Positions 1-64,000 of a stretch of 64,000 nucleotides of DNA are shown here, one piece after another. The translations under genes and the position numbers were made by a program. The stretch lies in NCBI GenBank assembly GCA_035499515.1, contig DATJYR010000041.1, positions 14,492 through 78,491 of the forward strand, given 5' to 3'. The DNA comes from Steroidobacteraceae bacterium. GTDB taxonomy: Bacteria; Pseudomonadota; Gammaproteobacteria; Steroidobacterales; Steroidobacteraceae. Under the pieces are notes generated by a model. That model was not told the origin of the DNA and searched no databases. It was given only the letters and a program-made list of their open reading frames with translations. How positions within the stretch are numbered: the first letter of the stretch is position 1; the number at the start of each line of letters is the position of its first letter.

Positions 1-1122
1 ACCGACCAGCGTGCCGGCCGGAAACGTGGCCGCGAACAGGTCGAACGCATCGCGGCCCGGCGCGAGCTGGCCGTGCACGCCGCTCACGATGTGCATCACG
101 TGGCTGTAGCGCTCGATGGCGCGATACGGGTTCACGTGCACCGATCCTGCCGTCGCCACGCGGCCGAGGTCGTTGCGCGCCAGATCCACCAGCATCACGT
201 GCTCGGCATTCTCCTTGGGATCGGCGCGCAGCTCGGCTTCGCGCGCGGCGTCGAGCGTGGCATCGCCGCCGCGCGGGCGCGTGCCGGCGATGGGGCGCAG
301 CTCGGCGCGGCCCTGGTTCAGTTTCACCAGCGCTTCAGGCGAGGAGCCCACCACGGTGAGATCGCCGAGCCTGCAATAGAACATGTACGGCGAGGGATTG
401 ATGAGGCGCAGCGCGCGATAGGCCTGGAACGGATCGAGGTCGTGGCGACCCGAAAAGCGCGATGACAGCACCAGCTGGTACACATCGCCGGCCGCGATGT
501 ACTCCTGCGTGCGCCGCACGCCGGCCATGAACTGCTCGCGGCCCAGTGCGGCCGTCGGCGGCGAGTGCCTGCCCTTGCCGTTGGGCCACGGCGGCAACGC
601 GCCGCGCAGCGCCGCGACCACCTGCAGGCGCAGGCTGGCGCGCTCGCTTGCGGTGCCCGCGTGCAGCAGCGCGATGCCGCGCGTGAGGTGATCGAACACC
701 AGCAGCGAACGCGGCGCCGTGTAGTGCAGCAGCGGCGGTGCATGGGGGAGCGGCGCGGCGATGGCGGGCAGGCGCTCGAAGTAGCGCACCACATCATAAG
801 AGGTGTAGCCGACCAGCCCCCCGGCCAGCGGCACCTGCGGGATCTCCGGCTGCGGCCGCGGTGCGGCGGCCAGCGCGCGGCGCAGGCCCGCCAGCAGTCC
901 GGCCGCGTCCTGCGGCACGGGCAGGCGCTCCGAGCCGATCCGGAAACCGCCGGCATCGAGCTTGACCTCGAGCGCATCGCCGAAGCCGATGAACGAATAG
1001 CGGCCGAGCCGCTCGCCGCCCTCCACGCTCTCGAGCAGGAAGCAGGGGTTGAAAGCGGCCAGCTTGGCAAACGCCGAGACCGGTGTGTCGAGATCGCCCG
1101 CGATGTCAAAAGGTGGCTTCAT
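1..1122 (-). CDS. trpE: anthranilate synthase component I, first ~374 codons (gene continues past window start)
   Basis: This is my own minus-strand translation; the ORF is absent from the track because it is open at position 1. ATG at 1122..1120 gives MKPPFDIAGDLDTPVSAFAKLAAFNPCFLLESVEGGERLGRYSFIGFG. Further in are LINPSPYMFYCRLGDLTVVGSSPE, IAGTRPRGGD and EHVMLVDLARNDLGRV, which are chorismate-binding enzyme motifs. The Trp-codon leader directly upstream favours trpE over pabB. Confidence 0.85.
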   Translation of the reverse strand, partial: MKPPFDIAGDLDTPVSAFAKLAAFNPCFLLESVEGGERLGRYSFIGFGDALEVKLDAGGFRIGSERLPVPQDAAGLLAGLRRALAAAPRPQPEIPQVPLAGGLVGYTSYDVVRYFERLPAIAAPLPHAPPLLHYTAPRSLLVFDHLTRGIALLHAGTASERASLRLQVVAALRGALPPWPNGKGRHSPPTAALGREQFMAGVRRTQEYIAAGDVYQLVLSSRFSGRHDLDPFQAYRALRLINPSPYMFYCRLGDLTVVGSSPEALVKLNQGRAELRPIAGTRPRGGDATLDAAREAELRADPKENAEHVMLVDLARNDLGRVATAGSVHVNPYRAIERYSHVMHIVSGVHGQLAPGRDAFDLFAATFPAGTLVG

Positions 1123-1126
1123 ATGT

Positions 1127-1164
1127 GAAAAGACCCATCCCGGAGGCTGTCCGGAGATGGGTCT
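1127..1164 (-). terminator. trp attenuator terminator: GC-rich stem-loop plus U-tract immediately upstream of the trpE start
   Basis: The minus strand reads AGACCCATC(T)CCGGA-CAGCC-TCCGGGATGGGTCT followed by TTTCACATATG. That is a 14-bp stem with one bulge and a 5-nt loop. The T-run (last stem T plus TTT) ends 7-8 nt before the trpE ATG. Confidence 0.65.
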
Positions 1165-1223
1165 GGTGCTCGCTTGAATTCAGTGCTGTTCGGTTCGAAG
1201 TAACGAAGGCCCAGTGCCCACTC

Positions 1224-1277
1224 CTAGAAGCGGGGCCACCACCAGCGATTCGCGGCAGAAAGGGCAGTTTTCGACAT
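1224..1277 (-). CDS. trpL: trp leader peptide, 17 aa: MSKTALSAANRWWWPRF
   Basis: The minus-strand ORF is ATG TCG AAA ACT GCC CTT TCT GCC GCG AAT CGC TGG TGG TGG CCC CGC TTC TAG. It has three consecutive Trp codons and lies about 60 nt upstream of the terminator hairpin and trpE. Confidence 0.7.
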   Translation of the reverse strand: MSKTALSAANRWWWPRF

Positions 1278-1357
1278 AGCCCAAGAGTATGGCGAGGCCG
1301 CGGCGGAGGCGTCAAGCGGTATTGGAACCAGTGGATGGGGGTACAGTCCATACCCCG

Positions 1358-3148
1358 ATGTCCCGCAAGTCCGAAAACCCCGATCCGGCCCGGCTGAGCC
1401 TCCCCTGGCTGCTGGCCGAACTGGTCAGGGCGCAGCTCATCACGGCCGAGGCCTCGCGCCGGGTGGTGATGCCGGCGGGCAAGAAGGCCGGCGAACCGCC
1501 GCACCCGCTGGTGATCGCCGCCGCGCAGGACTGGCCCGATCCGCGCAACGCAGGCGGCAAGCTCAGCCTCGAGGCGCTGACGCGCTGGCTCGCGCACCGC
1601 GCGCGCATCCCGTTCATGCGCATCGATCCGCTCACGCTCGACGTCGCGCAGCTCACCGCCGTGCTGCCGTATGCGTACGCCTCGCGCGCCGGCATCCTGC
1701 CCGTGCGCAGCGGACCCGCGGGCGTGGTGTTCGCGGTGAAGGATCCGTTTGCGCTGGAGTGGATCAAGGACCTGGAACCCGCGCTCAAGCTGCCGATCAA
1801 GCGCGTCGGCGCGAACCCGCAGGACATCGATCGCTACCTGGTGGAGTTCTACGCCATCGCGCGTTCGGTGAAGATCACCGGCGAGGAGCGCGCGCAGCTC
1901 GGGCCCACGGGACTTCGCAACCTCGAGCAGCTCACCGAACTCAGTCGCGCGGGCAAACTCACCGCCGAAGACCAGCACGTGGTGGCGATCGTCGACTGGC
2001 TGCTGCAGTACGCCTTCGATTCACGCGCCAGCGACATCCATCTGGAACCGCGCCGCGACACCGGCAACGTGCGCTTCCGCATCGATGGCATCCTGCACGA
2101 TGTCTACCAGCTTCCCGCGCCGGTGATGCCCGCGGTGTCGAGCCGCATCAAGATCCTCGGCCGGCTCGACGTCGCGGAAAAGCGGCGGCCGCAGGACGGC
2201 CGCATCCGCACCCGCTCGCCCGATGGCAAGGAAATCGAATTGCGCGTGTCCGCGCTGCCGACCGCGTTCGGCGAGAAACTGGTGCTGCGCATCTTCAATC
2301 CCGAAGTGCTGGTGCGGGACTTCGGCCGGCTCGGTTTTTCGGACGCCGAGACGAAAACCTGGAACGACATGATCGGGCAGCCGCACGGCATCGTGCTGGT
2401 CACGGGCCCGACGGGCTCGGGCAAGACCACGACGCTGTATTCCTCGCTCAAGCAGCTCGCCACCGAGGAAGTGAACGTGTGTTCGATCGAGGATCCGATC
2501 GAACTCATCGACGGCAGCTTCAACCAGATGCAGGTGCAGGCCAACATCGACCTGGATTTCGCCACCGGCGTGCGCGCGCTGCTGCGGCAGGACCCGGACA
2601 TCATCATGATCGGCGAAATCCGCGACCTCGAGACCGCGGACGTCGCGGTGCAGGCGGCGCTCACCGGCCACCTGGTGCTCTCCACGCTGCACACCAATGA
2701 TTCGCCTTCGGCCATCACGCGGCTGCTCGAACTGGGCGTACCCGCGTACCTCATCAAGGCGACCCTCATCGGCGTGCTCGCGCAGCGACTGGTGCGCACG
2801 CTGTGTCCGCACTGCAAGGCGCCGCAGCCCATGAACGCCGCGCAGTGGAGCGAACTGAACGTGGGCGCGTCGGTGCCGATACCGGAAAACATCCAGCGCG
2901 CAGTGGGCTGCCTCGAATGCCGCCAGACCGGCTTTCTCGGCCGCAGCGGCGTCTACGAACTCATGCCGGTGGGCGGCGCGCTGCGGGCGGCGATCAGCGC
3001 CAGCACCGACCTGGTGGATCTGCGCAGCCTGGCGGTGAAGGGCGGCATGCGGCCCTTGCGCCATGCGGGCGCCGAGAAGGTGGCGGCCGGGCTGACGACG
3101 ATCGGCGAAGTGCTCGCGCTCACGCCGGACCCGAGCCGCGGCGATTGA
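1358..3148 (+). CDS. GspE/PilB-family type II/IV secretion ATPase (orphan, no other T2SS/T4P genes nearby)
   Basis: In frame with track ORF 1289..3148; I prefer the internal ATG (MSRKSENPD). Motifs: Walker A GPTGSGKTTT, Asp box SIEDPIE, Walker B DPDIIMIGEIRD, His box TGHLVLSTLHTND, and tetra-Cys CPHCK...CLECRQTG. A GSPII_E N-terminal-like region (PFMRIDPLTLD...) is also present. Confidence 0.9.
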   Translation: MSRKSENPDPARLSLPWLLAELVRAQLITAEASRRVVMPAGKKAGEPPHPLVIAAAQDWPDPRNAGGKLSLEALTRWLAHRARIPFMRIDPLTLDVAQLTAVLPYAYASRAGILPVRSGPAGVVFAVKDPFALEWIKDLEPALKLPIKRVGANPQDIDRYLVEFYAIARSVKITGEERAQLGPTGLRNLEQLTELSRAGKLTAEDQHVVAIVDWLLQYAFDSRASDIHLEPRRDTGNVRFRIDGILHDVYQLPAPVMPAVSSRIKILGRLDVAEKRRPQDGRIRTRSPDGKEIELRVSALPTAFGEKLVLRIFNPEVLVRDFGRLGFSDAETKTWNDMIGQPHGIVLVTGPTGSGKTTTLYSSLKQLATEEVNVCSIEDPIELIDGSFNQMQVQANIDLDFATGVRALLRQDPDIIMIGEIRDLETADVAVQAALTGHLVLSTLHTNDSPSAITRLLELGVPAYLIKATLIGVLAQRLVRTLCPHCKAPQPMNAAQWSELNVGASVPIPENIQRAVGCLECRQTGFLGRSGVYELMPVGGALRAAISASTDLVDLRSLAVKGGMRPLRHAGAEKVAAGLTTIGEVLALTPDPSRGD

Positions 3149-3183
3149 ACCCGCGCGGCGCGTGAGGCGCGGACCCGCACCTC

Positions 3184-4506
3184 TCAGGCGCGGATCAGTC
3201 CTTCGGTGCGACGCACCGCGCCGCTGTCCGGAAACACTTCCGCCTCCAGCTGGCGATCGGACACCTGCAGCTGCTCATGCAGCACGCCCTTGATGAGCGC
3301 GCGCAGATCCAGTGTCGGTCGCAGGTCGCGTCCCTGGTAGAGCGCGCGGTTCGACAGGCCCGGCCAGTCGCACAGCACCCGGCCGCCGGCCACGGCGCCG
3401 CCCACCAGGAATGCCGCCGCACCGGTGCCGTGATCGGTGCCGCGCGTGCCATTGATGGCAGCGGTGCGACCGAACTCCGTGGCCAGCAGCACCGCGGTCC
3501 TGTTCCACACCGGACCCAGGGCATCGTGCAGTTCGCGCAGGCCCGCATCCAGCGCCGCGAGACGCTGGGCGAGCAATCCCTCGGCGCCGCCCTCGTTGGC
3601 GTGCGTGTCCCATCCGAGCGTGTCGAACACCGCGACGCGGGGGCCATCCTCGCGCTTGAGGAAACCGGCCGCCGCGCGCACCGTCTCCGCGTAGCGCTGC
3701 ACGCCGCCGCGTTTGCCGACGACGGTGGATCGATCCGCGGCACCATTCGCCGACGCATCGCTGCCGTCGCCCGGCGTCGCCGCGCCCAGCGTCGCCGCGC
3801 CCTGCATCGCATCCGCGCCAGGCGTCGGTGCCGGCGTTGCGGCAGCCGTCATTTCAGAGCCCGTGGCGATGGCATTGCTGCTGAGCGCGTCGGCGAGCCG
3901 CGGACCGAGCAGGGCGTCGGTGGCGTAGAGATCGGTGATCCGCTGCAGCGTGTCTTCGCTGAGGCTCGCCAGGCGCGTCGGCGACCATGAAGCCACCGGC
4001 GCGGGACCGCGCATCACCAGCGGCAGGTTGGCGCCGAGCACCACGCCCGCTTCCTTGCGCGCGGGCAGCGCGCGGTTGAGCCAGCCGCTGGCCGATGCAT
4101 GCGGCACCGGCATGCCGGATTCCAGCACATCCTGCCCGTCGAAGTGCGAACGCTCCCGGTACGCCGTGGCCACGGCGTGGGCGACCAGCAGCTCGCCCGC
4201 GGCGTAGCGCTCGTGCAGGAACGCCAGGCCCGGATGCAACGCGAAGGTATTGTCGAGTTTCAGGCCGCCTTGGGCCGCACCCGGCGGCGCAATGGCGTTG
4301 GCTTCGCGCAGGGCCGCATAGGCGGGATCGCCATAGGGCGGCACGGCGCTGAGCCCGTCCAGCGCACCGCGCAGCAGGATGAACACGAAGCGGCCATCGC
4401 CATGGCTGCCGCTCGCTGGCAGCGCAAAGGAGAATTTCGACAGCGCGAGCAGCCCGGCGCCCTGGGCGCCGGCGAGCAGGAAGTTCCTGCGTGTGAGCGG
4501 GTCCAT
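3184..4506 (-). CDS. DUF1501 family protein (sulfatase-like fold), Tat signal
   Basis: 440 aa. The N-terminus MDPLTRRNFLLAGAQGAGLLAL has a twin-arginine motif. The C-terminal GTDHGTGAAAFLVGG is typical of DUF1501. It is paired with an upstream DUF1800 gene. Confidence 0.8.
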   Translation of the reverse strand: MDPLTRRNFLLAGAQGAGLLALSKFSFALPASGSHGDGRFVFILLRGALDGLSAVPPYGDPAYAALREANAIAPPGAAQGGLKLDNTFALHPGLAFLHERYAAGELLVAHAVATAYRERSHFDGQDVLESGMPVPHASASGWLNRALPARKEAGVVLGANLPLVMRGPAPVASWSPTRLASLSEDTLQRITDLYATDALLGPRLADALSSNAIATGSEMTAAATPAPTPGADAMQGAATLGAATPGDGSDASANGAADRSTVVGKRGGVQRYAETVRAAAGFLKREDGPRVAVFDTLGWDTHANEGGAEGLLAQRLAALDAGLRELHDALGPVWNRTAVLLATEFGRTAAINGTRGTDHGTGAAAFLVGGAVAGGRVLCDWPGLSNRALYQGRDLRPTLDLRALIKGVLHEQLQVSDRQLEAEVFPDSGAVRRTEGLIRA

Positions 4507-4518
4507 CTGCCTCCTCCT

Positions 4519-5898
4519 TCAGCGCCGCATGAATTCCGGACTGGCCAGCATCAGGGTCAGCGCCTGCGCGCCGCTGTCGGCGTGCGCGATCGCAGTGCGG
4601 GTGTCGGCGCCCAGCACGCCCGCCAGCACGTCGGCCGCGCGCTCGCCGGCGTCGATGCGCGAGCCCAGTCGCTGCCCGATCTGGTCCGCCCATTCGAGGC
4701 GCTTGAACAAGGAGGACGAACCATCCCAGTCGGCCGACGTATCGGGCCACCCCGCGGGCGAACCGGGCGAATACACGCGCTGGCCCAGCAGTTCGAACGG
4801 CACCAGCGCCTTGCCCGCTTCCGGCACCGGCGCCTGCAGCGCCCGGAAGCTCGAGTAGACGAAGTCGCTGGGGGTCTTGAATTTCGCCAGCGGCACGGCC
4901 CACGCCTGGGGGGCGTCGATGAGCGCGCGATAGACCGTGGGCAGATCGCCGCGACTGTCGAGGTACGCCTGCGTCAGCCGCTCCACCGCGGCCGACGGCG
5001 GATCGTCCGCGATGAAGTGACGCGCCAGCTTGGTGGCCAGGTGGCGCGCGGTCTGCGGCGATTGCGCCAGATCGTGCAGCACCGCAGTGCCTTGCGCCAG
5101 GCCGGACTCGCCGTAGCGGCGTCCCAGCAGCACGCGCGCTCCCGGTTCGTGCAGGTTGTCGCGGAACTGGAAGCGCCCGGGCGTGCCACTGCGCAGCTGG
5201 CCTTGGCCACCGCCAATGGACCAGCCGGTGATCACCTTGGCGAATTCGGTGACATCGCCCTGCGAGTATCCGCCGTTCACACCGAGCGTGTGAAGCTCGA
5301 GGATTTCGCGTGCGAGGTTTTCGTTGAGACCGAGTTTCTGTTCGGCGTTGCCCAGACGCTGGGCGCGCCGCTCGGCGCGCAGCGCGAGTGCGGAGTGCGG
5401 ACCGATCGAGCGTGCATTGTCGAGATACAGCAGCATGGCCGGATGCTGCTCGACCGCCAGCAGCAGGTTCCCGAACGATCCGAGCACATTGGGCCGGATG
5501 GCCTCGCGTTCCAGCGACCCGGCCAATCCCAGCACCGCCGCCTTGTCCACCGACACCGCGAAGTGATTGCTCCAGAACTGCACCAGTCTTTCGGTGAAGG
5601 GGCGGTCGGTGGTCACGCCCTGCTGCAGCCGGGCGCGCACTTCCTCGACGTACACCGGTCGGTACAGCTGGCCCAGCTTCAACGCCGCCTCGCCCTGCCG
5701 CTTTTCCTGCCGCAATTCGGCCACCTGGGCGAGCAGCGAGGCGCTGTCGGGCAGCCCCGCCGCCGATAGCAGGGGTGGACCGCCCTCGAGCTGCGCGCGC
5801 AACGCGCCACGCGGATCCGCGCTCATGGCGGCGATGTCACCCGGCCGGGCGCCGAGGCCGAAGCGGTTGGCGGCGATGGTGGCTGCTGGCACGCTCAT
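4519..5898 (-). CDS. DUF1800 family protein
   Basis: In frame with track ORF 4519..6036. I prefer the internal ATG at 5898 (MSVPAATIAANRFGLGARPGD), a typical DUF1800 N-terminus. This is the canonical DUF1800-DUF1501 gene pair. Confidence 0.75.
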   Translation of the reverse strand: MSVPAATIAANRFGLGARPGDIAAMSADPRGALRAQLEGGPPLLSAAGLPDSASLLAQVAELRQEKRQGEAALKLGQLYRPVYVEEVRARLQQGVTTDRPFTERLVQFWSNHFAVSVDKAAVLGLAGSLEREAIRPNVLGSFGNLLLAVEQHPAMLLYLDNARSIGPHSALALRAERRAQRLGNAEQKLGLNENLAREILELHTLGVNGGYSQGDVTEFAKVITGWSIGGGQGQLRSGTPGRFQFRDNLHEPGARVLLGRRYGESGLAQGTAVLHDLAQSPQTARHLATKLARHFIADDPPSAAVERLTQAYLDSRGDLPTVYRALIDAPQAWAVPLAKFKTPSDFVYSSFRALQAPVPEAGKALVPFELLGQRVYSPGSPAGWPDTSADWDGSSSLFKRLEWADQIGQRLGSRIDAGERAADVLAGVLGADTRTAIAHADSGAQALTLMLASPEFMRR

Positions 5899-6011
5899 GC
5901 TGAAGGCTAACGGCAGCGCTACCCGATGGTTGACAAATCGCCACAGAATCCGCGGGTCCGTTCGGATAATCTTATGCATCCACCCCCAATGCACCGCAAG
6001 GGAGTAGTCGC

Positions 6012-6569
6012 ATGGTCCGCACCGCAACGATGGCATGGTTCGCGCTGGGTGCGGCGACCGTGGGCACCCTCGCGCACGCGGCGCAGTGCCCCGCCTACCT
6101 GGACCACGATTTCCAGAAGCTGCACTCCAGCGAAACAGTGAATCTCTGCCAGCTGGCCGACGGTCACCCGCTGCTGATCGTCAACACCGCAAGCCATTGC
6201 GGCTTCACGCCGCAGTTCAAGGGTCTCGAAGCGCTGCACGAGCGCTACCAGGACCGCGGCCTGGTGGTGGTGGGCTTCCCTTCCGATTCGTTCCACCAGG
6301 AAGCCCGGGACGACGCCGAGACCGCGCAAGTCTGCTACCTCAACTACGGCGTGAAATTCACCATGCTGTCGGTGTCGCCGGTGAAGGGCGAGGACGCGAA
6401 CCCGGTGTTCAAGGAGCTGGCGAGGCAGACCGAAGCGCCGAGCTGGAACTTCAACAAGTATCTGGTCAGGCCCGATGGCATCGTGGCCGCGCACTTCGGC
6501 AGCAAAGTGACGCCCGAGTCACCGGAACTCAATCAGGCCATCGCGGGTCTGTTGCCCGTCGCGAAGTAG
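6012..6569 (+). CDS. glutathione peroxidase family protein with signal peptide
   Basis: Motifs NTASHCGFTPQF, VVGFPSDSF and WNFNKYLV. The N-terminal hydrophobic segment ends AHAA. AAGGGAG lies 7 nt upstream of the ATG. Confidence 0.9.
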   Translation: MVRTATMAWFALGAATVGTLAHAAQCPAYLDHDFQKLHSSETVNLCQLADGHPLLIVNTASHCGFTPQFKGLEALHERYQDRGLVVVGFPSDSFHQEARDDAETAQVCYLNYGVKFTMLSVSPVKGEDANPVFKELARQTEAPSWNFNKYLVRPDGIVAAHFGSKVTPESPELNQAIAGLLPVAK

Positions 6570-6615
6570 ATTCGCGACGCAATCTTTCGGGTTCATTCCA
6601 ATCAAGGGGGGAAGA

Positions 6616-7464
6616 ATGGGAAACAATCGGATCACGGCGCTCTGCTTTGGCATCGCCGGTCTCACGCTGTTCGCGGCCAGTGGCTTCGCGGCCAGCCAGG
6701 TGGTTGAAAGCGAAGAGCACTACGTGCGCGCCTTGCGCGATCGCACCAGCCTCATGGGCGAGATCAACAAGCTCGCGCTGCAGAAGTCGACCACGCCGGC
6801 GATCCAGACGTTCGCCAGGCGCACCAGCGCCGAATTCGACGCGCGCCAGAAGGAGATCGTCGCCATCGCCGATCAGCTCGGCATCCCGGGCGTCGGCGGC
6901 ATGGGTGGCGCCCCTCCCGGAGCGGGCGGCGCGGGCGGAGCAGGCGGTCCCCCGGGCGGTGCTGCAGCAGGCGGTCCCCCGGGCGGTGCGCCTCCGGGCG
7001 GTGCTGCAGCGGGCGGTCCGCCGGGCGGAGCCGGTGGCCCGGGTGGCGCAGCACCGGGCGGAGCTGGGGGTCCGGGTGGCGCAGCGCCTGGCGGCGGCGG
7101 CGGACGCGGTGGCGGCCCGGGCGCGCGCAACAAGGCGGTGCTCGATGGCCTGGCGAAATATTCCGGCGCGGAATTCGACCACGCCTATCTGCTGACCATG
7201 ATCCAGCTGCACGAGGAACTCGAGCGCAATGTGCTGGGTGAGATCCTCAATCCGGCGGCGAATCGCGACCTCGCGAACTGGTCGAAGGACTTCATCGTGC
7301 CGTACGCGCGGGACGCCAACATCGCCCAGCAGCTCACCACCGGCAGCGGCGATGGCAACCTGATGCAGCCGGCACAGGCGAACGACCCGAACCGCAAGGG
7401 ACCCACCGCCGAACAGATGACGCCGGGCGCCCTGTTCGGCATCACGATCGGCGTGAAGAAGTAA
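6616..7464 (+). CDS. DUF4142-like secreted protein with an internal Gly/Pro/Ala low-complexity insertion
   Basis: Signal peptide MGNNRITALCFGIAGLTLFAASGFAAS. The flanking helical parts (EINKLALQKSTTPAIQTFARR... and FDHAYLLTMIQLHEE) resemble DUF4142. Residues 92-170 are almost pure G/P/A. Confidence 0.7.
   Translation: MGNNRITALCFGIAGLTLFAASGFAASQVVESEEHYVRALRDRTSLMGEINKLALQKSTTPAIQTFARRTSAEFDARQKEIVAIADQLGIPGVGGMGGAPPGAGGAGGAGGPPGGAAAGGPPGGAPPGGAAAGGPPGGAGGPGGAAPGGAGGPGGAAPGGGGGRGGGPGARNKAVLDGLAKYSGAEFDHAYLLTMIQLHEELERNVLGEILNPAANRDLANWSKDFIVPYARDANIAQQLTTGSGDGNLMQPAQANDPNRKGPTAEQMTPGALFGITIGVKK
6889..7125 (+). repeat. degenerate in-frame tandem repeat encoding (GGPPGGAAA / GGPGGAAPGGA)n
   Basis: Repeated DNA units such as gcaggcggtcccccgggcggtgc and ggtggcccgggtggcgcagcaccgggcggagc are visible. 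The translation is GVGGMGGAPPGAGGAGGAGGPPGGAAAGGPPGGAPPGGAAAGGPPGGAGGPGGAAPGGAGGPGGAAPGGGGGRGGGPGA. Confidence 0.85.
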
Positions 7465-7496
7465 GCTGGCGCCAGACGCACGGCGCTGCGCATCGA

Positions 7497-7527
7497 CCCC
7501 CGCCCCCGGCACCGCTGGCGGCGGGGG
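7497..7527 (+). terminator. candidate terminator hairpin after the DUF4142 gene
   Basis: CCCCCGCC (7497-7504) pairs with GGCGGGGG (7520-7527) and is followed by TTCT. It sits between convergent genes. Confidence 0.4.
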
Positions 7528-7541
7528 TTCTCGTCTGCGGA

Positions 7542-9815
7542 CTACGCTTTCGGCGGCGCGATCTTCGGCTTGGCCAGCGTGCGGCTGATCACGCCTGCCG
7601 CGAGCAGCTCCGGCATGGCGGCAGCCAGTCCCGCCTTGCCCAGCACTTCGTCCAGATCGCTCCCCACCGCCTCCGGCACGGCGCCGTGGATCTTCGGCGT
7701 GGCCGACAGATGCACGGTGATGCCCGGATGCTCGAGCGTGCCCGACAGCCGCTGGCGCGCCGCGTGGGTCACGCCACGCGCCAGCGCGTATTCGTGTTGC
7801 ATGGCTTCGCGCTGCGTCGCGAGCGCCATGGCCGCGATGCCGCGCGCCGCGCAGGCCGCAAGCCAGTGCGCGCGCGGCTCGCGCGCGATGGCGGACGCGA
7901 TGAATTCGCCGAGCGAGGCATCGCTGGCATGGCGCGTGTCCTGGATGTGGAACAGATCCAGCAGCGCCAGCGTGTCGTTGGCCCGCGTGCCCAGGTACAA
8001 CCAGCCATCGGCGGCCCGGTAGAGCCGCTGGTTGAATGACTGCGGCAATGTGCCCCATAGATGCCAGGTGGCCGTCTGCGCCAGTGAGCACTCGGCGCGC
8101 TGCCCCATGCCCGACCTGGCGCGTGCGAACAGCGCCAGACCCACTGCGAAAGCGCCGAGGATGCCGGTTCCGTAGTCGTTGACGAGGTACGGCAGCATGA
8201 CAGGCGACTCCGTCCCACCGTAGTGCGCCATCAGCCCCGCGCAGCTCTGCGCCTGCGGTTCGTAGCCGCGGCGCTCGCTCCACGGGCCCGTCGCGCCATA
8301 GCAGCTCACCGATGCGTGGATGATCTGCGGATTGTGCTGGCGCAGCGCCGCCTCGTCGTAGCCGTAGCGCGCCACCGTGGGCTTGGGAAAATTGCTCAGG
8401 AACACATCGCAGCCCGCCGCCAGCCGCAGCACCACATCGCGGCCGGCGGGCACGGTCACGTCCACCAGCGCGGACTTCTTGCCGCGATTGAGGTAGTCGT
8501 GCAGCGCCACCGATTGCGAATTCGGATCGTTGAGCTTGATCACTTCGGCGCCGAAGTCCGCGAGCCAGCGACCCACCGAGGGACCCGCCAGGATGTTGGC
8601 GAGGTCGAGCACGCGGATGCCGGCGAGGGCCCCGGCGCATGCAGGGGTGATGGAATCGGCCGGCCTCGCGGCGGGCGACGGCGTTTGACTGACTGCGCCG
8701 GGGGACGGCGCAACCGGCCGGAGGTGCGAGAGGATGGCGGCGCGGTCCTGGTCGATGCGATGGCGCGGGTGGCGGATGGCTTCGCCATCGCGCGAGAGAT
8801 GCGTGAGACGCCCGGGCTGCGCCAGCGTTCCCAGCTCGGGATCCTCCACGGTCGCAACGGCGCCCGAGGCGCGCGCCTGCGCGCTGCGCTGCCACTCCTG
8901 CGCGGTGCCGATGCGCGCCAGCGGCAGTTGATGCTGCGCGCCGAACTCCTCCCACTCCGCCGCCGTGCGGGTGAGGAAGCAGTCGGCGAGTCTGCGGCGC
9001 AGCACCGCGTTGCGCGCCGCGTCCTTGCCATTGATGCTCTCGGTATCGAGCAGGCCCGCGGCGCGCCAGTCGGCCGTCACGCCCAGCGCGTCGAGCAGCC
9101 AGAACAGGAAGCGCGGGTTGTTGGCGTTGAAGAAGATGTGGCCGGCGGCGCAGGCGTAGATTCCGCCGCCGTAGATGATGGTGTAGTTGGGAAAGGTGTC
9201 GGGCACGGCCGGACCCAGCAGCTCGATGGCGGCATCGAACAGCGGCGCTTCGATCTGCTGGCCCTGGCCGGATTTGCGGCGCGCGATGAGGGCCATGACG
9301 ATGGCCGTGGCCGCCTGGAAGGCCGCGAAGTTGGACGCCAGCGGCAGATCGCAGTACGGCGACGCACCCCGCGCGAGCTGCCCGGCCGGACTCCGCTCGT
9401 TGTAGAGCCCGGCCGCGGCCGACACGATGCCCTCCCAGGCCTGCACGGCCGCGCGCGGATCGCGCGCGGCGAAACCCGGCAGCGAACAGTAGATGAGCTG
9501 CGGCGCGGGTTCGCGCAGCGCCGCGGCGTCCAGGCCCAGCCGCCGCATCACGCCCGGCCGGAAATTCTCGATCAGCACATCGCAGGACGCGGCGAGCGAG
9601 CGCGCCGTGCTCCGGTCGGCGGGGGATTTGAGGTCGAGCGTGATCCGCTGCTTGCTGCGATTCAGGAACGCATCGTCGTGGGCGGGCATCGACAACGGGC
9701 CCGGCCGATCGACGTGGATCACCTCCGCGCCGTTCTCCGCCAGCAGCAGCGCGGTGAGCGGGCCGGCGGCGTAGTGGCCGAAATCGAGCACGCGGATGCC
9801 ATCCAAGGCTGACAA
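7542..9815 (-). CDS. tandem-duplicated family III CoA-transferase (two CaiB/BaiF-type modules in one 757-aa protein)
   Basis: Module 1 begins LDGIRVLDFGHYAAGPLTALLLAENGAEVIHVDRP. Module 2 begins LAGIRVLDLANILAGPSVGRWLADFGAEVIKLNDP. The start codon on the sequence is TTG (rc of caa at 9813-9815); no in-frame ATG is nearby. Confidence 0.8.
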   Translation of the reverse strand: MSALDGIRVLDFGHYAAGPLTALLLAENGAEVIHVDRPGPLSMPAHDDAFLNRSKQRITLDLKSPADRSTARSLAASCDVLIENFRPGVMRRLGLDAAALREPAPQLIYCSLPGFAARDPRAAVQAWEGIVSAAAGLYNERSPAGQLARGASPYCDLPLASNFAAFQAATAIVMALIARRKSGQGQQIEAPLFDAAIELLGPAVPDTFPNYTIIYGGGIYACAAGHIFFNANNPRFLFWLLDALGVTADWRAAGLLDTESINGKDAARNAVLRRRLADCFLTRTAAEWEEFGAQHQLPLARIGTAQEWQRSAQARASGAVATVEDPELGTLAQPGRLTHLSRDGEAIRHPRHRIDQDRAAILSHLRPVAPSPGAVSQTPSPAARPADSITPACAGALAGIRVLDLANILAGPSVGRWLADFGAEVIKLNDPNSQSVALHDYLNRGKKSALVDVTVPAGRDVVLRLAAGCDVFLSNFPKPTVARYGYDEAALRQHNPQIIHASVSCYGATGPWSERRGYEPQAQSCAGLMAHYGGTESPVMLPYLVNDYGTGILGAFAVGLALFARARSGMGQRAECSLAQTATWHLWGTLPQSFNQRLYRAADGWLYLGTRANDTLALLDLFHIQDTRHASDASLGEFIASAIAREPRAHWLAACAARGIAAMALATQREAMQHEYALARGVTHAARQRLSGTLEHPGITVHLSATPKIHGAVPEAVGSDLDEVLGKAGLAAAMPELLAAGVISRTLAKPKIAPPKA

Positions 9816-9920
9816 GATCGAATCCCCATTGGATATTCTCGATCTGCAGAATAAGGGTGGCCGAAGCGCGTGTCACGCACGCAGTTGCAATCCGTCAATT
9901 ACTTCATTATTGTAGAAAAT

Positions 9921-10256
9921 ATGAGGAAGCGCGATTATCTCGGCCAACTGGAGCTCATGGTGCTGCTGGCGGTGATGCGCGTCGGGCGCGAAGCGTACGG
10001 CGTGCCCATCTCGCGTGAGATCTCCGACAAGAGCGGCCGCGACGTGGCGCTCGCCAGCGTCTACGCGGCGCTGGAGCGGCTCGAGGACAAGGGCCTGGTG
10101 CAATCGACGCTCGGCGAGCCGACGGCGGAGCGCGGCGGCAGGGCGCGCACCTACTTCAAGCCGACGGCGGCGGGCCTCAGGGTGGCGCGCGACGCGCACG
10201 GCACGCTGCTGCGGCTGTGCGACGGCCTGCCCGGGCTGCAGGAGCACACGGCGTGA
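9921..10256 (+). CDS. PadR family transcriptional regulator
   Basis: Internal ATG of track ORF 9870..10256. The sequence MRKRDYLGQLELMVLLAVMRVGREAYGVPISREI...VYAALERLEDKGLV is a PadR winged helix. Confidence 0.85.
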   Translation: MRKRDYLGQLELMVLLAVMRVGREAYGVPISREISDKSGRDVALASVYAALERLEDKGLVQSTLGEPTAERGGRARTYFKPTAAGLRVARDAHGTLLRLCDGLPGLQEHTA

Positions 10257-10636
10257 GCGGCGCAGGGACTTTGCGCCTGGCCGCGCGGCTGCTGCGCCAT
10301 CTGGGGAACGGTTACCGCAGCGAATCGCTGGCGGGCGATCTGCTGGAACAATACGCGCAAGGCCGGGGCGCATGCTGGTTCTGGCGGGAAACGCTGGCCG
10401 CGATCGCCCTCGCCCGCTCCCGCGCGCTGGCGCGACTGCTGGCGCGCGCCGGCCAGTGGTGCGTCGCGCGCAAGCGGCGCTGGGCGCGTGCCGTGCTGGC
10501 GCTGGCCGGCGTGGCGGCACTCGGCGCAGGCACCCTGAGCTGGGCGGGCGCGCTGAAAGTCGCCACCGATGCGCCGCACGACCGGCCGGCGCACGCCGCG
10601 CAGCCGGCGCGCGTCCTCCCGGCGCACCGGCCATGA
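10253..10636 (+). CDS. PadR-associated small membrane protein (unknown function)
   Basis: A GTG at 10253 overlaps the PadR stop (GTGA). It contains ESLAGDLLEQYAQGRGACWFWRETL followed by a hydrophobic segment AVLALAGVAALGAG. Its stop overlaps the lepB ATG (ATGA). Confidence 0.55.
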   Translation: MSGAGTLRLAARLLRHLGNGYRSESLAGDLLEQYAQGRGACWFWRETLAAIALARSRALARLLARAGQWCVARKRRWARAVLALAGVAALGAGTLSWAGALKVATDAPHDRPAHAAQPARVLPAHRP

Positions 10637-11385
10637 TCGAAATCGCACTGGTCATCGCCCTGCTGGCCACCGGCATCGTGTGGCTGCTCGACGCTCTCCT
10701 CTGGCGCCGCCAGCGCAGCGGCGCGGAGCCGCTGCTGGTGTCGTGGTCGCGCTCGTTCTTTCCGGTACTGCTGATCGTGGTGCTGATCCGCTCGTTCGTG
10801 TTCGAGCCGTTCCGCATTCCCTCGGCGTCGATGATGCCGGGGTTGGTGGATGGCGATTTCGTGTTCGTCGCCAAGTATTCGTACGGCCTGCGGTTGCCGG
10901 TGCTCAACACGCGCATCCTGCGCACCGGCGAGCCGCGGCGCGGCGACGTGATCGTGTTTCGCCTGCCGCGCGACCCTTCGGTGTACTTCATCAAGCGTCT
11001 GGTCGGGTTGCCGGGCGATCATATCGTGGTGAGCGACAACCGCGTGTCCATCAACGGCATCGAACAGCCGCAGCGGCCGGACGGCACTTACGCCGGTGGC
11101 TACGGCTTCTCCGGCGCCCGGCTCGCGTTGGAGCGCTTCGGCGCCGCCGAGCACGTCCTGATGTTCGCGCCGGATCGCCTGGCGACCGACTTCGAAGCCG
11201 TGGTGCCCGAAGGCGAGTACTACTTCATGGGCGACAACCGCAACGACAGCGAAGACAGCCGCTTCCCCGACGTGGGATTCGTGCCGGAACGGAACCTGGT
11301 GGGGCGCGCGACGCGCATCTGGTTCAACTGGCAACTGCCGGATCACTGGCCGCTGTTGGGCCGCATCGGCCAGCGGATCAGCTAG
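10633..11385 (+). CDS. lepB: signal peptidase I
   Basis: Internal ATG of track ORF 10015..11385. Motifs: catalytic Ser box PSASMMPGL, Lys box YFIKRLVGLPGD, and GDNRNDSEDSR. Confidence 0.9.
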   Translation: MIEIALVIALLATGIVWLLDALLWRRQRSGAEPLLVSWSRSFFPVLLIVVLIRSFVFEPFRIPSASMMPGLVDGDFVFVAKYSYGLRLPVLNTRILRTGEPRRGDVIVFRLPRDPSVYFIKRLVGLPGDHIVVSDNRVSINGIEQPQRPDGTYAGGYGFSGARLALERFGAAEHVLMFAPDRLATDFEAVVPEGEYYFMGDNRNDSEDSRFPDVGFVPERNLVGRATRIWFNWQLPDHWPLLGRIGQRIS

Positions 11386-11406
11386 CCGCGGCGGGCTGCG
11401 GCGAGC

Positions 11407-12642
11407 TCAGCCGAGCCGCTTGAAGATCAGCGACGTGTTCACGCCGCCGAACGCGAAATTGTTGTTCATGACGTAGTCGCACTGCAGCTCGCGGCCGCCG
11501 TTCACCACATAGTCGAGTTCGCCGCAGCGTGGGTCGAGGTTCTGCAGGTTCAGCGTGGGCGCGAACCAGCCCCGGTTCATCATCTGGATCGCGGCCCAGC
11601 TTTCGATCGCGCCGCACGCGCCGAGCGTATGACCCAGATGGCCCTTCAGCGTGCTCACCGGCATGCGCCCGCCGAACAGCCGGAACGTGGCCTGCGATTC
11701 GGCGATGTCGCCCTGCTCGGTGGCGGTGGCGTGCGCGTTCACGTAGCCGATGGCCCCGGCTGCGAGCCGCGCGTCGTCGAGCGCCATACGCATCGCCACC
11801 TCCATGGTGGCCGTGTTGGGATGCGTCAGGTGATCGCCGTCGGAGTTGCTGGCATAGCCAACCAGCTCCGCCAGCAGCTGCGCGCCGCGCGCCTTGGCAT
11901 GTTCGTACTCTTCGAGGATCAGCGTGCCCGCGCCCTCGCCGATCACGAGGCCATCGCGATCGCGGTCGAACGGCCGCGGCGTCGTGGTCGGCGCCTCGTT
12001 GCGCAGGCTGGCCGCGTACAGCGTGTCGAACACCGCGGCCTCGCTGGGGCAGAGCTCCTCCGCCCCGCCGGCGATCATCATCGGGATCTGGCCGTACTTG
12101 ATGGCCTCGTAGGCGTAGCCGATGCTCTGGCTGCCCGAGGTGCAGGCGCTGCAGGCCGGGATCACGCGGCCCTTGAGGCCGAAGAACACGCCGATGTTGG
12201 CGCAGGTGGTGTGCGGCATGAGGCGCAGGTAGGTGGTGGCGTTGATGCTGCCCACTTCGCCGGTCATGACCATCGAGCTGAATTCCTGCGTGGCGTCGGT
12301 GCTGCCCATGCAGGAGCCGTAGGCCACGCCCATCGCCCCCGTCTTGATCTCGGGATCCTCCAGCAACCCGGCGTCGGCCAGCGCCATCTCGGCGCAGCGC
12401 GTCGCGAGCATGGCGACGCGGCCCATGCTGCGGGTGGCCTTGCGGTTGTACTGCGCAGGCAGCTTGAAGTCCGGGACGGGCGCGGCCAGCCGCGTGTTGA
12501 GGCCTTCGAAACGCTCCCATTCCGGCATGCTGGCCACGCCGCTGACGTCGTGGCGCAGGTTGGCCTCGAAGCGCTCCCAGGAATCGCCGAGCGCGGTGAT
12601 CGACGCCATGCCCGTGACCACCACGCGTCGTGGGCCGCTCAT
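11407..12642 (-). CDS. beta-ketoacyl-ACP synthase (FabB/FabF type), APE cluster (apeR position)
   Basis: Internal ATG (MSGPRRVVVTGMASITALG). Motifs: active-site ACSACTSGS, NAHATATEQGD and GHLGHTLGACG. An ATGA overlap links it to the upstream reductase. Confidence 0.9.
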   Translation of the reverse strand: MSGPRRVVVTGMASITALGDSWERFEANLRHDVSGVASMPEWERFEGLNTRLAAPVPDFKLPAQYNRKATRSMGRVAMLATRCAEMALADAGLLEDPEIKTGAMGVAYGSCMGSTDATQEFSSMVMTGEVGSINATTYLRLMPHTTCANIGVFFGLKGRVIPACSACTSGSQSIGYAYEAIKYGQIPMMIAGGAEELCPSEAAVFDTLYAASLRNEAPTTTPRPFDRDRDGLVIGEGAGTLILEEYEHAKARGAQLLAELVGYASNSDGDHLTHPNTATMEVAMRMALDDARLAAGAIGYVNAHATATEQGDIAESQATFRLFGGRMPVSTLKGHLGHTLGACGAIESWAAIQMMNRGWFAPTLNLQNLDPRCGELDYVVNGGRELQCDYVMNNNFAFGGVNTSLIFKRLG

Positions 12643-13367
12643 CCCGCCATCCCGCCGTTGACGCCGATCACCTGGCGCGTGACATAAGCCGCGCCTTCCG
12701 ACATCAGGAAGCTCACCACGGCTGCGACCTCCTGCGGTTCGCCGGCGCGCCGCGCCGGAATCGCGTTCAGCATTTCTTCCATGGGCAGCTCGGCGGTCAT
12801 GTCGGTGCGGATCATTCCTGGCGCCACGCAATTGACGGTGATTTTACGGCTGGCCAGTTCGACCGCCAACGCCTTGGTGGCGCCGATGATACCCGCCTTG
12901 GCCGCGCTGTAGTTCACCTGGCCGCGATTGCCCGTCACGCCGGAAATCGACGACAGCGTGACGATGCGGCCCGGCTGGCGCGCACGCACCATGGGCATGA
13001 TGAGCGGGTTCAGCACGTTGTAGAAGCTGTCGAGGTTGGTGGTCAGCACCTGGTCCCAGTCCTGCTCGCCCAGCGCGGCGAAGGAACCGTCGCGCGTGAT
13101 GCCGGCGTTGCAGACCACGCCGTAGTACACGCCGTGCGCCGCGATGTCGGCCAGCAGCGCCGCGGCGGTGGCGGCGCGATCCGCCACATCGAACTGCAGC
13201 ACGCGCGCCTGCACGCCGAGCGCCGCGATTTCGGCGGCCACGGCATTGGCAGCGTCGCGTTGGCTGTGGCAGTGCACCGCGATGTCATGGCCCTCCTTCG
13301 CCAGCGCGAGCGCGATGGCGCGCCCGATGCCGCGGCTCGAACCCGTGACCAGCACCGGCTTAGCCAC
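12639..13367 (-). CDS. 3-oxoacyl-ACP reductase (SDR, FabG type), APE cluster (apeQ position)
   Basis: Motifs VTGSSRGIGRAIA, NAG and YSAAKAG. GTG start, overlapping the upstream dehydratase stop by 8 nt. Confidence 0.9.
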   Translation of the reverse strand: MAKPVLVTGSSRGIGRAIALALAKEGHDIAVHCHSQRDAANAVAAEIAALGVQARVLQFDVADRAATAAALLADIAAHGVYYGVVCNAGITRDGSFAALGEQDWDQVLTTNLDSFYNVLNPLIMPMVRARQPGRIVTLSSISGVTGNRGQVNYSAAKAGIIGATKALAVELASRKITVNCVAPGMIRTDMTAELPMEEMLNAIPARRAGEPQEVAAVVSFLMSEGAAYVTRQVIGVNGGMAG

Positions 13368-13833
13368 GCAGCTGCTCCGCGATCAGCTCGGGCAGGTTGG
13401 TGGGGCGGATGGCCTTGATGTCGCCGCACGCGAGCTCGGCATCGTCGGCGGCATCGCGGATGCTGCAGCGGAACACCACCAGGTTGTCATCGCCGCGCAC
13501 CAGCAGGTCGGCGTTGATGATGAGCCGCGTCCCGATCGGGAATACCGGCACGCGCGCCGTGTAGCTGCGCGAACCGAGCAGCAGTGAAACGCTGGCCGGC
13601 CGGCCCGCGCGCGCTTCCTCGACGCCGCAGTAGGCACAGGCGGTCTGCGCCATGTACTCCATGCCCACCCAGGCGGGCACGCCCGCGACGCCATCGCACA
13701 GCACGCTGTCGGCGCGGATGGTGAGCGCGGTGCGGATGAAATCGTCGGTCCGCGCCAGCACCTCTTCGAGCAGCAGCATGCGGCCCTCATGGGGCAGGAG
13801 CTGCGCGACGGTGAAAGACTCGACGGTGTTCAT
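13360..13833 (-). CDS. hotdog-fold 3-hydroxyacyl-ACP dehydratase-like protein (apeP position)
   Basis: Internal ATG (MNTVESFTVAQLLPHEGRMLLLEEV) with an ATGA overlap to the upstream gene. The LLPH..PM.LLD-type N-terminus is typical of APE-cluster dehydratases. Confidence 0.75.
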   Translation of the reverse strand: MNTVESFTVAQLLPHEGRMLLLEEVLARTDDFIRTALTIRADSVLCDGVAGVPAWVGMEYMAQTACAYCGVEEARAGRPASVSLLLGSRSYTARVPVFPIGTRLIINADLLVRGDDNLVVFRCSIRDAADDAELACGDIKAIRPTNLPELIAEQLRG

Positions 13834-14450
13834 TCGGTCTCGATGAAAAGACTGTACGGGGTATCGAAATGACGCAGCCATACGCGACCGCTCCAGGCGT
13901 CGGCCGCGTAATGCACTTCCGCGACCAGGCGACCGCCGCGCTTCAGGCGCCGCGTGCCCGGATACGGCTCGCTCACCTCACCGCCCGCAGTCTGCCACGC
14001 TTTTTGCAATGCGGGCAAAGGCCAGTACACCAGTTGCAGATCGTTGAGCAGCTGCACGCCGCCGATGGCCTGCGGCAACTGGGGCGCCCGTTCCTCGTCC
14101 AGCTGCGCACCGTCGTATTTCAGCGTGAAAGCACGTTGTCCGAGCGCGGTGAGGCCGATGACGCTGAGCTGCCGGTCGTCGATGCTGACCACGCAGCGCA
14201 GACTGAAGCTGGTGTCGCCGTAATCGCCGCGCAGCAGCTGCGTGAACTGCCGCGTCTGCCCGAGGCTGGCGGGCGCCAGCAGCGGCAGGGTGGCGGGCGC
14301 GGCACCCGCATCGTTCGTGGCGTTGGCGGTGGCGGCGGGCACGTGGCCGGCGCGCGGCGGCGTCGTGACGCAGCCGGCCAGCGCACAGGCCACGGCGCCC
14401 AGCAGCCAACCGGCCAGCGCCCGCGCACCGGCCACGGCTCGCGGCCCCAC
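13830..14450 (-). CDS. DUF3261-like lipoprotein (apeN position)
   Basis: Lipobox LAGC in MGPRAVAGARALAGWLLGAVACALAGC. The GTG start directly abuts the halogenase stop. This is the conserved position in APE clusters. Confidence 0.7.
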   Translation of the reverse strand: MGPRAVAGARALAGWLLGAVACALAGCVTTPPRAGHVPAATANATNDAGAAPATLPLLAPASLGQTRQFTQLLRGDYGDTSFSLRCVVSIDDRQLSVIGLTALGQRAFTLKYDGAQLDEERAPQLPQAIGGVQLLNDLQLVYWPLPALQKAWQTAGGEVSEPYPGTRRLKRGGRLVAEVHYAADAWSGRVWLRHFDTPYSLFIETE

Positions 14451-15680
14451 TCAGGCCACCTGTTTCCGGCACATCTGCGCCAGCGCATGCAGCCGCCGCG
14501 CCGACTGCGGGCCGTTGTACGGATTGGCGGGATCCCAGACGTAGCCGGCCAGCACCGAGCAGATCATGCGATGGATCTTCGGATCCTTGTTGGGCGCGAA
14601 GATCACGTCCTGCAGCGAGAGATCGTACCAGCCGTTGACGAAGGCGCGGAACGTCTCGACGCCGAACATCAGGCCCTCCGCGAAATCGTGCTGCCAGTCG
14701 ACGGTCTCGCCGCGGAACTGGCGGTCGAGCAGGTTCGCGGCCATGCTGGCGGACTTGATGGCGATGGTCACGCCCGAGGAGAACACCGGGTCGAGGAACT
14801 CGGCGGCGTTGCCGAGCAAGGCGAAGCCGGGGCCGTGCAGCGCCTTGACGTTGGCCGAGTAGCCGACGATTTCGCCCACCGGCCGCACCGCGTGCGCATT
14901 GACCAGCAGCTCCTGCAGCGCCGGCTCGGCGGCGACCATTTTCCACAGCCGCTCTTCCGGGCTGCCCGGGTAGCGCGCGTGCTGCTCCTGGGAGGCGACG
15001 ATGCCCAGCGAACTGTTGCCGTTGGAAAACGGGATCAGCCACGACCAGATGTCGCGGTCGACGGGATTGATGCCGATGCGGATCTTCTGGCGATCGAAGG
15101 CGCCGGCGACCACATTGTCCTTCACGTGGCAGAACAGCGCGGCGCGCGGCGGCAGTGCCGAGGGCTTCTCCAGCTCGAGCAACCGTGGCAGCACGCGGCC
15201 GAAGCCGCTGGCGTCGAGCACGAAACGCGGCGTATGCCTCTCGAGCCTGCCGTCCGCATCGCGGCTGGTGACCACCGGGCGCTCGCCGCCGACATCGCAG
15301 GCGATGATCTCGACCTGGTGGCGCACCTGCGCGCCGTAGCGCGCCGCCTCGTTGATCAGCGTCTGGTCGAATTCGGCGCGCGGCACCTGGAAGGTGTAGG
15401 GCAGGCCTTCGGTCACCTTGTCGACGAAGTTGAAGTCGGATTTTTCCGCGCCGTAGACGAACGCGGCGCCGTTCTTGTACTGGAAGCCGCGGCGCTGCAC
15501 GGCCTCGGCCATGCCCGCCTCCAGCAGCATCTGCATGCTGTTGGCCAGCAGGCTCTCGCCGATGGAGAAGCGCGGGAACAGCTGGCGCTCCAGCACCAGC
15601 ACCTCGTAGCCCTTCTGCGCCAGCAGCGCCGCCGCCACGGCACCCGCAGGGCCCGCGCCAATCACCAGCACATCATTCAT
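14451..15680 (-). CDS. flavin-dependent halogenase-like FAD oxidoreductase
   Basis: Motifs: GxGxxG (VIGAGPAGAV), WxWxIP (DIWSWLIPF) and FLDPVFSSGV. Confidence 0.8.
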   Translation of the reverse strand: MNDVLVIGAGPAGAVAAALLAQKGYEVLVLERQLFPRFSIGESLLANSMQMLLEAGMAEAVQRRGFQYKNGAAFVYGAEKSDFNFVDKVTEGLPYTFQVPRAEFDQTLINEAARYGAQVRHQVEIIACDVGGERPVVTSRDADGRLERHTPRFVLDASGFGRVLPRLLELEKPSALPPRAALFCHVKDNVVAGAFDRQKIRIGINPVDRDIWSWLIPFSNGNSSLGIVASQEQHARYPGSPEERLWKMVAAEPALQELLVNAHAVRPVGEIVGYSANVKALHGPGFALLGNAAEFLDPVFSSGVTIAIKSASMAANLLDRQFRGETVDWQHDFAEGLMFGVETFRAFVNGWYDLSLQDVIFAPNKDPKIHRMICSVLAGYVWDPANPYNGPQSARRLHALAQMCRKQVA

Positions 15681-18066
15681 GTATTCGCTCCAGCGTCAGG
15701 CAACTCAGCATCGCAAACAACCACGACAGGCTGATGGCAAACAGCAGCGTCAACCCGATGCTGCGGATGAACGGCGTGCTGCTTGCGGCCAGCATGCCGA
15801 ATGCCAGCAGCGTGGTGATGGCCGACAGACTCACACTGAGCACGGCCGTTGGCAAGGCCGTCCGTCCATGGCGCAGGAATATGCCGTAATCCACGCCCAG
15901 CCCCAGCACCAGCCACAGCGCCAGCAGCGTGAACAGGTTCACCGGCACCCCGAACCAGCCGAACAGGCCGAGCGTCACGGCGCTGGCCAGCGCCGAGGGC
16001 AGCAGCAGCAGCGGCGCCTCGCGCCAGCCGAATTTGAAGCACAGCAGCGCCATGGCGATGACATAAACCACGCCCAGCAACCACGACATGGCCCGGCGGT
16101 AGCTGTACAGCACGTCGGTGACGGTTTGCACGCGATCGATCAGGCGCACGCCGGGCACCGCGGCCGCGGTGGCGTCCAGCGCCGGCACGTCACTGACGTT
16201 CGCGAGCGTGACGATGCTCGCGTAGCGGCCGCCCAGCCGGCCCAGCCACAGCTCCCGGTAAGGCCGCGACGCGTCGCTGGCCAGCCAGTCGTCCACCTGC
16301 AGCGGCGTGCTCCCGGCCGCAAAGGCCCGGGTGCGCTCCGCGACAGCCGCCGGCGGAAAGCCGAGCTGGCGCAGCACGGCGGGCAGAATGCCGTCGGGCG
16401 CCAGCACCTTGCTTTCGAGCAGGGCGTGCGCCTGCTGCTGCTGGATCAGCGGCGGCACCGCGCGCGACAGGGCGGTATAGGATCCCAGCTTGCCAACGGC
16501 TTTGAGGGTGTCCAGCCGACCAGTCAGCGTGGACTCGGTCTCGAGCAGGCCCTCGGGTGTCGTGGCCTGGACCAGGAAGTAGCGCGAGTCGGTGCCCGTG
16601 CGCAGCAGCGCCGCCACGCGCTTCTCCGCCGCCACCAGCTGCGGCGGCGAAGACTGCAGCGCACGCACGTCGTCCTGCACGAGCAGCGCGCGCAGTCCCG
16701 CCAGCGCGGCCAGCAGCAACAGCACGGCCACGCCCGCCCGCAGTCCGTTCCAGCGCCACTCGCTGAACACGCGCGCCAGCCACTCGCCGAGTCGCGGACC
16801 CCACGCGGCGCGCCGCCTGGGCGCGCGATACAGCACGGGATAGGCGCACAACACCGTTGCGCACCCCACGGCCAGGCCCGCCACGCAGAACAACGCGATC
16901 TGCCGCAGCCCGGGGAACGGCACCAGCAGCAGCACCACGTAACCCAGCAGCGTCGTCACCAGTCCGAGCAGCACCGCGCCGCCGACATGCTCCACGGCGC
17001 TGGCCGGCGTCCAGTCGGGATCGCCGCGGAAGCGGTCGGCGAAGAAATGGATGGAGTAGTCGATCACGCCGCCGATCAGGCTGGAGCCGAACACCAGCGC
17101 CAGCACGTGCACCGTGCCGAACACGAAGAAAGTCGCGCACAACCCGGCCGTGAACGCGAGCGCGGTGGTGAGCGCGCCCAGCAGCAGGGGTCGCACGCCG
17201 CTGAAGATCGTGACCAGCAGCAGCACCACGGACGCGGTTTCCAGCGTGCCGAACACCGAAAGCTCGTTGTTGGCGCGATTGCGCGCGGCGGCCGCGTGCT
17301 GCACGGTGCCCGACATCACGACATCGAGCGTCGCGGGCGCGATCGCGGCGGCGGCAGCCGCTTGGGCCTTCGCCAGCGCGGCGCCGGCGTCGTCTTCCAC
17401 CTGGGTGGCGAACGGACTGCCCGCGAGATCCGCCGTGATCAACACGTAGCTCTGCGTGTCGCCCGGAATGACGAGCATCCGGCCATCGAGTTGCGCGGCG
17501 CCGGTGCCGGGCAGCTGCTGCAGCAAGTAGTCATTGGCCAAGCCCAGGGGATCGTCGCTGAAGCTGACCGCCCGCATCAGGCCGGTGGGCGTGAACGCCG
17601 CGCGCACGGCCTCCTGTTGCAGTTGCGCCTGCTGCCCGGACTGCAGCAGCCGCAGCTGATGCGCCGAGAGCAGGTAACCGCGATGGGCGGCGTACAGCCG
17701 CAACGTCTCCTGGGTGTAGGCGCCCTGCTCGAGCGTCACGCTGGCGAACGCGTGCGAAGCGGCGAGCGTGGCGGCGAAGCGCTGTGCCGCCCGCCGGGCC
17801 TGCTCCAGTTCCGGGGCGCCCACCAGCAGTACGATCTTCGCCGCCAGCGCCTGGGAAAAATGGTCGATGGCGGAATTGCTGGCCCGATCGTCGGCCGCCA
17901 CGGGCAGCAGCGCCAGGATGTCGGTCTCGACCTTGAGCCGCGGCATCACGTACAGCGCGAACACCGCCAGCATGGCCACCATGGCCAGCAACCACGCCTT
18001 GAAGCGCAGCGCGATCACGCGCGACTGCGCGGGCCTCGCTGCGCCGCTCATTGCTGCGCCGCTCAT
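15673..18066 (-). CDS. MMPL/RND-superfamily exporter (apeM position)
   Basis: Internal ATG at 18066 (MSGAAMSGAARPAQSRVIALRFKAWLL) with an ATGA overlap to the LolA-like stop. It has about 12 hydrophobic segments and two large loops. The longer track ORF start is Arg-rich junk. Confidence 0.85.
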   Translation of the reverse strand: MSGAAMSGAARPAQSRVIALRFKAWLLAMVAMLAVFALYVMPRLKVETDILALLPVAADDRASNSAIDHFSQALAAKIVLLVGAPELEQARRAAQRFAATLAASHAFASVTLEQGAYTQETLRLYAAHRGYLLSAHQLRLLQSGQQAQLQQEAVRAAFTPTGLMRAVSFSDDPLGLANDYLLQQLPGTGAAQLDGRMLVIPGDTQSYVLITADLAGSPFATQVEDDAGAALAKAQAAAAAAIAPATLDVVMSGTVQHAAAARNRANNELSVFGTLETASVVLLLVTIFSGVRPLLLGALTTALAFTAGLCATFFVFGTVHVLALVFGSSLIGGVIDYSIHFFADRFRGDPDWTPASAVEHVGGAVLLGLVTTLLGYVVLLLVPFPGLRQIALFCVAGLAVGCATVLCAYPVLYRAPRRRAAWGPRLGEWLARVFSEWRWNGLRAGVAVLLLLAALAGLRALLVQDDVRALQSSPPQLVAAEKRVAALLRTGTDSRYFLVQATTPEGLLETESTLTGRLDTLKAVGKLGSYTALSRAVPPLIQQQQAHALLESKVLAPDGILPAVLRQLGFPPAAVAERTRAFAAGSTPLQVDDWLASDASRPYRELWLGRLGGRYASIVTLANVSDVPALDATAAAVPGVRLIDRVQTVTDVLYSYRRAMSWLLGVVYVIAMALLCFKFGWREAPLLLLPSALASAVTLGLFGWFGVPVNLFTLLALWLVLGLGVDYGIFLRHGRTALPTAVLSVSLSAITTLLAFGMLAASSTPFIRSIGLTLLFAISLSWLFAMLSCLTLERIHE

Positions 18067-18075
18067 TGCTGCGCG
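18037..18075 (-). repeat. 15-nt tandem duplication (2 copies plus a partial third) at the MMPL gene start
   Basis: The plus strand reads (c/t)gctgcgccgctcat tgctgcgccgctcat tgctgcgc. It encodes MSGAA-MSGAA and creates two in-frame ATGs (18066, 18051). Confidence 0.85.
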
Positions 18076-18752
18076 GACGAAGTGAACAGCGCGCGGTCCC
18101 CGGCGCCGATCGCCGCCGCGTACCTGAGGTCGCTGAATTCGATCTCGGAACGATCGCCATTGGCGTCGGTGAGCACCAGCTTCTCCACCTGCGCGCCACC
18201 GCTCAGCACGGCCTGCCTGAACACGCCGGCGACGGCCGCGACCGTGGGCTTGAGCCCGACCTGCCACTGCCTGCCCTGCTGCACCCCGGACAGCTCGAAG
18301 GAGCTCTGCAGCGAATTCACGTCCAGCGACAGCAGCGCGAGGAAGATCCGCGCCACCACCTTCACGGCAGGCTGGTCGCTGGCGCTGAGCTGCAGCGTGG
18401 TCCGGCCGTCATCGCGCTGGCTCATGCCCTTGGCGGTGAGCACGAAATCGGAATCGAACGGCTGGCGCGTGTGCCAATCGATGCCCAGGTCCCTGGCGAA
18501 CACGAAGTCACCCCGCGACAGGAGCGGCTGCGGAATCTCCACCAGGAACTTGCGGTAGACGAAAGTGCCGCGCATGAGCTGCGCACCGCGCAGCGTGGCG
18601 GTGGGCTCGGCCAGCGGTCCCTGCAGGAGCTGCTGCGCGGTCTGCGGATGATCGAACACCGAATCGGCCCGCGCCGCAGGACTGCCCAGCAGTCCGCTCC
18701 ACAGCAGGGCGATCGCCGGCAGCGCGGCACAGGTCCGGTGTCGCGCGTTCAT
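18063..18752 (-). CDS. LolA-like outer-membrane lipoprotein carrier family protein (apeL position)
   Basis: Internal ATG (MNARHRTCAALPAIALLWSGLLGSPAARA, a signal peptide) with an ATGA overlap to the thioesterase stop. Position and size match APE-cluster LolA-like proteins. Confidence 0.7.
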   Translation of the reverse strand: MNARHRTCAALPAIALLWSGLLGSPAARADSVFDHPQTAQQLLQGPLAEPTATLRGAQLMRGTFVYRKFLVEIPQPLLSRGDFVFARDLGIDWHTRQPFDSDFVLTAKGMSQRDDGRTTLQLSASDQPAVKVVARIFLALLSLDVNSLQSSFELSGVQQGRQWQVGLKPTVAAVAGVFRQAVLSGGAQVEKLVLTDANGDRSEIEFSDLRYAAAIGAGDRALFTSSAQQ

Positions 18753-19162
18753 GAGGGATACTCCAGCCCCAGTTTCTCGAACAGCACGCGCGGCGACACC
18801 AGGCACAGCTCACGCGTTGCGAGATCCACGGCCACCTGGATGCTCGACCCCTTGGTGAGCCGCTCGTTGCTTTGCGCATCGACGATCAGATAGTCGATCT
18901 TCAGGCGGCATTCCCATTCCTTGAGCGTGGCCTTGACCAGCACGCGCTGCCTGAAGCGCAGCGGCTTGAGATAGCGCACGTGCAGGTCCACCACCGGCCA
19001 CAGGTAGCCCGAGGCGCGCATCTGGTCGTAGTTGTAATCGAACTGCTCCAGCAGCAGGCAGCGCGCCCGCTCGAAGTACTTGGCATAGTTTCCGTGCCAC
19101 ACGATGTTGACCGGGTCGAGATCGTAAAACGGGATCTCCAGTTCGAGCTGCGCGCTCCTCAT
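18749..19162 (-). CDS. 4HBT/YbgC-type acyl-CoA (acyl-ACP) thioesterase (apeK position)
   Basis: Internal ATG (MRSAQLELEIPFYDLDPVNIVWHGNYAKYFE), the hotdog thioesterase N-terminal motif. ATGA overlap upstream. Confidence 0.8.
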   Translation of the reverse strand: MRSAQLELEIPFYDLDPVNIVWHGNYAKYFERARCLLLEQFDYNYDQMRASGYLWPVVDLHVRYLKPLRFRQRVLVKATLKEWECRLKIDYLIVDAQSNERLTKGSSIQVAVDLATRELCLVSPRVLFEKLGLEYPS

Positions 19163-19950
19163 GCCGCGGCTCCCGCCAGGTGGCGCCGCGCCAGGCGCAA
19201 CAGCAGCAGCGGCGAGCGCCACAGCATGCCCACGAACATGCGCGCGTGCGCGCCGCTGAGCTGCAGGTTGTCACGCCACAGCCTGAAGTGCGACACGCCA
19301 TCGAGCGGATAGGTGACCGGAACCGGCACATTGACGATGCGCACGCCGCGCCAGTACAGCCGCACCAGGATTTCCGTGTCGAAACTCATGCGCTTGCCCA
19401 TTCCCAGCAGCCAGAAGCGCCCGGCGCCGCGCCACGCCGCCAGCGTGTCCGCCAGCGGATAGACGCGCAGCCCGCACATGGTGTCGCGGATCTGCAGCGA
19501 GAGCGTGTTGATCCACACCCACACGTGCGTGACGTAGCGGCCGTACAGGCGCGAACGCGGCACGCTGGCGTCGAACACCGCAAAGCCCGTGATCATGGCC
19601 GAAGGATCCCGCTGCGACAGCTCGAGCAGACGGCGCGCGTCGGCGCTGTCGTGCTGGCCGTCCGCGTCGATCTGCACCGCGTGCGTGTAGCCATCGGCGG
19701 CGGCGGCGCGCAGGCCGGTCACCACCGCCATGCCCTTGCCCTGGTTGGGCCGGTACTGCAGCAGGCGCAACCACGCGCCCTCGCGATCGGCCAGCGCGGC
19801 GAGCACCGCTTCGCTGTCGGCATCCGAGCCATCGTCCACCAGGTAGCAGCGCAGCCCGAGCGTCTTCACGCCCTCGAGCACCGTGCCGATGCTGCCGGCG
19901 TGGTTGAAGAACGGAATCACCACGCACCACGCGGGGAGCGGCTGGCCCAT
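19159..19950 (-). CDS. family 2 glycosyltransferase (apeJ position)
   Basis: Motifs VVIPFFNH, LVDDGSDADS, NQGKG and QIDADGQHD. Confidence 0.85.
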   Translation of the reverse strand: MGQPLPAWCVVIPFFNHAGSIGTVLEGVKTLGLRCYLVDDGSDADSEAVLAALADREGAWLRLLQYRPNQGKGMAVVTGLRAAAADGYTHAVQIDADGQHDSADARRLLELSQRDPSAMITGFAVFDASVPRSRLYGRYVTHVWVWINTLSLQIRDTMCGLRVYPLADTLAAWRGAGRFWLLGMGKRMSFDTEILVRLYWRGVRIVNVPVPVTYPLDGVSHFRLWRDNLQLSGAHARMFVGMLWRSPLLLLRLARRHLAGAAA

Positions 19951-20291
19951 CAGGCGCCAAACCCCATCCTGCCGCTGGCGCTGACGGCTTCGCCGTCACG
20001 GTAGGCGAATTCCAGTTCCTGCTTCGCCGGGTGGTAACGCAGCCGCAGCTGCGCCTCCGAGCCCGGCATGATGAAACGCATGAACTTCATGTTGTTCAGC
20101 GAGCGGAATTCAGCTGGCAACGGGAAGTACTGGCGCGCGAACGCCACGGCCCAGCTGGTCTGCACCACGGCGGGCAACAGCGGCGTGCCCGGGAAGTGGC
20201 CCTTGAACCAGGCCAGCTCCGGCTGGATGCGCAGCCAGATGCGCACCTCGCCCGCCAGCCGCTCGACCTTGAGGATTTCGGGTTCGGTCAC
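19950..20291 (-). CDS. FabZ/FabA-like hotdog dehydratase subunit (apeI position)
   Basis: The WFKGHFPGTPLLPAVV motif; 113 aa. Confidence 0.8.
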   Translation of the reverse strand: MTEPEILKVERLAGEVRIWLRIQPELAWFKGHFPGTPLLPAVVQTSWAVAFARQYFPLPAEFRSLNNMKFMRFIMPGSEAQLRLRYHPAKQELEFAYRDGEAVSASGRMGFGA

Positions 20292-20297
20292 CGGACC

Positions 20298-20564
20298 TCA
20301 GCCCGGCGGATCTTTGGCCAGGATGCCCAGCACGGCTTCGACCACATCGTTGACGGTGCGCACGTGCTTGAACTGCTGCGGCTGGAGCTTGCGGCCGGTG
20401 AATTCCTTGAGCTTGAGCACCAGGTCGACGGCGTCGATGCTGTCGATGTCGAGATCGGCGTACAGGTTGGCGTCGGGAGTGATCTTGGCGGCATCAATCT
20501 CGAACAGGTCCACCAGCGTCTCGTGCAGGTGCTCGGCTACTTCTTCGCGTGTCTTCGTCATCAT
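20298..20564 (-). CDS. acyl carrier protein (apeF position)
   Basis: Internal ATG (MMTKTREEVAEHLHETLVDLFEIDAAKITPDANLYADLDIDSIDAVDLV) with a DSID phosphopantetheine site. GGGAAGAG lies upstream. Confidence 0.85.
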   Translation of the reverse strand: MMTKTREEVAEHLHETLVDLFEIDAAKITPDANLYADLDIDSIDAVDLVLKLKEFTGRKLQPQQFKHVRTVNDVVEAVLGILAKDPPG

Positions 20565-21366
20565 TGATCGCTCTTCCCGATGCGCCCGCCCCTTCGCTGT
20601 GGACAGTTCCCGGCCCCGCGGCGGCCGCGTAATAGGCGCCAAACAAGCCGGTCAGCCGGCGGGCCGCCAACGCCCCCTTTTGGCCCCCGGGATTGTAAAC
20701 GCTCGGCGGCCACGGCTCACCGACTTTAATGCAGAAATGAGGCCTCCGGCGCGGTACGCGGTACCAGGGGTAGCCTTTGGTCAGGGTGGGTTCCGAGACC
20801 TGGATCGTGACCGGCAGGATCGGCGCCTCCGATTCCAGCGCCACGTGCGCGGCGCCCCGCTGCATGAGCAGCGGCCGACCCGGATAACTGCGCGTTCCTT
20901 CCGGAAAGACCAGCAGCGAGTTGCCGCGGCGCAAGGTTGCCGCGCACTCCTGCACCAGGGTTTCGCCGCTGAGATTCGGGATGTACGAGGCCCAGGCCAC
21001 CGGCCAGCGCAGGAACGGGTTGTGCCACAGCCCTTGTTTCACAATGCAATCAACCCGTGGCATCAGCGACACCAGGAACACCACGTCCAGCAGGCTGGGG
21101 TGGTTCGCGATCACGAGCTGGCCGGGCAGCCACAGCCGCTCGACGTCGTGCACTTCGTAGGTCAGCAGGCCGAGCGACTTCATGCCCCAGACGTAGAGGC
21201 GAAACGTGCGGTGCATGCCGAGCTGGATGCGCAGCCGGGCCGCTTCGGCGTTGCGCGAGCCCAGGCGCAGGACGGGAAACACCGTCAGGCTGACGATGAC
21301 GGCGCCGATACCGAACATCGCCACCACGAAGCCGGTGGCCAGCCAGCGCCATCCACGATCCAGCAC
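20494..21366 (-). CDS. PlsC/LPLAT-family acyltransferase (apeD position)
   Basis: GTG at 21366 preceded by GGAGGGAGAAAAC. Motifs ANHPSLLDV (HX4D) and VFPEGTRS. The longer track start would run over the divergent ACP gene. The 3-prime end overlaps the ACP gene by 71 nt. Confidence 0.8.
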   Translation of the reverse strand: MLDRGWRWLATGFVVAMFGIGAVIVSLTVFPVLRLGSRNAEAARLRIQLGMHRTFRLYVWGMKSLGLLTYEVHDVERLWLPGQLVIANHPSLLDVVFLVSLMPRVDCIVKQGLWHNPFLRWPVAWASYIPNLSGETLVQECAATLRRGNSLLVFPEGTRSYPGRPLLMQRGAAHVALESEAPILPVTIQVSEPTLTKGYPWYRVPRRRPHFCIKVGEPWPPSVYNPGGQKGALAARRLTGLFGAYYAAAAGPGTVHSEGAGASGRAINDDEDTRRSSRAPARDAGGPVRD

Positions 21367-21467
21367 CGTTTTCTCCCTCCTGCCCGGCGCCAAGCATAAC
21401 GCAACCGCAGGTAGGCAAACCCTGGGCCGGCCGGTAAGATTGCGGCACTTTTTCAGAGATTCCAAGC

Positions 21468-21755
21468 ATGTCCGCGAGCGCCACGATGACCCCGGAAGAG
21501 CTGAGCATGGCCCAGAATCTGGTGCAGGCCCTGAGCCTGGAGGGCATCGAAGCCAGCTCGATCGCACCGGAGGCCATGCTGTTCGGCAGCCACGCCGATG
21601 GCCTCGGGCTCGATTCCATCGACGCGCTGGAAATCGCGCTCATGGTGCAGCAGCAGTACGGTGTGGAGCTGCGCTCCGAAGACCAGCAGGCGCGCGCCGC
21701 GTTCACCTCCCTGCGCAGCCTCACGAACTACGTACAGCAACGTCGCAAGAACTGA
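21468..21755 (+). CDS. acyl carrier protein (apeE position)
   Basis: LGLDSIDALEIALMVQQQYG, a Ser attachment motif; 95 aa. It is the first gene of the divergent plus-strand operon. Confidence 0.85.
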   Translation: MSASATMTPEELSMAQNLVQALSLEGIEASSIAPEAMLFGSHADGLGLDSIDALEIALMVQQQYGVELRSEDQQARAAFTSLRSLTNYVQQRRKN

Positions 21756-21804
21756 TCCTGCGGCGCGGTCCGGCAGCCGCCAGCCTGGGAAAAGGTAGAC
21801 GCGC

Positions 21805-22395
21805 ATGCCCTGGTTGTTCCTCGCGTATCCGCTGCTGGCCCATCTGGCCGCGCTGCTGCACAGCCAGGCCCTGGCCGGCCTCGCGCTCGTGGTGTTCATC
21901 GCCATCCCGCTGCTGCCGCAGCTGTTGCATGGCCGGCGCACCGCGTGGCTGGTGTTGCTGGCCTCGGCCACGACGCTGGTGCTGCTGGCGCGCAGCGGCC
22001 TGGCGATGCAGCTGATCTACCTGCCGCCGATCCTGATTCCGCTGTCCGTGTGCCTGGTGTTCGCCGGCAGCCTGCGCGCCGGGCACACGCCGCTGGTGAG
22101 CCAGCTCGCGGCGCGCATCCGCGGCACAGCGCTGCCGCCGGAGCTCGAGCGCTACACGCGGCGCGTGACGCAGGTGTGGGCCGCGGTGCTGGCCTGCCTG
22201 GCGACGAGTTCGCTGCTGTTCGCGCTGTTCGCCAGCCGCGAGCTGTGGTCGCTCATGACCAACCTCGTCATGTACCTCATCCTGGGCGCGATGTTCGTGC
22301 TGGAATACGGCTATCGACGCTGGCGCTTCCGGCACCTGGAGCACGAGCGCTTCGCCACCATGGTGGGCGCGCTGTTCAAGGGCGGCGTGCGATGA
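21805..22395 (+). CDS. integral membrane protein of APE clusters (apeG position)
   Basis: 196 aa, highly hydrophobic (MPWLFLAYPLLAHLAALL...). ATGA overlap with the next gene. Confidence 0.65.
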   Translation: MPWLFLAYPLLAHLAALLHSQALAGLALVVFIAIPLLPQLLHGRRTAWLVLLASATTLVLLARSGLAMQLIYLPPILIPLSVCLVFAGSLRAGHTPLVSQLAARIRGTALPPELERYTRRVTQVWAAVLACLATSSLLFALFASRELWSLMTNLVMYLILGAMFVLEYGYRRWRFRHLEHERFATMVGALFKGGVR

Positions 22396-23651
22396 TCTTC
22401 ACCGCGCCGCTGGACGAAACGCTGGTGTGGCACGAGGGGCGCGCGGTGAGCCGCGCGGGCTTCCTGCATGCCGCGCAACAACTCGCGCGGCGCCTGCCCA
22501 GCGCCAGCTACTGCATCAACCTCTGCAACTCGCGGCTGGCATTCATGCTGGGCTGGGTGGCCGCCGCCCTGGCCGAGCAGGTCACGCTGCTGCCGCCGAA
22601 CCAGACCGAGGGCGCGGTGGCGAAGATCGCCGCCGCGCATTCCAACGCCATCACGCTCGACGACAACTGCCTGCACCAGCTCGACTGGCACACGCCGGCC
22701 AGCGCCGACCTCGAGCCCGATGCACGGCGCGTCATGGCCATGCTCTACACCTCCGGCAGCACCGGCGCGCCCGTGGCGCACGCCAAGACCTGGCAGGCGC
22801 TGTCGCGGACCGGCGATCTCGACGCCGCGCGCTTCGTGCACGATCGTCCGGTGAATCTCGTCGCCACCGTGCCGGGCCAGCACATGTTCGGCCTGCAGAC
22901 CACGTTGCTGCTGCCGTTCCGCAGCCACTGCGCCATCCACGACAGCCGGCCGTTCTTTCCCGCGGACGTGCGTCATGCGCTCGAATCAGTGCCCGAGCCG
23001 CGCGCGCTGATCAGCACGCCGGCGCAGCTGCGCGTGTGCCTCGCGACCGGCGTGCGCCTGCCCGCCGTGCAGTTCGTGCTGTCGGCCACGGCGCCGATGC
23101 CGCGCGAGCTCGCGGCGCGCGCCGAATCGTTCTGGGCCACCGAAGTGCTCGAGATCTACGGCTCCACCGAAGCCGGGACCATGGCCACGCGCCGCACCAC
23201 GCAGAGCGACTACTGGCAGCTGCTGCCAGGGGCGAGCATCGAGCGCCAGGCCGACGGCAGCGTGTTCCACGCGCTGCACCTGCCCGATCCGCTGCCGCTC
23301 ACCGACCACATCGAACTGCACGGCCGGCGCGAGTTCCGCCTGCTCGGACGCGCCAGCGACCTGGTCAAGATCGCGGGCAAGCGCGCCGCGCTGGGCGATC
23401 TGACGCAGACGCTGCTCGACATCGACGGCGTCGAGGACGGCGCGGTGTTCCTGCCGCCGGGCGCCGACCGCACCGCGGCGCTGGTGGTGACGCGCACGCT
23501 GACTCCCGCGCAGATCCTCGACAGCCTGGTGCTGCACATCGATCCGGTGTTCCTGCCGCGACCGCTGCTGATCGTGAACCGGCTGCCGCGCAACGAGGTG
23601 GGGAAACTCACCCAGGACGCCTTGCAGGCCGTACTACAATCGGCGCGATGA
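22392..23651 (+). CDS. AMP-dependent synthetase/ligase (aryl-starter adenylating enzyme, apeH position)
   Basis: Internal ATG (MIFTAPLDETL). Motifs MLYTSGSTGAPV, EIYGSTEAG and DLVKIAGKR. Confidence 0.85.
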   Translation: MIFTAPLDETLVWHEGRAVSRAGFLHAAQQLARRLPSASYCINLCNSRLAFMLGWVAAALAEQVTLLPPNQTEGAVAKIAAAHSNAITLDDNCLHQLDWHTPASADLEPDARRVMAMLYTSGSTGAPVAHAKTWQALSRTGDLDAARFVHDRPVNLVATVPGQHMFGLQTTLLLPFRSHCAIHDSRPFFPADVRHALESVPEPRALISTPAQLRVCLATGVRLPAVQFVLSATAPMPRELAARAESFWATEVLEIYGSTEAGTMATRRTTQSDYWQLLPGASIERQADGSVFHALHLPDPLPLTDHIELHGRREFRLLGRASDLVKIAGKRAALGDLTQTLLDIDGVEDGAVFLPPGADRTAALVVTRTLTPAQILDSLVLHIDPVFLPRPLLIVNRLPRNEVGKLTQDALQAVLQSAR

Positions 23652-24847
23652 AGCTGCTCGGCATCACCCACTTCACGCTCACCTCGGCGCTGGGCCGGGG
23701 TCGCGCGGCGCACTGGCGCGCGCTGGAGTCCGCGACCACCGGCCTCGCGCCGGCGCGGTTCGATGGCAGCATCCTGCAATCGCACCTCGGCGAGGTGCCG
23801 GGACTCGAGCAGGCGCTGCCCGATGACCTGATCGCCTACGAGTGCCGCAACCACCGCCTGGCGTGGCTGGCCCTGCAGCAGGACGGGTTCGTCGCCGCGG
23901 CCGGGCAGCTGCGCGAGCGCTACGGCGCCGGCCGCGTGGGCGTGTTCATGGGCACCAGCACCGCGGGCATCCACAGCACCGAACTCGCCTATCGCGCTCG
24001 CGCGGCACCCGACACCGCGCTGGCCGCCAGCTTCAGTTACCGGCACACGCAGAGCCTGTTCTCGGTGGCCGGCGTCGTCGCGCAGGCGCTGCAGCTCGCA
24101 GGGCCTGCGATCACCATTTCCACCGCGTGCTCCTCGAGCGCCAAGGTGTTCCCCGCGGCGTATCGCAGCATCCAGCTGGGCCTGTGTGACGCGGCCGTGG
24201 TGGGCGGCGTGGACAGCCTGTGCCTCACGACGCTGCACGGCTTCAATTCGCTGCAGCTGATTTCCGACGACGTGTGCCGTCCGGCCGACGCGCAGCGCCG
24301 CGGCATTTCGATCGGCGAGGCCGCAGGCTTCGCGATCGTCGAGACGGCCGCCGCCAGCGGCCGGGCCGGTTGGTCGTTGCTGGGGTATGGCGAGAGCGGC
24401 GACGCCCACCACATGTCCTCGCCCCATCCCGAGGGCGAGGGCGCGGCCGCCGCGATGCGCGCGGCGCTGCTGAGCGCGGCGCTGCGTCCCGACGACATCG
24501 ACTACGTCAACCTGCACGGCACGGGCACCAGGGCCAACGACGCGGCGGAAGACCGCGGCGTGTGCGCGGTGCTCGGCACCAGCACGCCCTGCAGCTCCAC
24601 CAAGGGCTGGACCGGCCACACGCTGGGCGCGGCCGGCATCGTCGAGACCGGCCTGTCCCTGCTGTGCCTCGAGAACGGCTTCCTGCCGCGCAGCCTCAAC
24701 ACGCGCGAGCGCGATCCGGCGCTGGGCGCCAACCTCCTCATGGAATCGCGCCGCGCGCCGTTGCGCCACGTGATGAGCAACTCGTTCGGCTTCGGCGGCA
24801 GCAACTGCGTGCTGGTGTTCGGGCACGGCGGAGACGGCAGCCCGTGA
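23648..24847 (+). CDS. beta-ketoacyl synthase (KS-alpha, apeO position)
   Basis: Internal ATG (MKLLGITHFTL). Motifs: Cys box ISTACSSSAKV, NLHGTGTRAND and GWTGHTLGAAG. Confidence 0.9.
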   Translation: MKLLGITHFTLTSALGRGRAAHWRALESATTGLAPARFDGSILQSHLGEVPGLEQALPDDLIAYECRNHRLAWLALQQDGFVAAAGQLRERYGAGRVGVFMGTSTAGIHSTELAYRARAAPDTALAASFSYRHTQSLFSVAGVVAQALQLAGPAITISTACSSSAKVFPAAYRSIQLGLCDAAVVGGVDSLCLTTLHGFNSLQLISDDVCRPADAQRRGISIGEAAGFAIVETAAASGRAGWSLLGYGESGDAHHMSSPHPEGEGAAAAMRAALLSAALRPDDIDYVNLHGTGTRANDAAEDRGVCAVLGTSTPCSSTKGWTGHTLGAAGIVETGLSLLCLENGFLPRSLNTRERDPALGANLLMESRRAPLRHVMSNSFGFGGSNCVLVFGHGGDGSP

Positions 24848-25644
24848 AGCGCGTCGCCTACGTCGAAAGCCTCGGCTTCGCCGCGCCCGGCCTGCCCGAC
24901 TGGCTCACCACGCGGCGCGTGCTGCGCGATGAACAGCTGTACCAGCCCTGCGACCTGCCTGTGTACCAGCCCGCGCTGCTGCCGCCCAACGAGCGCCGCC
25001 GCGCGAGCCAGACGGTGCGCCTGGCGTTCCGCGTCGCGGAGGAAGCGACCCGGGCCAGCAGCATCGCGGCCAACCGGCTCGCCTGCGTGTTCGCCTCTTC
25101 GGATGGCGATCTCAACATCGCGCACAAGCTGTGCCTGGCGCTGGCGGAACCACAGCAGACGGTCTCGCCCACCGACTTCCACAACTCCGTGCACAACGCG
25201 GCCGCCGGTTACTGGAGCATCGCCGCACTGGCCACCGGGCCGTCCACCGCGGTTGCGGCCTACGACTACAGCTTCGCGGGCGGACTGATGGAAGCGCTGG
25301 GCATGGTGAGCGTCGAACGCCATGCCACGCTGCTGATCGCGTACGACGTGCCCGCGCCGGCGCCGCTGCTGGCCACGCGGCCATTGACGGTGGCGGTGGG
25401 CGTGGGGCTGGTGCTCACGCCGGAGCCGACACCCAACACGCAGGCACGCCTGGCGTTCGAGACCGGCCCGGGCGCCGAGACCTCCCTGCCGCACGTCGGA
25501 CTCGAAGCGCTGCGCCAGGGCAATCCGGCCGCGCGCGGACTGCCGCTGCTGCGGGCCATCGCGCGGGGCGCGGGCAGCGCGGTGCTGGCCCTGTCGGATG
25601 CGCTGCTCGCGCACGTGACGGTGGCCGGCGGCGGCGGGCCATGA
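24844..25644 (+). CDS. KS-like chain-length-factor subunit (apeC position)
   Basis: GTG with a GTGA overlap (VKRVAYVESLGFAAPGL). It has a KS-like fold region FHNSVHNAAAGYWSIA with no active-site Cys. Confidence 0.75.
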   Translation: MKRVAYVESLGFAAPGLPDWLTTRRVLRDEQLYQPCDLPVYQPALLPPNERRRASQTVRLAFRVAEEATRASSIAANRLACVFASSDGDLNIAHKLCLALAEPQQTVSPTDFHNSVHNAAAGYWSIAALATGPSTAVAAYDYSFAGGLMEALGMVSVERHATLLIAYDVPAPAPLLATRPLTVAVGVGLVLTPEPTPNTQARLAFETGPGAETSLPHVGLEALRQGNPAARGLPLLRAIARGAGSAVLALSDALLAHVTVAGGGGP

Positions 25645-26579
25645 GCGCAGCGGCGCACGCGGTGAGCGAAGGCATCGGCATCGCGCATCTCAGCCACCGC
25701 TACCCGGGCGCCGCCGCGCCGGCGCTGGATGACGTGAGCCTCGAGATCCCGGCCGGCAGCAGCTTCGGACTGCTCGGTCCGAATGGCGCGGGGAAGACCA
25801 CGCTGCTGTCCATCCTCATGGGACTGCAGCGGCCGCAGTCGGGCACGGTGCGCGTGGCCGGACTGGACGTCGCGCGGGCCACGCGCCGGGTACGCGGCCT
25901 GAGCGCGCTGGTGCCGCAGGACCAGGCGTTCTACCTGCAGCTCAGCGGGCTGGAGAACCTGCGCTTCTTCGCCGATGTCTACGGGCTCAGCGCCGCGCAA
26001 TGGCGCGATCGCCTCGACTACGTCACGCGCGTATGCGGCCTGCAGGAGCTGCTCGGCAAACGCTCGCAGGACTATTCGGGCGGCATGAAGCGGCGCCTGA
26101 ACCTCGCCATCGGCCTGTTGAACGCGCCGCGCATCCTGTACCTCGATGAGCCCACGGTGGGCATCGATGCGATTTCGCGCCAGGTGATCATCGCAGCCAT
26201 CCAGGCGCTGCGCGCCACCGGCACGACGCTGATCTACACCTCGCACTACATGGAGGAAGTCGAGGCGATCTGCGATCAGATCGCGGTCATCAACCATGGC
26301 CGCGTCATGGCGCGCGACAGCACCGCCAATCTGCTGCACCAGAAGGCGGGCAAGACGCTGCTGCTGCGCTTCGCCGCACCGCCTGGCTCCGCGGCGCTCG
26401 CTGCGCTGGCCGGGTGGTCGCCGGTGGCGCTGCCCGATGGCCAGTACGAGCTCATGCTGCGCGACGCGGGTCAGCTCGCGCTGGTGGTCGAAGCCTGCCG
26501 CGCGCACTGGCTGCAGATCGAGCAGCTGCAGTTCGGCGTCAGCCGGCTGGAGCGCATCTACCTGGAGCTGCTCAAGTGA
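25641..26579 (+). CDS. ABC transporter ATP-binding protein
   Basis: Motifs GPNGAGKTT, YSGGMKRRL and LYLDEPTVGID. ATGA overlap upstream. Confidence 0.9.
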   Translation: MSAAAHAVSEGIGIAHLSHRYPGAAAPALDDVSLEIPAGSSFGLLGPNGAGKTTLLSILMGLQRPQSGTVRVAGLDVARATRRVRGLSALVPQDQAFYLQLSGLENLRFFADVYGLSAAQWRDRLDYVTRVCGLQELLGKRSQDYSGGMKRRLNLAIGLLNAPRILYLDEPTVGIDAISRQVIIAAIQALRATGTTLIYTSHYMEEVEAICDQIAVINHGRVMARDSTANLLHQKAGKTLLLRFAAPPGSAALAALAGWSPVALPDGQYELMLRDAGQLALVVEACRAHWLQIEQLQFGVSRLERIYLELLK

Positions 26580-27784
26580 GCCGCTCGGCGCTGCTGGCGT
26601 GCATCCGCAAGGAGCTGCTGCTGCTCGGCCGCGACCTGCACGGCCTGGCGCTCCTGTTCCTCATGCCGCTGGCATTCGTGCTCATCATGTCGCTGGCGCT
26701 GCAGGACCAGTTCGCGACCCAGGCCGGCGCCAAACTCGCGGTGCTGGTGACGGACGCGGACCACAGTCCGGCTTCGGCCGATCTCGTCAAGACGCTCACC
26801 GGCAGCAACGCGTTCCGGTTCGTGACGGACGACACGGCGCAGGACGCGACCCTCACCGACCGCGCGCTGCGCCGGGGCGATTACGCGTTCGCAGTGCTGA
26901 TCGCGCATGGCTACGCCGGCAACCTGCTCGGCACGCCCGCCGCGGGCGCCCCGCCGCTGGTCACGCTGAGCGTGGCGCCGGACACCAGCCGGCAGATGGA
27001 GGCGATCTTCGAAGGCAGCGTGCGTGCGGCGCTGGGTCGCGCGCGCATGGGCGCCCTGCTGCTGGGTCTGGGCGGCAACGCGCCGGCCGAACCCGCGACC
27101 GACAACGCCATCGGCCTGCACTACGCCTACGCGAGCGACACCGCGGGTCGGGCCGCCGCCGTCCAGCCCACCGCCGTGCAGCAGAGCGTGCCCGCCTGGC
27201 TGGTGTTCGGCGCGTTCTTCGTGGTGGTGCCGTTGTCGAACACGCTGATCCGCGAGCGCCAGCAGGGCACGCTGCGCAGGCTCCGCAGCACCAATCTCGG
27301 CACGCTCACGCTGCTGCTCGGCAAATTGGTTCCGTACTTTCTCATCAACCAGCTGCAGGTGGTGATGATGCTGCTGGCGGGCCGCTACCTGGTGCCGCTG
27401 CTGGGCGGGCAGGCGCTGCAGATCAACGGCGCGTGGTGGCTGCTGGCGATCATGGCGGCGGCACTGAGCTGCGCGGCGCTGGGACTGGCGCTGCTGGTCG
27501 CGGTCACCTCGCGCACCACCGAGCAGGCCACGCTGCTCAGCGGCACCGGCAACATCGTGCTGGCGGCGCTCGGCGGCATCATGATCCCGAAGTTCGTGAT
27601 GCCCGCCGCGATGCAGAGCGTCGCGGCGTTCTCGCCCATGTCCTGGGGTCTCGAGGGTTTCCTCGACGTGCTGTTGCGCGGCGGCGGATTGCGCGAGATT
27701 GCACCAGAAGCGGGCGGATTGACCGCCCTCGGGCTGGCGACAATACTGCTGGCCTGGCTGCTGCAATCGCGGCGCAGCGACTGA
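26576..27784 (+). CDS. ABC-2 type transporter permease
   Basis: GTG with a GTGA overlap (VSRSALLACIRKELLLLGRD). It has a large extracytoplasmic loop followed by about five C-terminal TM segments. Confidence 0.8.
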   Translation: MSRSALLACIRKELLLLGRDLHGLALLFLMPLAFVLIMSLALQDQFATQAGAKLAVLVTDADHSPASADLVKTLTGSNAFRFVTDDTAQDATLTDRALRRGDYAFAVLIAHGYAGNLLGTPAAGAPPLVTLSVAPDTSRQMEAIFEGSVRAALGRARMGALLLGLGGNAPAEPATDNAIGLHYAYASDTAGRAAAVQPTAVQQSVPAWLVFGAFFVVVPLSNTLIRERQQGTLRRLRSTNLGTLTLLLGKLVPYFLINQLQVVMMLLAGRYLVPLLGGQALQINGAWWLLAIMAAALSCAALGLALLVAVTSRTTEQATLLSGTGNIVLAALGGIMIPKFVMPAAMQSVAAFSPMSWGLEGFLDVLLRGGGLREIAPEAGGLTALGLATILLAWLLQSRRSD

Positions 27785-27807
27785 ACTCTCCATCATGGCT
27801 GGACGGC

Positions 27808-28077
27808 ATGGCTGAACTGGAAATCGAAACGCTCAAACGGGACCTCAAGTCGATGATCGTCACCGAATGCGACAAGGACGTCCTGCCAGCCAGCATCGGC
27901 GATGAGGAACTGCTGATCGGCGGACCGCTGGACCTGGATTCGCTCGATGCCTTGCAGATCTGCCTGGCGGTCAAGGATCGCTACGACGTGCGCATCGAGA
28001 ACGGCCCCGAAGCGCGCAAGGCACTGGCGTCCGTGGCGGCGCTGGCGCAGACCATCCTGGACGCCAGGGCCGCGTGA
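27808..28077 (+). CDS. acyl carrier protein (third ACP of the cluster)
   Basis: MAELEIETLKRDLKSMIVTE...GGPLDLDSLDALQICLAV; 89 aa. Confidence 0.8.
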   Translation: MAELEIETLKRDLKSMIVTECDKDVLPASIGDEELLIGGPLDLDSLDALQICLAVKDRYDVRIENGPEARKALASVAALAQTILDARAA

Positions 28078-28102
28078 TCCGCAACCGCCTGATCGACTGC
28101 TG

Positions 28103-29266
28103 ATGCGAGCCTGCTATTTCTCCGGCGCCGCCCTCCACACCAGCGCGGGGCAGGACCTGCCCGCCCACCTTCAGGCGCTCGAACGCGGACCCGTGGGTCC
28201 GGAGCAGGTCGCCGTGGAGTACGCGCAGCAGACCCAGTGGCTGCCCTACAAGCTGCTGGCCGGCGCGCCGCTCGTGGAACAGGAGACGCGGCTCAACCGC
28301 GTGCTCGACGCGCTGATCGAGCAGGTGTTCGAGCACTCCGGCCTGTCCTCGCAGGACAAGTCCCGTTGCGGCCTGTTCGTGGGTTCCTCCTCATTCGACA
28401 TCGGCGGCGGCGAGGCGCTGTACCGCGAGGCGCTGCTGCACGATGCCCACGCGCTCGCGCTGGAGGAGAACAGCAGCCTCGGCAACCTCGCGGCGGACAC
28501 GGTGCAGCGCTTCGGGCTGCGCGGACCCGATTACAGTTTCAACACCGCCTGCACCGCCAGCGCCAACGCGCTCGTGTATGCCGACGGCATGATCCGCAAT
28601 GGCCAGCTCGAGCATGCGCTGGTGATCGGCGTGGAGAGCTTCAATGCCATCACCGCGCTGGGTTTCAACGGACTGCAACTGCTCACGCGCACCGGCATGC
28701 GCCCGTTCAGTCCCGAGCGCAACGGCCTGGTGCTGGGCGAAGGCTGCTCGGTGCTGCTGTTGGGCGCGCGGCCGCATGGCGCCCATCCGTGGCGGCTGGT
28801 GAGCAGCGCGAACCAGTGCGACACCTACGGCATGTCGGCCGCCAATCCCGACGGCTCGACCGTGGCGTGGGTGATCCAGCGCGCCCTGGAGCGCGCCAAC
28901 CTCGAACCGCGCGACATCGTCGCCATCAAGACGCACGGCACCGCGAGTCTCTCCAATGACGAAGCCGAAGCCGCGGGCATCCGGCGCGTGTTCGCGACGC
29001 CTCCGCCGCTGTGCGCGCTCAAGCCGTACCTCGGCCACACGCTCGGCGCCTGCGGCCTCAACGAACTGCTGCTGTTCCGCGCAGCCGCCGACCAGGGCTT
29101 CCTGATCGCCACGCCCGGCATCGGCGTTGGTGACGAGAAACTCGGCGTGACCCTGAACCAGGCGCCGTGCGACCTGCCGCGCGGCCACTATCTGATGAAT
29201 TACTTCGGCTTCGGCGGCAACAACACCGCGCTCATCGTGAGCAACCTCGCGGCGGACGCAGCATGA
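28103..29266 (+). CDS. beta-ketoacyl synthase (second KS-alpha-like)
   Basis: Internal ATG (MRACYFSGAALHTSAG). Motifs FNTACTASANA, IKTHGTASLSND and YLGHTLGACG. Confidence 0.85.
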   Translation: MRACYFSGAALHTSAGQDLPAHLQALERGPVGPEQVAVEYAQQTQWLPYKLLAGAPLVEQETRLNRVLDALIEQVFEHSGLSSQDKSRCGLFVGSSSFDIGGGEALYREALLHDAHALALEENSSLGNLAADTVQRFGLRGPDYSFNTACTASANALVYADGMIRNGQLEHALVIGVESFNAITALGFNGLQLLTRTGMRPFSPERNGLVLGEGCSVLLLGARPHGAHPWRLVSSANQCDTYGMSAANPDGSTVAWVIQRALERANLEPRDIVAIKTHGTASLSNDEAEAAGIRRVFATPPPLCALKPYLGHTLGACGLNELLLFRAAADQGFLIATPGIGVGDEKLGVTLNQAPCDLPRGHYLMNYFGFGGNNTALIVSNLAADAA

Positions 29267-30156
29267 GCGCGTGGCAGATCTACGCCGCCGGCGAGCACCA
29301 GCACGCGGTGGACGATCCGCTGCCGCCGTTGAAAGCGCTGCTGGAGGCGAGCACCGGCCGCGCGGTGCGGCGCGTGGGCCGGTTCATCCAGCTGGCGCTG
29401 ATCGGGGCTGCGCGCTGCCGTCCGCCGGACATCGGGATACCGACGGAAACCGCGGTGTACCTGGCCTCGGGCCGCGGCGATCTCGAGCTGACGCTGGAAA
29501 TCATGACGCAGCTCTTCAAGGGTGGCCACAGTCCGAAGCCGCTGAATTTCGTCAACACGGTGAGCAATGCCGCCTGCTTCTACGTCGCGCAGCTGCTGCA
29601 GCTGCAGTCGCGCAGCAATTTCGTCGGCAGCCGCCACTTCGCGTTCGAGAGCGTGCTGCAGCTCGCGGTGCAGGACCTGGAGGCGGCCGTGGTGGATTCG
29701 GCGCTGGTGGGCAGCGTGGACATCGCTTCCGCGCCGCTCGACGAACATCGCCGCCGCCTGGGCGTGCCGCCCGGAACCCGGATGGGCGAAGCCTCACACT
29801 GGTTGTGGATGGGCGCACCCCATCGCGCGCGCCCACGGCTGGGCGATCTGCTGGCCGCGCGTCATTTCGCCGATCGCAGCGCGTTGCTGCAGTGGATCGG
29901 CCAGCAGCAGCTCGGTTCGGGCAAGTGCCTGCTGGCCTGCGGGCAATTCCTCGACGCCGCCGACTTCGACCTGCTGCGCACCGAGTCCGGCGTGGCGGGC
30001 GTGTTCGTGTACCGCTCGCAGCTACCCTATTACGACAGCCAGAGCGCGGCGGTGATCGGCGAATTCCTGCGCGCCCCGGACGCGGGGCAGCTGCTGCACC
30101 TCAACGCGGATCACAACGGCCGCTACAGCGCGCTGCTGGTACGGCGCCGCTCCTAG
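29263..30156 (+). CDS. KS N-terminal-like / chain-length-factor-like protein (second copy)
   Basis: ATGA overlap (MSAWQIYAAGEHQ). NFVNTVSNAACFYVAQ occupies the place of the Cys box, so there is no catalytic Cys. It ends in a TAG shared in CTAG with the convergent gene. Confidence 0.65.
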   Translation: MSAWQIYAAGEHQHAVDDPLPPLKALLEASTGRAVRRVGRFIQLALIGAARCRPPDIGIPTETAVYLASGRGDLELTLEIMTQLFKGGHSPKPLNFVNTVSNAACFYVAQLLQLQSRSNFVGSRHFAFESVLQLAVQDLEAAVVDSALVGSVDIASAPLDEHRRRLGVPPGTRMGEASHWLWMGAPHRARPRLGDLLAARHFADRSALLQWIGQQQLGSGKCLLACGQFLDAADFDLLRTESGVAGVFVYRSQLPYYDSQSAAVIGEFLRAPDAGQLLHLNADHNGRYSALLVRRRS

Positions 30157-31193
30157 AACGCCTGCAGCGGCTTCCACACCGCCGCTTCGCGGTCCGCGAT
30201 GTCGTTCAGCGCCGCCTGCAGCGCCGCCAGGTCCATCGCCTCACGCCCGCGCACCATCTTGGTCGCCCGCAGCGCGAAACGCCGCCACTCGTCGCCGGCG
30301 TCCGTGAGCTGCTTCGATGCCTGCGCCAGGCGCTGGTCACCCAGCAGCTGCGCGGCTTCCTGCAGGAACGAGGCGTACAGGAAACGGAAGCCCGCGCCAC
30401 CGCTGCCGATCTCTTCCTGCATGCGCACGATGTGCGTCAGGTACAGCGGCAGGTAACGCGCCCGGTCCGCACGCCTGTCGAGCTCGAGGATCTTGCGGCC
30501 GAGATAGCGGATGCCCTTGATGCCGATCATCGGGAACATCGGCTGCATCATGTAACGGTAGTTGGCGTGGATCGCGATCGGAATCAGTTTCCTGAAGTCG
30601 ATGTCCGGGGCGACGCGCGTCGGGTAGTACATCAGTCCCTTGGCCTGCAACGCACCCTTGGCGAAGCGCGCCTTGGTCATCGCCTCGCGCGGACAGCGCG
30701 TGGTCATCTCGAACAGCGGATCGCTGACGAGGTAGTCATCGCCCTCACGCCCGTAGACGATGAGGTTGTGCATGTTGAAATGGAAGCGGAACTGGTCGGG
30801 CACGTACGGCAGCCAGTAGATGCAGGTCTGCAGGCCCACCACGCGGCCCGCATCGAGCTGCGCGTCGAGCGCGCGCACGCCTTCGGCCTGCGAACTGAAT
30901 TTCTGGCGCACCATCTCGATGCCCAGGCGCTTGTGCATGGCCTTCACGATGGCGCCCGGCCACATGCGGTAGGAGATGAGCGGCATGCCCGCCATCTTGA
31001 TGATCGGGATGTAGGCGAACGCCAGCGCCGATGCGAGGCCGAACGCCATCGGTTCGCTCATCGGCAGGCCGTAGTGCGTCACCAGCGCGGACACCACGCC
31101 GCTTTCGCAATGCGCGGCCTGCCGGTGCTGGAAGCCGCCGCCGCGGCCGCCCGTGCCGGCGCCGCCCCCAACTGCCTCGCGCACCGCGTTCAT
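30153..31193 (-). CDS. BtrH_N-like / DUF4872-like protein (papain-like Cys enzyme fold, putative acyl-ACP:acceptor transferase)
   Basis: This is the C-terminal 346 codons of track ORF 30153..32747, starting at the internal ATG (MNAVREAVGGGAGTGGRGGGFQHRQAAHCESGVVSALVTHYG). The H-C-E-S motif near the N-terminus matches BtrH N-terminal domain proteins as I remember them. ATGA overlap with the upstream ORF. Confidence 0.6.
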   Translation of the reverse strand: MNAVREAVGGGAGTGGRGGGFQHRQAAHCESGVVSALVTHYGLPMSEPMAFGLASALAFAYIPIIKMAGMPLISYRMWPGAIVKAMHKRLGIEMVRQKFSSQAEGVRALDAQLDAGRVVGLQTCIYWLPYVPDQFRFHFNMHNLIVYGREGDDYLVSDPLFEMTTRCPREAMTKARFAKGALQAKGLMYYPTRVAPDIDFRKLIPIAIHANYRYMMQPMFPMIGIKGIRYLGRKILELDRRADRARYLPLYLTHIVRMQEEIGSGGAGFRFLYASFLQEAAQLLGDQRLAQASKQLTDAGDEWRRFALRATKMVRGREAMDLAALQAALNDIADREAAVWKPLQAF

Positions 31194-31594
31194 GGCGCCG
31201 CCGGCAACTGCCGCAGCTCGGCGATGCCCACGCCCATGGCTTCCGCGTAGCGCGCCATGAGCGGGTCGGGAAGCTTGGCGTACACGGCCGGCCTGAAGTG
31301 GCGCTTCACGCGCCAGCGCCACAGGCCGCTGACCATCACCAGCGTGTCGAAGTCCATGCGGTTGCGGTACATGTGGTATTCGAGCGCCGAGGTCTTGCCG
31401 TCGCGCGCGCGCTGCCAGGCGTCGCGGCTCAGCCGGCGCAGCTCCTCGACCGCCAGTTCGGTGGAGAAGCTCTCGGCTTCCCAGCCGCTGGACTGCACAC
31501 CGGTGTATTCGCCCTGCTCGTCGACCGCATACAGGAGCTTGCGCAGCCCACCGTACGTCGCGGAAGCATCCTGCGGGACGGACTGGCGATCCAA
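31190..31594 (-). CDS. hypothetical protein, 134 aa, between darB and the BtrH_N-like gene
   Basis: The ORF starts at TTG, 4 nt after the darB stop. I recognise no motif. The C-terminal PLMARYAEAMGVGIAELRQL is faintly HTH-like. Confidence 0.45.
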   Translation of the reverse strand: MDRQSVPQDASATYGGLRKLLYAVDEQGEYTGVQSSGWEAESFSTELAVEELRRLSRDAWQRARDGKTSALEYHMYRNRMDFDTLVMVSGLWRWRVKRHFRPAVYAKLPDPLMARYAEAMGVGIAELRQLPAAP

Positions 31595-31597
31595 GTC

Positions 31598-32740
31598 TCA
31601 GACCACCGTCAGGTGCATGAAGCCGGTGGCGAAGCGGCCGCTTTCCGGCACGTAGCACATCAGGCGCTGGCCCTTCTGCAAGCGTCCCGAGCGCACCAGG
31701 TCGTCCATCATGATGTACATCGATGCCGAGCCGGTGTTGCCCTTGGTGGGCAGGTTGGTGAACCAGCGCTCCTGCGGCACGTCGACACCGGCCCTGGCCA
31801 TGTGCGCGTGCACCTTGTCGCGGAAGAACTTCGATGAGTAGTGCGGCAGGAAGAAATCGATCTGGTCCGCTTGCAGGCCGCGCTTCTGCACCAATGCTTC
31901 GAGCGGCTTCTGCACGGTGTACACCATCACGTGCTCGTTCAGCAGCTTCACGTCCTGGCGCACCGCCATGATGGTGTGCCGCTCGCGCTCGGCGGGCGTG
32001 TAGCGCGCCCAGCCGGTGATCCTGCCGTCGGCCGCTTTCACGGCGCCCGCGTACATGCAGGTTTCCATCGTGCCCGCGTACGAGAAGATCTCGATCCAGT
32101 CGATGCGCAGGTTGACGCGGCCGGGACGCGGCTCGGGCTGCATGAGGAACGCGCCGGCGCCGTCGGAGAGCATCCAGCGCAGGAAATCGCGATCGAAGGC
32201 GAGTTCGGGGCGCGCCTCGAGTTCGTCGTGATCGGACTCCACCTGCAGGTTGCGCGCGCTCATCATCGCGGAGGAGAGTTCGGAGCCGGTGGCGATGGCA
32301 TTGCGATGCAGACCGGAGGCCACGGCCATGTAACCGTACTTCACCGAGGCCAACCCGCTCAGGCACACGCCGGTGGTGGCGACGGCTTCCAGCGGCGGCA
32401 GGCCCAGTTCGCCGTGCACCATCGACGCGTGGTTGGGCATGAGCTGGTCGGCGATGGACGTGCCGCACGCCAGGCAGTCGAGCTGGTTCAGATCGAAACC
32501 ATCCGCCGCCAGCAGGCGCACGGCCGCCGCGGTCAGCGTGGCATTGCTGTGCGTGGGTTGCAGCGTGACGGGATCGATGCAGTAGTGGCGCGTCTGGATG
32601 CCATTGCTGCGCAATACCGTGGGACGGGCTCGCGAGGGCTTGTCGCCGAGCTGCCCGAGGATGCGCTCCATCTGGTCGTTGGCGACAGGCGCATTGGGCA
32701 GGAACGCCGACGTCCCCGTTATGTAAGCCAGTCCACTCAT
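31598..32740 (-). CDS. darB: KAS III-like condensing enzyme, DarB type (dialkylresorcinol biosynthesis)
   Basis: 380 aa. It has a FabH-like fold with TTGVCLSGLASV, LPHYSSKFF and PTKGNTGSASMY. It lies 3 nt downstream of the darA-like gene. Confidence 0.75.
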   Translation of the reverse strand: MSGLAYITGTSAFLPNAPVANDQMERILGQLGDKPSRARPTVLRSNGIQTRHYCIDPVTLQPTHSNATLTAAAVRLLAADGFDLNQLDCLACGTSIADQLMPNHASMVHGELGLPPLEAVATTGVCLSGLASVKYGYMAVASGLHRNAIATGSELSSAMMSARNLQVESDHDELEARPELAFDRDFLRWMLSDGAGAFLMQPEPRPGRVNLRIDWIEIFSYAGTMETCMYAGAVKAADGRITGWARYTPAERERHTIMAVRQDVKLLNEHVMVYTVQKPLEALVQKRGLQADQIDFFLPHYSSKFFRDKVHAHMARAGVDVPQERWFTNLPTKGNTGSASMYIMMDDLVRSGRLQKGQRLMCYVPESGRFATGFMHLTVV

Positions 32741-32743
32741 AGG

Positions 32744-33670
32744 TCACTCACCCGATGGGGCCGCAAAGTACTGCCGTTGCTGTGCAATGCGCTTGCGGGT
32801 CAGGGGCGACAACAGGGTTTTCAGCAGGAACACCACGGGTACCACGGTCAACAGCATCGCAACCAGGAACAGCACGTACAGGGCCAAAATCATGCGTCGC
32901 AGCAGCGCAGCCGGCTTGCCGCAGGCGCGCAGTAATGTACCCCAGAGGCGAAAACTGCGCTGTACGATTTGTTCGGAACTGATCAAACCCGGGTGCACGA
33001 TCACAGCGCCGAGACCTCCGAGCATGGGGCGGTTGTCGGCGGCCGATCGCTGCGGCAACTGCGCGGCGATCGCCTTGCCGAAGCGCGCCGCGTCGCGGAT
33101 ATCGCTGTCCCAGATACCGGCGCGCGGGAACATCCCGCCGAGGTACGGGCCCTTGTTGCCGCTCAGCAGCCACCAGGGCGTCGTGACCACCGACTTCGCG
33201 CCGTGGGTGCGCTCCGTGAGCGCAACGTTGTCGATCAGGCGCGCGCCCAGCGCCTGCAGTTTCCGCTTCACGCGCTCCTGCGCCATGAGCCACATGTTGC
33301 GGCAGCCGATCACCGTGATCACCGGCTTGCCGCGCAACAGCCGCGCGCCCTGCTCGCTCTGCAGGAATGCCGTGGTGGGCAGCGAAGGCGAGATGAACCA
33401 CACTGTGTAGGCCAGGATCACGAGATCGAACTCGGCGCCATCCGCGATCGCGAGCGGCGCGTTGGGTCCGGCATCGTCGAAGATGCATTCGGGGAAGGTG
33501 TTGAAGAAGCCCCAGAACGACCATGGGAACACGAACGGCGTGAGCGGCTTGAGCGGCGCGAGCACCACGTCGAAGTTCGCCGGGTCGGCACGCAGCGGCG
33601 CGGTGAGCGAGTCGACGATGTCGCCGAGCTGTCCGGTCTGCGAGTAGTAGACGACCAGCACGCGCTTCAT
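32744..33670 (-). CDS. darA: dialkylresorcinol condensing enzyme DarA-like (flavodoxin-like N-terminus, C-terminal TM anchor)
   Basis: The MKRVLVVYYSQTGQLGDIV N-terminus is characteristic of DarA annotations. The C-terminal hydrophobic segment is ILALYVLFLVAMLLTVVPVVFLL. It is adjacent to darB. Confidence 0.7.
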   Translation of the reverse strand: MKRVLVVYYSQTGQLGDIVDSLTAPLRADPANFDVVLAPLKPLTPFVFPWSFWGFFNTFPECIFDDAGPNAPLAIADGAEFDLVILAYTVWFISPSLPTTAFLQSEQGARLLRGKPVITVIGCRNMWLMAQERVKRKLQALGARLIDNVALTERTHGAKSVVTTPWWLLSGNKGPYLGGMFPRAGIWDSDIRDAARFGKAIAAQLPQRSAADNRPMLGGLGAVIVHPGLISSEQIVQRSFRLWGTLLRACGKPAALLRRMILALYVLFLVAMLLTVVPVVFLLKTLLSPLTRKRIAQQRQYFAAPSGE

Positions 33671-33674
33671 GGCG

Positions 33675-33989
33675 TCAACTCCGCCGCGCCACGGCCAGAT
33701 GCCCCTCAGCCAGCAGTTCGCTGTCGATCCAGCACTTGAAGCGCAGCCGTCCCGCCGCGGACTCGGCCGGCTCGCCCGCGACGAATTCAGCGTGGCCGAA
33801 TTCGGCGTGGAACTGCTGGCCCGGCAGCAGCATGCGCAGGAACTTCAGTTTGCGGATGCCGTGCACGGTGAGTTCCGGCCGCTGCCGCGACAGTTCACCC
33901 AGCAATTCGCTCAGCAGCACCACGCCCGGCACCACCGGCATGCCCGGAAAATGACCCGGCAAGGCAGGATGCGAATCCGCAACAATCAT
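33675..33989 (-). CDS. FabZ/FabA-like hotdog dehydratase subunit (second apeI-like copy)
   Basis: The last 104 codons of track ORF 33675..34532, from the internal ATG (MIVADSHPALPGHFPGMPVVPGVVLLSELL). It shares the GHFPG.P..P motif with the 19950..20291 product. Confidence 0.65.
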   Translation of the reverse strand: MIVADSHPALPGHFPGMPVVPGVVLLSELLGELSRQRPELTVHGIRKLKFLRMLLPGQQFHAEFGHAEFVAGEPAESAAGRLRFKCWIDSELLAEGHLAVARRS

Positions 33990-34049
33990 GTGCAATCCAA
34001 GGATAATGCAGAGCACAAGTATAGGGTCCGACCGGGGGACAATCCATCC

Positions 34050-34490
34050 ATGAATCTGAAGTCGCTGCTGCCGCATCAGGGCGCCATGTTCCTGATCGAC
34101 GACGTCATTGCTTTCGATCGCAATGAAATCACCTGCACGGCCAGCAGTCATCAGAACCCCGACAACCCGCTGCGCCACGCGGGCCACCTGCCCGCGCACG
34201 CGCTGATCGAATACGCCGCGCAAGCCGCGGGCATCCACGGCGGACTGCTCAATCGCGAGCTGCATCCCGATGCACCGGCGCAGATGGGTTACCTGGCCGT
34301 GGTGAGCAATCTGGAGTGGCGGGTGACGCGGCTCGATGACCTGCCCGGCGCGCTGGACATCTTCGCGCGCCGCACGGCGGTGACGCCCGGCGGGCGCGCC
34401 TATCGCGTGCGCGTGGAGCATCGGAACACCGTCATCCTGAACGGCGACCTGATCATCGCACTCGTGACCAGCGGCAAGGACGTGGTCTGA
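34050..34490 (+). CDS. hotdog-fold dehydratase-like protein (second apeP-like copy)
   Basis: Internal ATG of track ORF 33669..34490 (MNLKSLLPHQGAMFLIDDVIAF). It resembles the 13360..13833 product (LLPHEGRMLLLEEV). Confidence 0.7.
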   Translation: MNLKSLLPHQGAMFLIDDVIAFDRNEITCTASSHQNPDNPLRHAGHLPAHALIEYAAQAAGIHGGLLNRELHPDAPAQMGYLAVVSNLEWRVTRLDDLPGALDIFARRTAVTPGGRAYRVRVEHRNTVILNGDLIIALVTSGKDVV

Positions 34491-34537
34491 CGCGCCCGCC
34501 CGCTTCCAGCTGCTGGTCTTGCTCCCGGCCATTCCCG

Positions 34538-34564
34538 TACAGGGTCTGCAAAGCAGACCCTGTA
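34538..34564. terminator. perfect 12-bp hairpin between convergent genes (possible bidirectional terminator)
   Basis: TACAGGGTCTGC-AAA-GCAGACCCTGTA. There is no clear T-tract on either side. Confidence 0.4.
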
Positions 34565-34583
34565 GCAGTGGGGCGCCAGCCCC

Positions 34584-35357
34584 TTACGGGAACCCGGTCT
34601 CGGTCGGATCCGGCACGATCTCGATGACGCGGTACGTGGAGGTGTAGGCGCTGCTGTTCGAGAACACGATGCGGCCCACGCCCTTGTACAGCGCGGTCTG
34701 GCGCACATTGTCCTTGCCGCTGAAGTTGAACGGACGGAACGCCTTGCCGGTCATGCGCGAAGTGGTCGCGGTGGGCTCGCCGATGGTCGAGTACACCTCT
34801 TCCATGCTCATGCCTTCTTTCACCAGGCTAAAGTCGGCCTTGGCACCCGGGGCACGGGCCGGCGCGGCCGGCGCGGCGGCCGCCGGCTTCGCGGCGCCAC
34901 CGCCCGCATATGCCGAACCGCCTTCCTTGTAGTTGTCGAGGTTGATGCTGCCGACCACGTAGGGCGCAACGCCCTTGGGCAGGTTGTCAGCGCCCTTCTT
35001 GCAGTAACCCTTTTCCTTGCGCTGCGTGGCCTTGCCACCGATGTCCGTCAGCAGGGCCTTGTAGCGGCCATTGCCGGAATTGCCGAGCGCCTTGCACAGC
35101 CAGGCCATGGTGTCGACGAAGGTCTCGCCGGTGTTGGTGGTGAACTTCTCCGCCAGCGTTTCGGCCGTGACGTCCAGCAGCTCCTGATCGGTGAGGCTCT
35201 GGTTGAAAATCTCCTCAGCGGCACGCTGCATCGACGACACGCCGCCGCTGGCCAGCATCTGCGCGTAGCGCTGGGCCGAAGCGTCCATGCCGTAAGCCGT
35301 ACTCACCAGCAGGCCGGCAGACAACGCGCACGCGACAGTCAGAATTTTTCTGGACAT
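34584..35357 (-). CDS. secreted protein with Ala/Pro linker and C-terminal BamE/SmpA-like region
   Basis: Internal ATG preceded by GGAGGG (MSRKILTVACALSAGLLVSTAYG, a signal peptide). It has a GGGAAKPAAAAPAAPARAPGA linker and a C-terminal FSLVKEGMSMEEVYSTIGEP...GKAFRPFNF. Confidence 0.6.
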   Translation of the reverse strand: MSRKILTVACALSAGLLVSTAYGMDASAQRYAQMLASGGVSSMQRAAEEIFNQSLTDQELLDVTAETLAEKFTTNTGETFVDTMAWLCKALGNSGNGRYKALLTDIGGKATQRKEKGYCKKGADNLPKGVAPYVVGSINLDNYKEGGSAYAGGGAAKPAAAAPAAPARAPGAKADFSLVKEGMSMEEVYSTIGEPTATTSRMTGKAFRPFNFSGKDNVRQTALYKGVGRIVFSNSSAYTSTYRVIEIVPDPTETGFP

Positions 35358-35433
35358 GGCATACCCTCCGTAGCGAGGCGCATAGGCTAACCATTTGCGC
35401 GCGCAGGCACCAGCATGCCGCATAATCCCGGCC

Positions 35434-36108
35434 ATGCAGCAGCTGGAGCTTTGGCTGGCGACGCCAGAGGCCGGAAATTTCTTCGATCCCGCCACGCTCA
35501 GCGCCGCCGACCTGCAACGCTGGCAGACCATCCGCAGCCCGCAACGCCGCGCCGACTGGATGAGCAGCCGCGCCCTGCTGGCGCACCGTCCGCCCGCCGC
35601 GGCAGGGGCCTGGAGCCTGAGCCACTCCGCCGGGCACGCCGCCCTCGCGTTGGGCCCGGCCGGATTCAGCCTGGGCGTGGACCTGGAGCGCTGCCGGCCG
35701 CGGCGCTTCCTCGATCTGGCCGCCAACTGGTTCAGCCCGCGCGAGTTCGAGCAGCTCAGCGAGCTGCCGCTGGAAGAACAGGAAGCGCGCTTCTACCTGC
35801 TGTGGACGCTCAAGGAGGCCTGCACCAAGGCCCTGGGGCTGGCCCTGCTGCAGGCCCTGCGCGACTGTGAATGGTGGCTGGAAGGCGCGGGCTGGCAGGC
35901 CCGGCTGCCGATCCGCAGCGCGTGGCGCGCGTGGGCCTACGCACCCCGCCCCGATCTGCGGCTGGCTTTGCTGGCCATCGGCAAAGATCGCGACAGACAC
36001 TTGACGGACACGCCCGCCCTGCATGGCTGGCCGACGGGATCGGAGCCGGCGCGCGGCGACCCGCCGGCCTGGCCCTGCCTGCTGGAACTGGCCCGGCCGG
36101 CCCGCTAG
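35434..36108 (+). CDS. 4-phosphopantetheinyl transferase (Sfp/EntD type)
   Basis: Internal ATG (MQQLELWLATPE). Motifs SLSHSAGHAA, GVDLE and WTLKEACTKALG. Confidence 0.8.
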   Translation: MQQLELWLATPEAGNFFDPATLSAADLQRWQTIRSPQRRADWMSSRALLAHRPPAAAGAWSLSHSAGHAALALGPAGFSLGVDLERCRPRRFLDLAANWFSPREFEQLSELPLEEQEARFYLLWTLKEACTKALGLALLQALRDCEWWLEGAGWQARLPIRSAWRAWAYAPRPDLRLALLAIGKDRDRHLTDTPALHGWPTGSEPARGDPPAWPCLLELARPAR

Positions 36109-36527
36109 TCCAGCAACCTTGCCAGGAAGCTGCGCCGCAGCCACACCGACGCGCCCAGGCCGATGCCGACCGCGGCGCCACCCACCGGCAGCGCGAACCG
36201 CGCCAGGCTCCCCAGTTCGCTGCTGAGCCACGGCCAGGCCAGCGCGAACACGATGCCACCCACGAACGCGCCCCCCACCAGGCTGCCGAGCGTGCGCCGG
36301 CGCAGACTCAGGTAGTCCTTGCGCAGCTCGGCCAGCCGCAGCTGCAGCTCGCGCTCCAGCTGCTGGCGCTGCCGCGGATCGGCCGTTGCGCTGCGGGCCA
36401 CGGCGGCATGGAGCCGGGCGCGGAAGTTGGCCGGCAGTGCGGGTGCGGGCAGCGCGCGCTGCAAGGCGCCCTGCAGGGCCTGCTCCAGTCCCGCTGCATG
36501 ATCCTGCGGCAAGCGTTGCTCCGTCAT
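36105..36527 (-). CDS. putative anti-sigma factor (single-pass membrane protein)
   Basis: ATGA overlap with the ECF sigma stop (MTEQRLPQD...). It has two hydrophobic segments near the C-terminus. The call rests on position only. Confidence 0.5.
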   Translation of the reverse strand: MTEQRLPQDHAAGLEQALQGALQRALPAPALPANFRARLHAAVARSATADPRQRQQLERELQLRLAELRKDYLSLRRRTLGSLVGGAFVGGIVFALAWPWLSSELGSLARFALPVGGAAVGIGLGASVWLRRSFLARLLD

Positions 36528-37111
36528 GATTCCTCCAGCCACAGTTCCGTGCGGTCTAGCCCCAGCTTCCTGAGCTGCTCCAGCACCAGCGCACGGGCCC
36601 GGAACAGGTTGGTTTTCACCGTGCCTTCGGGAACGCCCTGCATCTGCGCCACTTCCGCCACCGAGCGGTCCTCGTAGTAAAACAGTGTCAGCGTGCTGCG
36701 ATACTTCTGCGGCAACCCGTCGACCAGCTCGCGCAGCAGCGCCAGATGATCGCCCGCCTCGGGCGCCGGAGCGTGTCGTTGCGCATCCGCCTCGAGCGCC
36801 GTCGCCTCGTCGCTCAGCGATCCGTGTTCACGCCGGCGTTCGAGCGAGCTCAGGCAGCGGTTGCGCGTGATGGTGTAGATCCAGGTCGACAACGACGCGC
36901 GGCCATCGAAACCCGCCAGCGCCTTCCACACCCGCACCAGGCTTTCCTGGGCCGCATCGTCCGCATCGGCCGCCACGCCCAGCAGCGCGCAGCACAGGCG
37001 ATACACCTTGACCTCATAACGCTCGACCAGCAGCCCGAACGCGGCCTCCCGCCTTCCGCCCGCCAGCAGCTCCACGATTTCCCGGTCGCGTTCTGCGGCA
37101 GGCTGCTGCAC
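36524..37111 (-). CDS. ECF (sigma-70 family group 4) RNA polymerase sigma factor
   Basis: Region 2 is DAAQESLVRVWKAL...WIYTITRN and region 4 is VAEVAQMQGVPEGTVKTNLFRAR. The start is GTG, preceded by GGAG. Confidence 0.9.
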   Translation of the reverse strand: MQQPAAERDREIVELLAGGRREAAFGLLVERYEVKVYRLCCALLGVAADADDAAQESLVRVWKALAGFDGRASLSTWIYTITRNRCLSSLERRREHGSLSDEATALEADAQRHAPAPEAGDHLALLRELVDGLPQKYRSTLTLFYYEDRSVAEVAQMQGVPEGTVKTNLFRARALVLEQLRKLGLDRTELWLEES

Positions 37112-37246
37112 GTATCACTCCTTGACCACGTTGATACCCCGCGGGTCAGCAGCCGGTTTCAAAAAATAGTCTGTAACCGGACGGGGGGTAGCCGGGTATT
37201 AACGACGTCCAGTCAAACACACAGTCACTTTCACGAGGTTAGCATC

Positions 37247-37699
37247 ATGGATGACTCAACGGGCGCCGTCGCAAACGTGGCTGCCGCCGCCGTGGCCGCC
37301 GCGCCGGGCTCCTCCACCAAGGAAGTGCTCGCGCTCATGATCCCGATCATCGCGATCGTGATGGGCATCGGCATCGGCATGCTCGCGCTGTGGCTCGATT
37401 ACCGCAAGAAGCGCGACATCTACGCGCTCCACCACAAGGAACGGCTGGTCGCGATCGAGAAAGGCATGGACGTGCCGCCATTGCCGGACAACTTCTTCAA
37501 CGAGTTCCGGAGCCGGCCGCGCAACCACACCGAGTACCTGCGCAAGGGCCTGATCTGGCTGTTGATCGGCGTCGCCGTGATCGTGGCCATGTACTACACC
37601 GGCAATGGCGATGACGCGATGTGGGGCCTGGTCCCCGCCGCGTTCGGCGCCGCGAATCTTCTCTATTACTTCATCCCACGCAAAGGAGACCCGTCATGA
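37247..37699 (+). CDS. small membrane protein (two TM segments), divergent from the ECF sigma
   Basis: Internal ATG preceded by GAGG (MDDSTGAVANV...). TM segments: LALMIPIIAIVMGIGIGMLALWL and LIWLLIGVAVIVAMYY. Confidence 0.6.
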   Translation: MDDSTGAVANVAAAAVAAAPGSSTKEVLALMIPIIAIVMGIGIGMLALWLDYRKKRDIYALHHKERLVAIEKGMDVPPLPDNFFNEFRSRPRNHTEYLRKGLIWLLIGVAVIVAMYYTGNGDDAMWGLVPAAFGAANLLYYFIPRKGDPS

Positions 37700-38061
37700 A
37701 TTCCCACGATACGTTCCATGGAGGCTTGCTGATCATTTCGGTGCTGGGCCTGGTCGCCATCGCGGGCATCGGCGGCACCTCGGCCCAGGCGGGTGAGTCC
37801 CTGCAGCCGCAGACCACGGAAGTGCACGTGAGCTACCACCGCCAGGAACTGGCGGACCCGAAAGCCGCGGCACATCTGTTCCAGCAGTTGCAGCAGGCTT
37901 CGCGCAAGGTGTGCAACGCCTCGTACAGCCGCAATGACAGCCTGGAGAACTACGCCCGCTGGCAGGCCTGCTACCGCCAGACGCTCCACGATGCGATCGC
38001 CCGCATCGATTCGCCGGTGCTGCTCGCCATGTGGAACGGCAAGAAGGGCGGACAGGGTTGA
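37696..38061 (+). CDS. UrcA family protein
   Basis: ATGA overlap. Signal peptide, then EVHVSYHRQELADPKAAAHLFQQLQQASRKVCN...ACYRQTL, the UrcA-type pattern. Confidence 0.65.
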   Translation: MNSHDTFHGGLLIISVLGLVAIAGIGGTSAQAGESLQPQTTEVHVSYHRQELADPKAAAHLFQQLQQASRKVCNASYSRNDSLENYARWQACYRQTLHDAIARIDSPVLLAMWNGKKGGQG

Positions 38062-38240
38062 AGCGCTGCATGGCCCCCGCCTCGCGGCGGTGACTTCAGC
38101 GGGACCGGCTCAGGGGTGCCAGCTGAAGTTCACCGCCAGCGATCGCGACGCGCTTCATGGATGGGGTATTCATTCGCGAACCAGTATCATCGGGCCCGGC
38201 GGGCGACCGCCTGAGCATCCCTGAACAGGCGCGCGAAACC

Positions 38241-40658
38241 ATGAGCACCGATTACGAAAAGCTGGGCGTCTTCTACATCGGCCGCGAATGGGACGCCGCC
38301 AGGGGCCAGCTCGGCGCCGAACCGCTGCTCTACGATTCGAAGGACCTGACCACGCACGCCGTGTGCGTGGGCATGACCGGCAGCGGCAAGACCGGCCTGT
38401 GCCTCGCGCTGCTCGAGGAAGCCGCCATCGATGGCGTTCCCGCGATCTGCATCGATCCCAAAGGCGACATCGCGGATCTCATGCTGAGCTTTCCCGGATT
38501 GCGGCCGGAGGACTTCGCGCCCTGGATCGACGCCGCCGAAGCCGCACGCCAGAGCCTGAGCGTCGATCAACTCGCCGCGCAGACCGCGGATCGCTGGCGC
38601 AAAGGCCTCGCCGAATGGGACCAGCCGGTGGAACGGATCGCCAGATTCCGCGCGGCGGCCGAGGTCGCCATCTACACGCCGGGCGGCGCGGGCGGGCTTG
38701 GCCTGTCGGTGCTGCGTTCGCTGGCGGCGCCGCCGGAAACCGCACGCGCCGACGCGCAGGCCTTGCGCGAGCAGATCGGCGGCACGGTGGGCGCATTGCT
38801 GGCGCTGCTGGGTCGCGACGCCGATCCGGTGCAGAGCCGCGACTACATCCTGCTGGCGCGCATCGTGGAGGACAGCTGGAACCGTGGCGTCGGCCTCGAT
38901 CTCACGGCGCTGATCGGCGCCATCCAGAAACCCGGCTTCGACAAGCTCGGCGCGTTCGACCTCGAGACTTTCTATCCGGCCAGGGAGCGGCTCGGCCTCG
39001 CCATGGCCGTGAACGCGCTGCTCGCTTCGCCCGGCTTCGCCGCCTGGACCGAAGGCGAACCACTGGATGCGCAACGTCTGCTGTTCACGCCGCAGGGCAA
39101 GCCGCGCATCGCCATCATTTCGATCGCGCATCTGGCCGACGCCGAGCGCATGTTCATCGTGACGCTGATCCTCAACGAACTGGTGGGCTGGATGCGGCGC
39201 CAGGGCGGCACCTCGAGCCTGCGCGCACTGTTCTACATGGACGAGATCTTCGGCTATTTCCCGCCCACCGCGAATCCGCCTTCCAAGCCGCCCATGCTCA
39301 CGCTGCTCAAGCAGGCGCGCGCTTTTGGACTGGGATGCCTCCTCGCCACCCAGAACCCGGTCGACCTGGATTACCGCGGGCTCGGCAACGCGGGCACCTG
39401 GTTCATCGGCCGCCTGCAGACCGAGCGCGACAAGATGCGTGTGGTCGAAGGCCTGACCAGCGCGGTGGACAACGGCGCGGCGCTCGACAGCGACAGACTG
39501 AACCAGCTCATGGCCGCGCTCGCGCCACGGGTGTTCCTGATGCGCAATGCGCACGAGGACGCGCCGCGGCTGATCAAGACGCGCTGGACGCTGTCGTGGC
39601 TGCGCGGTCCGCTCACCACGCCGGAGATCTCGCGGTTGATGGGGCCGCGGCGGCAGGCGGCGGACGCGGACCAGGCCGGCGGCGCGGCAGGTCCTGCGCT
39701 TGCGGTTGGCGCCGGTGGTTCGCGGCCTCCGGTCGCAGCGCAGGTGCGCGAATATTTCCTCACGCCCACGCAGGGCGGTGGGCCGCCGCAGTACCGGCCC
39801 ATGATCCTGGGCGCCGCCAAGCTGCACTACGTCGACAGCAAGAGTGGCGTCGACGCCTGGCAGACGCTGCAGTCGCTGGCGCCGCTGTCCGACGACGGCC
39901 GCGACGTGTTGTGGGCCGAGGCGCGCGATGCCACTGCGCTGCGTGCGCAGGCGAGCGCGACGCCGCAGCCGGGAGCGACGTTTGCCAATCTGCCGGGTGC
40001 CGCCGCGCGCGCCGACTCCTACGATGGCTGGAGCAAGTCGCTCGCGGCGCAGCTGTACGAAACGGCCCGCGCCAATGTGCAGATCTGCGATGCGCTGAAG
40101 CAGGTGTCCAGTCCCGGCGAGAGCGAGGGCGACTTCCGCGCGCGGCTCGCGCAGGGGCTGCGTGAAGCGCGTGACGCGAACGTCGAAAAACTGCGCGCCG
40201 ATGCGGCGCCCAGGCTGGCAGCGCTGCAGGTGCGGCTGCAGCAGGCGCAGGGCCGCGCCGGCGTGCAGCATTCGCAGGCGACGCAGCAGACCCTGCAGAC
40301 CGTGGTGTCGGTGGGCGCCGCAGTGCTGGGCGCATTCCTCGGCCGGCGCGCCCTGAGCGCCACCACCGTGTCGCGTGCCGCCACCGCCATGCGCAGCGCG
40401 ACGCGCATCGGGCAGGAACGCCAGGAAGCCGCGCAGGCCGATGAAAGTGTCGCGAGCGTCGAACAGCAGATCAAGGATCTGCAGAGCGACTGCGATGCGC
40501 GCAGCGCGGCGCTGGCGCAGCAGTTCGATCCCGCCGCCATCACCCTGCGCGTGCTGCAGCTGGCGCCGCGCAAGTCGGATCTCGCGATCGGCGAGATCGC
40601 GCTCGCGTGGGTGCCATGGCGCACGGGCGCGGACGGGTTCCCGGCCATCGCCTGCTGA
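38241..40658 (+). CDS. HerA/FtsK-superfamily P-loop ATPase (DUF87-like), 805 aa, with long helical C-terminal region
   Basis: Internal ATG (MSTDYEKLGVFYIGRE). Motifs: Walker A VGMTGSGKTG, IDPKGDIADL, Walker B LRALFYMDEIFGYF, and LLATQNPVDLDYRGLGNAGTWFIGRLQTERDK. Confidence 0.75.
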   Translation: MSTDYEKLGVFYIGREWDAARGQLGAEPLLYDSKDLTTHAVCVGMTGSGKTGLCLALLEEAAIDGVPAICIDPKGDIADLMLSFPGLRPEDFAPWIDAAEAARQSLSVDQLAAQTADRWRKGLAEWDQPVERIARFRAAAEVAIYTPGGAGGLGLSVLRSLAAPPETARADAQALREQIGGTVGALLALLGRDADPVQSRDYILLARIVEDSWNRGVGLDLTALIGAIQKPGFDKLGAFDLETFYPARERLGLAMAVNALLASPGFAAWTEGEPLDAQRLLFTPQGKPRIAIISIAHLADAERMFIVTLILNELVGWMRRQGGTSSLRALFYMDEIFGYFPPTANPPSKPPMLTLLKQARAFGLGCLLATQNPVDLDYRGLGNAGTWFIGRLQTERDKMRVVEGLTSAVDNGAALDSDRLNQLMAALAPRVFLMRNAHEDAPRLIKTRWTLSWLRGPLTTPEISRLMGPRRQAADADQAGGAAGPALAVGAGGSRPPVAAQVREYFLTPTQGGGPPQYRPMILGAAKLHYVDSKSGVDAWQTLQSLAPLSDDGRDVLWAEARDATALRAQASATPQPGATFANLPGAAARADSYDGWSKSLAAQLYETARANVQICDALKQVSSPGESEGDFRARLAQGLREARDANVEKLRADAAPRLAALQVRLQQAQGRAGVQHSQATQQTLQTVVSVGAAVLGAFLGRRALSATTVSRAATAMRSATRIGQERQEAAQADESVASVEQQIKDLQSDCDARSAALAQQFDPAAITLRVLQLAPRKSDLAIGEIALAWVPWRTGADGFPAIAC

Positions 40659-40715
40659 CGACGATCGAGTTGGCGCTGGCGCCGGCGCGTCGGCGCGGCA
40701 GCAGCGCGCGTCTCT

Positions 40716-41366
40716 CTAGAACAGCGGCGCGCCGCGATCGATGGCGCGGTAACTGCAGCGTCCTTGCCGGCAGCGACGCACCACCAGCAGCTCCCAGACA
40801 TCGCAACTGAAGCGGTACAGCTCCGGATCGGCGCCGGGACGCGGGGCAATGCGGCAATGGGCCGGGCCGGCCGCCGGCGCCGCGGCATCCGTCGGCGCCG
40901 GAATCACGGCGGCAATGCCGACGCTTTTCGCCATCGCGAGCATCTCATCCGGCGCCAGATCCGCGGCACTCAGCAGCACCTCCCGCCCGTTGAGATGGGT
41001 GGAAAATTCCACGAACGCCTGGCTGCAGTGCCATTGGTGGCCGGTGTCATCGCACACGTGCAGGAAGTGCAGTGGCGTTCCCTGCACCTCGCCGTGCGGC
41101 TGGCAGCGCACCTCCGCCTCGATCACGCTCGCGCGCGCAGCCTGGCCAGCGGGAATCCCGCGCGCCTGGATGTCTTGGAGCGGCTGCTGGTGCGGCCCCA
41201 GGCAGGCCAGCTGCTCCAGCGTTTGCCGCGCGGCGGCTGTCAGTTGCAGCGGCGGCGGAGCGCCACGGGGCGCAGGCTGCGCGCGCGAGGGAGCGGACAT
41301 CGCCAGCGCGATGACGGCGCCCATCGAAACGCCCAGCGCCGCGATGTCAGCGATCCAGCTTCGCAC
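40716..41366 (-). CDS. Cys-rich secreted hypothetical protein
   Basis: 216 aa with a signal-like N-terminus (ALGVSMGAVIALAMSAPSRAQP) and 8 Cys. I recognise no motif. The start is uncertain (alternative ATG at 41324). Confidence 0.45.
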   Translation of the reverse strand: MRSWIADIAALGVSMGAVIALAMSAPSRAQPAPRGAPPPLQLTAAARQTLEQLACLGPHQQPLQDIQARGIPAGQAARASVIEAEVRCQPHGEVQGTPLHFLHVCDDTGHQWHCSQAFVEFSTHLNGREVLLSAADLAPDEMLAMAKSVGIAAVIPAPTDAAAPAAGPAHCRIAPRPGADPELYRFSCDVWELLVVRRCRQGRCSYRAIDRGAPLF

Positions 41367-42264
41367 ACAACTCCTCCGCCGCCACGATCGTCGAGGGCCC
41401 GAGTCGCGTCAGACGCTGATCCGCGGATTGCACCAGCCGATGGTTGGCCACGGCCTTGAGCGTAGGCAGCGAGCGCCAGTTCTGCAACCAGGCGTCGCCG
41501 GTGGCCGCGTCGGGGCCGAGCGCAAAAATGAGGTCCGGATCGCGCGCCAGCACGGCCTCGCGGCTCACCGACGGACCCGCCTCCCGCAGGTCGCCGAACA
41601 CATTGCGATAGCCGCAGGACGCCAGCACGTCCGACAGGATCTGCGCACCGCCCACTGTGTAGATCGGCCGGTCCCACACCTGGATCAGCACGCTGCCGCG
41701 CGCTGCCGCGTGTTGCGCGCGCAAGGCCGTCAGCCGTGTCGTGAGTTCCGAAGCCGCCTGCTCCGCCTGCGTCTCGGTGCCGAGCAGCGTTCCGAGGCGA
41801 CGCAGCGCCGGTGCGAACTCATCCAGCCGCGTCACCTTGTGGCGGTAGACCGTGAGACCGAGGCGCTCGAGCCGGGCGATGCTGGCGGGCGGCGTGCCGC
41901 CCTCCCAGGCCACCACCACGTCGGGATGGAGCGCCAGCACGCGCTCGGCGTCGAAGCTCTGGCTGTCGCCGATGCGCGGGATCCGCTGCGCCGCGGCGGG
42001 TTCATCCGAATACTCGCTGGTGCCCACGATGCGCGCCCCACCACCGGCCGCGAACAACATCGCCGTCGCGCCCGGCGCCAGGCTCACGATGCGCTGGGCG
42101 GGATGGGCGAGCGGGAGTACCCGGCCGGTGTCGTCCATGATCCGGCGCTCGGCAGCCGCGACGGCACCGGCCAGTGCGAGCAAAGCGGCCGCCAGCACCA
42201 AGCGACGTCCCCCAAGCGCCAGGCGGAGGCGCCGCGTCAGGGATGAACGTGCACGACTTGGCAT
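41347..42264 (-). CDS. BtuF/FhuD-like periplasmic substrate-binding protein (cobalamin/siderophore type)
   Basis: Internal ATG (MPSRARSSLTRRLRLALGGRRLVLAAALLALAG). It contains RIVSLAPGATAMLFAAG...PDVVVAW...LGLTVY...RPIYTVGG...DPDLIF. No cognate permease or ATPase is nearby. Confidence 0.7.
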   Translation of the reverse strand: MPSRARSSLTRRLRLALGGRRLVLAAALLALAGAVAAAERRIMDDTGRVLPLAHPAQRIVSLAPGATAMLFAAGGGARIVGTSEYSDEPAAAQRIPRIGDSQSFDAERVLALHPDVVVAWEGGTPPASIARLERLGLTVYRHKVTRLDEFAPALRRLGTLLGTETQAEQAASELTTRLTALRAQHAAARGSVLIQVWDRPIYTVGGAQILSDVLASCGYRNVFGDLREAGPSVSREAVLARDPDLIFALGPDAATGDAWLQNWRSLPTLKAVANHRLVQSADQRLTRLGPSTIVAAEELCAKLDR

Positions 42265-42276
42265 GAGTCCAGAGAT

Positions 42277-42289
42277 TGACACTGTGTCA
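42277..42289. promoter_or_regulatory. perfect 13-bp palindrome TGACAC-T-GTGTCA overlapping a TTGACA -35-like hexamer: candidate TetR operator
   Basis: The palindrome lies about 23 nt upstream of the tetR ATG (42312) and in the btuF-tetR divergent spacer. CAGGAT sits 17 nt downstream of TTGACA and would place the TSS at or next to the ATG. Confidence 0.45.
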
Positions 42290-42311
42290 GCACCTTGGCA
42301 GGATGCGCGCC

Positions 42312-42983
42312 ATGAGCGAAGTGGCCACAGATTACATCTCCGAGCGCCGGCTGGAGGAGAAAGATCGCCGCCGCAGCCAGATCCTGGACGCCGCCGAATC
42401 CGTCGCCGCGACTTCCGGCATCGAGTCGCTGACCATGGAGCAGGTGGCGCGACGCGCGCGCCTGTCGCGGGCACTGATCTACCTGTACTTCAAGGACAAG
42501 CTGGACCTGCACTTCGGGCTCTGCGAGCGCGGCATCGCCTTGCTCACGCAACGCTTCGAGGAAGCCCATCGCCGACCCATGCAGGGACTTGCGAAGATCA
42601 TCGCCATTGGCCGCGCGTACGTTGCATTTTCGCAGGAATTCCCCGTTTATTTCGATGCCCTGGCGCGCTTCCAGGCCCAGGAGGCGGAGCTGCCGCAGTC
42701 CCCTGGGGCGACCGCCGCGGGCTCACTCACCGCCTGCCTGGCCGCCAGCGCCCGGCTGCACGAGATCATCGCCAGCGTCATCGCCGAGGGCCAGCGCGAT
42801 GGCACCATCAGCCCCGCCGCTGGCGATCCCCTCGCGGTGTCCCTGACCCTGTGGGGCTTCATGCACGGCATCATCCAGCTGAGCACCACCAAAGCCGCCC
42901 TGCTCGGCGAACTGGGCCTCGACACCCGCGCGCTGCAGGAGCAGGCGCTGAAGCTGGCCACCCGCGCACTGGCACCTGCCTAG
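42312..42983 (+). CDS. TetR family transcriptional regulator
   Basis: HTH is MEQVARRARLSRALIYLYFKDK. It is the first gene of the efflux operon. The start was chosen at the third in-frame initiation codon (MSEVATDY). Confidence 0.85.
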   Translation: MSEVATDYISERRLEEKDRRRSQILDAAESVAATSGIESLTMEQVARRARLSRALIYLYFKDKLDLHFGLCERGIALLTQRFEEAHRRPMQGLAKIIAIGRAYVAFSQEFPVYFDALARFQAQEAELPQSPGATAAGSLTACLAASARLHEIIASVIAEGQRDGTISPAAGDPLAVSLTLWGFMHGIIQLSTTKAALLGELGLDTRALQEQALKLATRALAPA

Positions 42984-42999
42984 AGGGTTTTTTTGCGCC

Positions 43000-44523
43000 G
43001 TGATTGACACGCGTCCAATGACTGCACGACTGATGGGACCGCTCCGGGTGCCGCTGCCGCGGCGAGGGACCTCGCGGCCCCGGGTTCTCCCGGCGCTGGC
43101 CTTGCTGGCGCTGGCGCTGCTTCCCGCCGGGATGCTGCTCGCGCCGTCGCGGGCCGCTGCGGACGAACCTGAAGCCGGCGCCTCGCTCACCGACGTCCTG
43201 CGCACGTACATCGACCAGGGGCTGCAATCCAACCTGACCCTGCAGAACCAGTCGCTCGAGCTCGACCGCAGCCGCGCGGCGCTGGAGGCGGCCCGGGCGC
43301 GCTTCCTGCCGGAGGTGTCGGTGTCGGCCCGCTACACGCGCGCCGAGGGCGGGCGGCAGATCGTCATACCGGTCTCCCAGCTCCTGAACCCCGCCTACCA
43401 GACGCTCAACGAGCTGCTGGTGGCGCAGGGCGAAGCGCCGCGCTTCCCCACCGTGAGCGACGTGAGCATTCCGCTGCAGCTGCCGCGCGAGCAGGACACG
43501 CGCCTGTCGCTCAGGCAGCCGCTGTACGCGCCCGCGCTGTCGGCCGGGGCCCGTGCCGCGGCCGCGCAGCACGACGCCGCAGGCTACTCCCTGGCGGCCT
43601 ACCGCAATGAACTCAAGCGCGACATCAGCATCGCCTACTACAACTGGCTGAAGGCCCGCGCGGCCACCGACATCGTCCGCTCGGCCGAGGCGTTGCTGGC
43701 CGAGAACCTGCGCGTGAACGAGGCCCTCTCGCGCGAGGGCAAGCTCACGCTCGACCAGGTCGAGCGCGCGCGCGCCGAGCTGCTGGCGGTGGACCAGCAG
43801 CAGCGCGAGGCGGACAACAGCGTGCTGCAGGGCCAGCGCTACCTCAATTTCCTGCTCAATCGCGCCCTGGATGCGCCGCTGGTGGCCGCCGACGTGGACG
43901 ATGCGGAACTGTGGATGCCGGCGGTGGCGGCCGCGGTCGCGGTCGCGCCAGCGGTGGCGCCCGGCGATCCCGCGGCGCCCGGCGCGGATCGCCCCGAGCT
44001 GCAGCAGATCGCCGCCAACCTGAAAGCCAGCCAGGCCCAGCTCGACGCGGCCCGGGATGCCCGCCTGCCCACGCTCGCGCTGGGTGTGGACGCCGGCACG
44101 CAGGGCGATGAGTACCGTTTCGGTCCCGGCTACAACTTCGTGACCGGCTCGCTGCTGTTCAGCTGGACCGTGTTCGATGGCGGCGCACGCACGGCGGCCA
44201 TCGACCAGGCGCGCAGCGCCAGCCGCCAGCTCGACCACCTGCAGACGCAGACCCGCAGCCGCATCGCGCTGGAAATCCTGCAGGCGCGCGACAACCTGCA
44301 GCTGGCGCACGACTCGTGGGTCACCGCGCAGGCGCGCGCGGTGGCGAGCCGCGAAGCGTTTCGCATCCTGAGCCACAAGCGCGACGAGGGCATGGCCAGC
44401 CAGGTCGAATTCCTCGACGCGCGCAACACGCTCAGCAACGCCGAACTGAATCTCAACCTGACGCGCTACGACGCGCTGATACGCCGGGCGGAATACGAAT
44501 ACGCGACGGCGGGAGCCCTGTGA
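43000..44523 (+). CDS. TolC-family outer membrane efflux protein
   Basis: Signal region, then LTDVLRTYIDQGLQSNLTLQNQSLELDRSRAALEAARARFLPEVS. The helical repeat structure is duplicated. Confidence 0.85.
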   Translation: MIDTRPMTARLMGPLRVPLPRRGTSRPRVLPALALLALALLPAGMLLAPSRAAADEPEAGASLTDVLRTYIDQGLQSNLTLQNQSLELDRSRAALEAARARFLPEVSVSARYTRAEGGRQIVIPVSQLLNPAYQTLNELLVAQGEAPRFPTVSDVSIPLQLPREQDTRLSLRQPLYAPALSAGARAAAAQHDAAGYSLAAYRNELKRDISIAYYNWLKARAATDIVRSAEALLAENLRVNEALSREGKLTLDQVERARAELLAVDQQQREADNSVLQGQRYLNFLLNRALDAPLVAADVDDAELWMPAVAAAVAVAPAVAPGDPAAPGADRPELQQIAANLKASQAQLDAARDARLPTLALGVDAGTQGDEYRFGPGYNFVTGSLLFSWTVFDGGARTAAIDQARSASRQLDHLQTQTRSRIALEILQARDNLQLAHDSWVTAQARAVASREAFRILSHKRDEGMASQVEFLDARNTLSNAELNLNLTRYDALIRRAEYEYATAGAL

Positions 44524-44527
44524 CGCC

Positions 44528-45580
44528 ATGAAGCACCTTCCCTTGCCGCTTGCGGGTCCGATCGCCACCGCGCTGCTGCTGCTCGCCGGCTGCGGCGGCG
44601 CGGGACAGCCAGCCGCGAATGTCGCCAGACCCGCCACGCCCGTGGGCATCGCGCGCGCGGAGCTGGGCGCCGCCTCGCGCCGGCTGGCGCTCCACGGCGT
44701 GGTCGCGAGCCGCGATGAGCTGAAGCTGTCGTTCAAGGTGGGCGGCCTGATCCGCAGCATCGCCGTGCGGCCCGGCGACAGCGTGCGGCGCGGCCAGCAG
44801 CTGGCCGAGATCCAGCTCGCCGAGGTGGACGCGCAGCTGACGCAGGCGCAGGCGCTCGAGGCGCGCGCCGCGCGCGACCTGGAGCGCGGCGAGCACCTGT
44901 ATGCGGAGCAGGTGATCACGCTCGAGCAGCTGCAGAACCTGCGCACCCAGCACCAGGTGGCGGCCGCGCAGCTCAGTGCGGTGCGTTTCAACCGCGGCCA
45001 GTCCGTCATCACCGCGCCGGCCGACGGCGTGGTGCTGCGCCGCCTGGCCGAAGAGCACGAGGTGGTGGCGCCGGGCCAGCCGGTGCTGCTCATCAGCGAT
45101 GCGGCGAGCGGCACCGTGGTGCGGGCGGCCGTTTCGGATCGCGACCTGCTGCAGTTGCATAGGGGCGATGCGGCCACGGTGCGGCTCGACGCGGATCCGT
45201 CGCGGACCCTGCCCGGCAGGCTGATCGAGATCAGCCGCGCCGCGGATCCGGCCACGGGTCTGTTTCCGGTGGTGGTGGCGGTGCCAGCCCCCGGCACACC
45301 CCTCGCCAGCGGCATGGTGGCCACCGTGCAGATCGAACCGCCCGCGGGCGGCGCGCAGCGCGTGCACATTCCGTTGGGCGCGGTGGTCGCGGCCGCCGGG
45401 AACAAGGCCGATGTGTTCGTGCTGGACGGCGACATCGCACGCAAGCGCGCCGTGCAGATCGACTTCATCGACGACAGCGACGTGGCGCTGAGCAGCGGCC
45501 TTGCGGCCGGCACCACCGTGATCACCGACGGTGCGTCCTACCTGGACGACAACGCACGCGTCAAAGTCGCGACGCCCTGA
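44528..45580 (+). CDS. efflux RND periplasmic adaptor (HlyD/MFP family) lipoprotein
   Basis: Lipobox LLAGC and a coiled-coil hairpin (EVDAQLTQAQALEARAARDLERGEHLY). Confidence 0.85.
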   Translation: MKHLPLPLAGPIATALLLLAGCGGAGQPAANVARPATPVGIARAELGAASRRLALHGVVASRDELKLSFKVGGLIRSIAVRPGDSVRRGQQLAEIQLAEVDAQLTQAQALEARAARDLERGEHLYAEQVITLEQLQNLRTQHQVAAAQLSAVRFNRGQSVITAPADGVVLRRLAEEHEVVAPGQPVLLISDAASGTVVRAAVSDRDLLQLHRGDAATVRLDADPSRTLPGRLIEISRAADPATGLFPVVVAVPAPGTPLASGMVATVQIEPPAGGAQRVHIPLGAVVAAAGNKADVFVLDGDIARKRAVQIDFIDDSDVALSSGLAAGTTVITDGASYLDDNARVKVATP

Positions 45581-45592
45581 CGCTCCGCCGCC

Positions 45593-48500
45593 ATGCGCCT
45601 GCTCGAATTCCCCATCCGCCGCTACCAGTTCACGCTGGTGGCGTTCCTGTGCCTGGTGGCGCTCGGCGTGTATTCGTTCATGGGCATGCCACGCGAGGAG
45701 GACCCGCACCTGAAGCTGTCGGTGTTCTTCGTCACCGCGATCAGCCCGGGCTCGGATCCGAAGGACCTGGAGCGGCTGGTGGCCAAGCCCATCGAGGATC
45801 GCATCGCGGGCCTCGACGACGTGCACAAACTCGAGACCACGGTGGTGGACGGCGTGGTGTTCATCGCCGTCGAATTCGACGCCAGCACCGACCCCGACAA
45901 GAAGTACGACGAGATCACGCGCGAGATCAACGCGCTGCGGCCCGAGCTGCCGGCCGACCTCGCGCGGCTCGAGATCCGCAAGATCGCGCCCGCGCTGGTG
46001 AACATCGAGCAGCTGGCGCTGGTGTCGCAGGATGCGCCGTATGCCGAACTCGAGGACCGGGCCCGCGAGCTGCGCGATGTGCTGCGCGCCGTGCCCGGCA
46101 TCCGCACCGCCGAGACCTGGGCCTATCCCGCCCGCGAGCTGCGCGTCACCCTCCAGCTGCCGCGGCTCGCCGCCTGGCAGCTCACGCCTGACCAGGTGCT
46201 GCAGGCGCTGCAGAGCGGCAACGCCAACGTGCCCGCGGGTTTCGTCGATCTCGGCAGCCGCACGTTCAGCGTGAAATCCACGGGCAGCTACAGCTCGCTC
46301 GACCAGGTGCGCGACACGGTGATCGCGGGCAGCGCGGGCCGCATCGTGCGCATCCGCGACGTGGCCGACGTCGCCTGGGACAACGAGACGCTGACCTATA
46401 CGGGCGATTACAACGGCCAGCGCGCCGTGTTCGTGACCGCCAACCAGAAGGATGGCTACAACATCCTGGCGGTGCAGAAGAGCCTCGACGCCGCGCTCGA
46501 TCGTTTCGAGACCACGCTGCCGCAGCGCATTCACCTCGCCCGCGGTTTCGAGCAGGCGCGCAACGTCAGCGCGCGCCTCAATCGCCTCTACACCGACTTC
46601 AGCATCGCGATCGGCCTGGTGCTGCTCACGCTGCTGCCGCTGGGCTGGCGCGCCGCGAGCGTGGTGATGATCTCCATCCCGCTGTCGCTGGCGGTGGGCA
46701 TCGCGTCCATCTACTTCATGGGTTACTCGCTGAACCAGATTTCGATCGCGGGCTTCGTCGTGGCGCTGGGCCTCCTGGTGGACGACTCCATCGTGGTGGT
46801 GGAGAACATCGCGCGCCACCTGCGCGAGGGCGCATCGCGCATCGAGGCGGCGCTGGCCGCCACGCGCCAGATCTTCGTCGCGGTGCTGGGCTGCACGGCC
46901 GCGCTGATCTTCGCCTTCCTGCCGCTGATCGCGCTGCCGGGCAGCCCGGGCAAGTTCATCCGCGTGCTGCCCGTCACCATCGTCGCCACCATCCTGGGTT
47001 CGCTGCTGATCGCGCTGTTCATCACGCCGTTCATGGCCAGCCGCATGCTCTCGGCCAAGACCGACTCGCACGCCAGTCCGTTGCTGGATCGCATCATGGG
47101 CGCGATCCACCGCTACTACCGGCCGGCGCTGCAGTACTGCCTGGCGCGGCCGCGCGCCGCGGCGGGCGTCGCCATCGGCGGCTCGCTGCTGCTGATCTTC
47201 GTGCTGACGCGCTTGCTGGGCAGCAGCCTGTTCCCCAAAGCGGACACGCCGCAGTTCCTGGTGACGATCGAGGCGCCCAACGGCAGCAGCTACGCCGCCA
47301 CGCAACGCGCACTGAAGTTCGCCGAACAGCAGGTGGCGAAAGTGCCCCAGCTCGCCGGCTACTTCTCGAACCTCGGCCACGGCAACCCGCAGATCTACTA
47401 CAACCACATCGTGCACAACGATTCGCCGAACTACGCCGAGATGTTCGTGCAGCTGAAGCGGTACGACACGCACCAGACGCCGAAGGATCTCGAGGCGCTG
47501 CGCACGGCGCTGGCGGCCTATCCGGCCGCCCACATCTATGTGAAGGAGTTCGTGAACGGCACGCCGATCACCGCGCCCATCGCGGTGCGCGTCATCGGCC
47601 CGGAGCTCGCGGGCCTCGACACGCTCTCGCGGCAGGTGCAGCAGGTCATCGAGTCGACGCCGGGCACGCGCGATGTGAGCAATCCGTTGCGCGTGCCGCG
47701 CACCAACCTGAAGCTGCAGGTGGACACTGAAAAAGCCGGCCTGCTCGGCGTGCCCGCCATCTCGCTCGAGCGCGCGGTGCGACTGGCGGTGTCGGGACTG
47801 CCGGCGGGCAACTACAAGGCCGACAACGGCGAGCAGTACGGCATCGTGCTGCGCACGCCGATGGGCACGCGCGCCGATCTCTCGGCGCTCGACCAGGTGC
47901 AGGTGCCCACGGTCACGGGCCAGCTGCTGCCCCTGTCGCAGCTCGCGCACCTCGAATTCGAACGCGCGCCCACGGTCATCGAGCGCTTCGCGCGCGAGCG
48001 TTCGGTCACGCTGGATTCGGAAGTGCAGAACGGCTTCAACACCGGCAAGGTCACCGCCGCGCTCGTCAAGCGCCTGGATGCCATGAGCTGGCCGCGCGGC
48101 TATCACTACGTGCTGGGCGGCGAGGCCGAGTCCAGCGCCGAATCGTTCGGCGGCATCGGCGTGGCCATCATCGTGGCGCTGTTCGGCATCTTCGCCATCC
48201 TGGTGCTGGAGTTCGGGAGCTTCCGCGCCACGCTGATCGTGCTCACCGTGGTGCCGCTGGGCGTGATGGGCGGCCTGCTCATGCTGTTGTTCACCGGCAA
48301 CGACATCTCGTTTGTCGCCAGCATCGGTTTCGTGGCCCTGATCGGCATCGAGATCAAGAACTCCATCCTGCTGGTGGACTTCACCAACCAGCTGCGCCTG
48401 CAGGGCGTCGGCCTCGACGAGGCCATCGAACGCGCGGGCGAGATCCGCTTCCTCCCCATCCTGTTGACTTCGGTCACCGCGATCGGCGGCCTGCTGCCTT

Positions 48501-48646
48501 TGGCACTGCAAAACATCGGGCTGTATTCGCCCATGGCGTGGGTGATCATCGGCGGCCTGATCAGCTCGACGCTGCTGGCGCGCCTGGTCACGCCCGTGAT
48601 CTACAAACTGCTGCCACCGCAGATTGTAAGTGTTACAGCGACTTAA
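45593..48646 (+). CDS. RND efflux permease (AcrB/AcrD/AcrF family)
   Basis: 1017 aa with 12-TM RND architecture. It contains SIAGFVVALGLLVDDSIVVVENI and FVALIGIEIKNSILLVDF. Confidence 0.95.
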   Translation: MRLLEFPIRRYQFTLVAFLCLVALGVYSFMGMPREEDPHLKLSVFFVTAISPGSDPKDLERLVAKPIEDRIAGLDDVHKLETTVVDGVVFIAVEFDASTDPDKKYDEITREINALRPELPADLARLEIRKIAPALVNIEQLALVSQDAPYAELEDRARELRDVLRAVPGIRTAETWAYPARELRVTLQLPRLAAWQLTPDQVLQALQSGNANVPAGFVDLGSRTFSVKSTGSYSSLDQVRDTVIAGSAGRIVRIRDVADVAWDNETLTYTGDYNGQRAVFVTANQKDGYNILAVQKSLDAALDRFETTLPQRIHLARGFEQARNVSARLNRLYTDFSIAIGLVLLTLLPLGWRAASVVMISIPLSLAVGIASIYFMGYSLNQISIAGFVVALGLLVDDSIVVVENIARHLREGASRIEAALAATRQIFVAVLGCTAALIFAFLPLIALPGSPGKFIRVLPVTIVATILGSLLIALFITPFMASRMLSAKTDSHASPLLDRIMGAIHRYYRPALQYCLARPRAAAGVAIGGSLLLIFVLTRLLGSSLFPKADTPQFLVTIEAPNGSSYAATQRALKFAEQQVAKVPQLAGYFSNLGHGNPQIYYNHIVHNDSPNYAEMFVQLKRYDTHQTPKDLEALRTALAAYPAAHIYVKEFVNGTPITAPIAVRVIGPELAGLDTLSRQVQQVIESTPGTRDVSNPLRVPRTNLKLQVDTEKAGLLGVPAISLERAVRLAVSGLPAGNYKADNGEQYGIVLRTPMGTRADLSALDQVQVPTVTGQLLPLSQLAHLEFERAPTVIERFARERSVTLDSEVQNGFNTGKVTAALVKRLDAMSWPRGYHYVLGGEAESSAESFGGIGVAIIVALFGIFAILVLEFGSFRATLIVLTVVPLGVMGGLLMLLFTGNDISFVASIGFVALIGIEIKNSILLVDFTNQLRLQGVGLDEAIERAGEIRFLPILLTSVTAIGGLLPLALQNIGLYSPMAWVIIGGLISSTLLARLVTPVIYKLLPPQIVSVTAT

Positions 48647-48734
48647 TATTCGCTTAGGCCGGCGGCAATCATCATTCGCCTATCGTGTTCACGTCGAACC
48701 GATCCAAGACCCATTTTTTTTCAGGAGCCTGCCC

Positions 48735-48932
48735 ATGAAACTGTTTTCCGTTCTGACCTGCGCGACCCTTCTGGCTGCCGGCACCGCGTTCGCCGCGGAC
48801 ACGACCGCCGCTGCGCCGGCCACCGCCCCTTCGGCCAAGTCGTCCTGCTCGAAGGATGCGACGGCCCAGGGCCTGCACGGCAAGGCGCGCAAGGCCGCCA
48901 TCAAGAAGTGCATGAAGGCTGCGGGCAAGTAA
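48735..48932 (+). CDS. small secreted protein with one degenerate PsiF-like repeat
   Basis: AGGAG upstream. Signal peptide MKLFSVLTCATLLAAGTAFA, then SCSKDATAQGLHGKARKAAIKKCM. Confidence 0.6.
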   Translation: MKLFSVLTCATLLAAGTAFAADTTAAAPATAPSAKSSCSKDATAQGLHGKARKAAIKKCMKAAGK

Positions 48933-48935
48933 GCC

Positions 48936-49295
48936 ATGAAGGCCGCAACCGGTCTGTTGATCCTGGCGCTGGGCGCCGCCTCGTCGGTGTGGGCCGCGGA
49001 TGGTTCGGGCTCGGCCCCAACCGCCAGCCCGCCGGCCACGGCGACCGTCAAGCAACTCAGTCCCCAGCAGCAGAAGATGAAGAGCTGCAATGCGGACGCC
49101 AAGACGAAGTCGTTGAGCGGCGACGCGCGCAAGTCCTTCATGAAGAGCTGCCTGAGCGGCGACTCGGCGGGCACCGCCGCGGCGCCGACCACGCCTCAGG
49201 AGCGCATGAAGTCCTGCAACGCGCAGGCCAAGACGCAGGCGCTGACGGGTGACGCTCGCAAGAGCTTCATGAAGACCTGTCTGAAGGCCAGCTGA
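48936..49295 (+). CDS. PsiF-repeat protein (two repeats)
   Basis: Contains KMKSCNADAKTKSLSGDARKSFMKSCL and RMKSCNAQAKTQALTGDARKSFMKTCL. Confidence 0.75.
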   Translation: MKAATGLLILALGAASSVWAADGSGSAPTASPPATATVKQLSPQQQKMKSCNADAKTKSLSGDARKSFMKSCLSGDSAGTAAAPTTPQERMKSCNAQAKTQALTGDARKSFMKTCLKAS

Positions 49296-49321
49296 AGACT
49301 TTCAGTCCCCGGAACGGCAGC

Positions 49322-49351
49322 CCGGGGTCAGGGTCAATGACCCTGCCCCGG
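49322..49351. terminator. imperfect 30-nt palindrome between convergent genes, overlapping the last codons of the kinase gene
   Basis: CCGGGGTCAGGGTCA-A-TGACCCTG(-)CCCCGG, preceded by a second CCCCGG/CCGGGG hairpin. Confidence 0.4.
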
Positions 49352-50743
49352 GTCCTGCCCAGCCCGCAACCGCCCCGCCGGCGCTGACGGAAACACACAG
49401 CGCACCAGCAACCCCGGCTGGTTGTCATGGAGCTCGACGCTCCCGCGGTGCAGTCGCATCACCGCCGCCACCAGGCTCAGGCCCAACCCGCTGCCCGCGC
49501 TCTGCGCCTCATCCCGCGCCAACCGCCGGAACGGCAGCAGCACCTGCGCGCGCTCGGCTTCCGGAATGCCGGGCCCCTGGTCGCGCACCGTGAGCCGCAC
49601 TTTGTCGTTGAGACTGGCGACGTCGACGTCGATGCGGCCGTGCTGCGCGTACTTGATGGCGTTCTCCAGCAGGTTGGCGATCATCTGCGCCAGCAGCTGG
49701 CGGTTGCCGGACACGATCATGTCCCGGCCGATGGCCGCGTGCAGCTGCATGCCCTGTTCGCGCGCCGCTGGCTCGTACAGATCCGCCATCTCGCGCGCCA
49801 GTTCGCCGATGTCGACGGTTTCCTCGTTGGGCAGCGCGCCCGACTCGGCCTGGGCGATCTGCAACAGCGCCGCCAGCGTGCGCTGCACGCGATTGAGGTC
49901 CGCCACCGTGTCGCGGATGATCTCCTGCGCCTGGGTTTCCGGTACGTCGCCGTCCTGTACGCTCTCCAGTCGCACGCGGATGCGGTGCAGCGGCGCGCGC
50001 AGGTCGTGCGCCGCGCTGCCAAACGTGGTGCGCACCGACATGGTCTGGTGCTCGATGCGATCCAGCATGTGGTTCACGGCCCCCGCGAGCTGGTCGAATT
50101 CGTCGGGCGGGGTGCCCTGCGGCAGCCGCTGCGCGAGATCGCCGGAGATGATGCGCTCGCAGGTCTCGGCGACGGCGCGGACGCGGCCGGCGACGCGGCG
50201 GCTGTACCACACGCCGATCAGCGCCGTGAACAGCGCGGTGAGCGTGATGCCCCACAGCGTCGCGGCGCGCAGCCGTCGCACCACGCGCTGGCGCTCCGAG
50301 ACGTCGGTGCCCACCAGCATGCGGTAGGCGCCCAGGTTGAAGATGCGCGCCCGCACCGGATGGTCCACGTCCATGCCGTGCTCGCGGGCGATGATCGTGA
50401 ACTCCAGCCAGCGGCCGGCGTCGGGCGTCTCGCGCGGCCAGCTGGTGAGGTTGCCGGCCTGCGGTTCGTCGGAGGAATCCACCAGCAGGTACACCGCGCC
50501 GGTGCGACCCCAGCTGTCGACGCGGCGGTTCAGCAACTGCACCAGCCGCGACAGGCCATCGGTGTCGTACTGCTCCTTGAGATCCTCGAGCTCGGTCTCG
50601 ATGACCAGATCCACCTCGCGCTCCAGCGCGCGCTGCGTGACCAGGTACACGGTCCACAGCAGCGCGCTCACGCTCACGACGATACTGCAGACGTACAGCG
50701 TCGCGAGACGGCCGGCGGAGGAACGGAACGAGGGCGAGCGCAT
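49334..50743 (-). CDS. sensor histidine kinase (two TM segments, HAMP, HisKA, HATPase_c)
   Basis: H-box FGSAAHDLRAPL, N-box LLENAIKY, and G-boxes RDQGPGI and GSGLGLSLV. Confidence 0.9.
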   Translation of the reverse strand: MRSPSFRSSAGRLATLYVCSIVVSVSALLWTVYLVTQRALEREVDLVIETELEDLKEQYDTDGLSRLVQLLNRRVDSWGRTGAVYLLVDSSDEPQAGNLTSWPRETPDAGRWLEFTIIAREHGMDVDHPVRARIFNLGAYRMLVGTDVSERQRVVRRLRAATLWGITLTALFTALIGVWYSRRVAGRVRAVAETCERIISGDLAQRLPQGTPPDEFDQLAGAVNHMLDRIEHQTMSVRTTFGSAAHDLRAPLHRIRVRLESVQDGDVPETQAQEIIRDTVADLNRVQRTLAALLQIAQAESGALPNEETVDIGELAREMADLYEPAAREQGMQLHAAIGRDMIVSGNRQLLAQMIANLLENAIKYAQHGRIDVDVASLNDKVRLTVRDQGPGIPEAERAQVLLPFRRLARDEAQSAGSGLGLSLVAAVMRLHRGSVELHDNQPGLLVRCVFPSAPAGRLRAGQDPGQGH

Positions 50744-50766
50744 GGGCCAGTGCCGCCGCGCGGCGA

Positions 50767-51447
50767 CTATTCCTGGTCGCGGATCATGTATCCCGCGCCG
50801 CGCACCGTGTGCAGCAGGGCCTTGTCATGCCCCTTGTCGATGGCCTGCCGCAGCCGGCTGATGTGCACGTCGATGAGATTGGTTTGCGGATCGAAGTGCA
50901 GGTTCCACACCGATTCGAGCAGCATGGTGCGCGTCACCACCTGCCCCGCGCGGCGCATCAGGAACTCCAGCAGCTGGAACTCCTTGGCGGTCAGGTCCAC
51001 TTCCTGGCCGCCGCGCGTCACGCGCCGCGCGAGCACGTTGAGCTCGAGGTCGGCCACCTTGAGCATGCGCAGGTGCTGCACGTCGCCCGTGGCCCGGCGC
51101 AGCAGCGCCTCGACGCGCGCCAGCAGTTCGGAGAACGCGAACGGCTTGATGAGGTAGTCGTCGCCGCCGGAGCGCAGGCCCTCGACGCGATCGTCCACCG
51201 TGCCCAGTGCGCTCAGCACCAGCACCGGCGTGTGGTCGCCCTTCTGGCGCAGCGTGTTGATGATGGACAGGCCGTCCAGGTAGGGCAGCATGCGATCGAT
51301 GATGAGCAGGTCAAACTGGCTTTCGGAGGCGTGGAACAGGCCGTCGCGGCCGTCCGGGCAGTGCTGCACGGTGTAACCCGCCTCGCGCAGGCCCTTCACC
51401 ACGTGCCGGGCGGCCTCCAGATCGTCTTCTATCAGAAGTATTTGCAC
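50767..51447 (-). CDS. OmpR-family response regulator
   Basis: MQILLIEDD...DLLIIDRMLP receiver domain and a C-terminal winged helix (LTAKEFQLLEFLM...VRGAGY). Confidence 0.9.
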   Translation of the reverse strand: MQILLIEDDLEAARHVVKGLREAGYTVQHCPDGRDGLFHASESQFDLLIIDRMLPYLDGLSIINTLRQKGDHTPVLVLSALGTVDDRVEGLRSGGDDYLIKPFAFSELLARVEALLRRATGDVQHLRMLKVADLELNVLARRVTRGGQEVDLTAKEFQLLEFLMRRAGQVVTRTMLLESVWNLHFDPQTNLIDVHISRLRQAIDKGHDKALLHTVRGAGYMIRDQE

Positions 51448-51498
51448 GGTGCCGTAGCATAACCCGGCCGATATCGGTTACGGCAAGGCCGCGATCCT

Positions 51499-51504
51499 TA
51501 TAAT
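51499..51504 (+). promoter_or_regulatory. perfect TATAAT hexamer 6 nt upstream of the oxyR ATG (possible leaderless transcript)
   Basis: The sequence is ccTTATAATgccgtaATGgtt. A perfect -10 hexamer is conspicuous in a very GC-rich background, and no SD is present. Confidence 0.35.
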
Positions 51505-51510
51505 GCCGTA

Positions 51511-52413
51511 ATGGTTGACATCAAGCTGAAGGACCTGCGCTACCTGCTGGCGGTGGCCGATACCCGGCATTTTGGCCGGGCCGCCGCGCAGTGCTTCGTC
51601 AGCCAGCCCACGCTCTCGGCGCAGCTGCGCAAGCTCGAGGAGTACCTCGGGGTGCAGCTCATCGAACGCCAGCCGCGGCGCGTCGCGCTGACCGAGGCAG
51701 GCGAGGCGGTGGCCGAGCGCGCGCGCCGCATCGTCGAGGCCAGCGACGAGATCGGCTCGCTGGCCCACGCGCTGCGCGATCCGCTGGCGGGCCGGCTGCG
51801 CGTGGCCTTCCTGCCCACCATCGGGCCTTACCTGCTGCCGCTGGTGGCGCTGAAGCTGCGTCGCGCGCTGCCGCGGCTCGACCTGCTGCTGTACGAATAC
51901 CAGACCGAGCCCATGCTGGAGCGCCTCGAGAAGGGCGAGATCGATGTCGGCGTGTTGGCGCTGCCGATCCAGCGCGAGGGCCTGGAGCAACGCGCGCTGT
52001 ACGACGAGCCGTTCGTGCTGGCCGTTCCCGATGCGCATCGCCTGGCGCAGCGCGCCCAGGCGCGCACCAGCGATCTCGACCACGAGACGCTGCTGCTGCT
52101 GGAGGACGGCCATTGCCTGCGCGACCAGGCGCTGGCGGTCTGCGCGCGCAGCGGCGTGCAGGAGCACCAGGACTTCCGCGCCACCAGCCTCGAGACGCTG
52201 CGGCAGATGGTGGCGGCCGGTGCCGGCGTCACGCTGCTGCCGGCGCTCGCGAGCCGCGGCGCATACGGCCACGCCAAGGGCGTGAAGATCCTGCCCTTCG
52301 CCAAACCCGCTCCCACGCGCCACATCGGCGCCGTGTGGCGCAAGAGCAGCGCCCGGCTGCCGGCCATCGAAGCGTTGTGCGAGCAGCTGGCGAAGCACCA
52401 CGGACTGGGTTGA
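51511..52413 (+). CDS. oxyR: LysR-family hydrogen-peroxide sensor OxyR
   Basis: HTH is LRYLLAVADTRHFGRAAAQCFVSQPTLS. The redox Cys pair context is LLLEDGHCLRDQALAVC. Confidence 0.85.
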   Translation: MVDIKLKDLRYLLAVADTRHFGRAAAQCFVSQPTLSAQLRKLEEYLGVQLIERQPRRVALTEAGEAVAERARRIVEASDEIGSLAHALRDPLAGRLRVAFLPTIGPYLLPLVALKLRRALPRLDLLLYEYQTEPMLERLEKGEIDVGVLALPIQREGLEQRALYDEPFVLAVPDAHRLAQRAQARTSDLDHETLLLLEDGHCLRDQALAVCARSGVQEHQDFRATSLETLRQMVAAGAGVTLLPALASRGAYGHAKGVKILPFAKPAPTRHIGAVWRKSSARLPAIEALCEQLAKHHGLG

Positions 52414-53714
52414 TGCGCGAGATCTCCGCCTACGATCGCATGGCCTGGCCGGTGAGCCTGCTGGAAGAGTTCCTGCGCGAGGGCAAGCACGCGCGTGATC
52501 TCGCGGCGTACTTCGGCGCGGATGAATACCAGCGGTTGCTGCGCTTGATGGCGTCACTGCCGCGCGCCGACGCGGGCGCGGGCGGCACGACACCCCCGGG
52601 CGCGGCGCCACGCACCCGGGTCTATCTGCTGCCGGGCATGCTCGGTTCGCAGCTCGGCACCTGGCGCGGCAGCGGCCAGCCGCCCGATCTGCTGTGGATC
52701 GATCCGGCCGATGTCGTTGGTGGGTTCCTTTCCGATTTGCGGTTACCCGAAGGCGCCGACATCCACTCGCTCGGCATCATCGCCTACAGCTACCTGAGCC
52801 TGAAGCTGGAACTCAACTGTGCCGGTTTCGACGTGCGGCTGTGGGACTACGACTGGCGGCGCGACATCGTGCAGCTCGGCGCCGCGCTGGCGCAGGACCT
52901 CGCCCGCGATCCCGCGCCGGACATCCGCATCGTGGCGCACAGCATGGGCGGCCTGCTGGCCCGCGCCGCGCTGCATGGCGCGGGCGATCGCGTCTCGCAG
53001 CTCATCACGCTGGGCACTCCCCATCACGGGTCCTTCTCGGCGCTGCAGGCGCTGCGCGGCAGCTACTCGGTGGTGCGGCGGCTGGCCGCGCTGGATGGCA
53101 GGTTCGGTGCGGAAGTGCTGGCGGCCAACGTGTTCGGCAGTTTCCCGAGCCTGTACCAGATGCTGCCCGACACGCTGCTGGCGGACACGCTCGAGCTGGG
53201 CACGCCCGCCGCCTGGCCGCGCACGGGTCCACAGCCGGATGCGCACCTGCTGGAACTGCGCGCAGCCCTGCCGGCCGCGCTGGCGCCGCTGGATGGGCGC
53301 GTGCATTGCGTGGTCGGGATGCACCAACCGACCATCGTCGCCGCCGCCGCGAGGGCCGGCGAATTCCGCTACACCGTCACGTTGCAGGGCGATGGCACGG
53401 TGCCGGTGCATTCGGCCGCGGTGACGCCCGATTGCCACTACGTGGTCTGCGAGCACGGCGATCTGCCGCGCGATGCCGGTGTCGCGCAATGCTGCGTGGA
53501 GCTGCTGCAGGATCGCCGCAGCAGCGCGTTGTCGCCGGTGCTGACGCAGGCGGACACCGCGCCCGATGCCGTGCCGAGCCTCGAGATCGGCGACGACGAA
53601 CTCGCGCTCAGCTATCCCGAGCGCGTGGACTGGCAGTCGCTGAGCGCCGAAGCGCGCGGCAGCTACTTCAACCAGCTCAATCTCGCCCCGGCGCAGTACC
53701 AGCGCCTGCGGTGA
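52413..53714 (+). CDS. alpha/beta hydrolase, LCAT/PGAP1-like lipase-esterase family
   Basis: Internal ATG overlapping the oxyR stop by 1 nt (TGATG). It has the nucleophile elbow VAHSMGG, plus TLGTPHHGS and GDGTVP. Confidence 0.7.
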   Translation: MREISAYDRMAWPVSLLEEFLREGKHARDLAAYFGADEYQRLLRLMASLPRADAGAGGTTPPGAAPRTRVYLLPGMLGSQLGTWRGSGQPPDLLWIDPADVVGGFLSDLRLPEGADIHSLGIIAYSYLSLKLELNCAGFDVRLWDYDWRRDIVQLGAALAQDLARDPAPDIRIVAHSMGGLLARAALHGAGDRVSQLITLGTPHHGSFSALQALRGSYSVVRRLAALDGRFGAEVLAANVFGSFPSLYQMLPDTLLADTLELGTPAAWPRTGPQPDAHLLELRAALPAALAPLDGRVHCVVGMHQPTIVAAAARAGEFRYTVTLQGDGTVPVHSAAVTPDCHYVVCEHGDLPRDAGVAQCCVELLQDRRSSALSPVLTQADTAPDAVPSLEIGDDELALSYPERVDWQSLSAEARGSYFNQLNLAPAQYQRLR

Positions 53715-55066
53715 ACGCCAGCCACGACGCCACTGCGCCGCGCAGCCTGCTGTGGTTCCGCCAGGACCTGCGGCTGCAGGACAATCCGGCCCTGCATTCG
53801 GCCCTGCAGCGCGGCGCCGTCATTCCGGTGTACATCGAGAGCTTCGGCGAGGAAGGCGACTGGCCGCCCGGCGCAGCGTCGCGCTGGTGGCTGCATCGCT
53901 CGCTGCAATCGCTCACGGCTGAGTTGCAGGCGCTGGGCGCGCCGCTGATCCTGCGGCGGGGCGCGGCACTGCAGGAACTGCGCAGGCTGCTGCAGGAAAC
54001 CGGCGCCGATGCGGTGTTCTGGAACCGCCGCTACGAACCCGCGGTGCTGGCGCGCGATCGCAGCCTCAAGCAGGCGCTGCGCGCCGAAGGCCTCATCGCC
54101 GAAAGCGGCAACGCGGCATTGCTTGTGGAACCGTGGGACATCCGCAACCAGAGCGGCAAGCCGTTCCAGGTGTTCACGCCGTTCATGCGCCAGCTCCTCA
54201 AGCAGCTCGCGGTACCGAAGGCGGTGCCGGCGCCGCGCACCTGGCCGGGCGTCGGGCGCTGGCCCGCCTCGCTGCCCCTCGATGCGCTGGAACTGCTGCC
54301 GAAGCTCGGCTGGTACCAGGGCTTCGAGGACAGCTGGCAGCCCGGCGAAGCCGGTGCGCACCGCCGACTCGAAGCCTTCGTGGCCTCGGCGCTGACCGGT
54401 TACAGCGAACGCCGTGACCGCCCCGATCTGCCCGGCACCTCGCGGCTCTCGCCGCACCTGCATTTCGGCGAGCTCTCGCCGCGCCAGATCTGGCGCGCGC
54501 TGCCGGCAGCCGAGCGTGCGGGCGGCAAGTACCTGGCGGAGGTCGTCTGGCGCGAATTCGCGCATCATCTGCTGTACCACTTCCCGCACACCGCGGACCA
54601 ACCGTTGCGCGAGGAATTCCAGCGCTTCGAATGGCGCGAGGATCCGGCGGGCCTGCGCGCATGGCAGCGCGGCGCGACCGGCATCCCGCTGGTCGACGCC
54701 GGGATGCGCGAACTGTGGCGCACCGGCTGGATGCACAACCGCGTGCGCATGGTGGTGGCATCGTTGCTGGTGAAGCACCTGCGGCTGCCGTGGCAGAGCG
54801 GGTCACGCTGGTTCTGGGACACACTGGTGGACGCGGATCTCGCCAACAACACGCTGGGCTGGCAGTGGACCGCGGGCTGCGGCGCGGATGCGTCGCCGTG
54901 GTTCCGCATCTTCAATCCGCTCAGCCAGGCGGAGAAGTTCGATCCGGAGCAGCACTACCGGCAGCGCTGGCTCGCAGACGTGTCCGCGCCATCCGCGCCC
55001 ATCGTCGATCTCAAGGAGACGCGGGAAGCGGCGCTGGCCGCCTACCAGCGCATGCGCAAAGCCTAG
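53711..55066 (+). CDS. phr: deoxyribodipyrimidine photolyase / cryptochrome family protein
   Basis: GTG with a GTGA overlap. Motifs LLWFRQDLRLQDNPAL, TSRLSPHLHFGELS, TGIPLVDAGMRELWRTGWMHNRVRM and DADLANNTLGWQWTAGCGADASPWFRIFNP. Confidence 0.9.
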   Translation: MNASHDATAPRSLLWFRQDLRLQDNPALHSALQRGAVIPVYIESFGEEGDWPPGAASRWWLHRSLQSLTAELQALGAPLILRRGAALQELRRLLQETGADAVFWNRRYEPAVLARDRSLKQALRAEGLIAESGNAALLVEPWDIRNQSGKPFQVFTPFMRQLLKQLAVPKAVPAPRTWPGVGRWPASLPLDALELLPKLGWYQGFEDSWQPGEAGAHRRLEAFVASALTGYSERRDRPDLPGTSRLSPHLHFGELSPRQIWRALPAAERAGGKYLAEVVWREFAHHLLYHFPHTADQPLREEFQRFEWREDPAGLRAWQRGATGIPLVDAGMRELWRTGWMHNRVRMVVASLLVKHLRLPWQSGSRWFWDTLVDADLANNTLGWQWTAGCGADASPWFRIFNPLSQAEKFDPEQHYRQRWLADVSAPSAPIVDLKETREAALAAYQRMRKA

Positions 55067-56007
55067 GGCGAAGCGGTCTTGTCGGAGACCTTCGGCGGTT
55101 CGAGGTCGGGAACTTCGGCCGGCAATTTCATGAGCGCGCGCAGCTGCGTACGGGCCGTCGCAAGGTCGCGCTCGTATCCGGCGTTCTCGCTCATCAGCAT
55201 CATGGCCGACGTGCCCGCCAGCCGGCCCGCCTCCACGTCGCTGGCGTAGTGCGCGCCCACCACCATGCGTGAATTGCCGTAGTCGCGGCTGCGCGCGAAC
55301 AGCGCGTCGCGCTGCTCGGGCACGAGCTGCGACAGCACGATGGCGCAGGCAGTGCCGAACGTCGTGTGGCCGCTCGGGTAGGAGTGATAGGCATCCTCGC
55401 GCAGATATTTTTCCCAGCCGGCTTGCAGCTTCTGCAGGTCGTCCGGCGGCTCGGCCTTGGGCGCCGGACAGGCCGGATCGCGCTGCGCCTCCTCCTCCCT
55501 GCGCCGCTGTTGCTGTTTCGCATAGTCCTGCTGGTAGAACGCCAGCGTCATGTCCGCCAACTTCTCCACCTGGCTGCTGGCCATGTAAGGCCGCGGGCGC
55601 TTCCAGTAATTCTTGGCTGCGCCCACCGTGTTGCCCGCTTCGTGTGCGGCCTTGTTGACGAACGCCAGCGCCTTTTCCGCCTCCTTGGCCGACAGGTCGT
55701 AGCCCAGCGCGTCGCTGAACCGCACGCAGTCTTCGGTGGCGTCGGCGATGGCGTGCTCGAGGGTCCCGGCCTTGTGGGCCGCGCGCTGCGCGGCCAGCAC
55801 GGCGTCCAGGTCCTGCTGCTGCTGGGCGGCCCCGTGCGGCGGCGGCGGCAGCATGGAGGTGACGTCCACCTGCGAGCTGAGCAGGTATTGCACCTTGCTG
55901 GCCGCAGGCGCCTCCGGGCAGTTCTTCGGCTTGTCACTGGCCAGGGAGGGCGTGGCCCCTCCCATGCAGAGCAGGGTCAGGAGTATCGTTGCGCTGCGGA
56001 CTGTCAT
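55063..56007 (-). CDS. PAP2-superfamily (class A acid phosphatase-like) secreted protein
   Basis: Internal ATG (MTVRSATILLTLLCMGGATPSLA). Motifs KNYWKRPRP, YPSGHTT and SRMVVGAHYASDV. A charged insertion (QQQRRREEEAQRD) lies between motifs 1 and 2. Confidence 0.8.
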   Translation of the reverse strand: MTVRSATILLTLLCMGGATPSLASDKPKNCPEAPAASKVQYLLSSQVDVTSMLPPPPHGAAQQQQDLDAVLAAQRAAHKAGTLEHAIADATEDCVRFSDALGYDLSAKEAEKALAFVNKAAHEAGNTVGAAKNYWKRPRPYMASSQVEKLADMTLAFYQQDYAKQQQRRREEEAQRDPACPAPKAEPPDDLQKLQAGWEKYLREDAYHSYPSGHTTFGTACAIVLSQLVPEQRDALFARSRDYGNSRMVVGAHYASDVEAGRLAGTSAMMLMSENAGYERDLATARTQLRALMKLPAEVPDLEPPKVSDKTASP

Positions 56008-56038
56008 TGGCGGTTTATACACAATTCCAGGGGGAGAT

Positions 56039-56536
56039 ATGAAGGCCTTGTTGCTCATCGGCGTGCTCTCGCTGTGCGGAGGTTGCGTCACCCGTTTCGA
56101 AACCCGTCCCTATCTGCCACAGTCGGATGACAGCGGTATTGCAGGCATACGCTACTACGAACCCCGGCTCTACAAACTGCACTATGAATTCACCGTGCTG
56201 GTCGATCGCGGCGGCCAGGTGCTGGGCCGCGCCGGCAACGGCACCTGCGTGGCCATTGCGCAGAAGGAAGAGCTGACCACGCTGGCCGACTATGCCCATC
56301 CGCGCGTGCTCATCGAACATCCGGCGCCCTTCTCCTCCGACAAACTCGGCGTCACGCTCAGCAATGGCGTTCTGACTGGCCTGAACGTGGAACGTTCCCC
56401 GCAGGGCAACGACCTGCTGGCCACGCTGGAAAAAGCCTCCGAGGCCAGCGTGCTTGCGGCCGCCGCCGCCGGCGCGCAGCAGGCCTGCAACGCCGCACCG
56501 GAACTGACGCGCATCGAAGCCGTGACGCAACCCTGA
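56039..56536 (+). CDS. lipoprotein, unknown function
   Basis: GGGGAG upstream. Lipobox LSLCGGC in MKALLLIGVLSLCGGC. Confidence 0.6.
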   Translation: MKALLLIGVLSLCGGCVTRFETRPYLPQSDDSGIAGIRYYEPRLYKLHYEFTVLVDRGGQVLGRAGNGTCVAIAQKEELTTLADYAHPRVLIEHPAPFSSDKLGVTLSNGVLTGLNVERSPQGNDLLATLEKASEASVLAAAAAGAQQACNAAPELTRIEAVTQP

Positions 56537-56544
56537 GCAGGTGC

Positions 56545-57045
56545 TCAGGGACGCCGGAAATGAAAATAGAAACTGCCGGCCCAGAGACCGGTGACCAGCA
56601 GGAAGAACACCAGCGCCGGGATGAACATCGCGTTCGAGAGACGCGGCGGCTGCGCGGCATTGCCCTGCACCACCAGCCAGTGCACGTAACACAGGAAGGC
56701 CGCCAGCAGCAGGCCGAAACGCATGCCCTGGAGGTTGAGGTAGGCTTGCGTGTCTTCCCGGCGCTCCTCGGCCAGCCAGTAGTCGCGGTTCGGAATCCGC
56801 AGTGATGTCGCCTGGCGGATCGCCAGCGACTGCAGCAGCGCGATGAACAGCGGCACGCCTGCTGCGATCGCGCTCATGAAGGTCAGGTACGAACTGCGCA
56901 TCATGTAGCCGCTGGCCGCGCCCGAGGCGTCGAAGTGCGCTGCCATGAGTTCCGGCAGGCGCTGGCCGGTCTTGTGGATGAACACCACCGCGGCCAGCAA
57001 CAGCAGCAGGAATACGGTCCAGTTGGGTCGACGCTGCGTTTTCAC
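56545..57045 (-). CDS. membrane protein (about four TM segments), unknown function
   Basis: A GTG at 57045 overlaps the stop of the upstream VOC gene (GTGA). The translation is VKTQRRPNWTVFLLLLLAAVVFIH... The remainder of track ORF 56545..57489 is out of frame over the VOC gene. Confidence 0.55.
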   Translation of the reverse strand: MKTQRRPNWTVFLLLLLAAVVFIHKTGQRLPELMAAHFDASGAASGYMMRSSYLTFMSAIAAGVPLFIALLQSLAIRQATSLRIPNRDYWLAEERREDTQAYLNLQGMRFGLLLAAFLCYVHWLVVQGNAAQPPRLSNAMFIPALVFFLLVTGLWAGSFYFHFRRP

Positions 57046-57839
57046 GATCCGCTCTGCTCCCAGTAACCGCCGGGACGATAGTTGCCGAAATACCAGAGAT
57101 GGCCTTCGGGATCGAGCACCATGTAACCGCGCGCGCCGTATTCCTCGGTGCGAAGGTCGCGCACCAGTCGCGCGCCGGCGGCCATGGCCACTTTGTAGTG
57201 CGCATCCGGGTCGGCCACGTACACGCTCAGCGCCTGCGCCACGCCATCCAGCGATTTCGGACTGCGCCGGTTGTCCTGCGTCTTGGGCGAGCCGATCATG
57301 ATCACGCCATTGCCCAGCGTCAGCTCGGAGTGCTCGATGCGGCCATCGGCCCCCGGCACGGTGAAACGGCGCGTGAAGCCGAACGCGCGGCACAGCCAGT
57401 CGATGGCGGCGGCGGCATCCTCGTAGGTCAGGCTCGGATAGATATCGGAACTCGTGCCCGCCACCGGGGCGGGCTCGGGCGTGTGGCACACGGCTTCAAT
57501 GTTGTGGCCGTCCGGCGTGAGCACGAACGCCGCATAGTAGTTGGGATGGTAGTGCTCGCGGATCCCGGGCGGCCCGTTGTCGCGGCCGCCGGCCGCCAGC
57601 GCGGCCGCGTAAAAGGTCCGCACCTGTTCACGCGATTGCGCGGTGAACGCGATGTGCATGGGGCGCTGCGGCTCCGTGTGCTCGCCGAACCACAGTTCCG
57701 GCTTGTCGCCACGGCCCATGCCGGCCCAGCCTTCGACCTCCATGACGAGCCCGATGCCCAGCGGTGCCAGCGCCTGGCTGAAGAACGCCTTGCTCGCCGC
57801 GTAGTCGCGCACGCTGATGCCGAGGTGATCGAAGATCAT
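57042..57839 (-). CDS. two-domain VOC (glyoxalase/bleomycin-resistance/dioxygenase) family protein
   Basis: N-terminal module MIFDHLGISVRDYAASKAFF...HIAF...DPDGHNIEAV. The second module is SLTYEDAAAAIDWL...DPEGHLWYFG. Confidence 0.8.
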   Translation of the reverse strand: MIFDHLGISVRDYAASKAFFSQALAPLGIGLVMEVEGWAGMGRGDKPELWFGEHTEPQRPMHIAFTAQSREQVRTFYAAALAAGGRDNGPPGIREHYHPNYYAAFVLTPDGHNIEAVCHTPEPAPVAGTSSDIYPSLTYEDAAAAIDWLCRAFGFTRRFTVPGADGRIEHSELTLGNGVIMIGSPKTQDNRRSPKSLDGVAQALSVYVADPDAHYKVAMAAGARLVRDLRTEEYGARGYMVLDPEGHLWYFGNYRPGGYWEQSGS

Positions 57840-58009
57840 GTCTGTTGCTCCGCCAGTGCCTTGAGCGCGCCCGGCACCTCGGGGAAATCGTCGTTACCCG
57901 CGGTTCGAAGTCGGCCGCCGCGGGCCCCGTGATTTCCGTCTGGTCGGTGACGCGGGAACGTCCTGCCATGAGTGGCTCGATCGGATGGTGCACGACCGCG
58001 CGTGTGTCT

Positions 58010-58582
58010 TCAATCTCTGTTACGCCAGTCGCGGCCCAGCAGGCCGTGCAGCTCGACGTCGTGCGCCACGCCATTGGTCACCCAGCGCTCGCGCAGCAAC
58101 CCTTCGCACCGAAACCCGACGCTGCGCAGCAACCGCACCGACGCTTGATTGTCGGGATTCACTTCCGCTTCCAGCCGTCGCAACCGCAACGGACCGAACG
58201 CGCTGTCGATGACGGCGGTGAGCGCCTCGCGCATGAATCCCTGCCCCCAGTACTGCCGCCCCAACACGTAGCCCAGCTCTGCGCGCGCGCTGCCGGCGTC
58301 GAAATGGAACAGCAGCACCGACCCGATGGCGCGGGCCTGCGCGTGGCCGATGATCACGTACTGGATCGCGGTGCCCGTGGCCTGCAGCGCCTGCATGCGC
58401 TGGAACCACGCGTTCGCGTCCGCCATGCCCTGCCAACGGGCGTAAGGCAGGAAGTGGTTGACCTCGGCGTTGTCATTGACGTCCAGCAGCGCAGCCAGAT
58501 CTGCTTCCCTCACGCTGCGGATCGCCAGCCGCGCGGTGTCGGGAATGTCGGCGGCGACCAGTTTCCGGGGGCCCTCATTCAT
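58010..58582 (-). CDS. GNAT family N-acetyltransferase (RimJ/RimL-like)
   Basis: Contains ELGYVLGRQYWGQGFMREAL...LRRLEAEVNPDNQASVRLLRSVGF. Confidence 0.85.
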   Translation of the reverse strand: MNEGPRKLVAADIPDTARLAIRSVREADLAALLDVNDNAEVNHFLPYARWQGMADANAWFQRMQALQATGTAIQYVIIGHAQARAIGSVLLFHFDAGSARAELGYVLGRQYWGQGFMREALTAVIDSAFGPLRLRRLEAEVNPDNQASVRLLRSVGFRCEGLLRERWVTNGVAHDVELHGLLGRDWRNRD

Positions 58583-59742
58583 GGCTGCATCGCGAACGGT
58601 TCGAGCACGGGCGGGGTTCGGCCTGATTCAACCATGTCCGCCACCGCCTCGCCAATCGCCGCGGAGTGCTTGAAGCCGTGGCCCGAGCAGGCCGACACCG
58701 CCAGCGTATCCGGTTGGTCCGGCAGCCAGTCGATGAGGAAGTTCGCGTCGCGCGTGCTGGTGTAGAGGCAGGTCACGGCGCGACGGCATTCGCCGCTGAC
58801 GCCGCGCAGCCTGTCGAGCAGGTGCCGGCGCACCATGGCCGCGACCTCCGCCGCAGCCACCTCCCGCCGCACCTGCTGCGGCGTCGTGGTCTCGAGATCC
58901 TGTTCGGTGGCGATCTTGATTTCACGCCGCCCGCTGGCCTGAGGGAACCCATAGAACACCTGGTCCGCGCCGCTGCCCCAATTCCAGATGAACACCGGGA
59001 ACGCGCCCGGCTCATAGGACACCCCAGCTTCCAGCGCGAACCAGTACATCACCTGCCGACGCACAGTGAACCGCGACGCCAGCGAGGGCACGAGTTGCGG
59101 CAACCACGGGCCGGCGGCGATCACCGTCGTGCCGACGCGATACTCGTCGCCATCGCACTCCACCACCGTCTGCGTGCCCGCGGTCCGCAGCCTCGCCGCA
59201 CGATTCGTGATGAGCCGTGCGCCGAGCTGCGTCGCCAGGCGCAGTTGCGCCGCCACGCACGCTTCAGCGAACAGGAAGCCCGCACCGGGTTCGTAGTACG
59301 CCCGCTCGTCGCCCTGGAGCTGGAATTGCGGAAAGCGACTGGTGATGGCCGCGGCGTCCAGCGTCTGGTGGGGGATCTTGAACTCCTGCGCCGCCCGCAG
59401 CGTCGTCCCCAGGAAGTCGGGCCGGCCGTGCATCGGCGAGCGCTGGCCAGCCCGCGCCATGATCAGTCCACCGCAGGCGGTCAGCAACCGCTCGCCGCTG
59501 GCTGCCTCGAGCTCGCGCCAGAGCTGGTGCGAGCGTCGCACCAATGGCACGAACTGCAATCCTTCGCCGATCGCTTCACGCGTGATGCGCGTCTCGCCAT
59601 GCGTTGCGCCGTGAGTGTGCGGCGGCGAAAACTGGTCGATGCCGATGACTTTCAGGCCGCGCCTTGCGAGCTGGTACACGATGGCCGCGCCCATCGCCCC
59701 CAGTCCCAGCACCAGCACATCGGCCTGCGCTGAGCGCGTCAT
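58579..59742 (-). CDS. FAD-dependent sarcosine / N-methyl-tryptophan oxidase-like enzyme
   Basis: Internal ATG (MTRSAQADVLVLGLGAMGAA, a GxGxxG motif) and a C-terminal CSGHGFKH. ATGA overlaps on both sides. Confidence 0.8.
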   Translation of the reverse strand: MTRSAQADVLVLGLGAMGAAIVYQLARRGLKVIGIDQFSPPHTHGATHGETRITREAIGEGLQFVPLVRRSHQLWRELEAASGERLLTACGGLIMARAGQRSPMHGRPDFLGTTLRAAQEFKIPHQTLDAAAITSRFPQFQLQGDERAYYEPGAGFLFAEACVAAQLRLATQLGARLITNRAARLRTAGTQTVVECDGDEYRVGTTVIAAGPWLPQLVPSLASRFTVRRQVMYWFALEAGVSYEPGAFPVFIWNWGSGADQVFYGFPQASGRREIKIATEQDLETTTPQQVRREVAAAEVAAMVRRHLLDRLRGVSGECRRAVTCLYTSTRDANFLIDWLPDQPDTLAVSACSGHGFKHSAAIGEAVADMVESGRTPPVLEPFAMQP

Positions 59743-60197
59743 GAGCGGCCGGTGCGCCGCTTTCCTGCCGCTGACAAAGTGCGCGACGCGTCGCGCGTGA
59801 GCGTCTTGATGAACTCGGTGCGGCGGAAGCGCAGCGCCGACCAGTCGGCGTCGATGGCGACCATGCGCACCGGCTCGAATCCGGCCTTGCCGAGCGCCGC
59901 CCAACCGGTGTCGCGATTGAAATCGCACTGGTAGCGCTTCGACGTGCCCTTCGGATAGGCGAACCACAGCAATGCATCGCCCGCAGCCTTGGGTGCCAGC
60001 ACTTTGATCGCGGCGTCCACCTGCCACTGGGTGGTGGCAAACACCAGTGCGAACGACACCGCCTTCACCCTGGCGGCATCGCGCACCACCTTGACGCCAG
60101 CCAGCGACTTCAGCTCCGGCTCGAATGACGATGGCGGGTCCATCACCACGATCTCGCGTTGATCCTTCAGATTCAGCTTGCTGAACACGGACGGCAT
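59739..60197 (-). CDS. hypothetical protein
   Basis: Internal ATG (MPSVFSKLNLKDQREIVVMDPP). Well-behaved composition (LLWFAYPKGTSKRYQCDFNRDTGW). I do not confidently recognise a family. Confidence 0.5.
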   Translation of the reverse strand: MPSVFSKLNLKDQREIVVMDPPSSFEPELKSLAGVKVVRDAARVKAVSFALVFATTQWQVDAAIKVLAPKAAGDALLWFAYPKGTSKRYQCDFNRDTGWAALGKAGFEPVRMVAIDADWSALRFRRTEFIKTLTRDASRTLSAAGKRRTGRS

Positions 60198-60280
60198 CGC
60201 TTCGCTCCCAAAGCCAGCGCGGGACGCGGCCGGCATACTGCTGCCATTCGACTCCGTAGCGCTGCGCCAGCCAGGGCTCT

Positions 60281-60775
60281 TCACCCAGCCAGACCCGCAG
60301 CGTGAACGCCATCATCACCGCGACCAGGTACATGCCCCGGCAGCGCCACGAATTCGCCCGAGAAGATTCCCGCAGTCTGCTGCCGGAACGTCAACGTCGC
60401 GCCAACCGTGATCCGCGCCCGGCCCCTGCGCGCATAAACCTTGAGGAACTGCGACCACCGCTCCGCTTCCGGGATCGTTGCGGTGGCCGTGAACGCGCCC
60501 TCGATGGGTCGCGTGTACGACATCGTGCTGCCCTGGATCACCAGGCGGCTGGCGAGTCCCGCTTCGCTCATGCGCACATGCAGCAGTCCCCAGGCGGCGA
60601 GAATGGCGAGCGCCGCGGAACTGCCGCCGAACACCGTGTCGCGATGGTTGATGTTCGGCGCCAGGGACGCTCCCAGCACCACGGCGTCGTGTCCGCTCTG
60701 CAACACCGACACCTCCATCGCCTTTGACAGCGGGATGTGCGCATGCAGGTAGTCCTGCAGTTCCGCGGAGGTCAT
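60281..60775 (-). CDS. YiiD_C-like hotdog thioesterase domain protein
   Basis: Contains LQDYLHAHIPLSKAMEVSV...NINHRDTVFGGSSAALAILAAWG. Confidence 0.65.
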   Translation of the reverse strand: MTSAELQDYLHAHIPLSKAMEVSVLQSGHDAVVLGASLAPNINHRDTVFGGSSAALAILAAWGLLHVRMSEAGLASRLVIQGSTMSYTRPIEGAFTATATIPEAERWSQFLKVYARRGRARITVGATLTFRQQTAGIFSGEFVALPGHVPGRGDDGVHAAGLAG

Positions 60776-60782
60776 GGTGGGT

Positions 60783-61202
60783 TCACAGCGGCTTCAGGTC
60801 CGGTTCCAGCCAGCCGCGTCGCGCCGCGACCGAGAACAGCCGCTCGCCGGAATAATGCTGCAGGGGCCAGCGGCTGTCCGCGAGCGGCGAGGCCAGCAAG
60901 GCCTCCAGCGCTTCGAGGGGTGCGCGCCCGGGCTGGCGTTGCCGATGCGCTTCGATGGCCAGCAGATAGAACCTGGTGATCGTCTCGTGATAGCCGGAAG
61001 CGTCGGTATTGGGCGTGCCCACCGCCACATTGTGCGCCTTGATGCGCTCGCGCACGAGCGCCAGTGCTGTGTCGGGTGCGTGCTGGGCGAGATGCCACAG
61101 GCCCACGGCCAGGTGTGCCTCGTGGGTCCATTTCGCGCGCGGCAGTTGCCCCGCTGCGAATTGCTCGATGAACGCCTGGTAATCGGCGACAGACGCGAAC
61201 AT
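60783..61202 (-). CDS. hypothetical protein
   Basis: 139 aa with a normal composition; I recognise no motif. Confidence 0.45.
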   Translation of the reverse strand: MFASVADYQAFIEQFAAGQLPRAKWTHEAHLAVGLWHLAQHAPDTALALVRERIKAHNVAVGTPNTDASGYHETITRFYLLAIEAHRQRQPGRAPLEALEALLASPLADSRWPLQHYSGERLFSVAARRGWLEPDLKPL

Positions 61203-61225
61203 TTCGCTGTGCCCGGTCGATTGCG

Positions 61226-61798
61226 TCAGAGCAGCCCGGGAACGAGCGCCGACACGCGCTGGCTGTACGCATCATAGGCAGCGCCAAACTGCTCCCGCAT
61301 CCAGCGCTCTTCGTTGCGCAGCTTGCGCCACAGCGCCGCGAACACCAGCGCCACGGCCAGCACGCCACACCACTCGGCCCGCGCGATCGCCGAGCCGGTG
61401 AAGGCCAGCAGCAATCCGGTGTAGATCGGGTGTCGCACCAGGCGATACGGGCCACTGGTGATGAGTTCGTGTCCCTCCTTGACGGTGACGATGCCGCTCC
61501 AGTTCCTGCCCAGCACCACGCGCGCCCAGGCGGTGAACAGCAGACCCGCGACCGTCAGCGCCGCACCGATCCAGAAGCCCTGCACCGTGGACCGCATGAA
61601 GTGCCGGCCGAGCACGGGTACGCCTTGCATCGGCGCCCACAGCAGCACCACCGCCAGCACCAGAGGAATGATGTGCAGCAAACGCGAAGCTGCGGTCTCC
61701 TTCTTGACAGCCACCTTGACGTGGCGCGAAGCGATCAGCCAGCACGCGCACCAGGTCGTCCATAGCACCGGGAACAGCCATTCGTACGCGATCTGCAT
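61226..61798 (-). CDS. isoprenylcysteine carboxyl methyltransferase (ICMT)-family membrane methyltransferase
   Basis: Internal ATG (MQIAYEWLFPVLW). Contains LITSGPYRLVRHPIYTGLLL and NEERWMREQFGAAY. Confidence 0.8.
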   Translation of the reverse strand: MQIAYEWLFPVLWTTWCACWLIASRHVKVAVKKETAASRLLHIIPLVLAVVLLWAPMQGVPVLGRHFMRSTVQGFWIGAALTVAGLLFTAWARVVLGRNWSGIVTVKEGHELITSGPYRLVRHPIYTGLLLAFTGSAIARAEWCGVLAVALVFAALWRKLRNEERWMREQFGAAYDAYSQRVSALVPGLL

Positions 61799-62388
61799 CA
61801 GTACAGGTCCCTGCGCTCGGTCAAAGTGAGCTCGCGGGGCGCGACGCGCGGCACTCCGGTGGCCGGATCGTACAAAGGCGTGCGCCGATACGCGCCGCTC
61901 AGTCGCGCGCCGATCACGGCGCCCATGACGCGCACCAGCGAAAGCAGGGTGCCAAGCGGCATCGTTGGCACCGGTCCCCGGCTCGACCCGGTATTGACCA
62001 CCATGCGCACCGGCCCGAACGATTGCTGCAGCGTGGGCGAGTCGCTGTGCAGGCAGGTTTCCACGAGGCCGATGTACGGCATCCTGTAGTTGCGCGGCGT
62101 GTTGCCGATCGGGGTGTTGCAACAGCCCGCGTACCAGCGCAGCAGACCGCGCGGCGAGAGTGACATGCAACGCAAGGACTCGATGCCTTGCGTGAAATGC
62201 ACGCCGCCTGGCAACGTCGCCACGATCGGCGTACCGCCGTTCACATCCAGCACCGCATCGGTGCGCCCCAGGAAGCGCGCGAACGCCTGGCAATCTTTGC
62301 AGTAGCAGATCGCGCGCGTCGCGGCACCGGGCCGGGTCACGAAACCTTTGACGGTGCCACACCGGCACCGCAGCGGATGATCGTTCAT
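61798..62388 (-). CDS. Cys-rich GFA/CENP-V-like (DUF6151-like) protein
   Basis: Internal ATG (MNDHPLRCRCGTVKG...CYCKDCQAF...GCCNTPIG), a zinc-binding Cys pattern. Confidence 0.6.
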   Translation of the reverse strand: MNDHPLRCRCGTVKGFVTRPGAATRAICYCKDCQAFARFLGRTDAVLDVNGGTPIVATLPGGVHFTQGIESLRCMSLSPRGLLRWYAGCCNTPIGNTPRNYRMPYIGLVETCLHSDSPTLQQSFGPVRMVVNTGSSRGPVPTMPLGTLLSLVRVMGAVIGARLSGAYRRTPLYDPATGVPRVAPRELTLTERRDLY

Positions 62389-62471
62389 GCCAGCGGCTCC
62401 CCACTGGACTGCACGCGAACCAGCTGCCAATGCAGGTCCGCGAGAGGTTGTCGGTCGTGCCCGGTCATGGC

Positions 62472-63209
62472 TCAGACTGTCAGCAGTTCTTCGTGGAAGC
62501 CACCGATCTGGCGTTCGCGATCCACCAGATGCACTTCCAGGATCCAGTGGGCCACCCGTCCCGACGGATCCTTCCCCCGCAGGGGCACGTGGTTGTCGGC
62601 CGCGATCAACGAATCGATGCGACTGCCGTCCAGGTTCTCGTGCGGGAATTCGCCGACCAGGTGGCCGCAATGGTGGTTACCGAACTGCCAGCCGCGTTCG
62701 GCGGCGAGACGCACGATTTCCGCGTACAACTGCGCCGCGGTGACCGCGGCGTGCTCCCGGAAAAAGCGCTTGCCCGCGTCAAAAATGCGCGGCAGATCAT
62801 CGCGCAGGCGCTGCTTGACGGGATCGGTGCCCAGCACCCAGGTACGGCCGAAATCGGCTTCCCAGCCTTCGAAGATCGGGCCGAAATCCGCAAACACGAT
62901 GTCATCGTCCTGCAGGGTGCGATCGGGCGGCGACTCCTGGTAAGGACGCAGCGTGTTCGGGCCTGAACGAACGATGCGCTTGTGCCAGTGACGACGCACG
63001 CCGAAGCGCTCGGCCGCGAGATCGCGCACGGCATCGCTGGCGCCGCTGTCGGTGACGCCCGGACGCAGGATGCGCCCCTGCTCCACCGCCACGAACAGTT
63101 CCGCGGCTTTCGACTGTGCGTCGAGCAATCGCGCGACACGCACCGCTTCGTCGCGCTCGTGCCTGGCGCGCAGCGGCTGCTTGTCCTGGGGTGCGATGTT
63201 CTCTTCCAT
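62472..63209 (-). CDS. M24-family metallopeptidase-like protein (catalytic domain only)
   Basis: Contains DDIVFADFGPIFEGWEADFGRT, HHCGHLVGEFPHE and HWILEVHLV, consistent with a pita-bread fold metal-ligand pattern. Confidence 0.65.
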   Translation of the reverse strand: MEENIAPQDKQPLRARHERDEAVRVARLLDAQSKAAELFVAVEQGRILRPGVTDSGASDAVRDLAAERFGVRRHWHKRIVRSGPNTLRPYQESPPDRTLQDDDIVFADFGPIFEGWEADFGRTWVLGTDPVKQRLRDDLPRIFDAGKRFFREHAAVTAAQLYAEIVRLAAERGWQFGNHHCGHLVGEFPHENLDGSRIDSLIAADNHVPLRGKDPSGRVAHWILEVHLVDRERQIGGFHEELLTV

Positions 63210-63287
63210 GCGAACGCTGGACGGTACGTCAGCTGCGGGCGCAGTGCAACGCCCCGCGGCCGCGACGCCCCGGCCGGAGCCTGCCGC

Positions 63288-63773
63288 TCACTTCGAGCGC
63301 GTGAAATAGTTGGTGCGGAACAGCGGCTGGCCGTCCTGCGTGTAGTAGGTAGCGGTTTCGATCATCGTCTTGCCGTCTGCGGCCAGCGTGTACACGCGCG
63401 TCGAACCGCCCACGCCATTCTTGCCGAGCACCAGCACCAACACGTTCGCCGTGGGCATCATCGCGGCCGCCACATCCGCTTCGCTCCCTCCGGATACCTC
63501 TGTGGGCTTGCCGTCCAGCGTGGCCGTCGATGTGGCGTGACTGAGCTTCCCGGCGCCATCGACGATATCGACCATGATGGTGAGCGAGTCCTTGCCTGAT
63601 TTTCTGAACACGATGTTGACGCTCTTCGGCCTGGCCTCCGGTGGAATCGGCAGGCGCGAGATGTCGACCGCCCAGTTGCCCATCAGCGGCGAGGTGCCAG
63701 CCGACGCCGCGAACGCGGGCGCCAGCGAAGTGAGCATGAACACCAGCAGACCCGTCAGCAACTTGGTTCTCAC
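63288..63773 (-). CDS. small secreted beta-rich protein (lipocalin-like), unknown function
   Basis: GTG preceded by GGAGG (VRTKLLTGLLVFMLTSLAPAFA, a signal peptide). Confidence 0.55.
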   Translation of the reverse strand: MRTKLLTGLLVFMLTSLAPAFAASAGTSPLMGNWAVDISRLPIPPEARPKSVNIVFRKSGKDSLTIMVDIVDGAGKLSHATSTATLDGKPTEVSGGSEADVAAAMMPTANVLVLVLGKNGVGGSTRVYTLAADGKTMIETATYYTQDGQPLFRTNYFTRSK

Positions 63774-63822
63774 GCAACCTCCAGGTGTCGTCACATCCAG
63801 CGGGCTCGCGGCCGGGGTATGT

Positions 63823-64000
63823 TCATGCAGAACTGCCGGCGCGGCCGGTGTTGGCGGGATTCTTCGGCGCCCTGGTTTCCCAGGCCGTGCGGATCAGGTC
63901 GCGCACCATCGAAGGTGGCGCCTTGGGCAGCGACACGCGCAGTCCAACCGCCTTGGCACCCCAGAACAACTTCTCGACGTGCTCCGGATACATCGCGAGC
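63823..64000 (-). CDS. 3-prime end of a gene running off the window (possibly MmcQ/YjbR-like)
   Basis: My own translation gives ...LAMYPEHVEKLFWGAKAVGLRVSLPKAPPSMVRDLIRTAWETRAPKNPANTGRAGSSA*. It is not in the ORF track because it is open-ended. Confidence 0.35.
   Translation of the reverse strand, partial: LAMYPEHVEKLFWGAKAVGLRVSLPKAPPSMVRDLIRTAWETRAPKNPANTGRAGSSA

Follow-up and report, generated by a model that had tools for sequence, protein, structure and literature searches.

Two genes directly downstream of darA and darB, in a 64,000-nt window from an uncultured Steroidobacteraceae bacterium, encode a small protein, DarG, and a BtrH-related acyltransferase, DarH, which is a good candidate for the enzyme that couples a yellow polyene pigment and a resorcinol. 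The gene pair is already catalogued, both as NCBIfam families and in a 2014 table that sets it beside darAB. What we add here is its colinearity with darAB in 73 of 73 loci over several phyla, a conserved overlap between both genes, a natural fusion, a fold match to CtaG, CcbD and AziU proteins and an invariant predicted triad; taken together, these make DarH almost certainly a carrier-protein-dependent transacylase acting with DarG. That it joins the polyene to the resorcinol as an ester is our best guess, with a probability of roughly 45%, and is compatible with everything we found. We know of no enzyme demonstrated to couple a polyene acid to a resorcinol. The literature we examined assigns no tested enzyme to the final flexirubin/arcuflavin step, and searchable sources returned no experimental work on DarG or DarH.

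The ORF list and the sequence confirm the tightly packed minus-strand order proposed in the initial annotation: hotdog, darA, darB, a 134-aa ORF and a 346-aa ORF. The first gene (33675-33989) encodes a small FabZ-like hotdog protein with weak FabA/FabZ matches in Pfam and NCBIfam, and its homologues sit immediately 5' of darA in many loci. After a 4-nt spacer (33671-33674) comes darA (32744-33670), whose 308-aa product has 100% identity with a Steroidobacteraceae bacterium protein that NCBI lists as 'dialkylresorcinol condensing enzyme' (aromatase), and 44.5% identity with the DarA of the Burkholderia pseudomallei darA-darB-acpP cassette. A 3-nt spacer (32741-32743) leads to darB (31598-32740), encoding a 380-aa KAS III-type ketosynthase/cyclase of dialkylresorcinol synthesis that scores 575 bits against the NCBIfam StlD/DarB family (cut-off 450). 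These two spacers are as previously given, while the third, between darB and the 134-aa ORF, measures 3 nt (31595-31597) and not the 4 nt claimed. The last two genes, darG (31190-31594, minus strand, TTG start) and darH (30153-31193, minus strand, ATG start), are joined by the ATGA overlap that had been noted, at 31190-31193. We found no promoter-like or terminator-like sites within 29900-34700, which gives weak support to a single transcription unit. Homologues of both ORFs number in the hundreds to thousands each and their synteny is strictly conserved, so the pair is not a product of chance.

Regarding the surroundings, the gene content given by Pfam and NCBIfam bears out that the region is an aryl-polyene plus dialkylresorcinol cluster. 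The second half of the dar module lies on the plus strand, convergent with darH (25650-30156, with approximate start codons), and comprises an ABC ATPase (approximately 25650-26579), an ABC-2 permease (26414-27784), an ACP (approximately 27820-28077), a KS (27947-29266) and a KS-like/CLF-like protein (29167-30156). Next to it, the aryl-polyene part, of the Ape/xanthomonadin type (11407-25644, both strands), agrees in gene content with the ape table of E. coli. Its minus strand carries genes for a KS, FabG, an ApeP-like DH, DUF3261, a halogenase, an MMPL/RND exporter, a LolA-like protein, a thioesterase, a glycosyltransferase, a hotdog protein, an ACP and a PlsC-type acyltransferase, and its plus strand those for an ACP, an unknown protein, an AMP-ligase, a KS and a KS_2/CLF. 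Upstream of the operon, on the plus strand (34060-36108), domain matches identify a divergent hotdog gene (approximately 34060-34490) and a 4'-phosphopantetheinyl transferase (35386-36108); hot2 homologues are divergent from hot1 in many loci. In total, the cluster holds three ACP genes along with the phosphopantetheinyl transferase. It had been claimed that none of the canonical ape or dar genes obviously supplies the transfer of the polyene chain to the resorcinol. For the ape genes this has to be qualified, since the cluster does hold a PlsC-type acyltransferase and a thioesterase, but both also occur in polyene-only clusters: the E. coli ape set has them and has no BtrH-like gene. Of the genes by which the hybrid cluster exceeds the polyene set, DarH alone is an acyl-transfer enzyme.

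The assignment of the 346-aa protein to the BtrH_N plus DUF4872 type, made before any database search, is borne out by Pfam (4.4e-47 and 160 bits for BtrH_N, gathering score 29.7; 3.3e-51 and 174 bits for DUF4872, gathering score 28). Besides, it scores 458.1 bits (cut-off 300) against the NCBIfam equivalog NF053550, DarH_acyl ('BtrH-related acyltransferase DarH'), with residues 21-343 aligned to positions 2-324 of the 325 in the profile, and its context matches that family, being directly 3' of darA-darB-darG here and in the related loci. Searching PDB by sequence with DarH, singly or as a 28-sequence profile, gave no match, and only fold comparison worked. The AF2 model (pLDDT 82, pTM 0.83) consists of an alpha/beta N-domain (residues ~28-193) and a helical C-domain (~200-343), and in Foldseek it matches CtaG, CcbD and AziU3/U2 over the full length (E ~4e-9 to 5e-6, TM 0.59-0.68), the matches including the structure of CcbD in complex with a PCP domain. 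A papain-like/C39-like transacylase fold is thus predicted, in agreement with the earlier expectation.

Such a fold, next to an ABC transporter, might also belong to a C39-type leader peptidase serving that transporter in peptide export, and the 2014 annotation of the family was indeed 'BtrH-like peptidase'. The C39 domains of PCAT1 and ComA do appear among the Foldseek matches, but over the N-domain only (E 8e-4 to 2e-2, TMq ~0.3) and far more weakly than the full-length transacylases (E 1e-9 to 1e-6, TM ~0.65). This weak similarity, the extra DUF4872 domain and a transporter of the ABC-2 type with a separate ATPase, instead of a peptidase-fused PCAT, led us to reject the peptidase as a candidate; with a lipid/polyketide context throughout, we regard it as extremely improbable.

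As previously reported, FQHRQAAHCESGVV is found near the N-terminus of the transacylase candidate, DarH, with Cys29 encoded by TGC at 31109-31107 on the minus strand. Cys29 is the predicted acyl-accepting nucleophile: it is invariant in 28 homologues, stands at the N-terminus of the model helix 29-40 and corresponds by position to the nucleophiles mutated in CtaG (C11A) and CcbD (C19S). His142 (codon 30768-30770, minus strand), the predicted general base, opens strand 142-150, and Asp158 (codon 30720-30722, minus strand), the predicted third residue, falls after the strand that follows the His142 strand; both are invariant in the 28 sequences. The Cys-to-His spacing is 113 residues in DarH and 117 in CtaG (C11/H128), while the His-to-Asp spacing is 16 residues in both proteins (H128/D144 in CtaG). 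We infer from spacing and secondary structure, not from a residue-level superposition, that C29, H142 and D158 form a CtaG-type Cys-His-Asp triad.

The genome-neighbourhood comparison proposed alongside the initial annotation found DarA, DarB, DarG and DarH colinear in all 73 informative loci, that is, those with enough upstream sequence, from Gamma- and Alphaproteobacteria, Verrucomicrobia, Desulfobulbaceae, Campylobacterota, Acidobacteriota and Planctomycetota. The ABC transporter/ACP/KS/CLF block adjoins them in 62 of the 66 loci with enough downstream sequence. Polyene markers were present within 10 kb in 22 and absent in 29 of 52 full-flank loci, a count that would miss a polyene cluster elsewhere in the genome. 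DarH therefore tracks the dar module (DarAB plus the ABC transporter/ACP/KS/CLF block) far more tightly than it does the polyene genes. Some loci join both sets: in two of them (L003 and L004) DarABGH is co-directional with ACP, AMP-ligase, KS and CLF genes.

This distribution raises the possibility that DarH serves the supply of resorcinol precursors, with DarG as its partner, shuttling or releasing acyl, beta-ketoacyl or enoyl chains of the KS/CLF/ACP of the module, be it from ACP to CoA, from ACP to DarB or by hydrolytic editing with water as the acceptor. The frequency of the adjoining block, the many dar modules that stand alone, with no polyene genes nearby, and a fold that suits any carrier-protein thioester donor all speak for it. 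It also weighs against a polyene donor that the module has an ACP and a KS/CLF of its own, whereby a fatty-acyl or beta-ketoacyl-ACP could serve instead. DarB-type ketosynthases, for their part, have an active-site cysteine of their own, which argues against the need for a loading transferase. In Sideroxydans, moreover, the 2014 table places DarH among polyene genes, and in locus L066 it sits in the order MipA, AMP-ligase, DarH; in neither does the KS/CLF/ABC block immediately adjoin.

Dar systems that lack the pair also count against precursor supply. A search of a plasmid collection for DarA loci without DarG and DarH, a small sample, turned up a single clean darA-darB-acpP cassette along with three Streptomyces loci; the former, carried by a B. 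pseudomallei plasmid, lacks DarG and DarH within 9 kb. The darABC systems of Pseudomonas and Photorhabdus make free dialkylresorcinol (DAR). For minimal darABC cassettes, DarG and DarH are dispensable. In Azoarcus only the ester is found, whereas its DAR proteins expressed in E. coli suffice to give free DAR. Together with the cassette devoid of the pair, this indicates that DarG and DarH are not needed to build the resorcinol ring, and we consider the precursor-supply role unlikely. We gave no weight to a comparative table in PMC12968099, based on loose homology calls and without pigment extraction, in which Cellulophaga genomes with dar/flx matches and no G/H homologues are flexirubin-negative, and one KOH-positive strain lacks G/H as well.

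DarG had been regarded as a true unknown, which, as a family, it is not. It scores 164 bits over residues 1-130 (cut-off 70) against the curated NCBIfam DarG family NF053536, which comprises 476 representative clusters, and stays at 118 bits, under the cut-off of 170, with the flexirubin-specific equivalog NF053545. Pfam gave no match for DarG or DarA, and a PDB sequence search with DarG returned chance matches only. Homologues whose first residues, M/V-[DE]-K, align with those of DarG back the TTG start assigned to the gene. The N-terminus of DarG bears a conserved motif (VPQD..YA..G.Y..S.GW), which is followed in the AF2 model (pLDDT 78) by a long helix and a putative XRE-like domain of five helices; the C-terminal 60-70 residues weakly resemble XRE/Cro/C1/controller-protein HTH domains (Foldseek E 0.01-0.5, TM on target 0.6-0.74 over ~60 residues).

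Hence, one could argue that DarG regulates the operon as an ordinary DNA-binding protein of the XRE type and is set beside DarH by mere operon packing, and that DarH acts alone; the putative recognition helix of the present DarG is rich in Arg. Across the family, the conserved residues lie mostly outside that helix (the N-terminal VPQD..Y..G..GW motif, S69, M75 and Y116), only H99 being within it, and its WRWR motif is not kept. XRE-like domains are also structural parts of the enzymes HppE, HEPD and MPnS, which are among the Foldseek matches. Finally, DarG co-occurs strictly with DarH, the genes share the 4-nt overlap in 37 of 79 loci and meet within ~11 nt in most, and one organism has a natural in-frame DarG-DarH fusion of 482 aa. 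We find a mere regulator quite unlikely, and the overlap suggests that DarG would be an obligate small partner of DarH, kept in fixed stoichiometry.

In order to contextualize the pair, we compared it with known systems. The 2014 table lists it after darAB in Azoarcus, Dechloromonas, Variovorax and Sideroxydans, as a 'conserved hypothetical' and the peptidase mentioned above, and DarABGH is listed in Chitinophaga and Flavobacterium flexirubin clusters. The same genes are '98' and '97' in Flavobacterium johnsoniae and DarD/DarE (azo0291/azo0290) in Azoarcus sp. BH72; the 'darG/darH' of the Azoarcus paper are different genes, an inserted Phd/PilT toxin-antitoxin pair. With the flexirubin dar clusters of Chitinophaga pinensis and F. 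johnsoniae, the present one shares the DarG and DarH families, their position after darA-darB and the companion ABC ATPase, ABC permease, ACP and KS. Unlike them, it has the ABC/ACP/KS/CLF block inverted and belongs to the proteobacterial, halogenase-containing xanthomonadin/arcuflavin type.

Among the structural relatives, CtaG, the closthioamide ligase (PDB 9QUZ and variants), has the same papain-like N-domain plus helical C-domain and a near-equal triad spacing, with a full-length TM of 0.64-0.68 on the DarH query. Their sequences share only ~10% identity, however, and CtaG joins two carrier-bound substrates into an amide with no DarG-like partner, whereas for DarH the acceptor would be a free phenol and the product an ester. 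CcbD/LmbD, of lincosamide condensation (PDB 7YN1, 9DKR), also match over the full length (E 5e-7 to 5e-6, TM ~0.6); CcbD, whose mutated nucleophile is C19, docks directly on the PCP domain of CcbZ, and differs from DarH in making an amide with an amino sugar and in its ~15% identity. BtrH (butirosin) and AsbE (petrobactin), the former likened to DarH through its Pfam domain and description, follow the logic proposed for DarH, a carrier-bound donor and a free small acceptor, but their acceptors are amines (an aminoglycoside and spermidine, respectively). The best E-value for DarH, 4e-9, came from AziU2/AziU3 (azinomycin). Being a heteromeric pair, these show that the fold can operate as a two-protein complex, although both subunits are BtrH-like whereas DarG is small and XRE-like; their role in aziridine formation, functionally unrelated according to the CtaG paper, shows that the fold also lends itself to unrelated functions.

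The CtaG paper describes the class as carrier-protein-dependent ping-pong ligases, of which BtrH and AsbE use carrier-bound donors with free acceptors, and all the characterised acyl-transfer members that it lists (CtaG, BtrH, AsbE and CcbD) acylate amines to amides, which speaks against an ester role. Making a phenyl ester would be a chemical novelty for the fold. One could thus suppose that DarH is an N-acyltransferase that places the polyene, or polyene-DAR, on an amine-bearing membrane anchor (an amino lipid or amino sugar) while another enzyme makes the DAR ester, the more so as aryl-polyene clusters are thought to fix their pigment to a larger lipid anchor. Yet polyene-only clusters make lipid-anchored pigment with no BtrH-like gene, DarH is tied to darAB in every informative locus, the reported arcuflavin and flexirubin structures have the ester and no amide, and a co-varying amine-supplying gene was not seen. 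This makes an N-acyltransferase distinctly improbable.

In the ester-forming role that we favor, DarH would be active in the cytoplasm as a Cys-His-Asp transacylase of the CtaG/BtrH/CcbD/AsbE class, and the pair would be accessory to dialkylresorcinol modules of the pigment type, outside resorcinol ring formation. The acyl group, probably the finished ACP-bound aryl-polyene chain, would leave its carrier-protein thioester and load Cys29, and then pass by a ping-pong mechanism to the nucleophile of the free acceptor, presumably the phenolic hydroxyl of the dialkylresorcinol made by DarB and DarA. The product would be a flexirubin/arcuflavin-type ester, which the ABC-2 transporter and the Lol/MMPL-like genes may carry to the outer membrane. 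More specifically, and at somewhat less than even odds, we propose that DarG and DarH are the two subunits of an O-acyltransferase that depends on a carrier protein (polyene plus dialkylresorcinol to phenyl ester), in which DarG would be a new XRE-fold accessory subunit presenting the lipid acceptor or docking the ACP.

Other candidates for the coupling enzyme are the PlsC-type acyltransferase, the main rival in the window, and FlxW. The former (ApeD-like, 20494-21567, minus strand; Pfam PF01553, 1.7e-16) has a fold unrelated to that of DarH, and its ApeD-type homologues are currently thought to attach the polyene acid to an acceptor in polyene-only clusters; as they are present with or without dar genes, they do not explain resorcinol-hybrid specificity. 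FlxW was proposed for flexirubin by Schoner et al. (2014) and is Bacteroidetes-specific, unlike DarH, which is common to Bacteroidetes and proteobacterial hybrid clusters.

Few bacterial biosynthetic gene clusters are as widespread as those for aryl polyenes, and flexirubin-type pigments are a classical chemotaxonomic marker. The structures of CtaG and CcbD (2023-2025) give DarH solved structural relatives and suggest a concrete mechanism. Should the ester role be false, DarG and DarH are still a strictly conserved two-protein unit of the dar module. If it is true, they would be the enzyme for the final flexirubin/arcuflavin step and the first of the CtaG/BtrH/CcbD/AsbE protease-fold ligases to form an ester, extending this recently recognised class beyond amides, and would offer a genetic marker to tell resorcinol-esterified pigments from free resorcinol signals.

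The dar operon runs along the minus strand from a small hotdog gene (33675..33989, -) through a darA-like gene (32744..33670, -; 308 aa), darB (31598..32740, -; 380 aa) and a 134-aa ORF, DarG (31190..31594, -; TTG start), to a 346-aa ORF, DarH (30153..31193, -; ATG start). The three spacers up to DarG measure 4, 3 and 3 nt, and the DarG and DarH genes overlap by an ATGA at 31190-31193. The initial annotation had the same gene order and overlap, and only its third spacer, given as 4 nt, had to be corrected. The TTG start is backed by homologues beginning at the same aligned position, and a scan of 29900-34700 gave no promoter-like or terminator-like site inside. The G+C content of the window is 68.7%. 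At the other end, the TAG stop codons of DarH (-) and of a KS-like gene (+) form a single palindromic CTAG (30153-30156), leaving neither intergenic space nor terminator between the two converging operons; similarly tight convergent junctions were seen in several related loci, such as L014 and L019. Upstream, two small hotdog-fold genes stand back to back (33675-33989, -, and 34060-34490, +) with starts about 70 nt apart, and this divergent pair upstream of darA is kept in many Gamma- and Alphaproteobacterial loci.

DarH carries FQHRQAAHCESGVV, with the Cys29 codon TGC at 31109-31107 (-). Searches against Pfam matched both BtrH_N (4.4e-47) and DUF4872 (3.3e-51), as the initial annotation had recognised, and the protein also scores 458 bits (cut-off 300) against the NCBIfam equivalog NF053550, "BtrH-related acyltransferase DarH". 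DarG, which had been called a true unknown, gave no match in Pfam and is a member of the curated NCBIfam family NF053536, "DarG family dialkylresorcinol biosynthesis protein" (164 bits, cut-off 70). DarB satisfies the StlD/DarB family model. DarA (32744-33670, -) had no match in Pfam or NCBIfam and matches, at 100% identity, the NCBI protein 'dialkylresorcinol condensing enzyme'; by eye, its N-terminus looks flavodoxin-like and its C-terminus hydrophobic. This match and the nearest DarH relatives assign the window to an uncultured member of the Steroidobacteraceae.

The AF2 model of DarH (pLDDT 82, pTM 0.83) consists of an alpha/beta domain (residues ~28-193) and a six-helix domain (~200-343). 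Using Foldseek against the PDB, we obtained full-length matches with TM-scores of 0.59-0.68 to AziU3/U2 from azinomycin biosynthesis (E 4e-9), CtaG from closthioamide (E 8e-9; structure 9QUZ) and CcbD from celesticetin (E 5e-7; one entry, 9DKR, includes the PCP domain of CcbZ). That DarH is a C39 leader peptidase is therefore highly improbable, as C39 domains matched its N-domain only, and weakly. The CtaG paper (PMC12865890) describes this architecture with a Cys-His-Asp triad and ping-pong transfer from a carrier-protein thioester, and reports that the homologues BtrH and AsbE use carrier-bound donors and free acceptors. C29, H142 and D158 of DarH are invariant; the model places C29 at a helix N-terminus, H142 at a strand start and D158 just past the next strand. 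Their spacings, 113 and 16 residues, compare with 117 and 16 for C11/H128/D144 of CtaG. Hence, the active site of DarH appears intact, with residues putatively equivalent to those of CtaG.

We propose that DarH, acting with DarG, is a carrier-protein-dependent acyltransferase that supplements the pigment-type dar module, and that DarH would catalyse the conversion of polyene-ACP and dialkylresorcinol (DAR) into the ester. We give this reaction a probability of about 0.45, because forming the hybrid ester is the one known step in which a free small-molecule nucleophile must receive an acyl group from a carrier, and because DarH is the sole acyl-transfer enzyme among the hybrid-cluster genes beyond the ape set. 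Against it, every acyl-transfer relative that the CtaG paper describes forms an amide; N-acylation of an anchor by DarH seems to us improbable.

A scan with the DarH alignment, taking one genome per species, returned 590 confirmed relatives, of which we took the best 80 loci (50-86% identity) with 10-kb flanks and located neighbour genes by tblastn with 26 window proteins. These 80 loci cover Gamma- and Alphaproteobacteria, Verrucomicrobia, Desulfobulbaceae, Campylobacterota, Acidobacteriota and Planctomycetota. Linkage of homologues to darAB, whose absence the initial annotation would have counted against coupling, was clearly present: DarA-DarB-DarG-DarH were colinear on one strand in 73/73 loci with at least 2.7 kb upstream among these best 80 of 590. 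Of the 66 loci in this set with 6 kb or more of downstream sequence, 62 carry an ABC/ACP/KS/CLF block. Its genes are co-directional in Desulfobulbaceae and Campylobacterota; most Gamma- and Alphaproteobacterial loci have them inverted and convergent. Polyene markers lay within 10 kb in 22 of 52 fully flanked loci, while 29 of the 52 had none; in loci of the latter kind the polyene genes may sit elsewhere, as in Azoarcus, or be absent. DarH is linked to the dar module rather than to the polyene genes, which counts against ester formation, as does the fact that the dar module's own ACP could be the donor. Acyl shuttling or release within precursor supply is an alternative role for DarH that we consider unlikely, though less so than anchor acylation.

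DarH sits amid polyene genes in three cases: L066, L003/L004 and Sideroxydans. In L066 (71-3105, a Campylobacterota MAG contig), a DarH with 52% identity follows MipA and AMP-ligase genes with a 3-nt spacer, and its 2.1 kb of upstream sequence contains neither DarG nor DarAB; of the 80 loci, this one alone lacks a DarG ahead of DarH. In L003/L004, polyene ACP, ligase, KS and CLF genes are co-directional with DarABGH. In a plasmid collection, distant BtrH_N-type proteins (~30% identity, 75% coverage) were seen on at least 45 Acinetobacter plasmids and several haloarchaeal ones.

DarG is closely tied to DarH. In 37/79 loci the stop codon of DarG and the start codon of DarH share a 4-nt overlap, and in most others they are no more than ~11 nt apart. 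A DarG profile search of 1.84 billion representative proteins turned up 476 clusters of the family, nearly all stand-alone proteins of 130-140 aa. One of the 476, P0275 (482 aa; L081, 305-1753), is an in-frame DarG-linker-DarH fusion whose DarH part retains the HCESGV motif. Its gene lies at the end of a 134-kb contig, in an organism of 48.8% G+C; the 304 nt upstream contain no darB, and the genes downstream look unrelated or mobile (DUF3800, phage integrase). The DarG model (pLDDT 78) has 43 low-confidence N-terminal residues, then a long helix followed by a domain of five helices. A regulator role, considered for DarG only, draws on a weak resemblance of this domain to Cro/C1/XRE domains (E 0.01-0.5), and we judge it unlikely. 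Among 123 diverse members of the family (26-57% identity), the putative Arg/Trp-rich recognition helix is not conserved, and conservation reaches at least 90% at P7, Y22, G28, G37, S69, M75, L85, H99, F105 and Y116, the first four conserved despite lying in the low-confidence stretch. Given this conservation pattern, the fusion and the coupling with DarH, DarG is more likely a partner subunit than a plain regulator.

DarGH are dispensable for making the resorcinol ring. Azoarcus DAR proteins yield free DAR in E. coli; in Azoarcus itself, DAR occurs solely as the ester arcuflavin and none is free. On the B. pseudomallei plasmid NZ_CP009155.1 (L082, 19650-22047), darA-darB-acpP lie between integrase and transposase genes with no DarG or DarH within 9 kb, and Streptomyces plasmids carry ACP-KSIII-DarA without DarG/DarH. 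This minimal B. pseudomallei cassette lies on a conjugative plasmid and has tyrosine recombinases and a transposase as its flanking genes, which suggests that synthesis of free resorcinol can travel as a mobile three-gene unit.

The region from ~11.4 to 36.1 kb is a single pigment cluster. Two ape blocks (11407-21567, -, and 21438-25644, +) together reproduce the E. coli ape gene set: KS, KR, two dehydratases, DUF3261, an RND/MMPL exporter, a LolA-like protein, thioesterase, glycosyltransferase, ACPs, a PlsC-type acyltransferase, AMP-ligase and KS/CLF. A halogenase is present as well, a flavin-dependent enzyme (CmlS-like, 1.9e-43) within the polyene block at 14451-15695 (-), so the pigment is probably halogenated, like xanthomonadins. 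Of the ACPs in the whole cluster, two are Ape-type and one is DarC-type. Genes for an ABC ATPase, an ABC-2 permease, an ACP, a KS and a KS-like protein (25650-30156, +) converge head-on into DarH. Beyond the dar operon come the divergent hotdog gene and a PPTase gene. Between operon and PPTase gene, an ORF at 34584-35792 (-), overlapping the latter on the opposite strand in a stop-to-stop frame, had no match in Pfam or NCBIfam; its product starts 'MSRKILTVACALSAGLLVSTAYG', resembling a signal or lipoprotein-type leader. Just outside the cluster, an 843-aa ORF (38127-40658, +) preceded by an ECF-type sigma factor gene (36524-37114) gave weak HerA/DUF87 P-loop matches only, and may be unrelated to it.

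The genes, their families and the darAB linkage were on record before, and the NCBIfam name already makes DarH an acyltransferase. Schoner et al. 2014 (PMC3949708; Table 1 and Tables S1-S3) tabulated DarABGH equivalents, with no assigned function, as DAR-aromatase, DAR-cyclase, "conserved hypothetical protein" and "BtrH-like peptidase" in Azoarcus sp. BH72 (darA, darB, darD, darE), Dechloromonas aromatica, Variovorax paradoxus and Sideroxydans lithotrophicus. In Chitinophaga/Flavobacterium flexirubin clusters, DarG (hypothetical) and DarH (BtrH N-terminal domain) are followed by the ABC transporter genes DarI/J and, after these, by DarC and DarD. The flexirubin ester-forming enzyme proposed in 2014 was FlxW, "a ligase-like enzyme", and the arcuflavin paper assigns the ester of that pigment to no enzyme. 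What the Azoarcus paper calls 'darG/darH' is an inserted toxin-antitoxin pair, and these are different genes from those discussed here. Our literature search found no paper testing DarG or DarH and none mentioning DUF4872.

The hypothesis that DarH couples polyene to resorcinol is reasonable and testable. To the earlier record we add counts of synteny across phyla, conservation of the DarG/DarH overlap with one natural fusion, and a structural link of DarH to CtaG, CcbD and AziU2/U3 that would extend to an intact triad, and the window contributes a new DarG/DarH member from an uncultured lineage.
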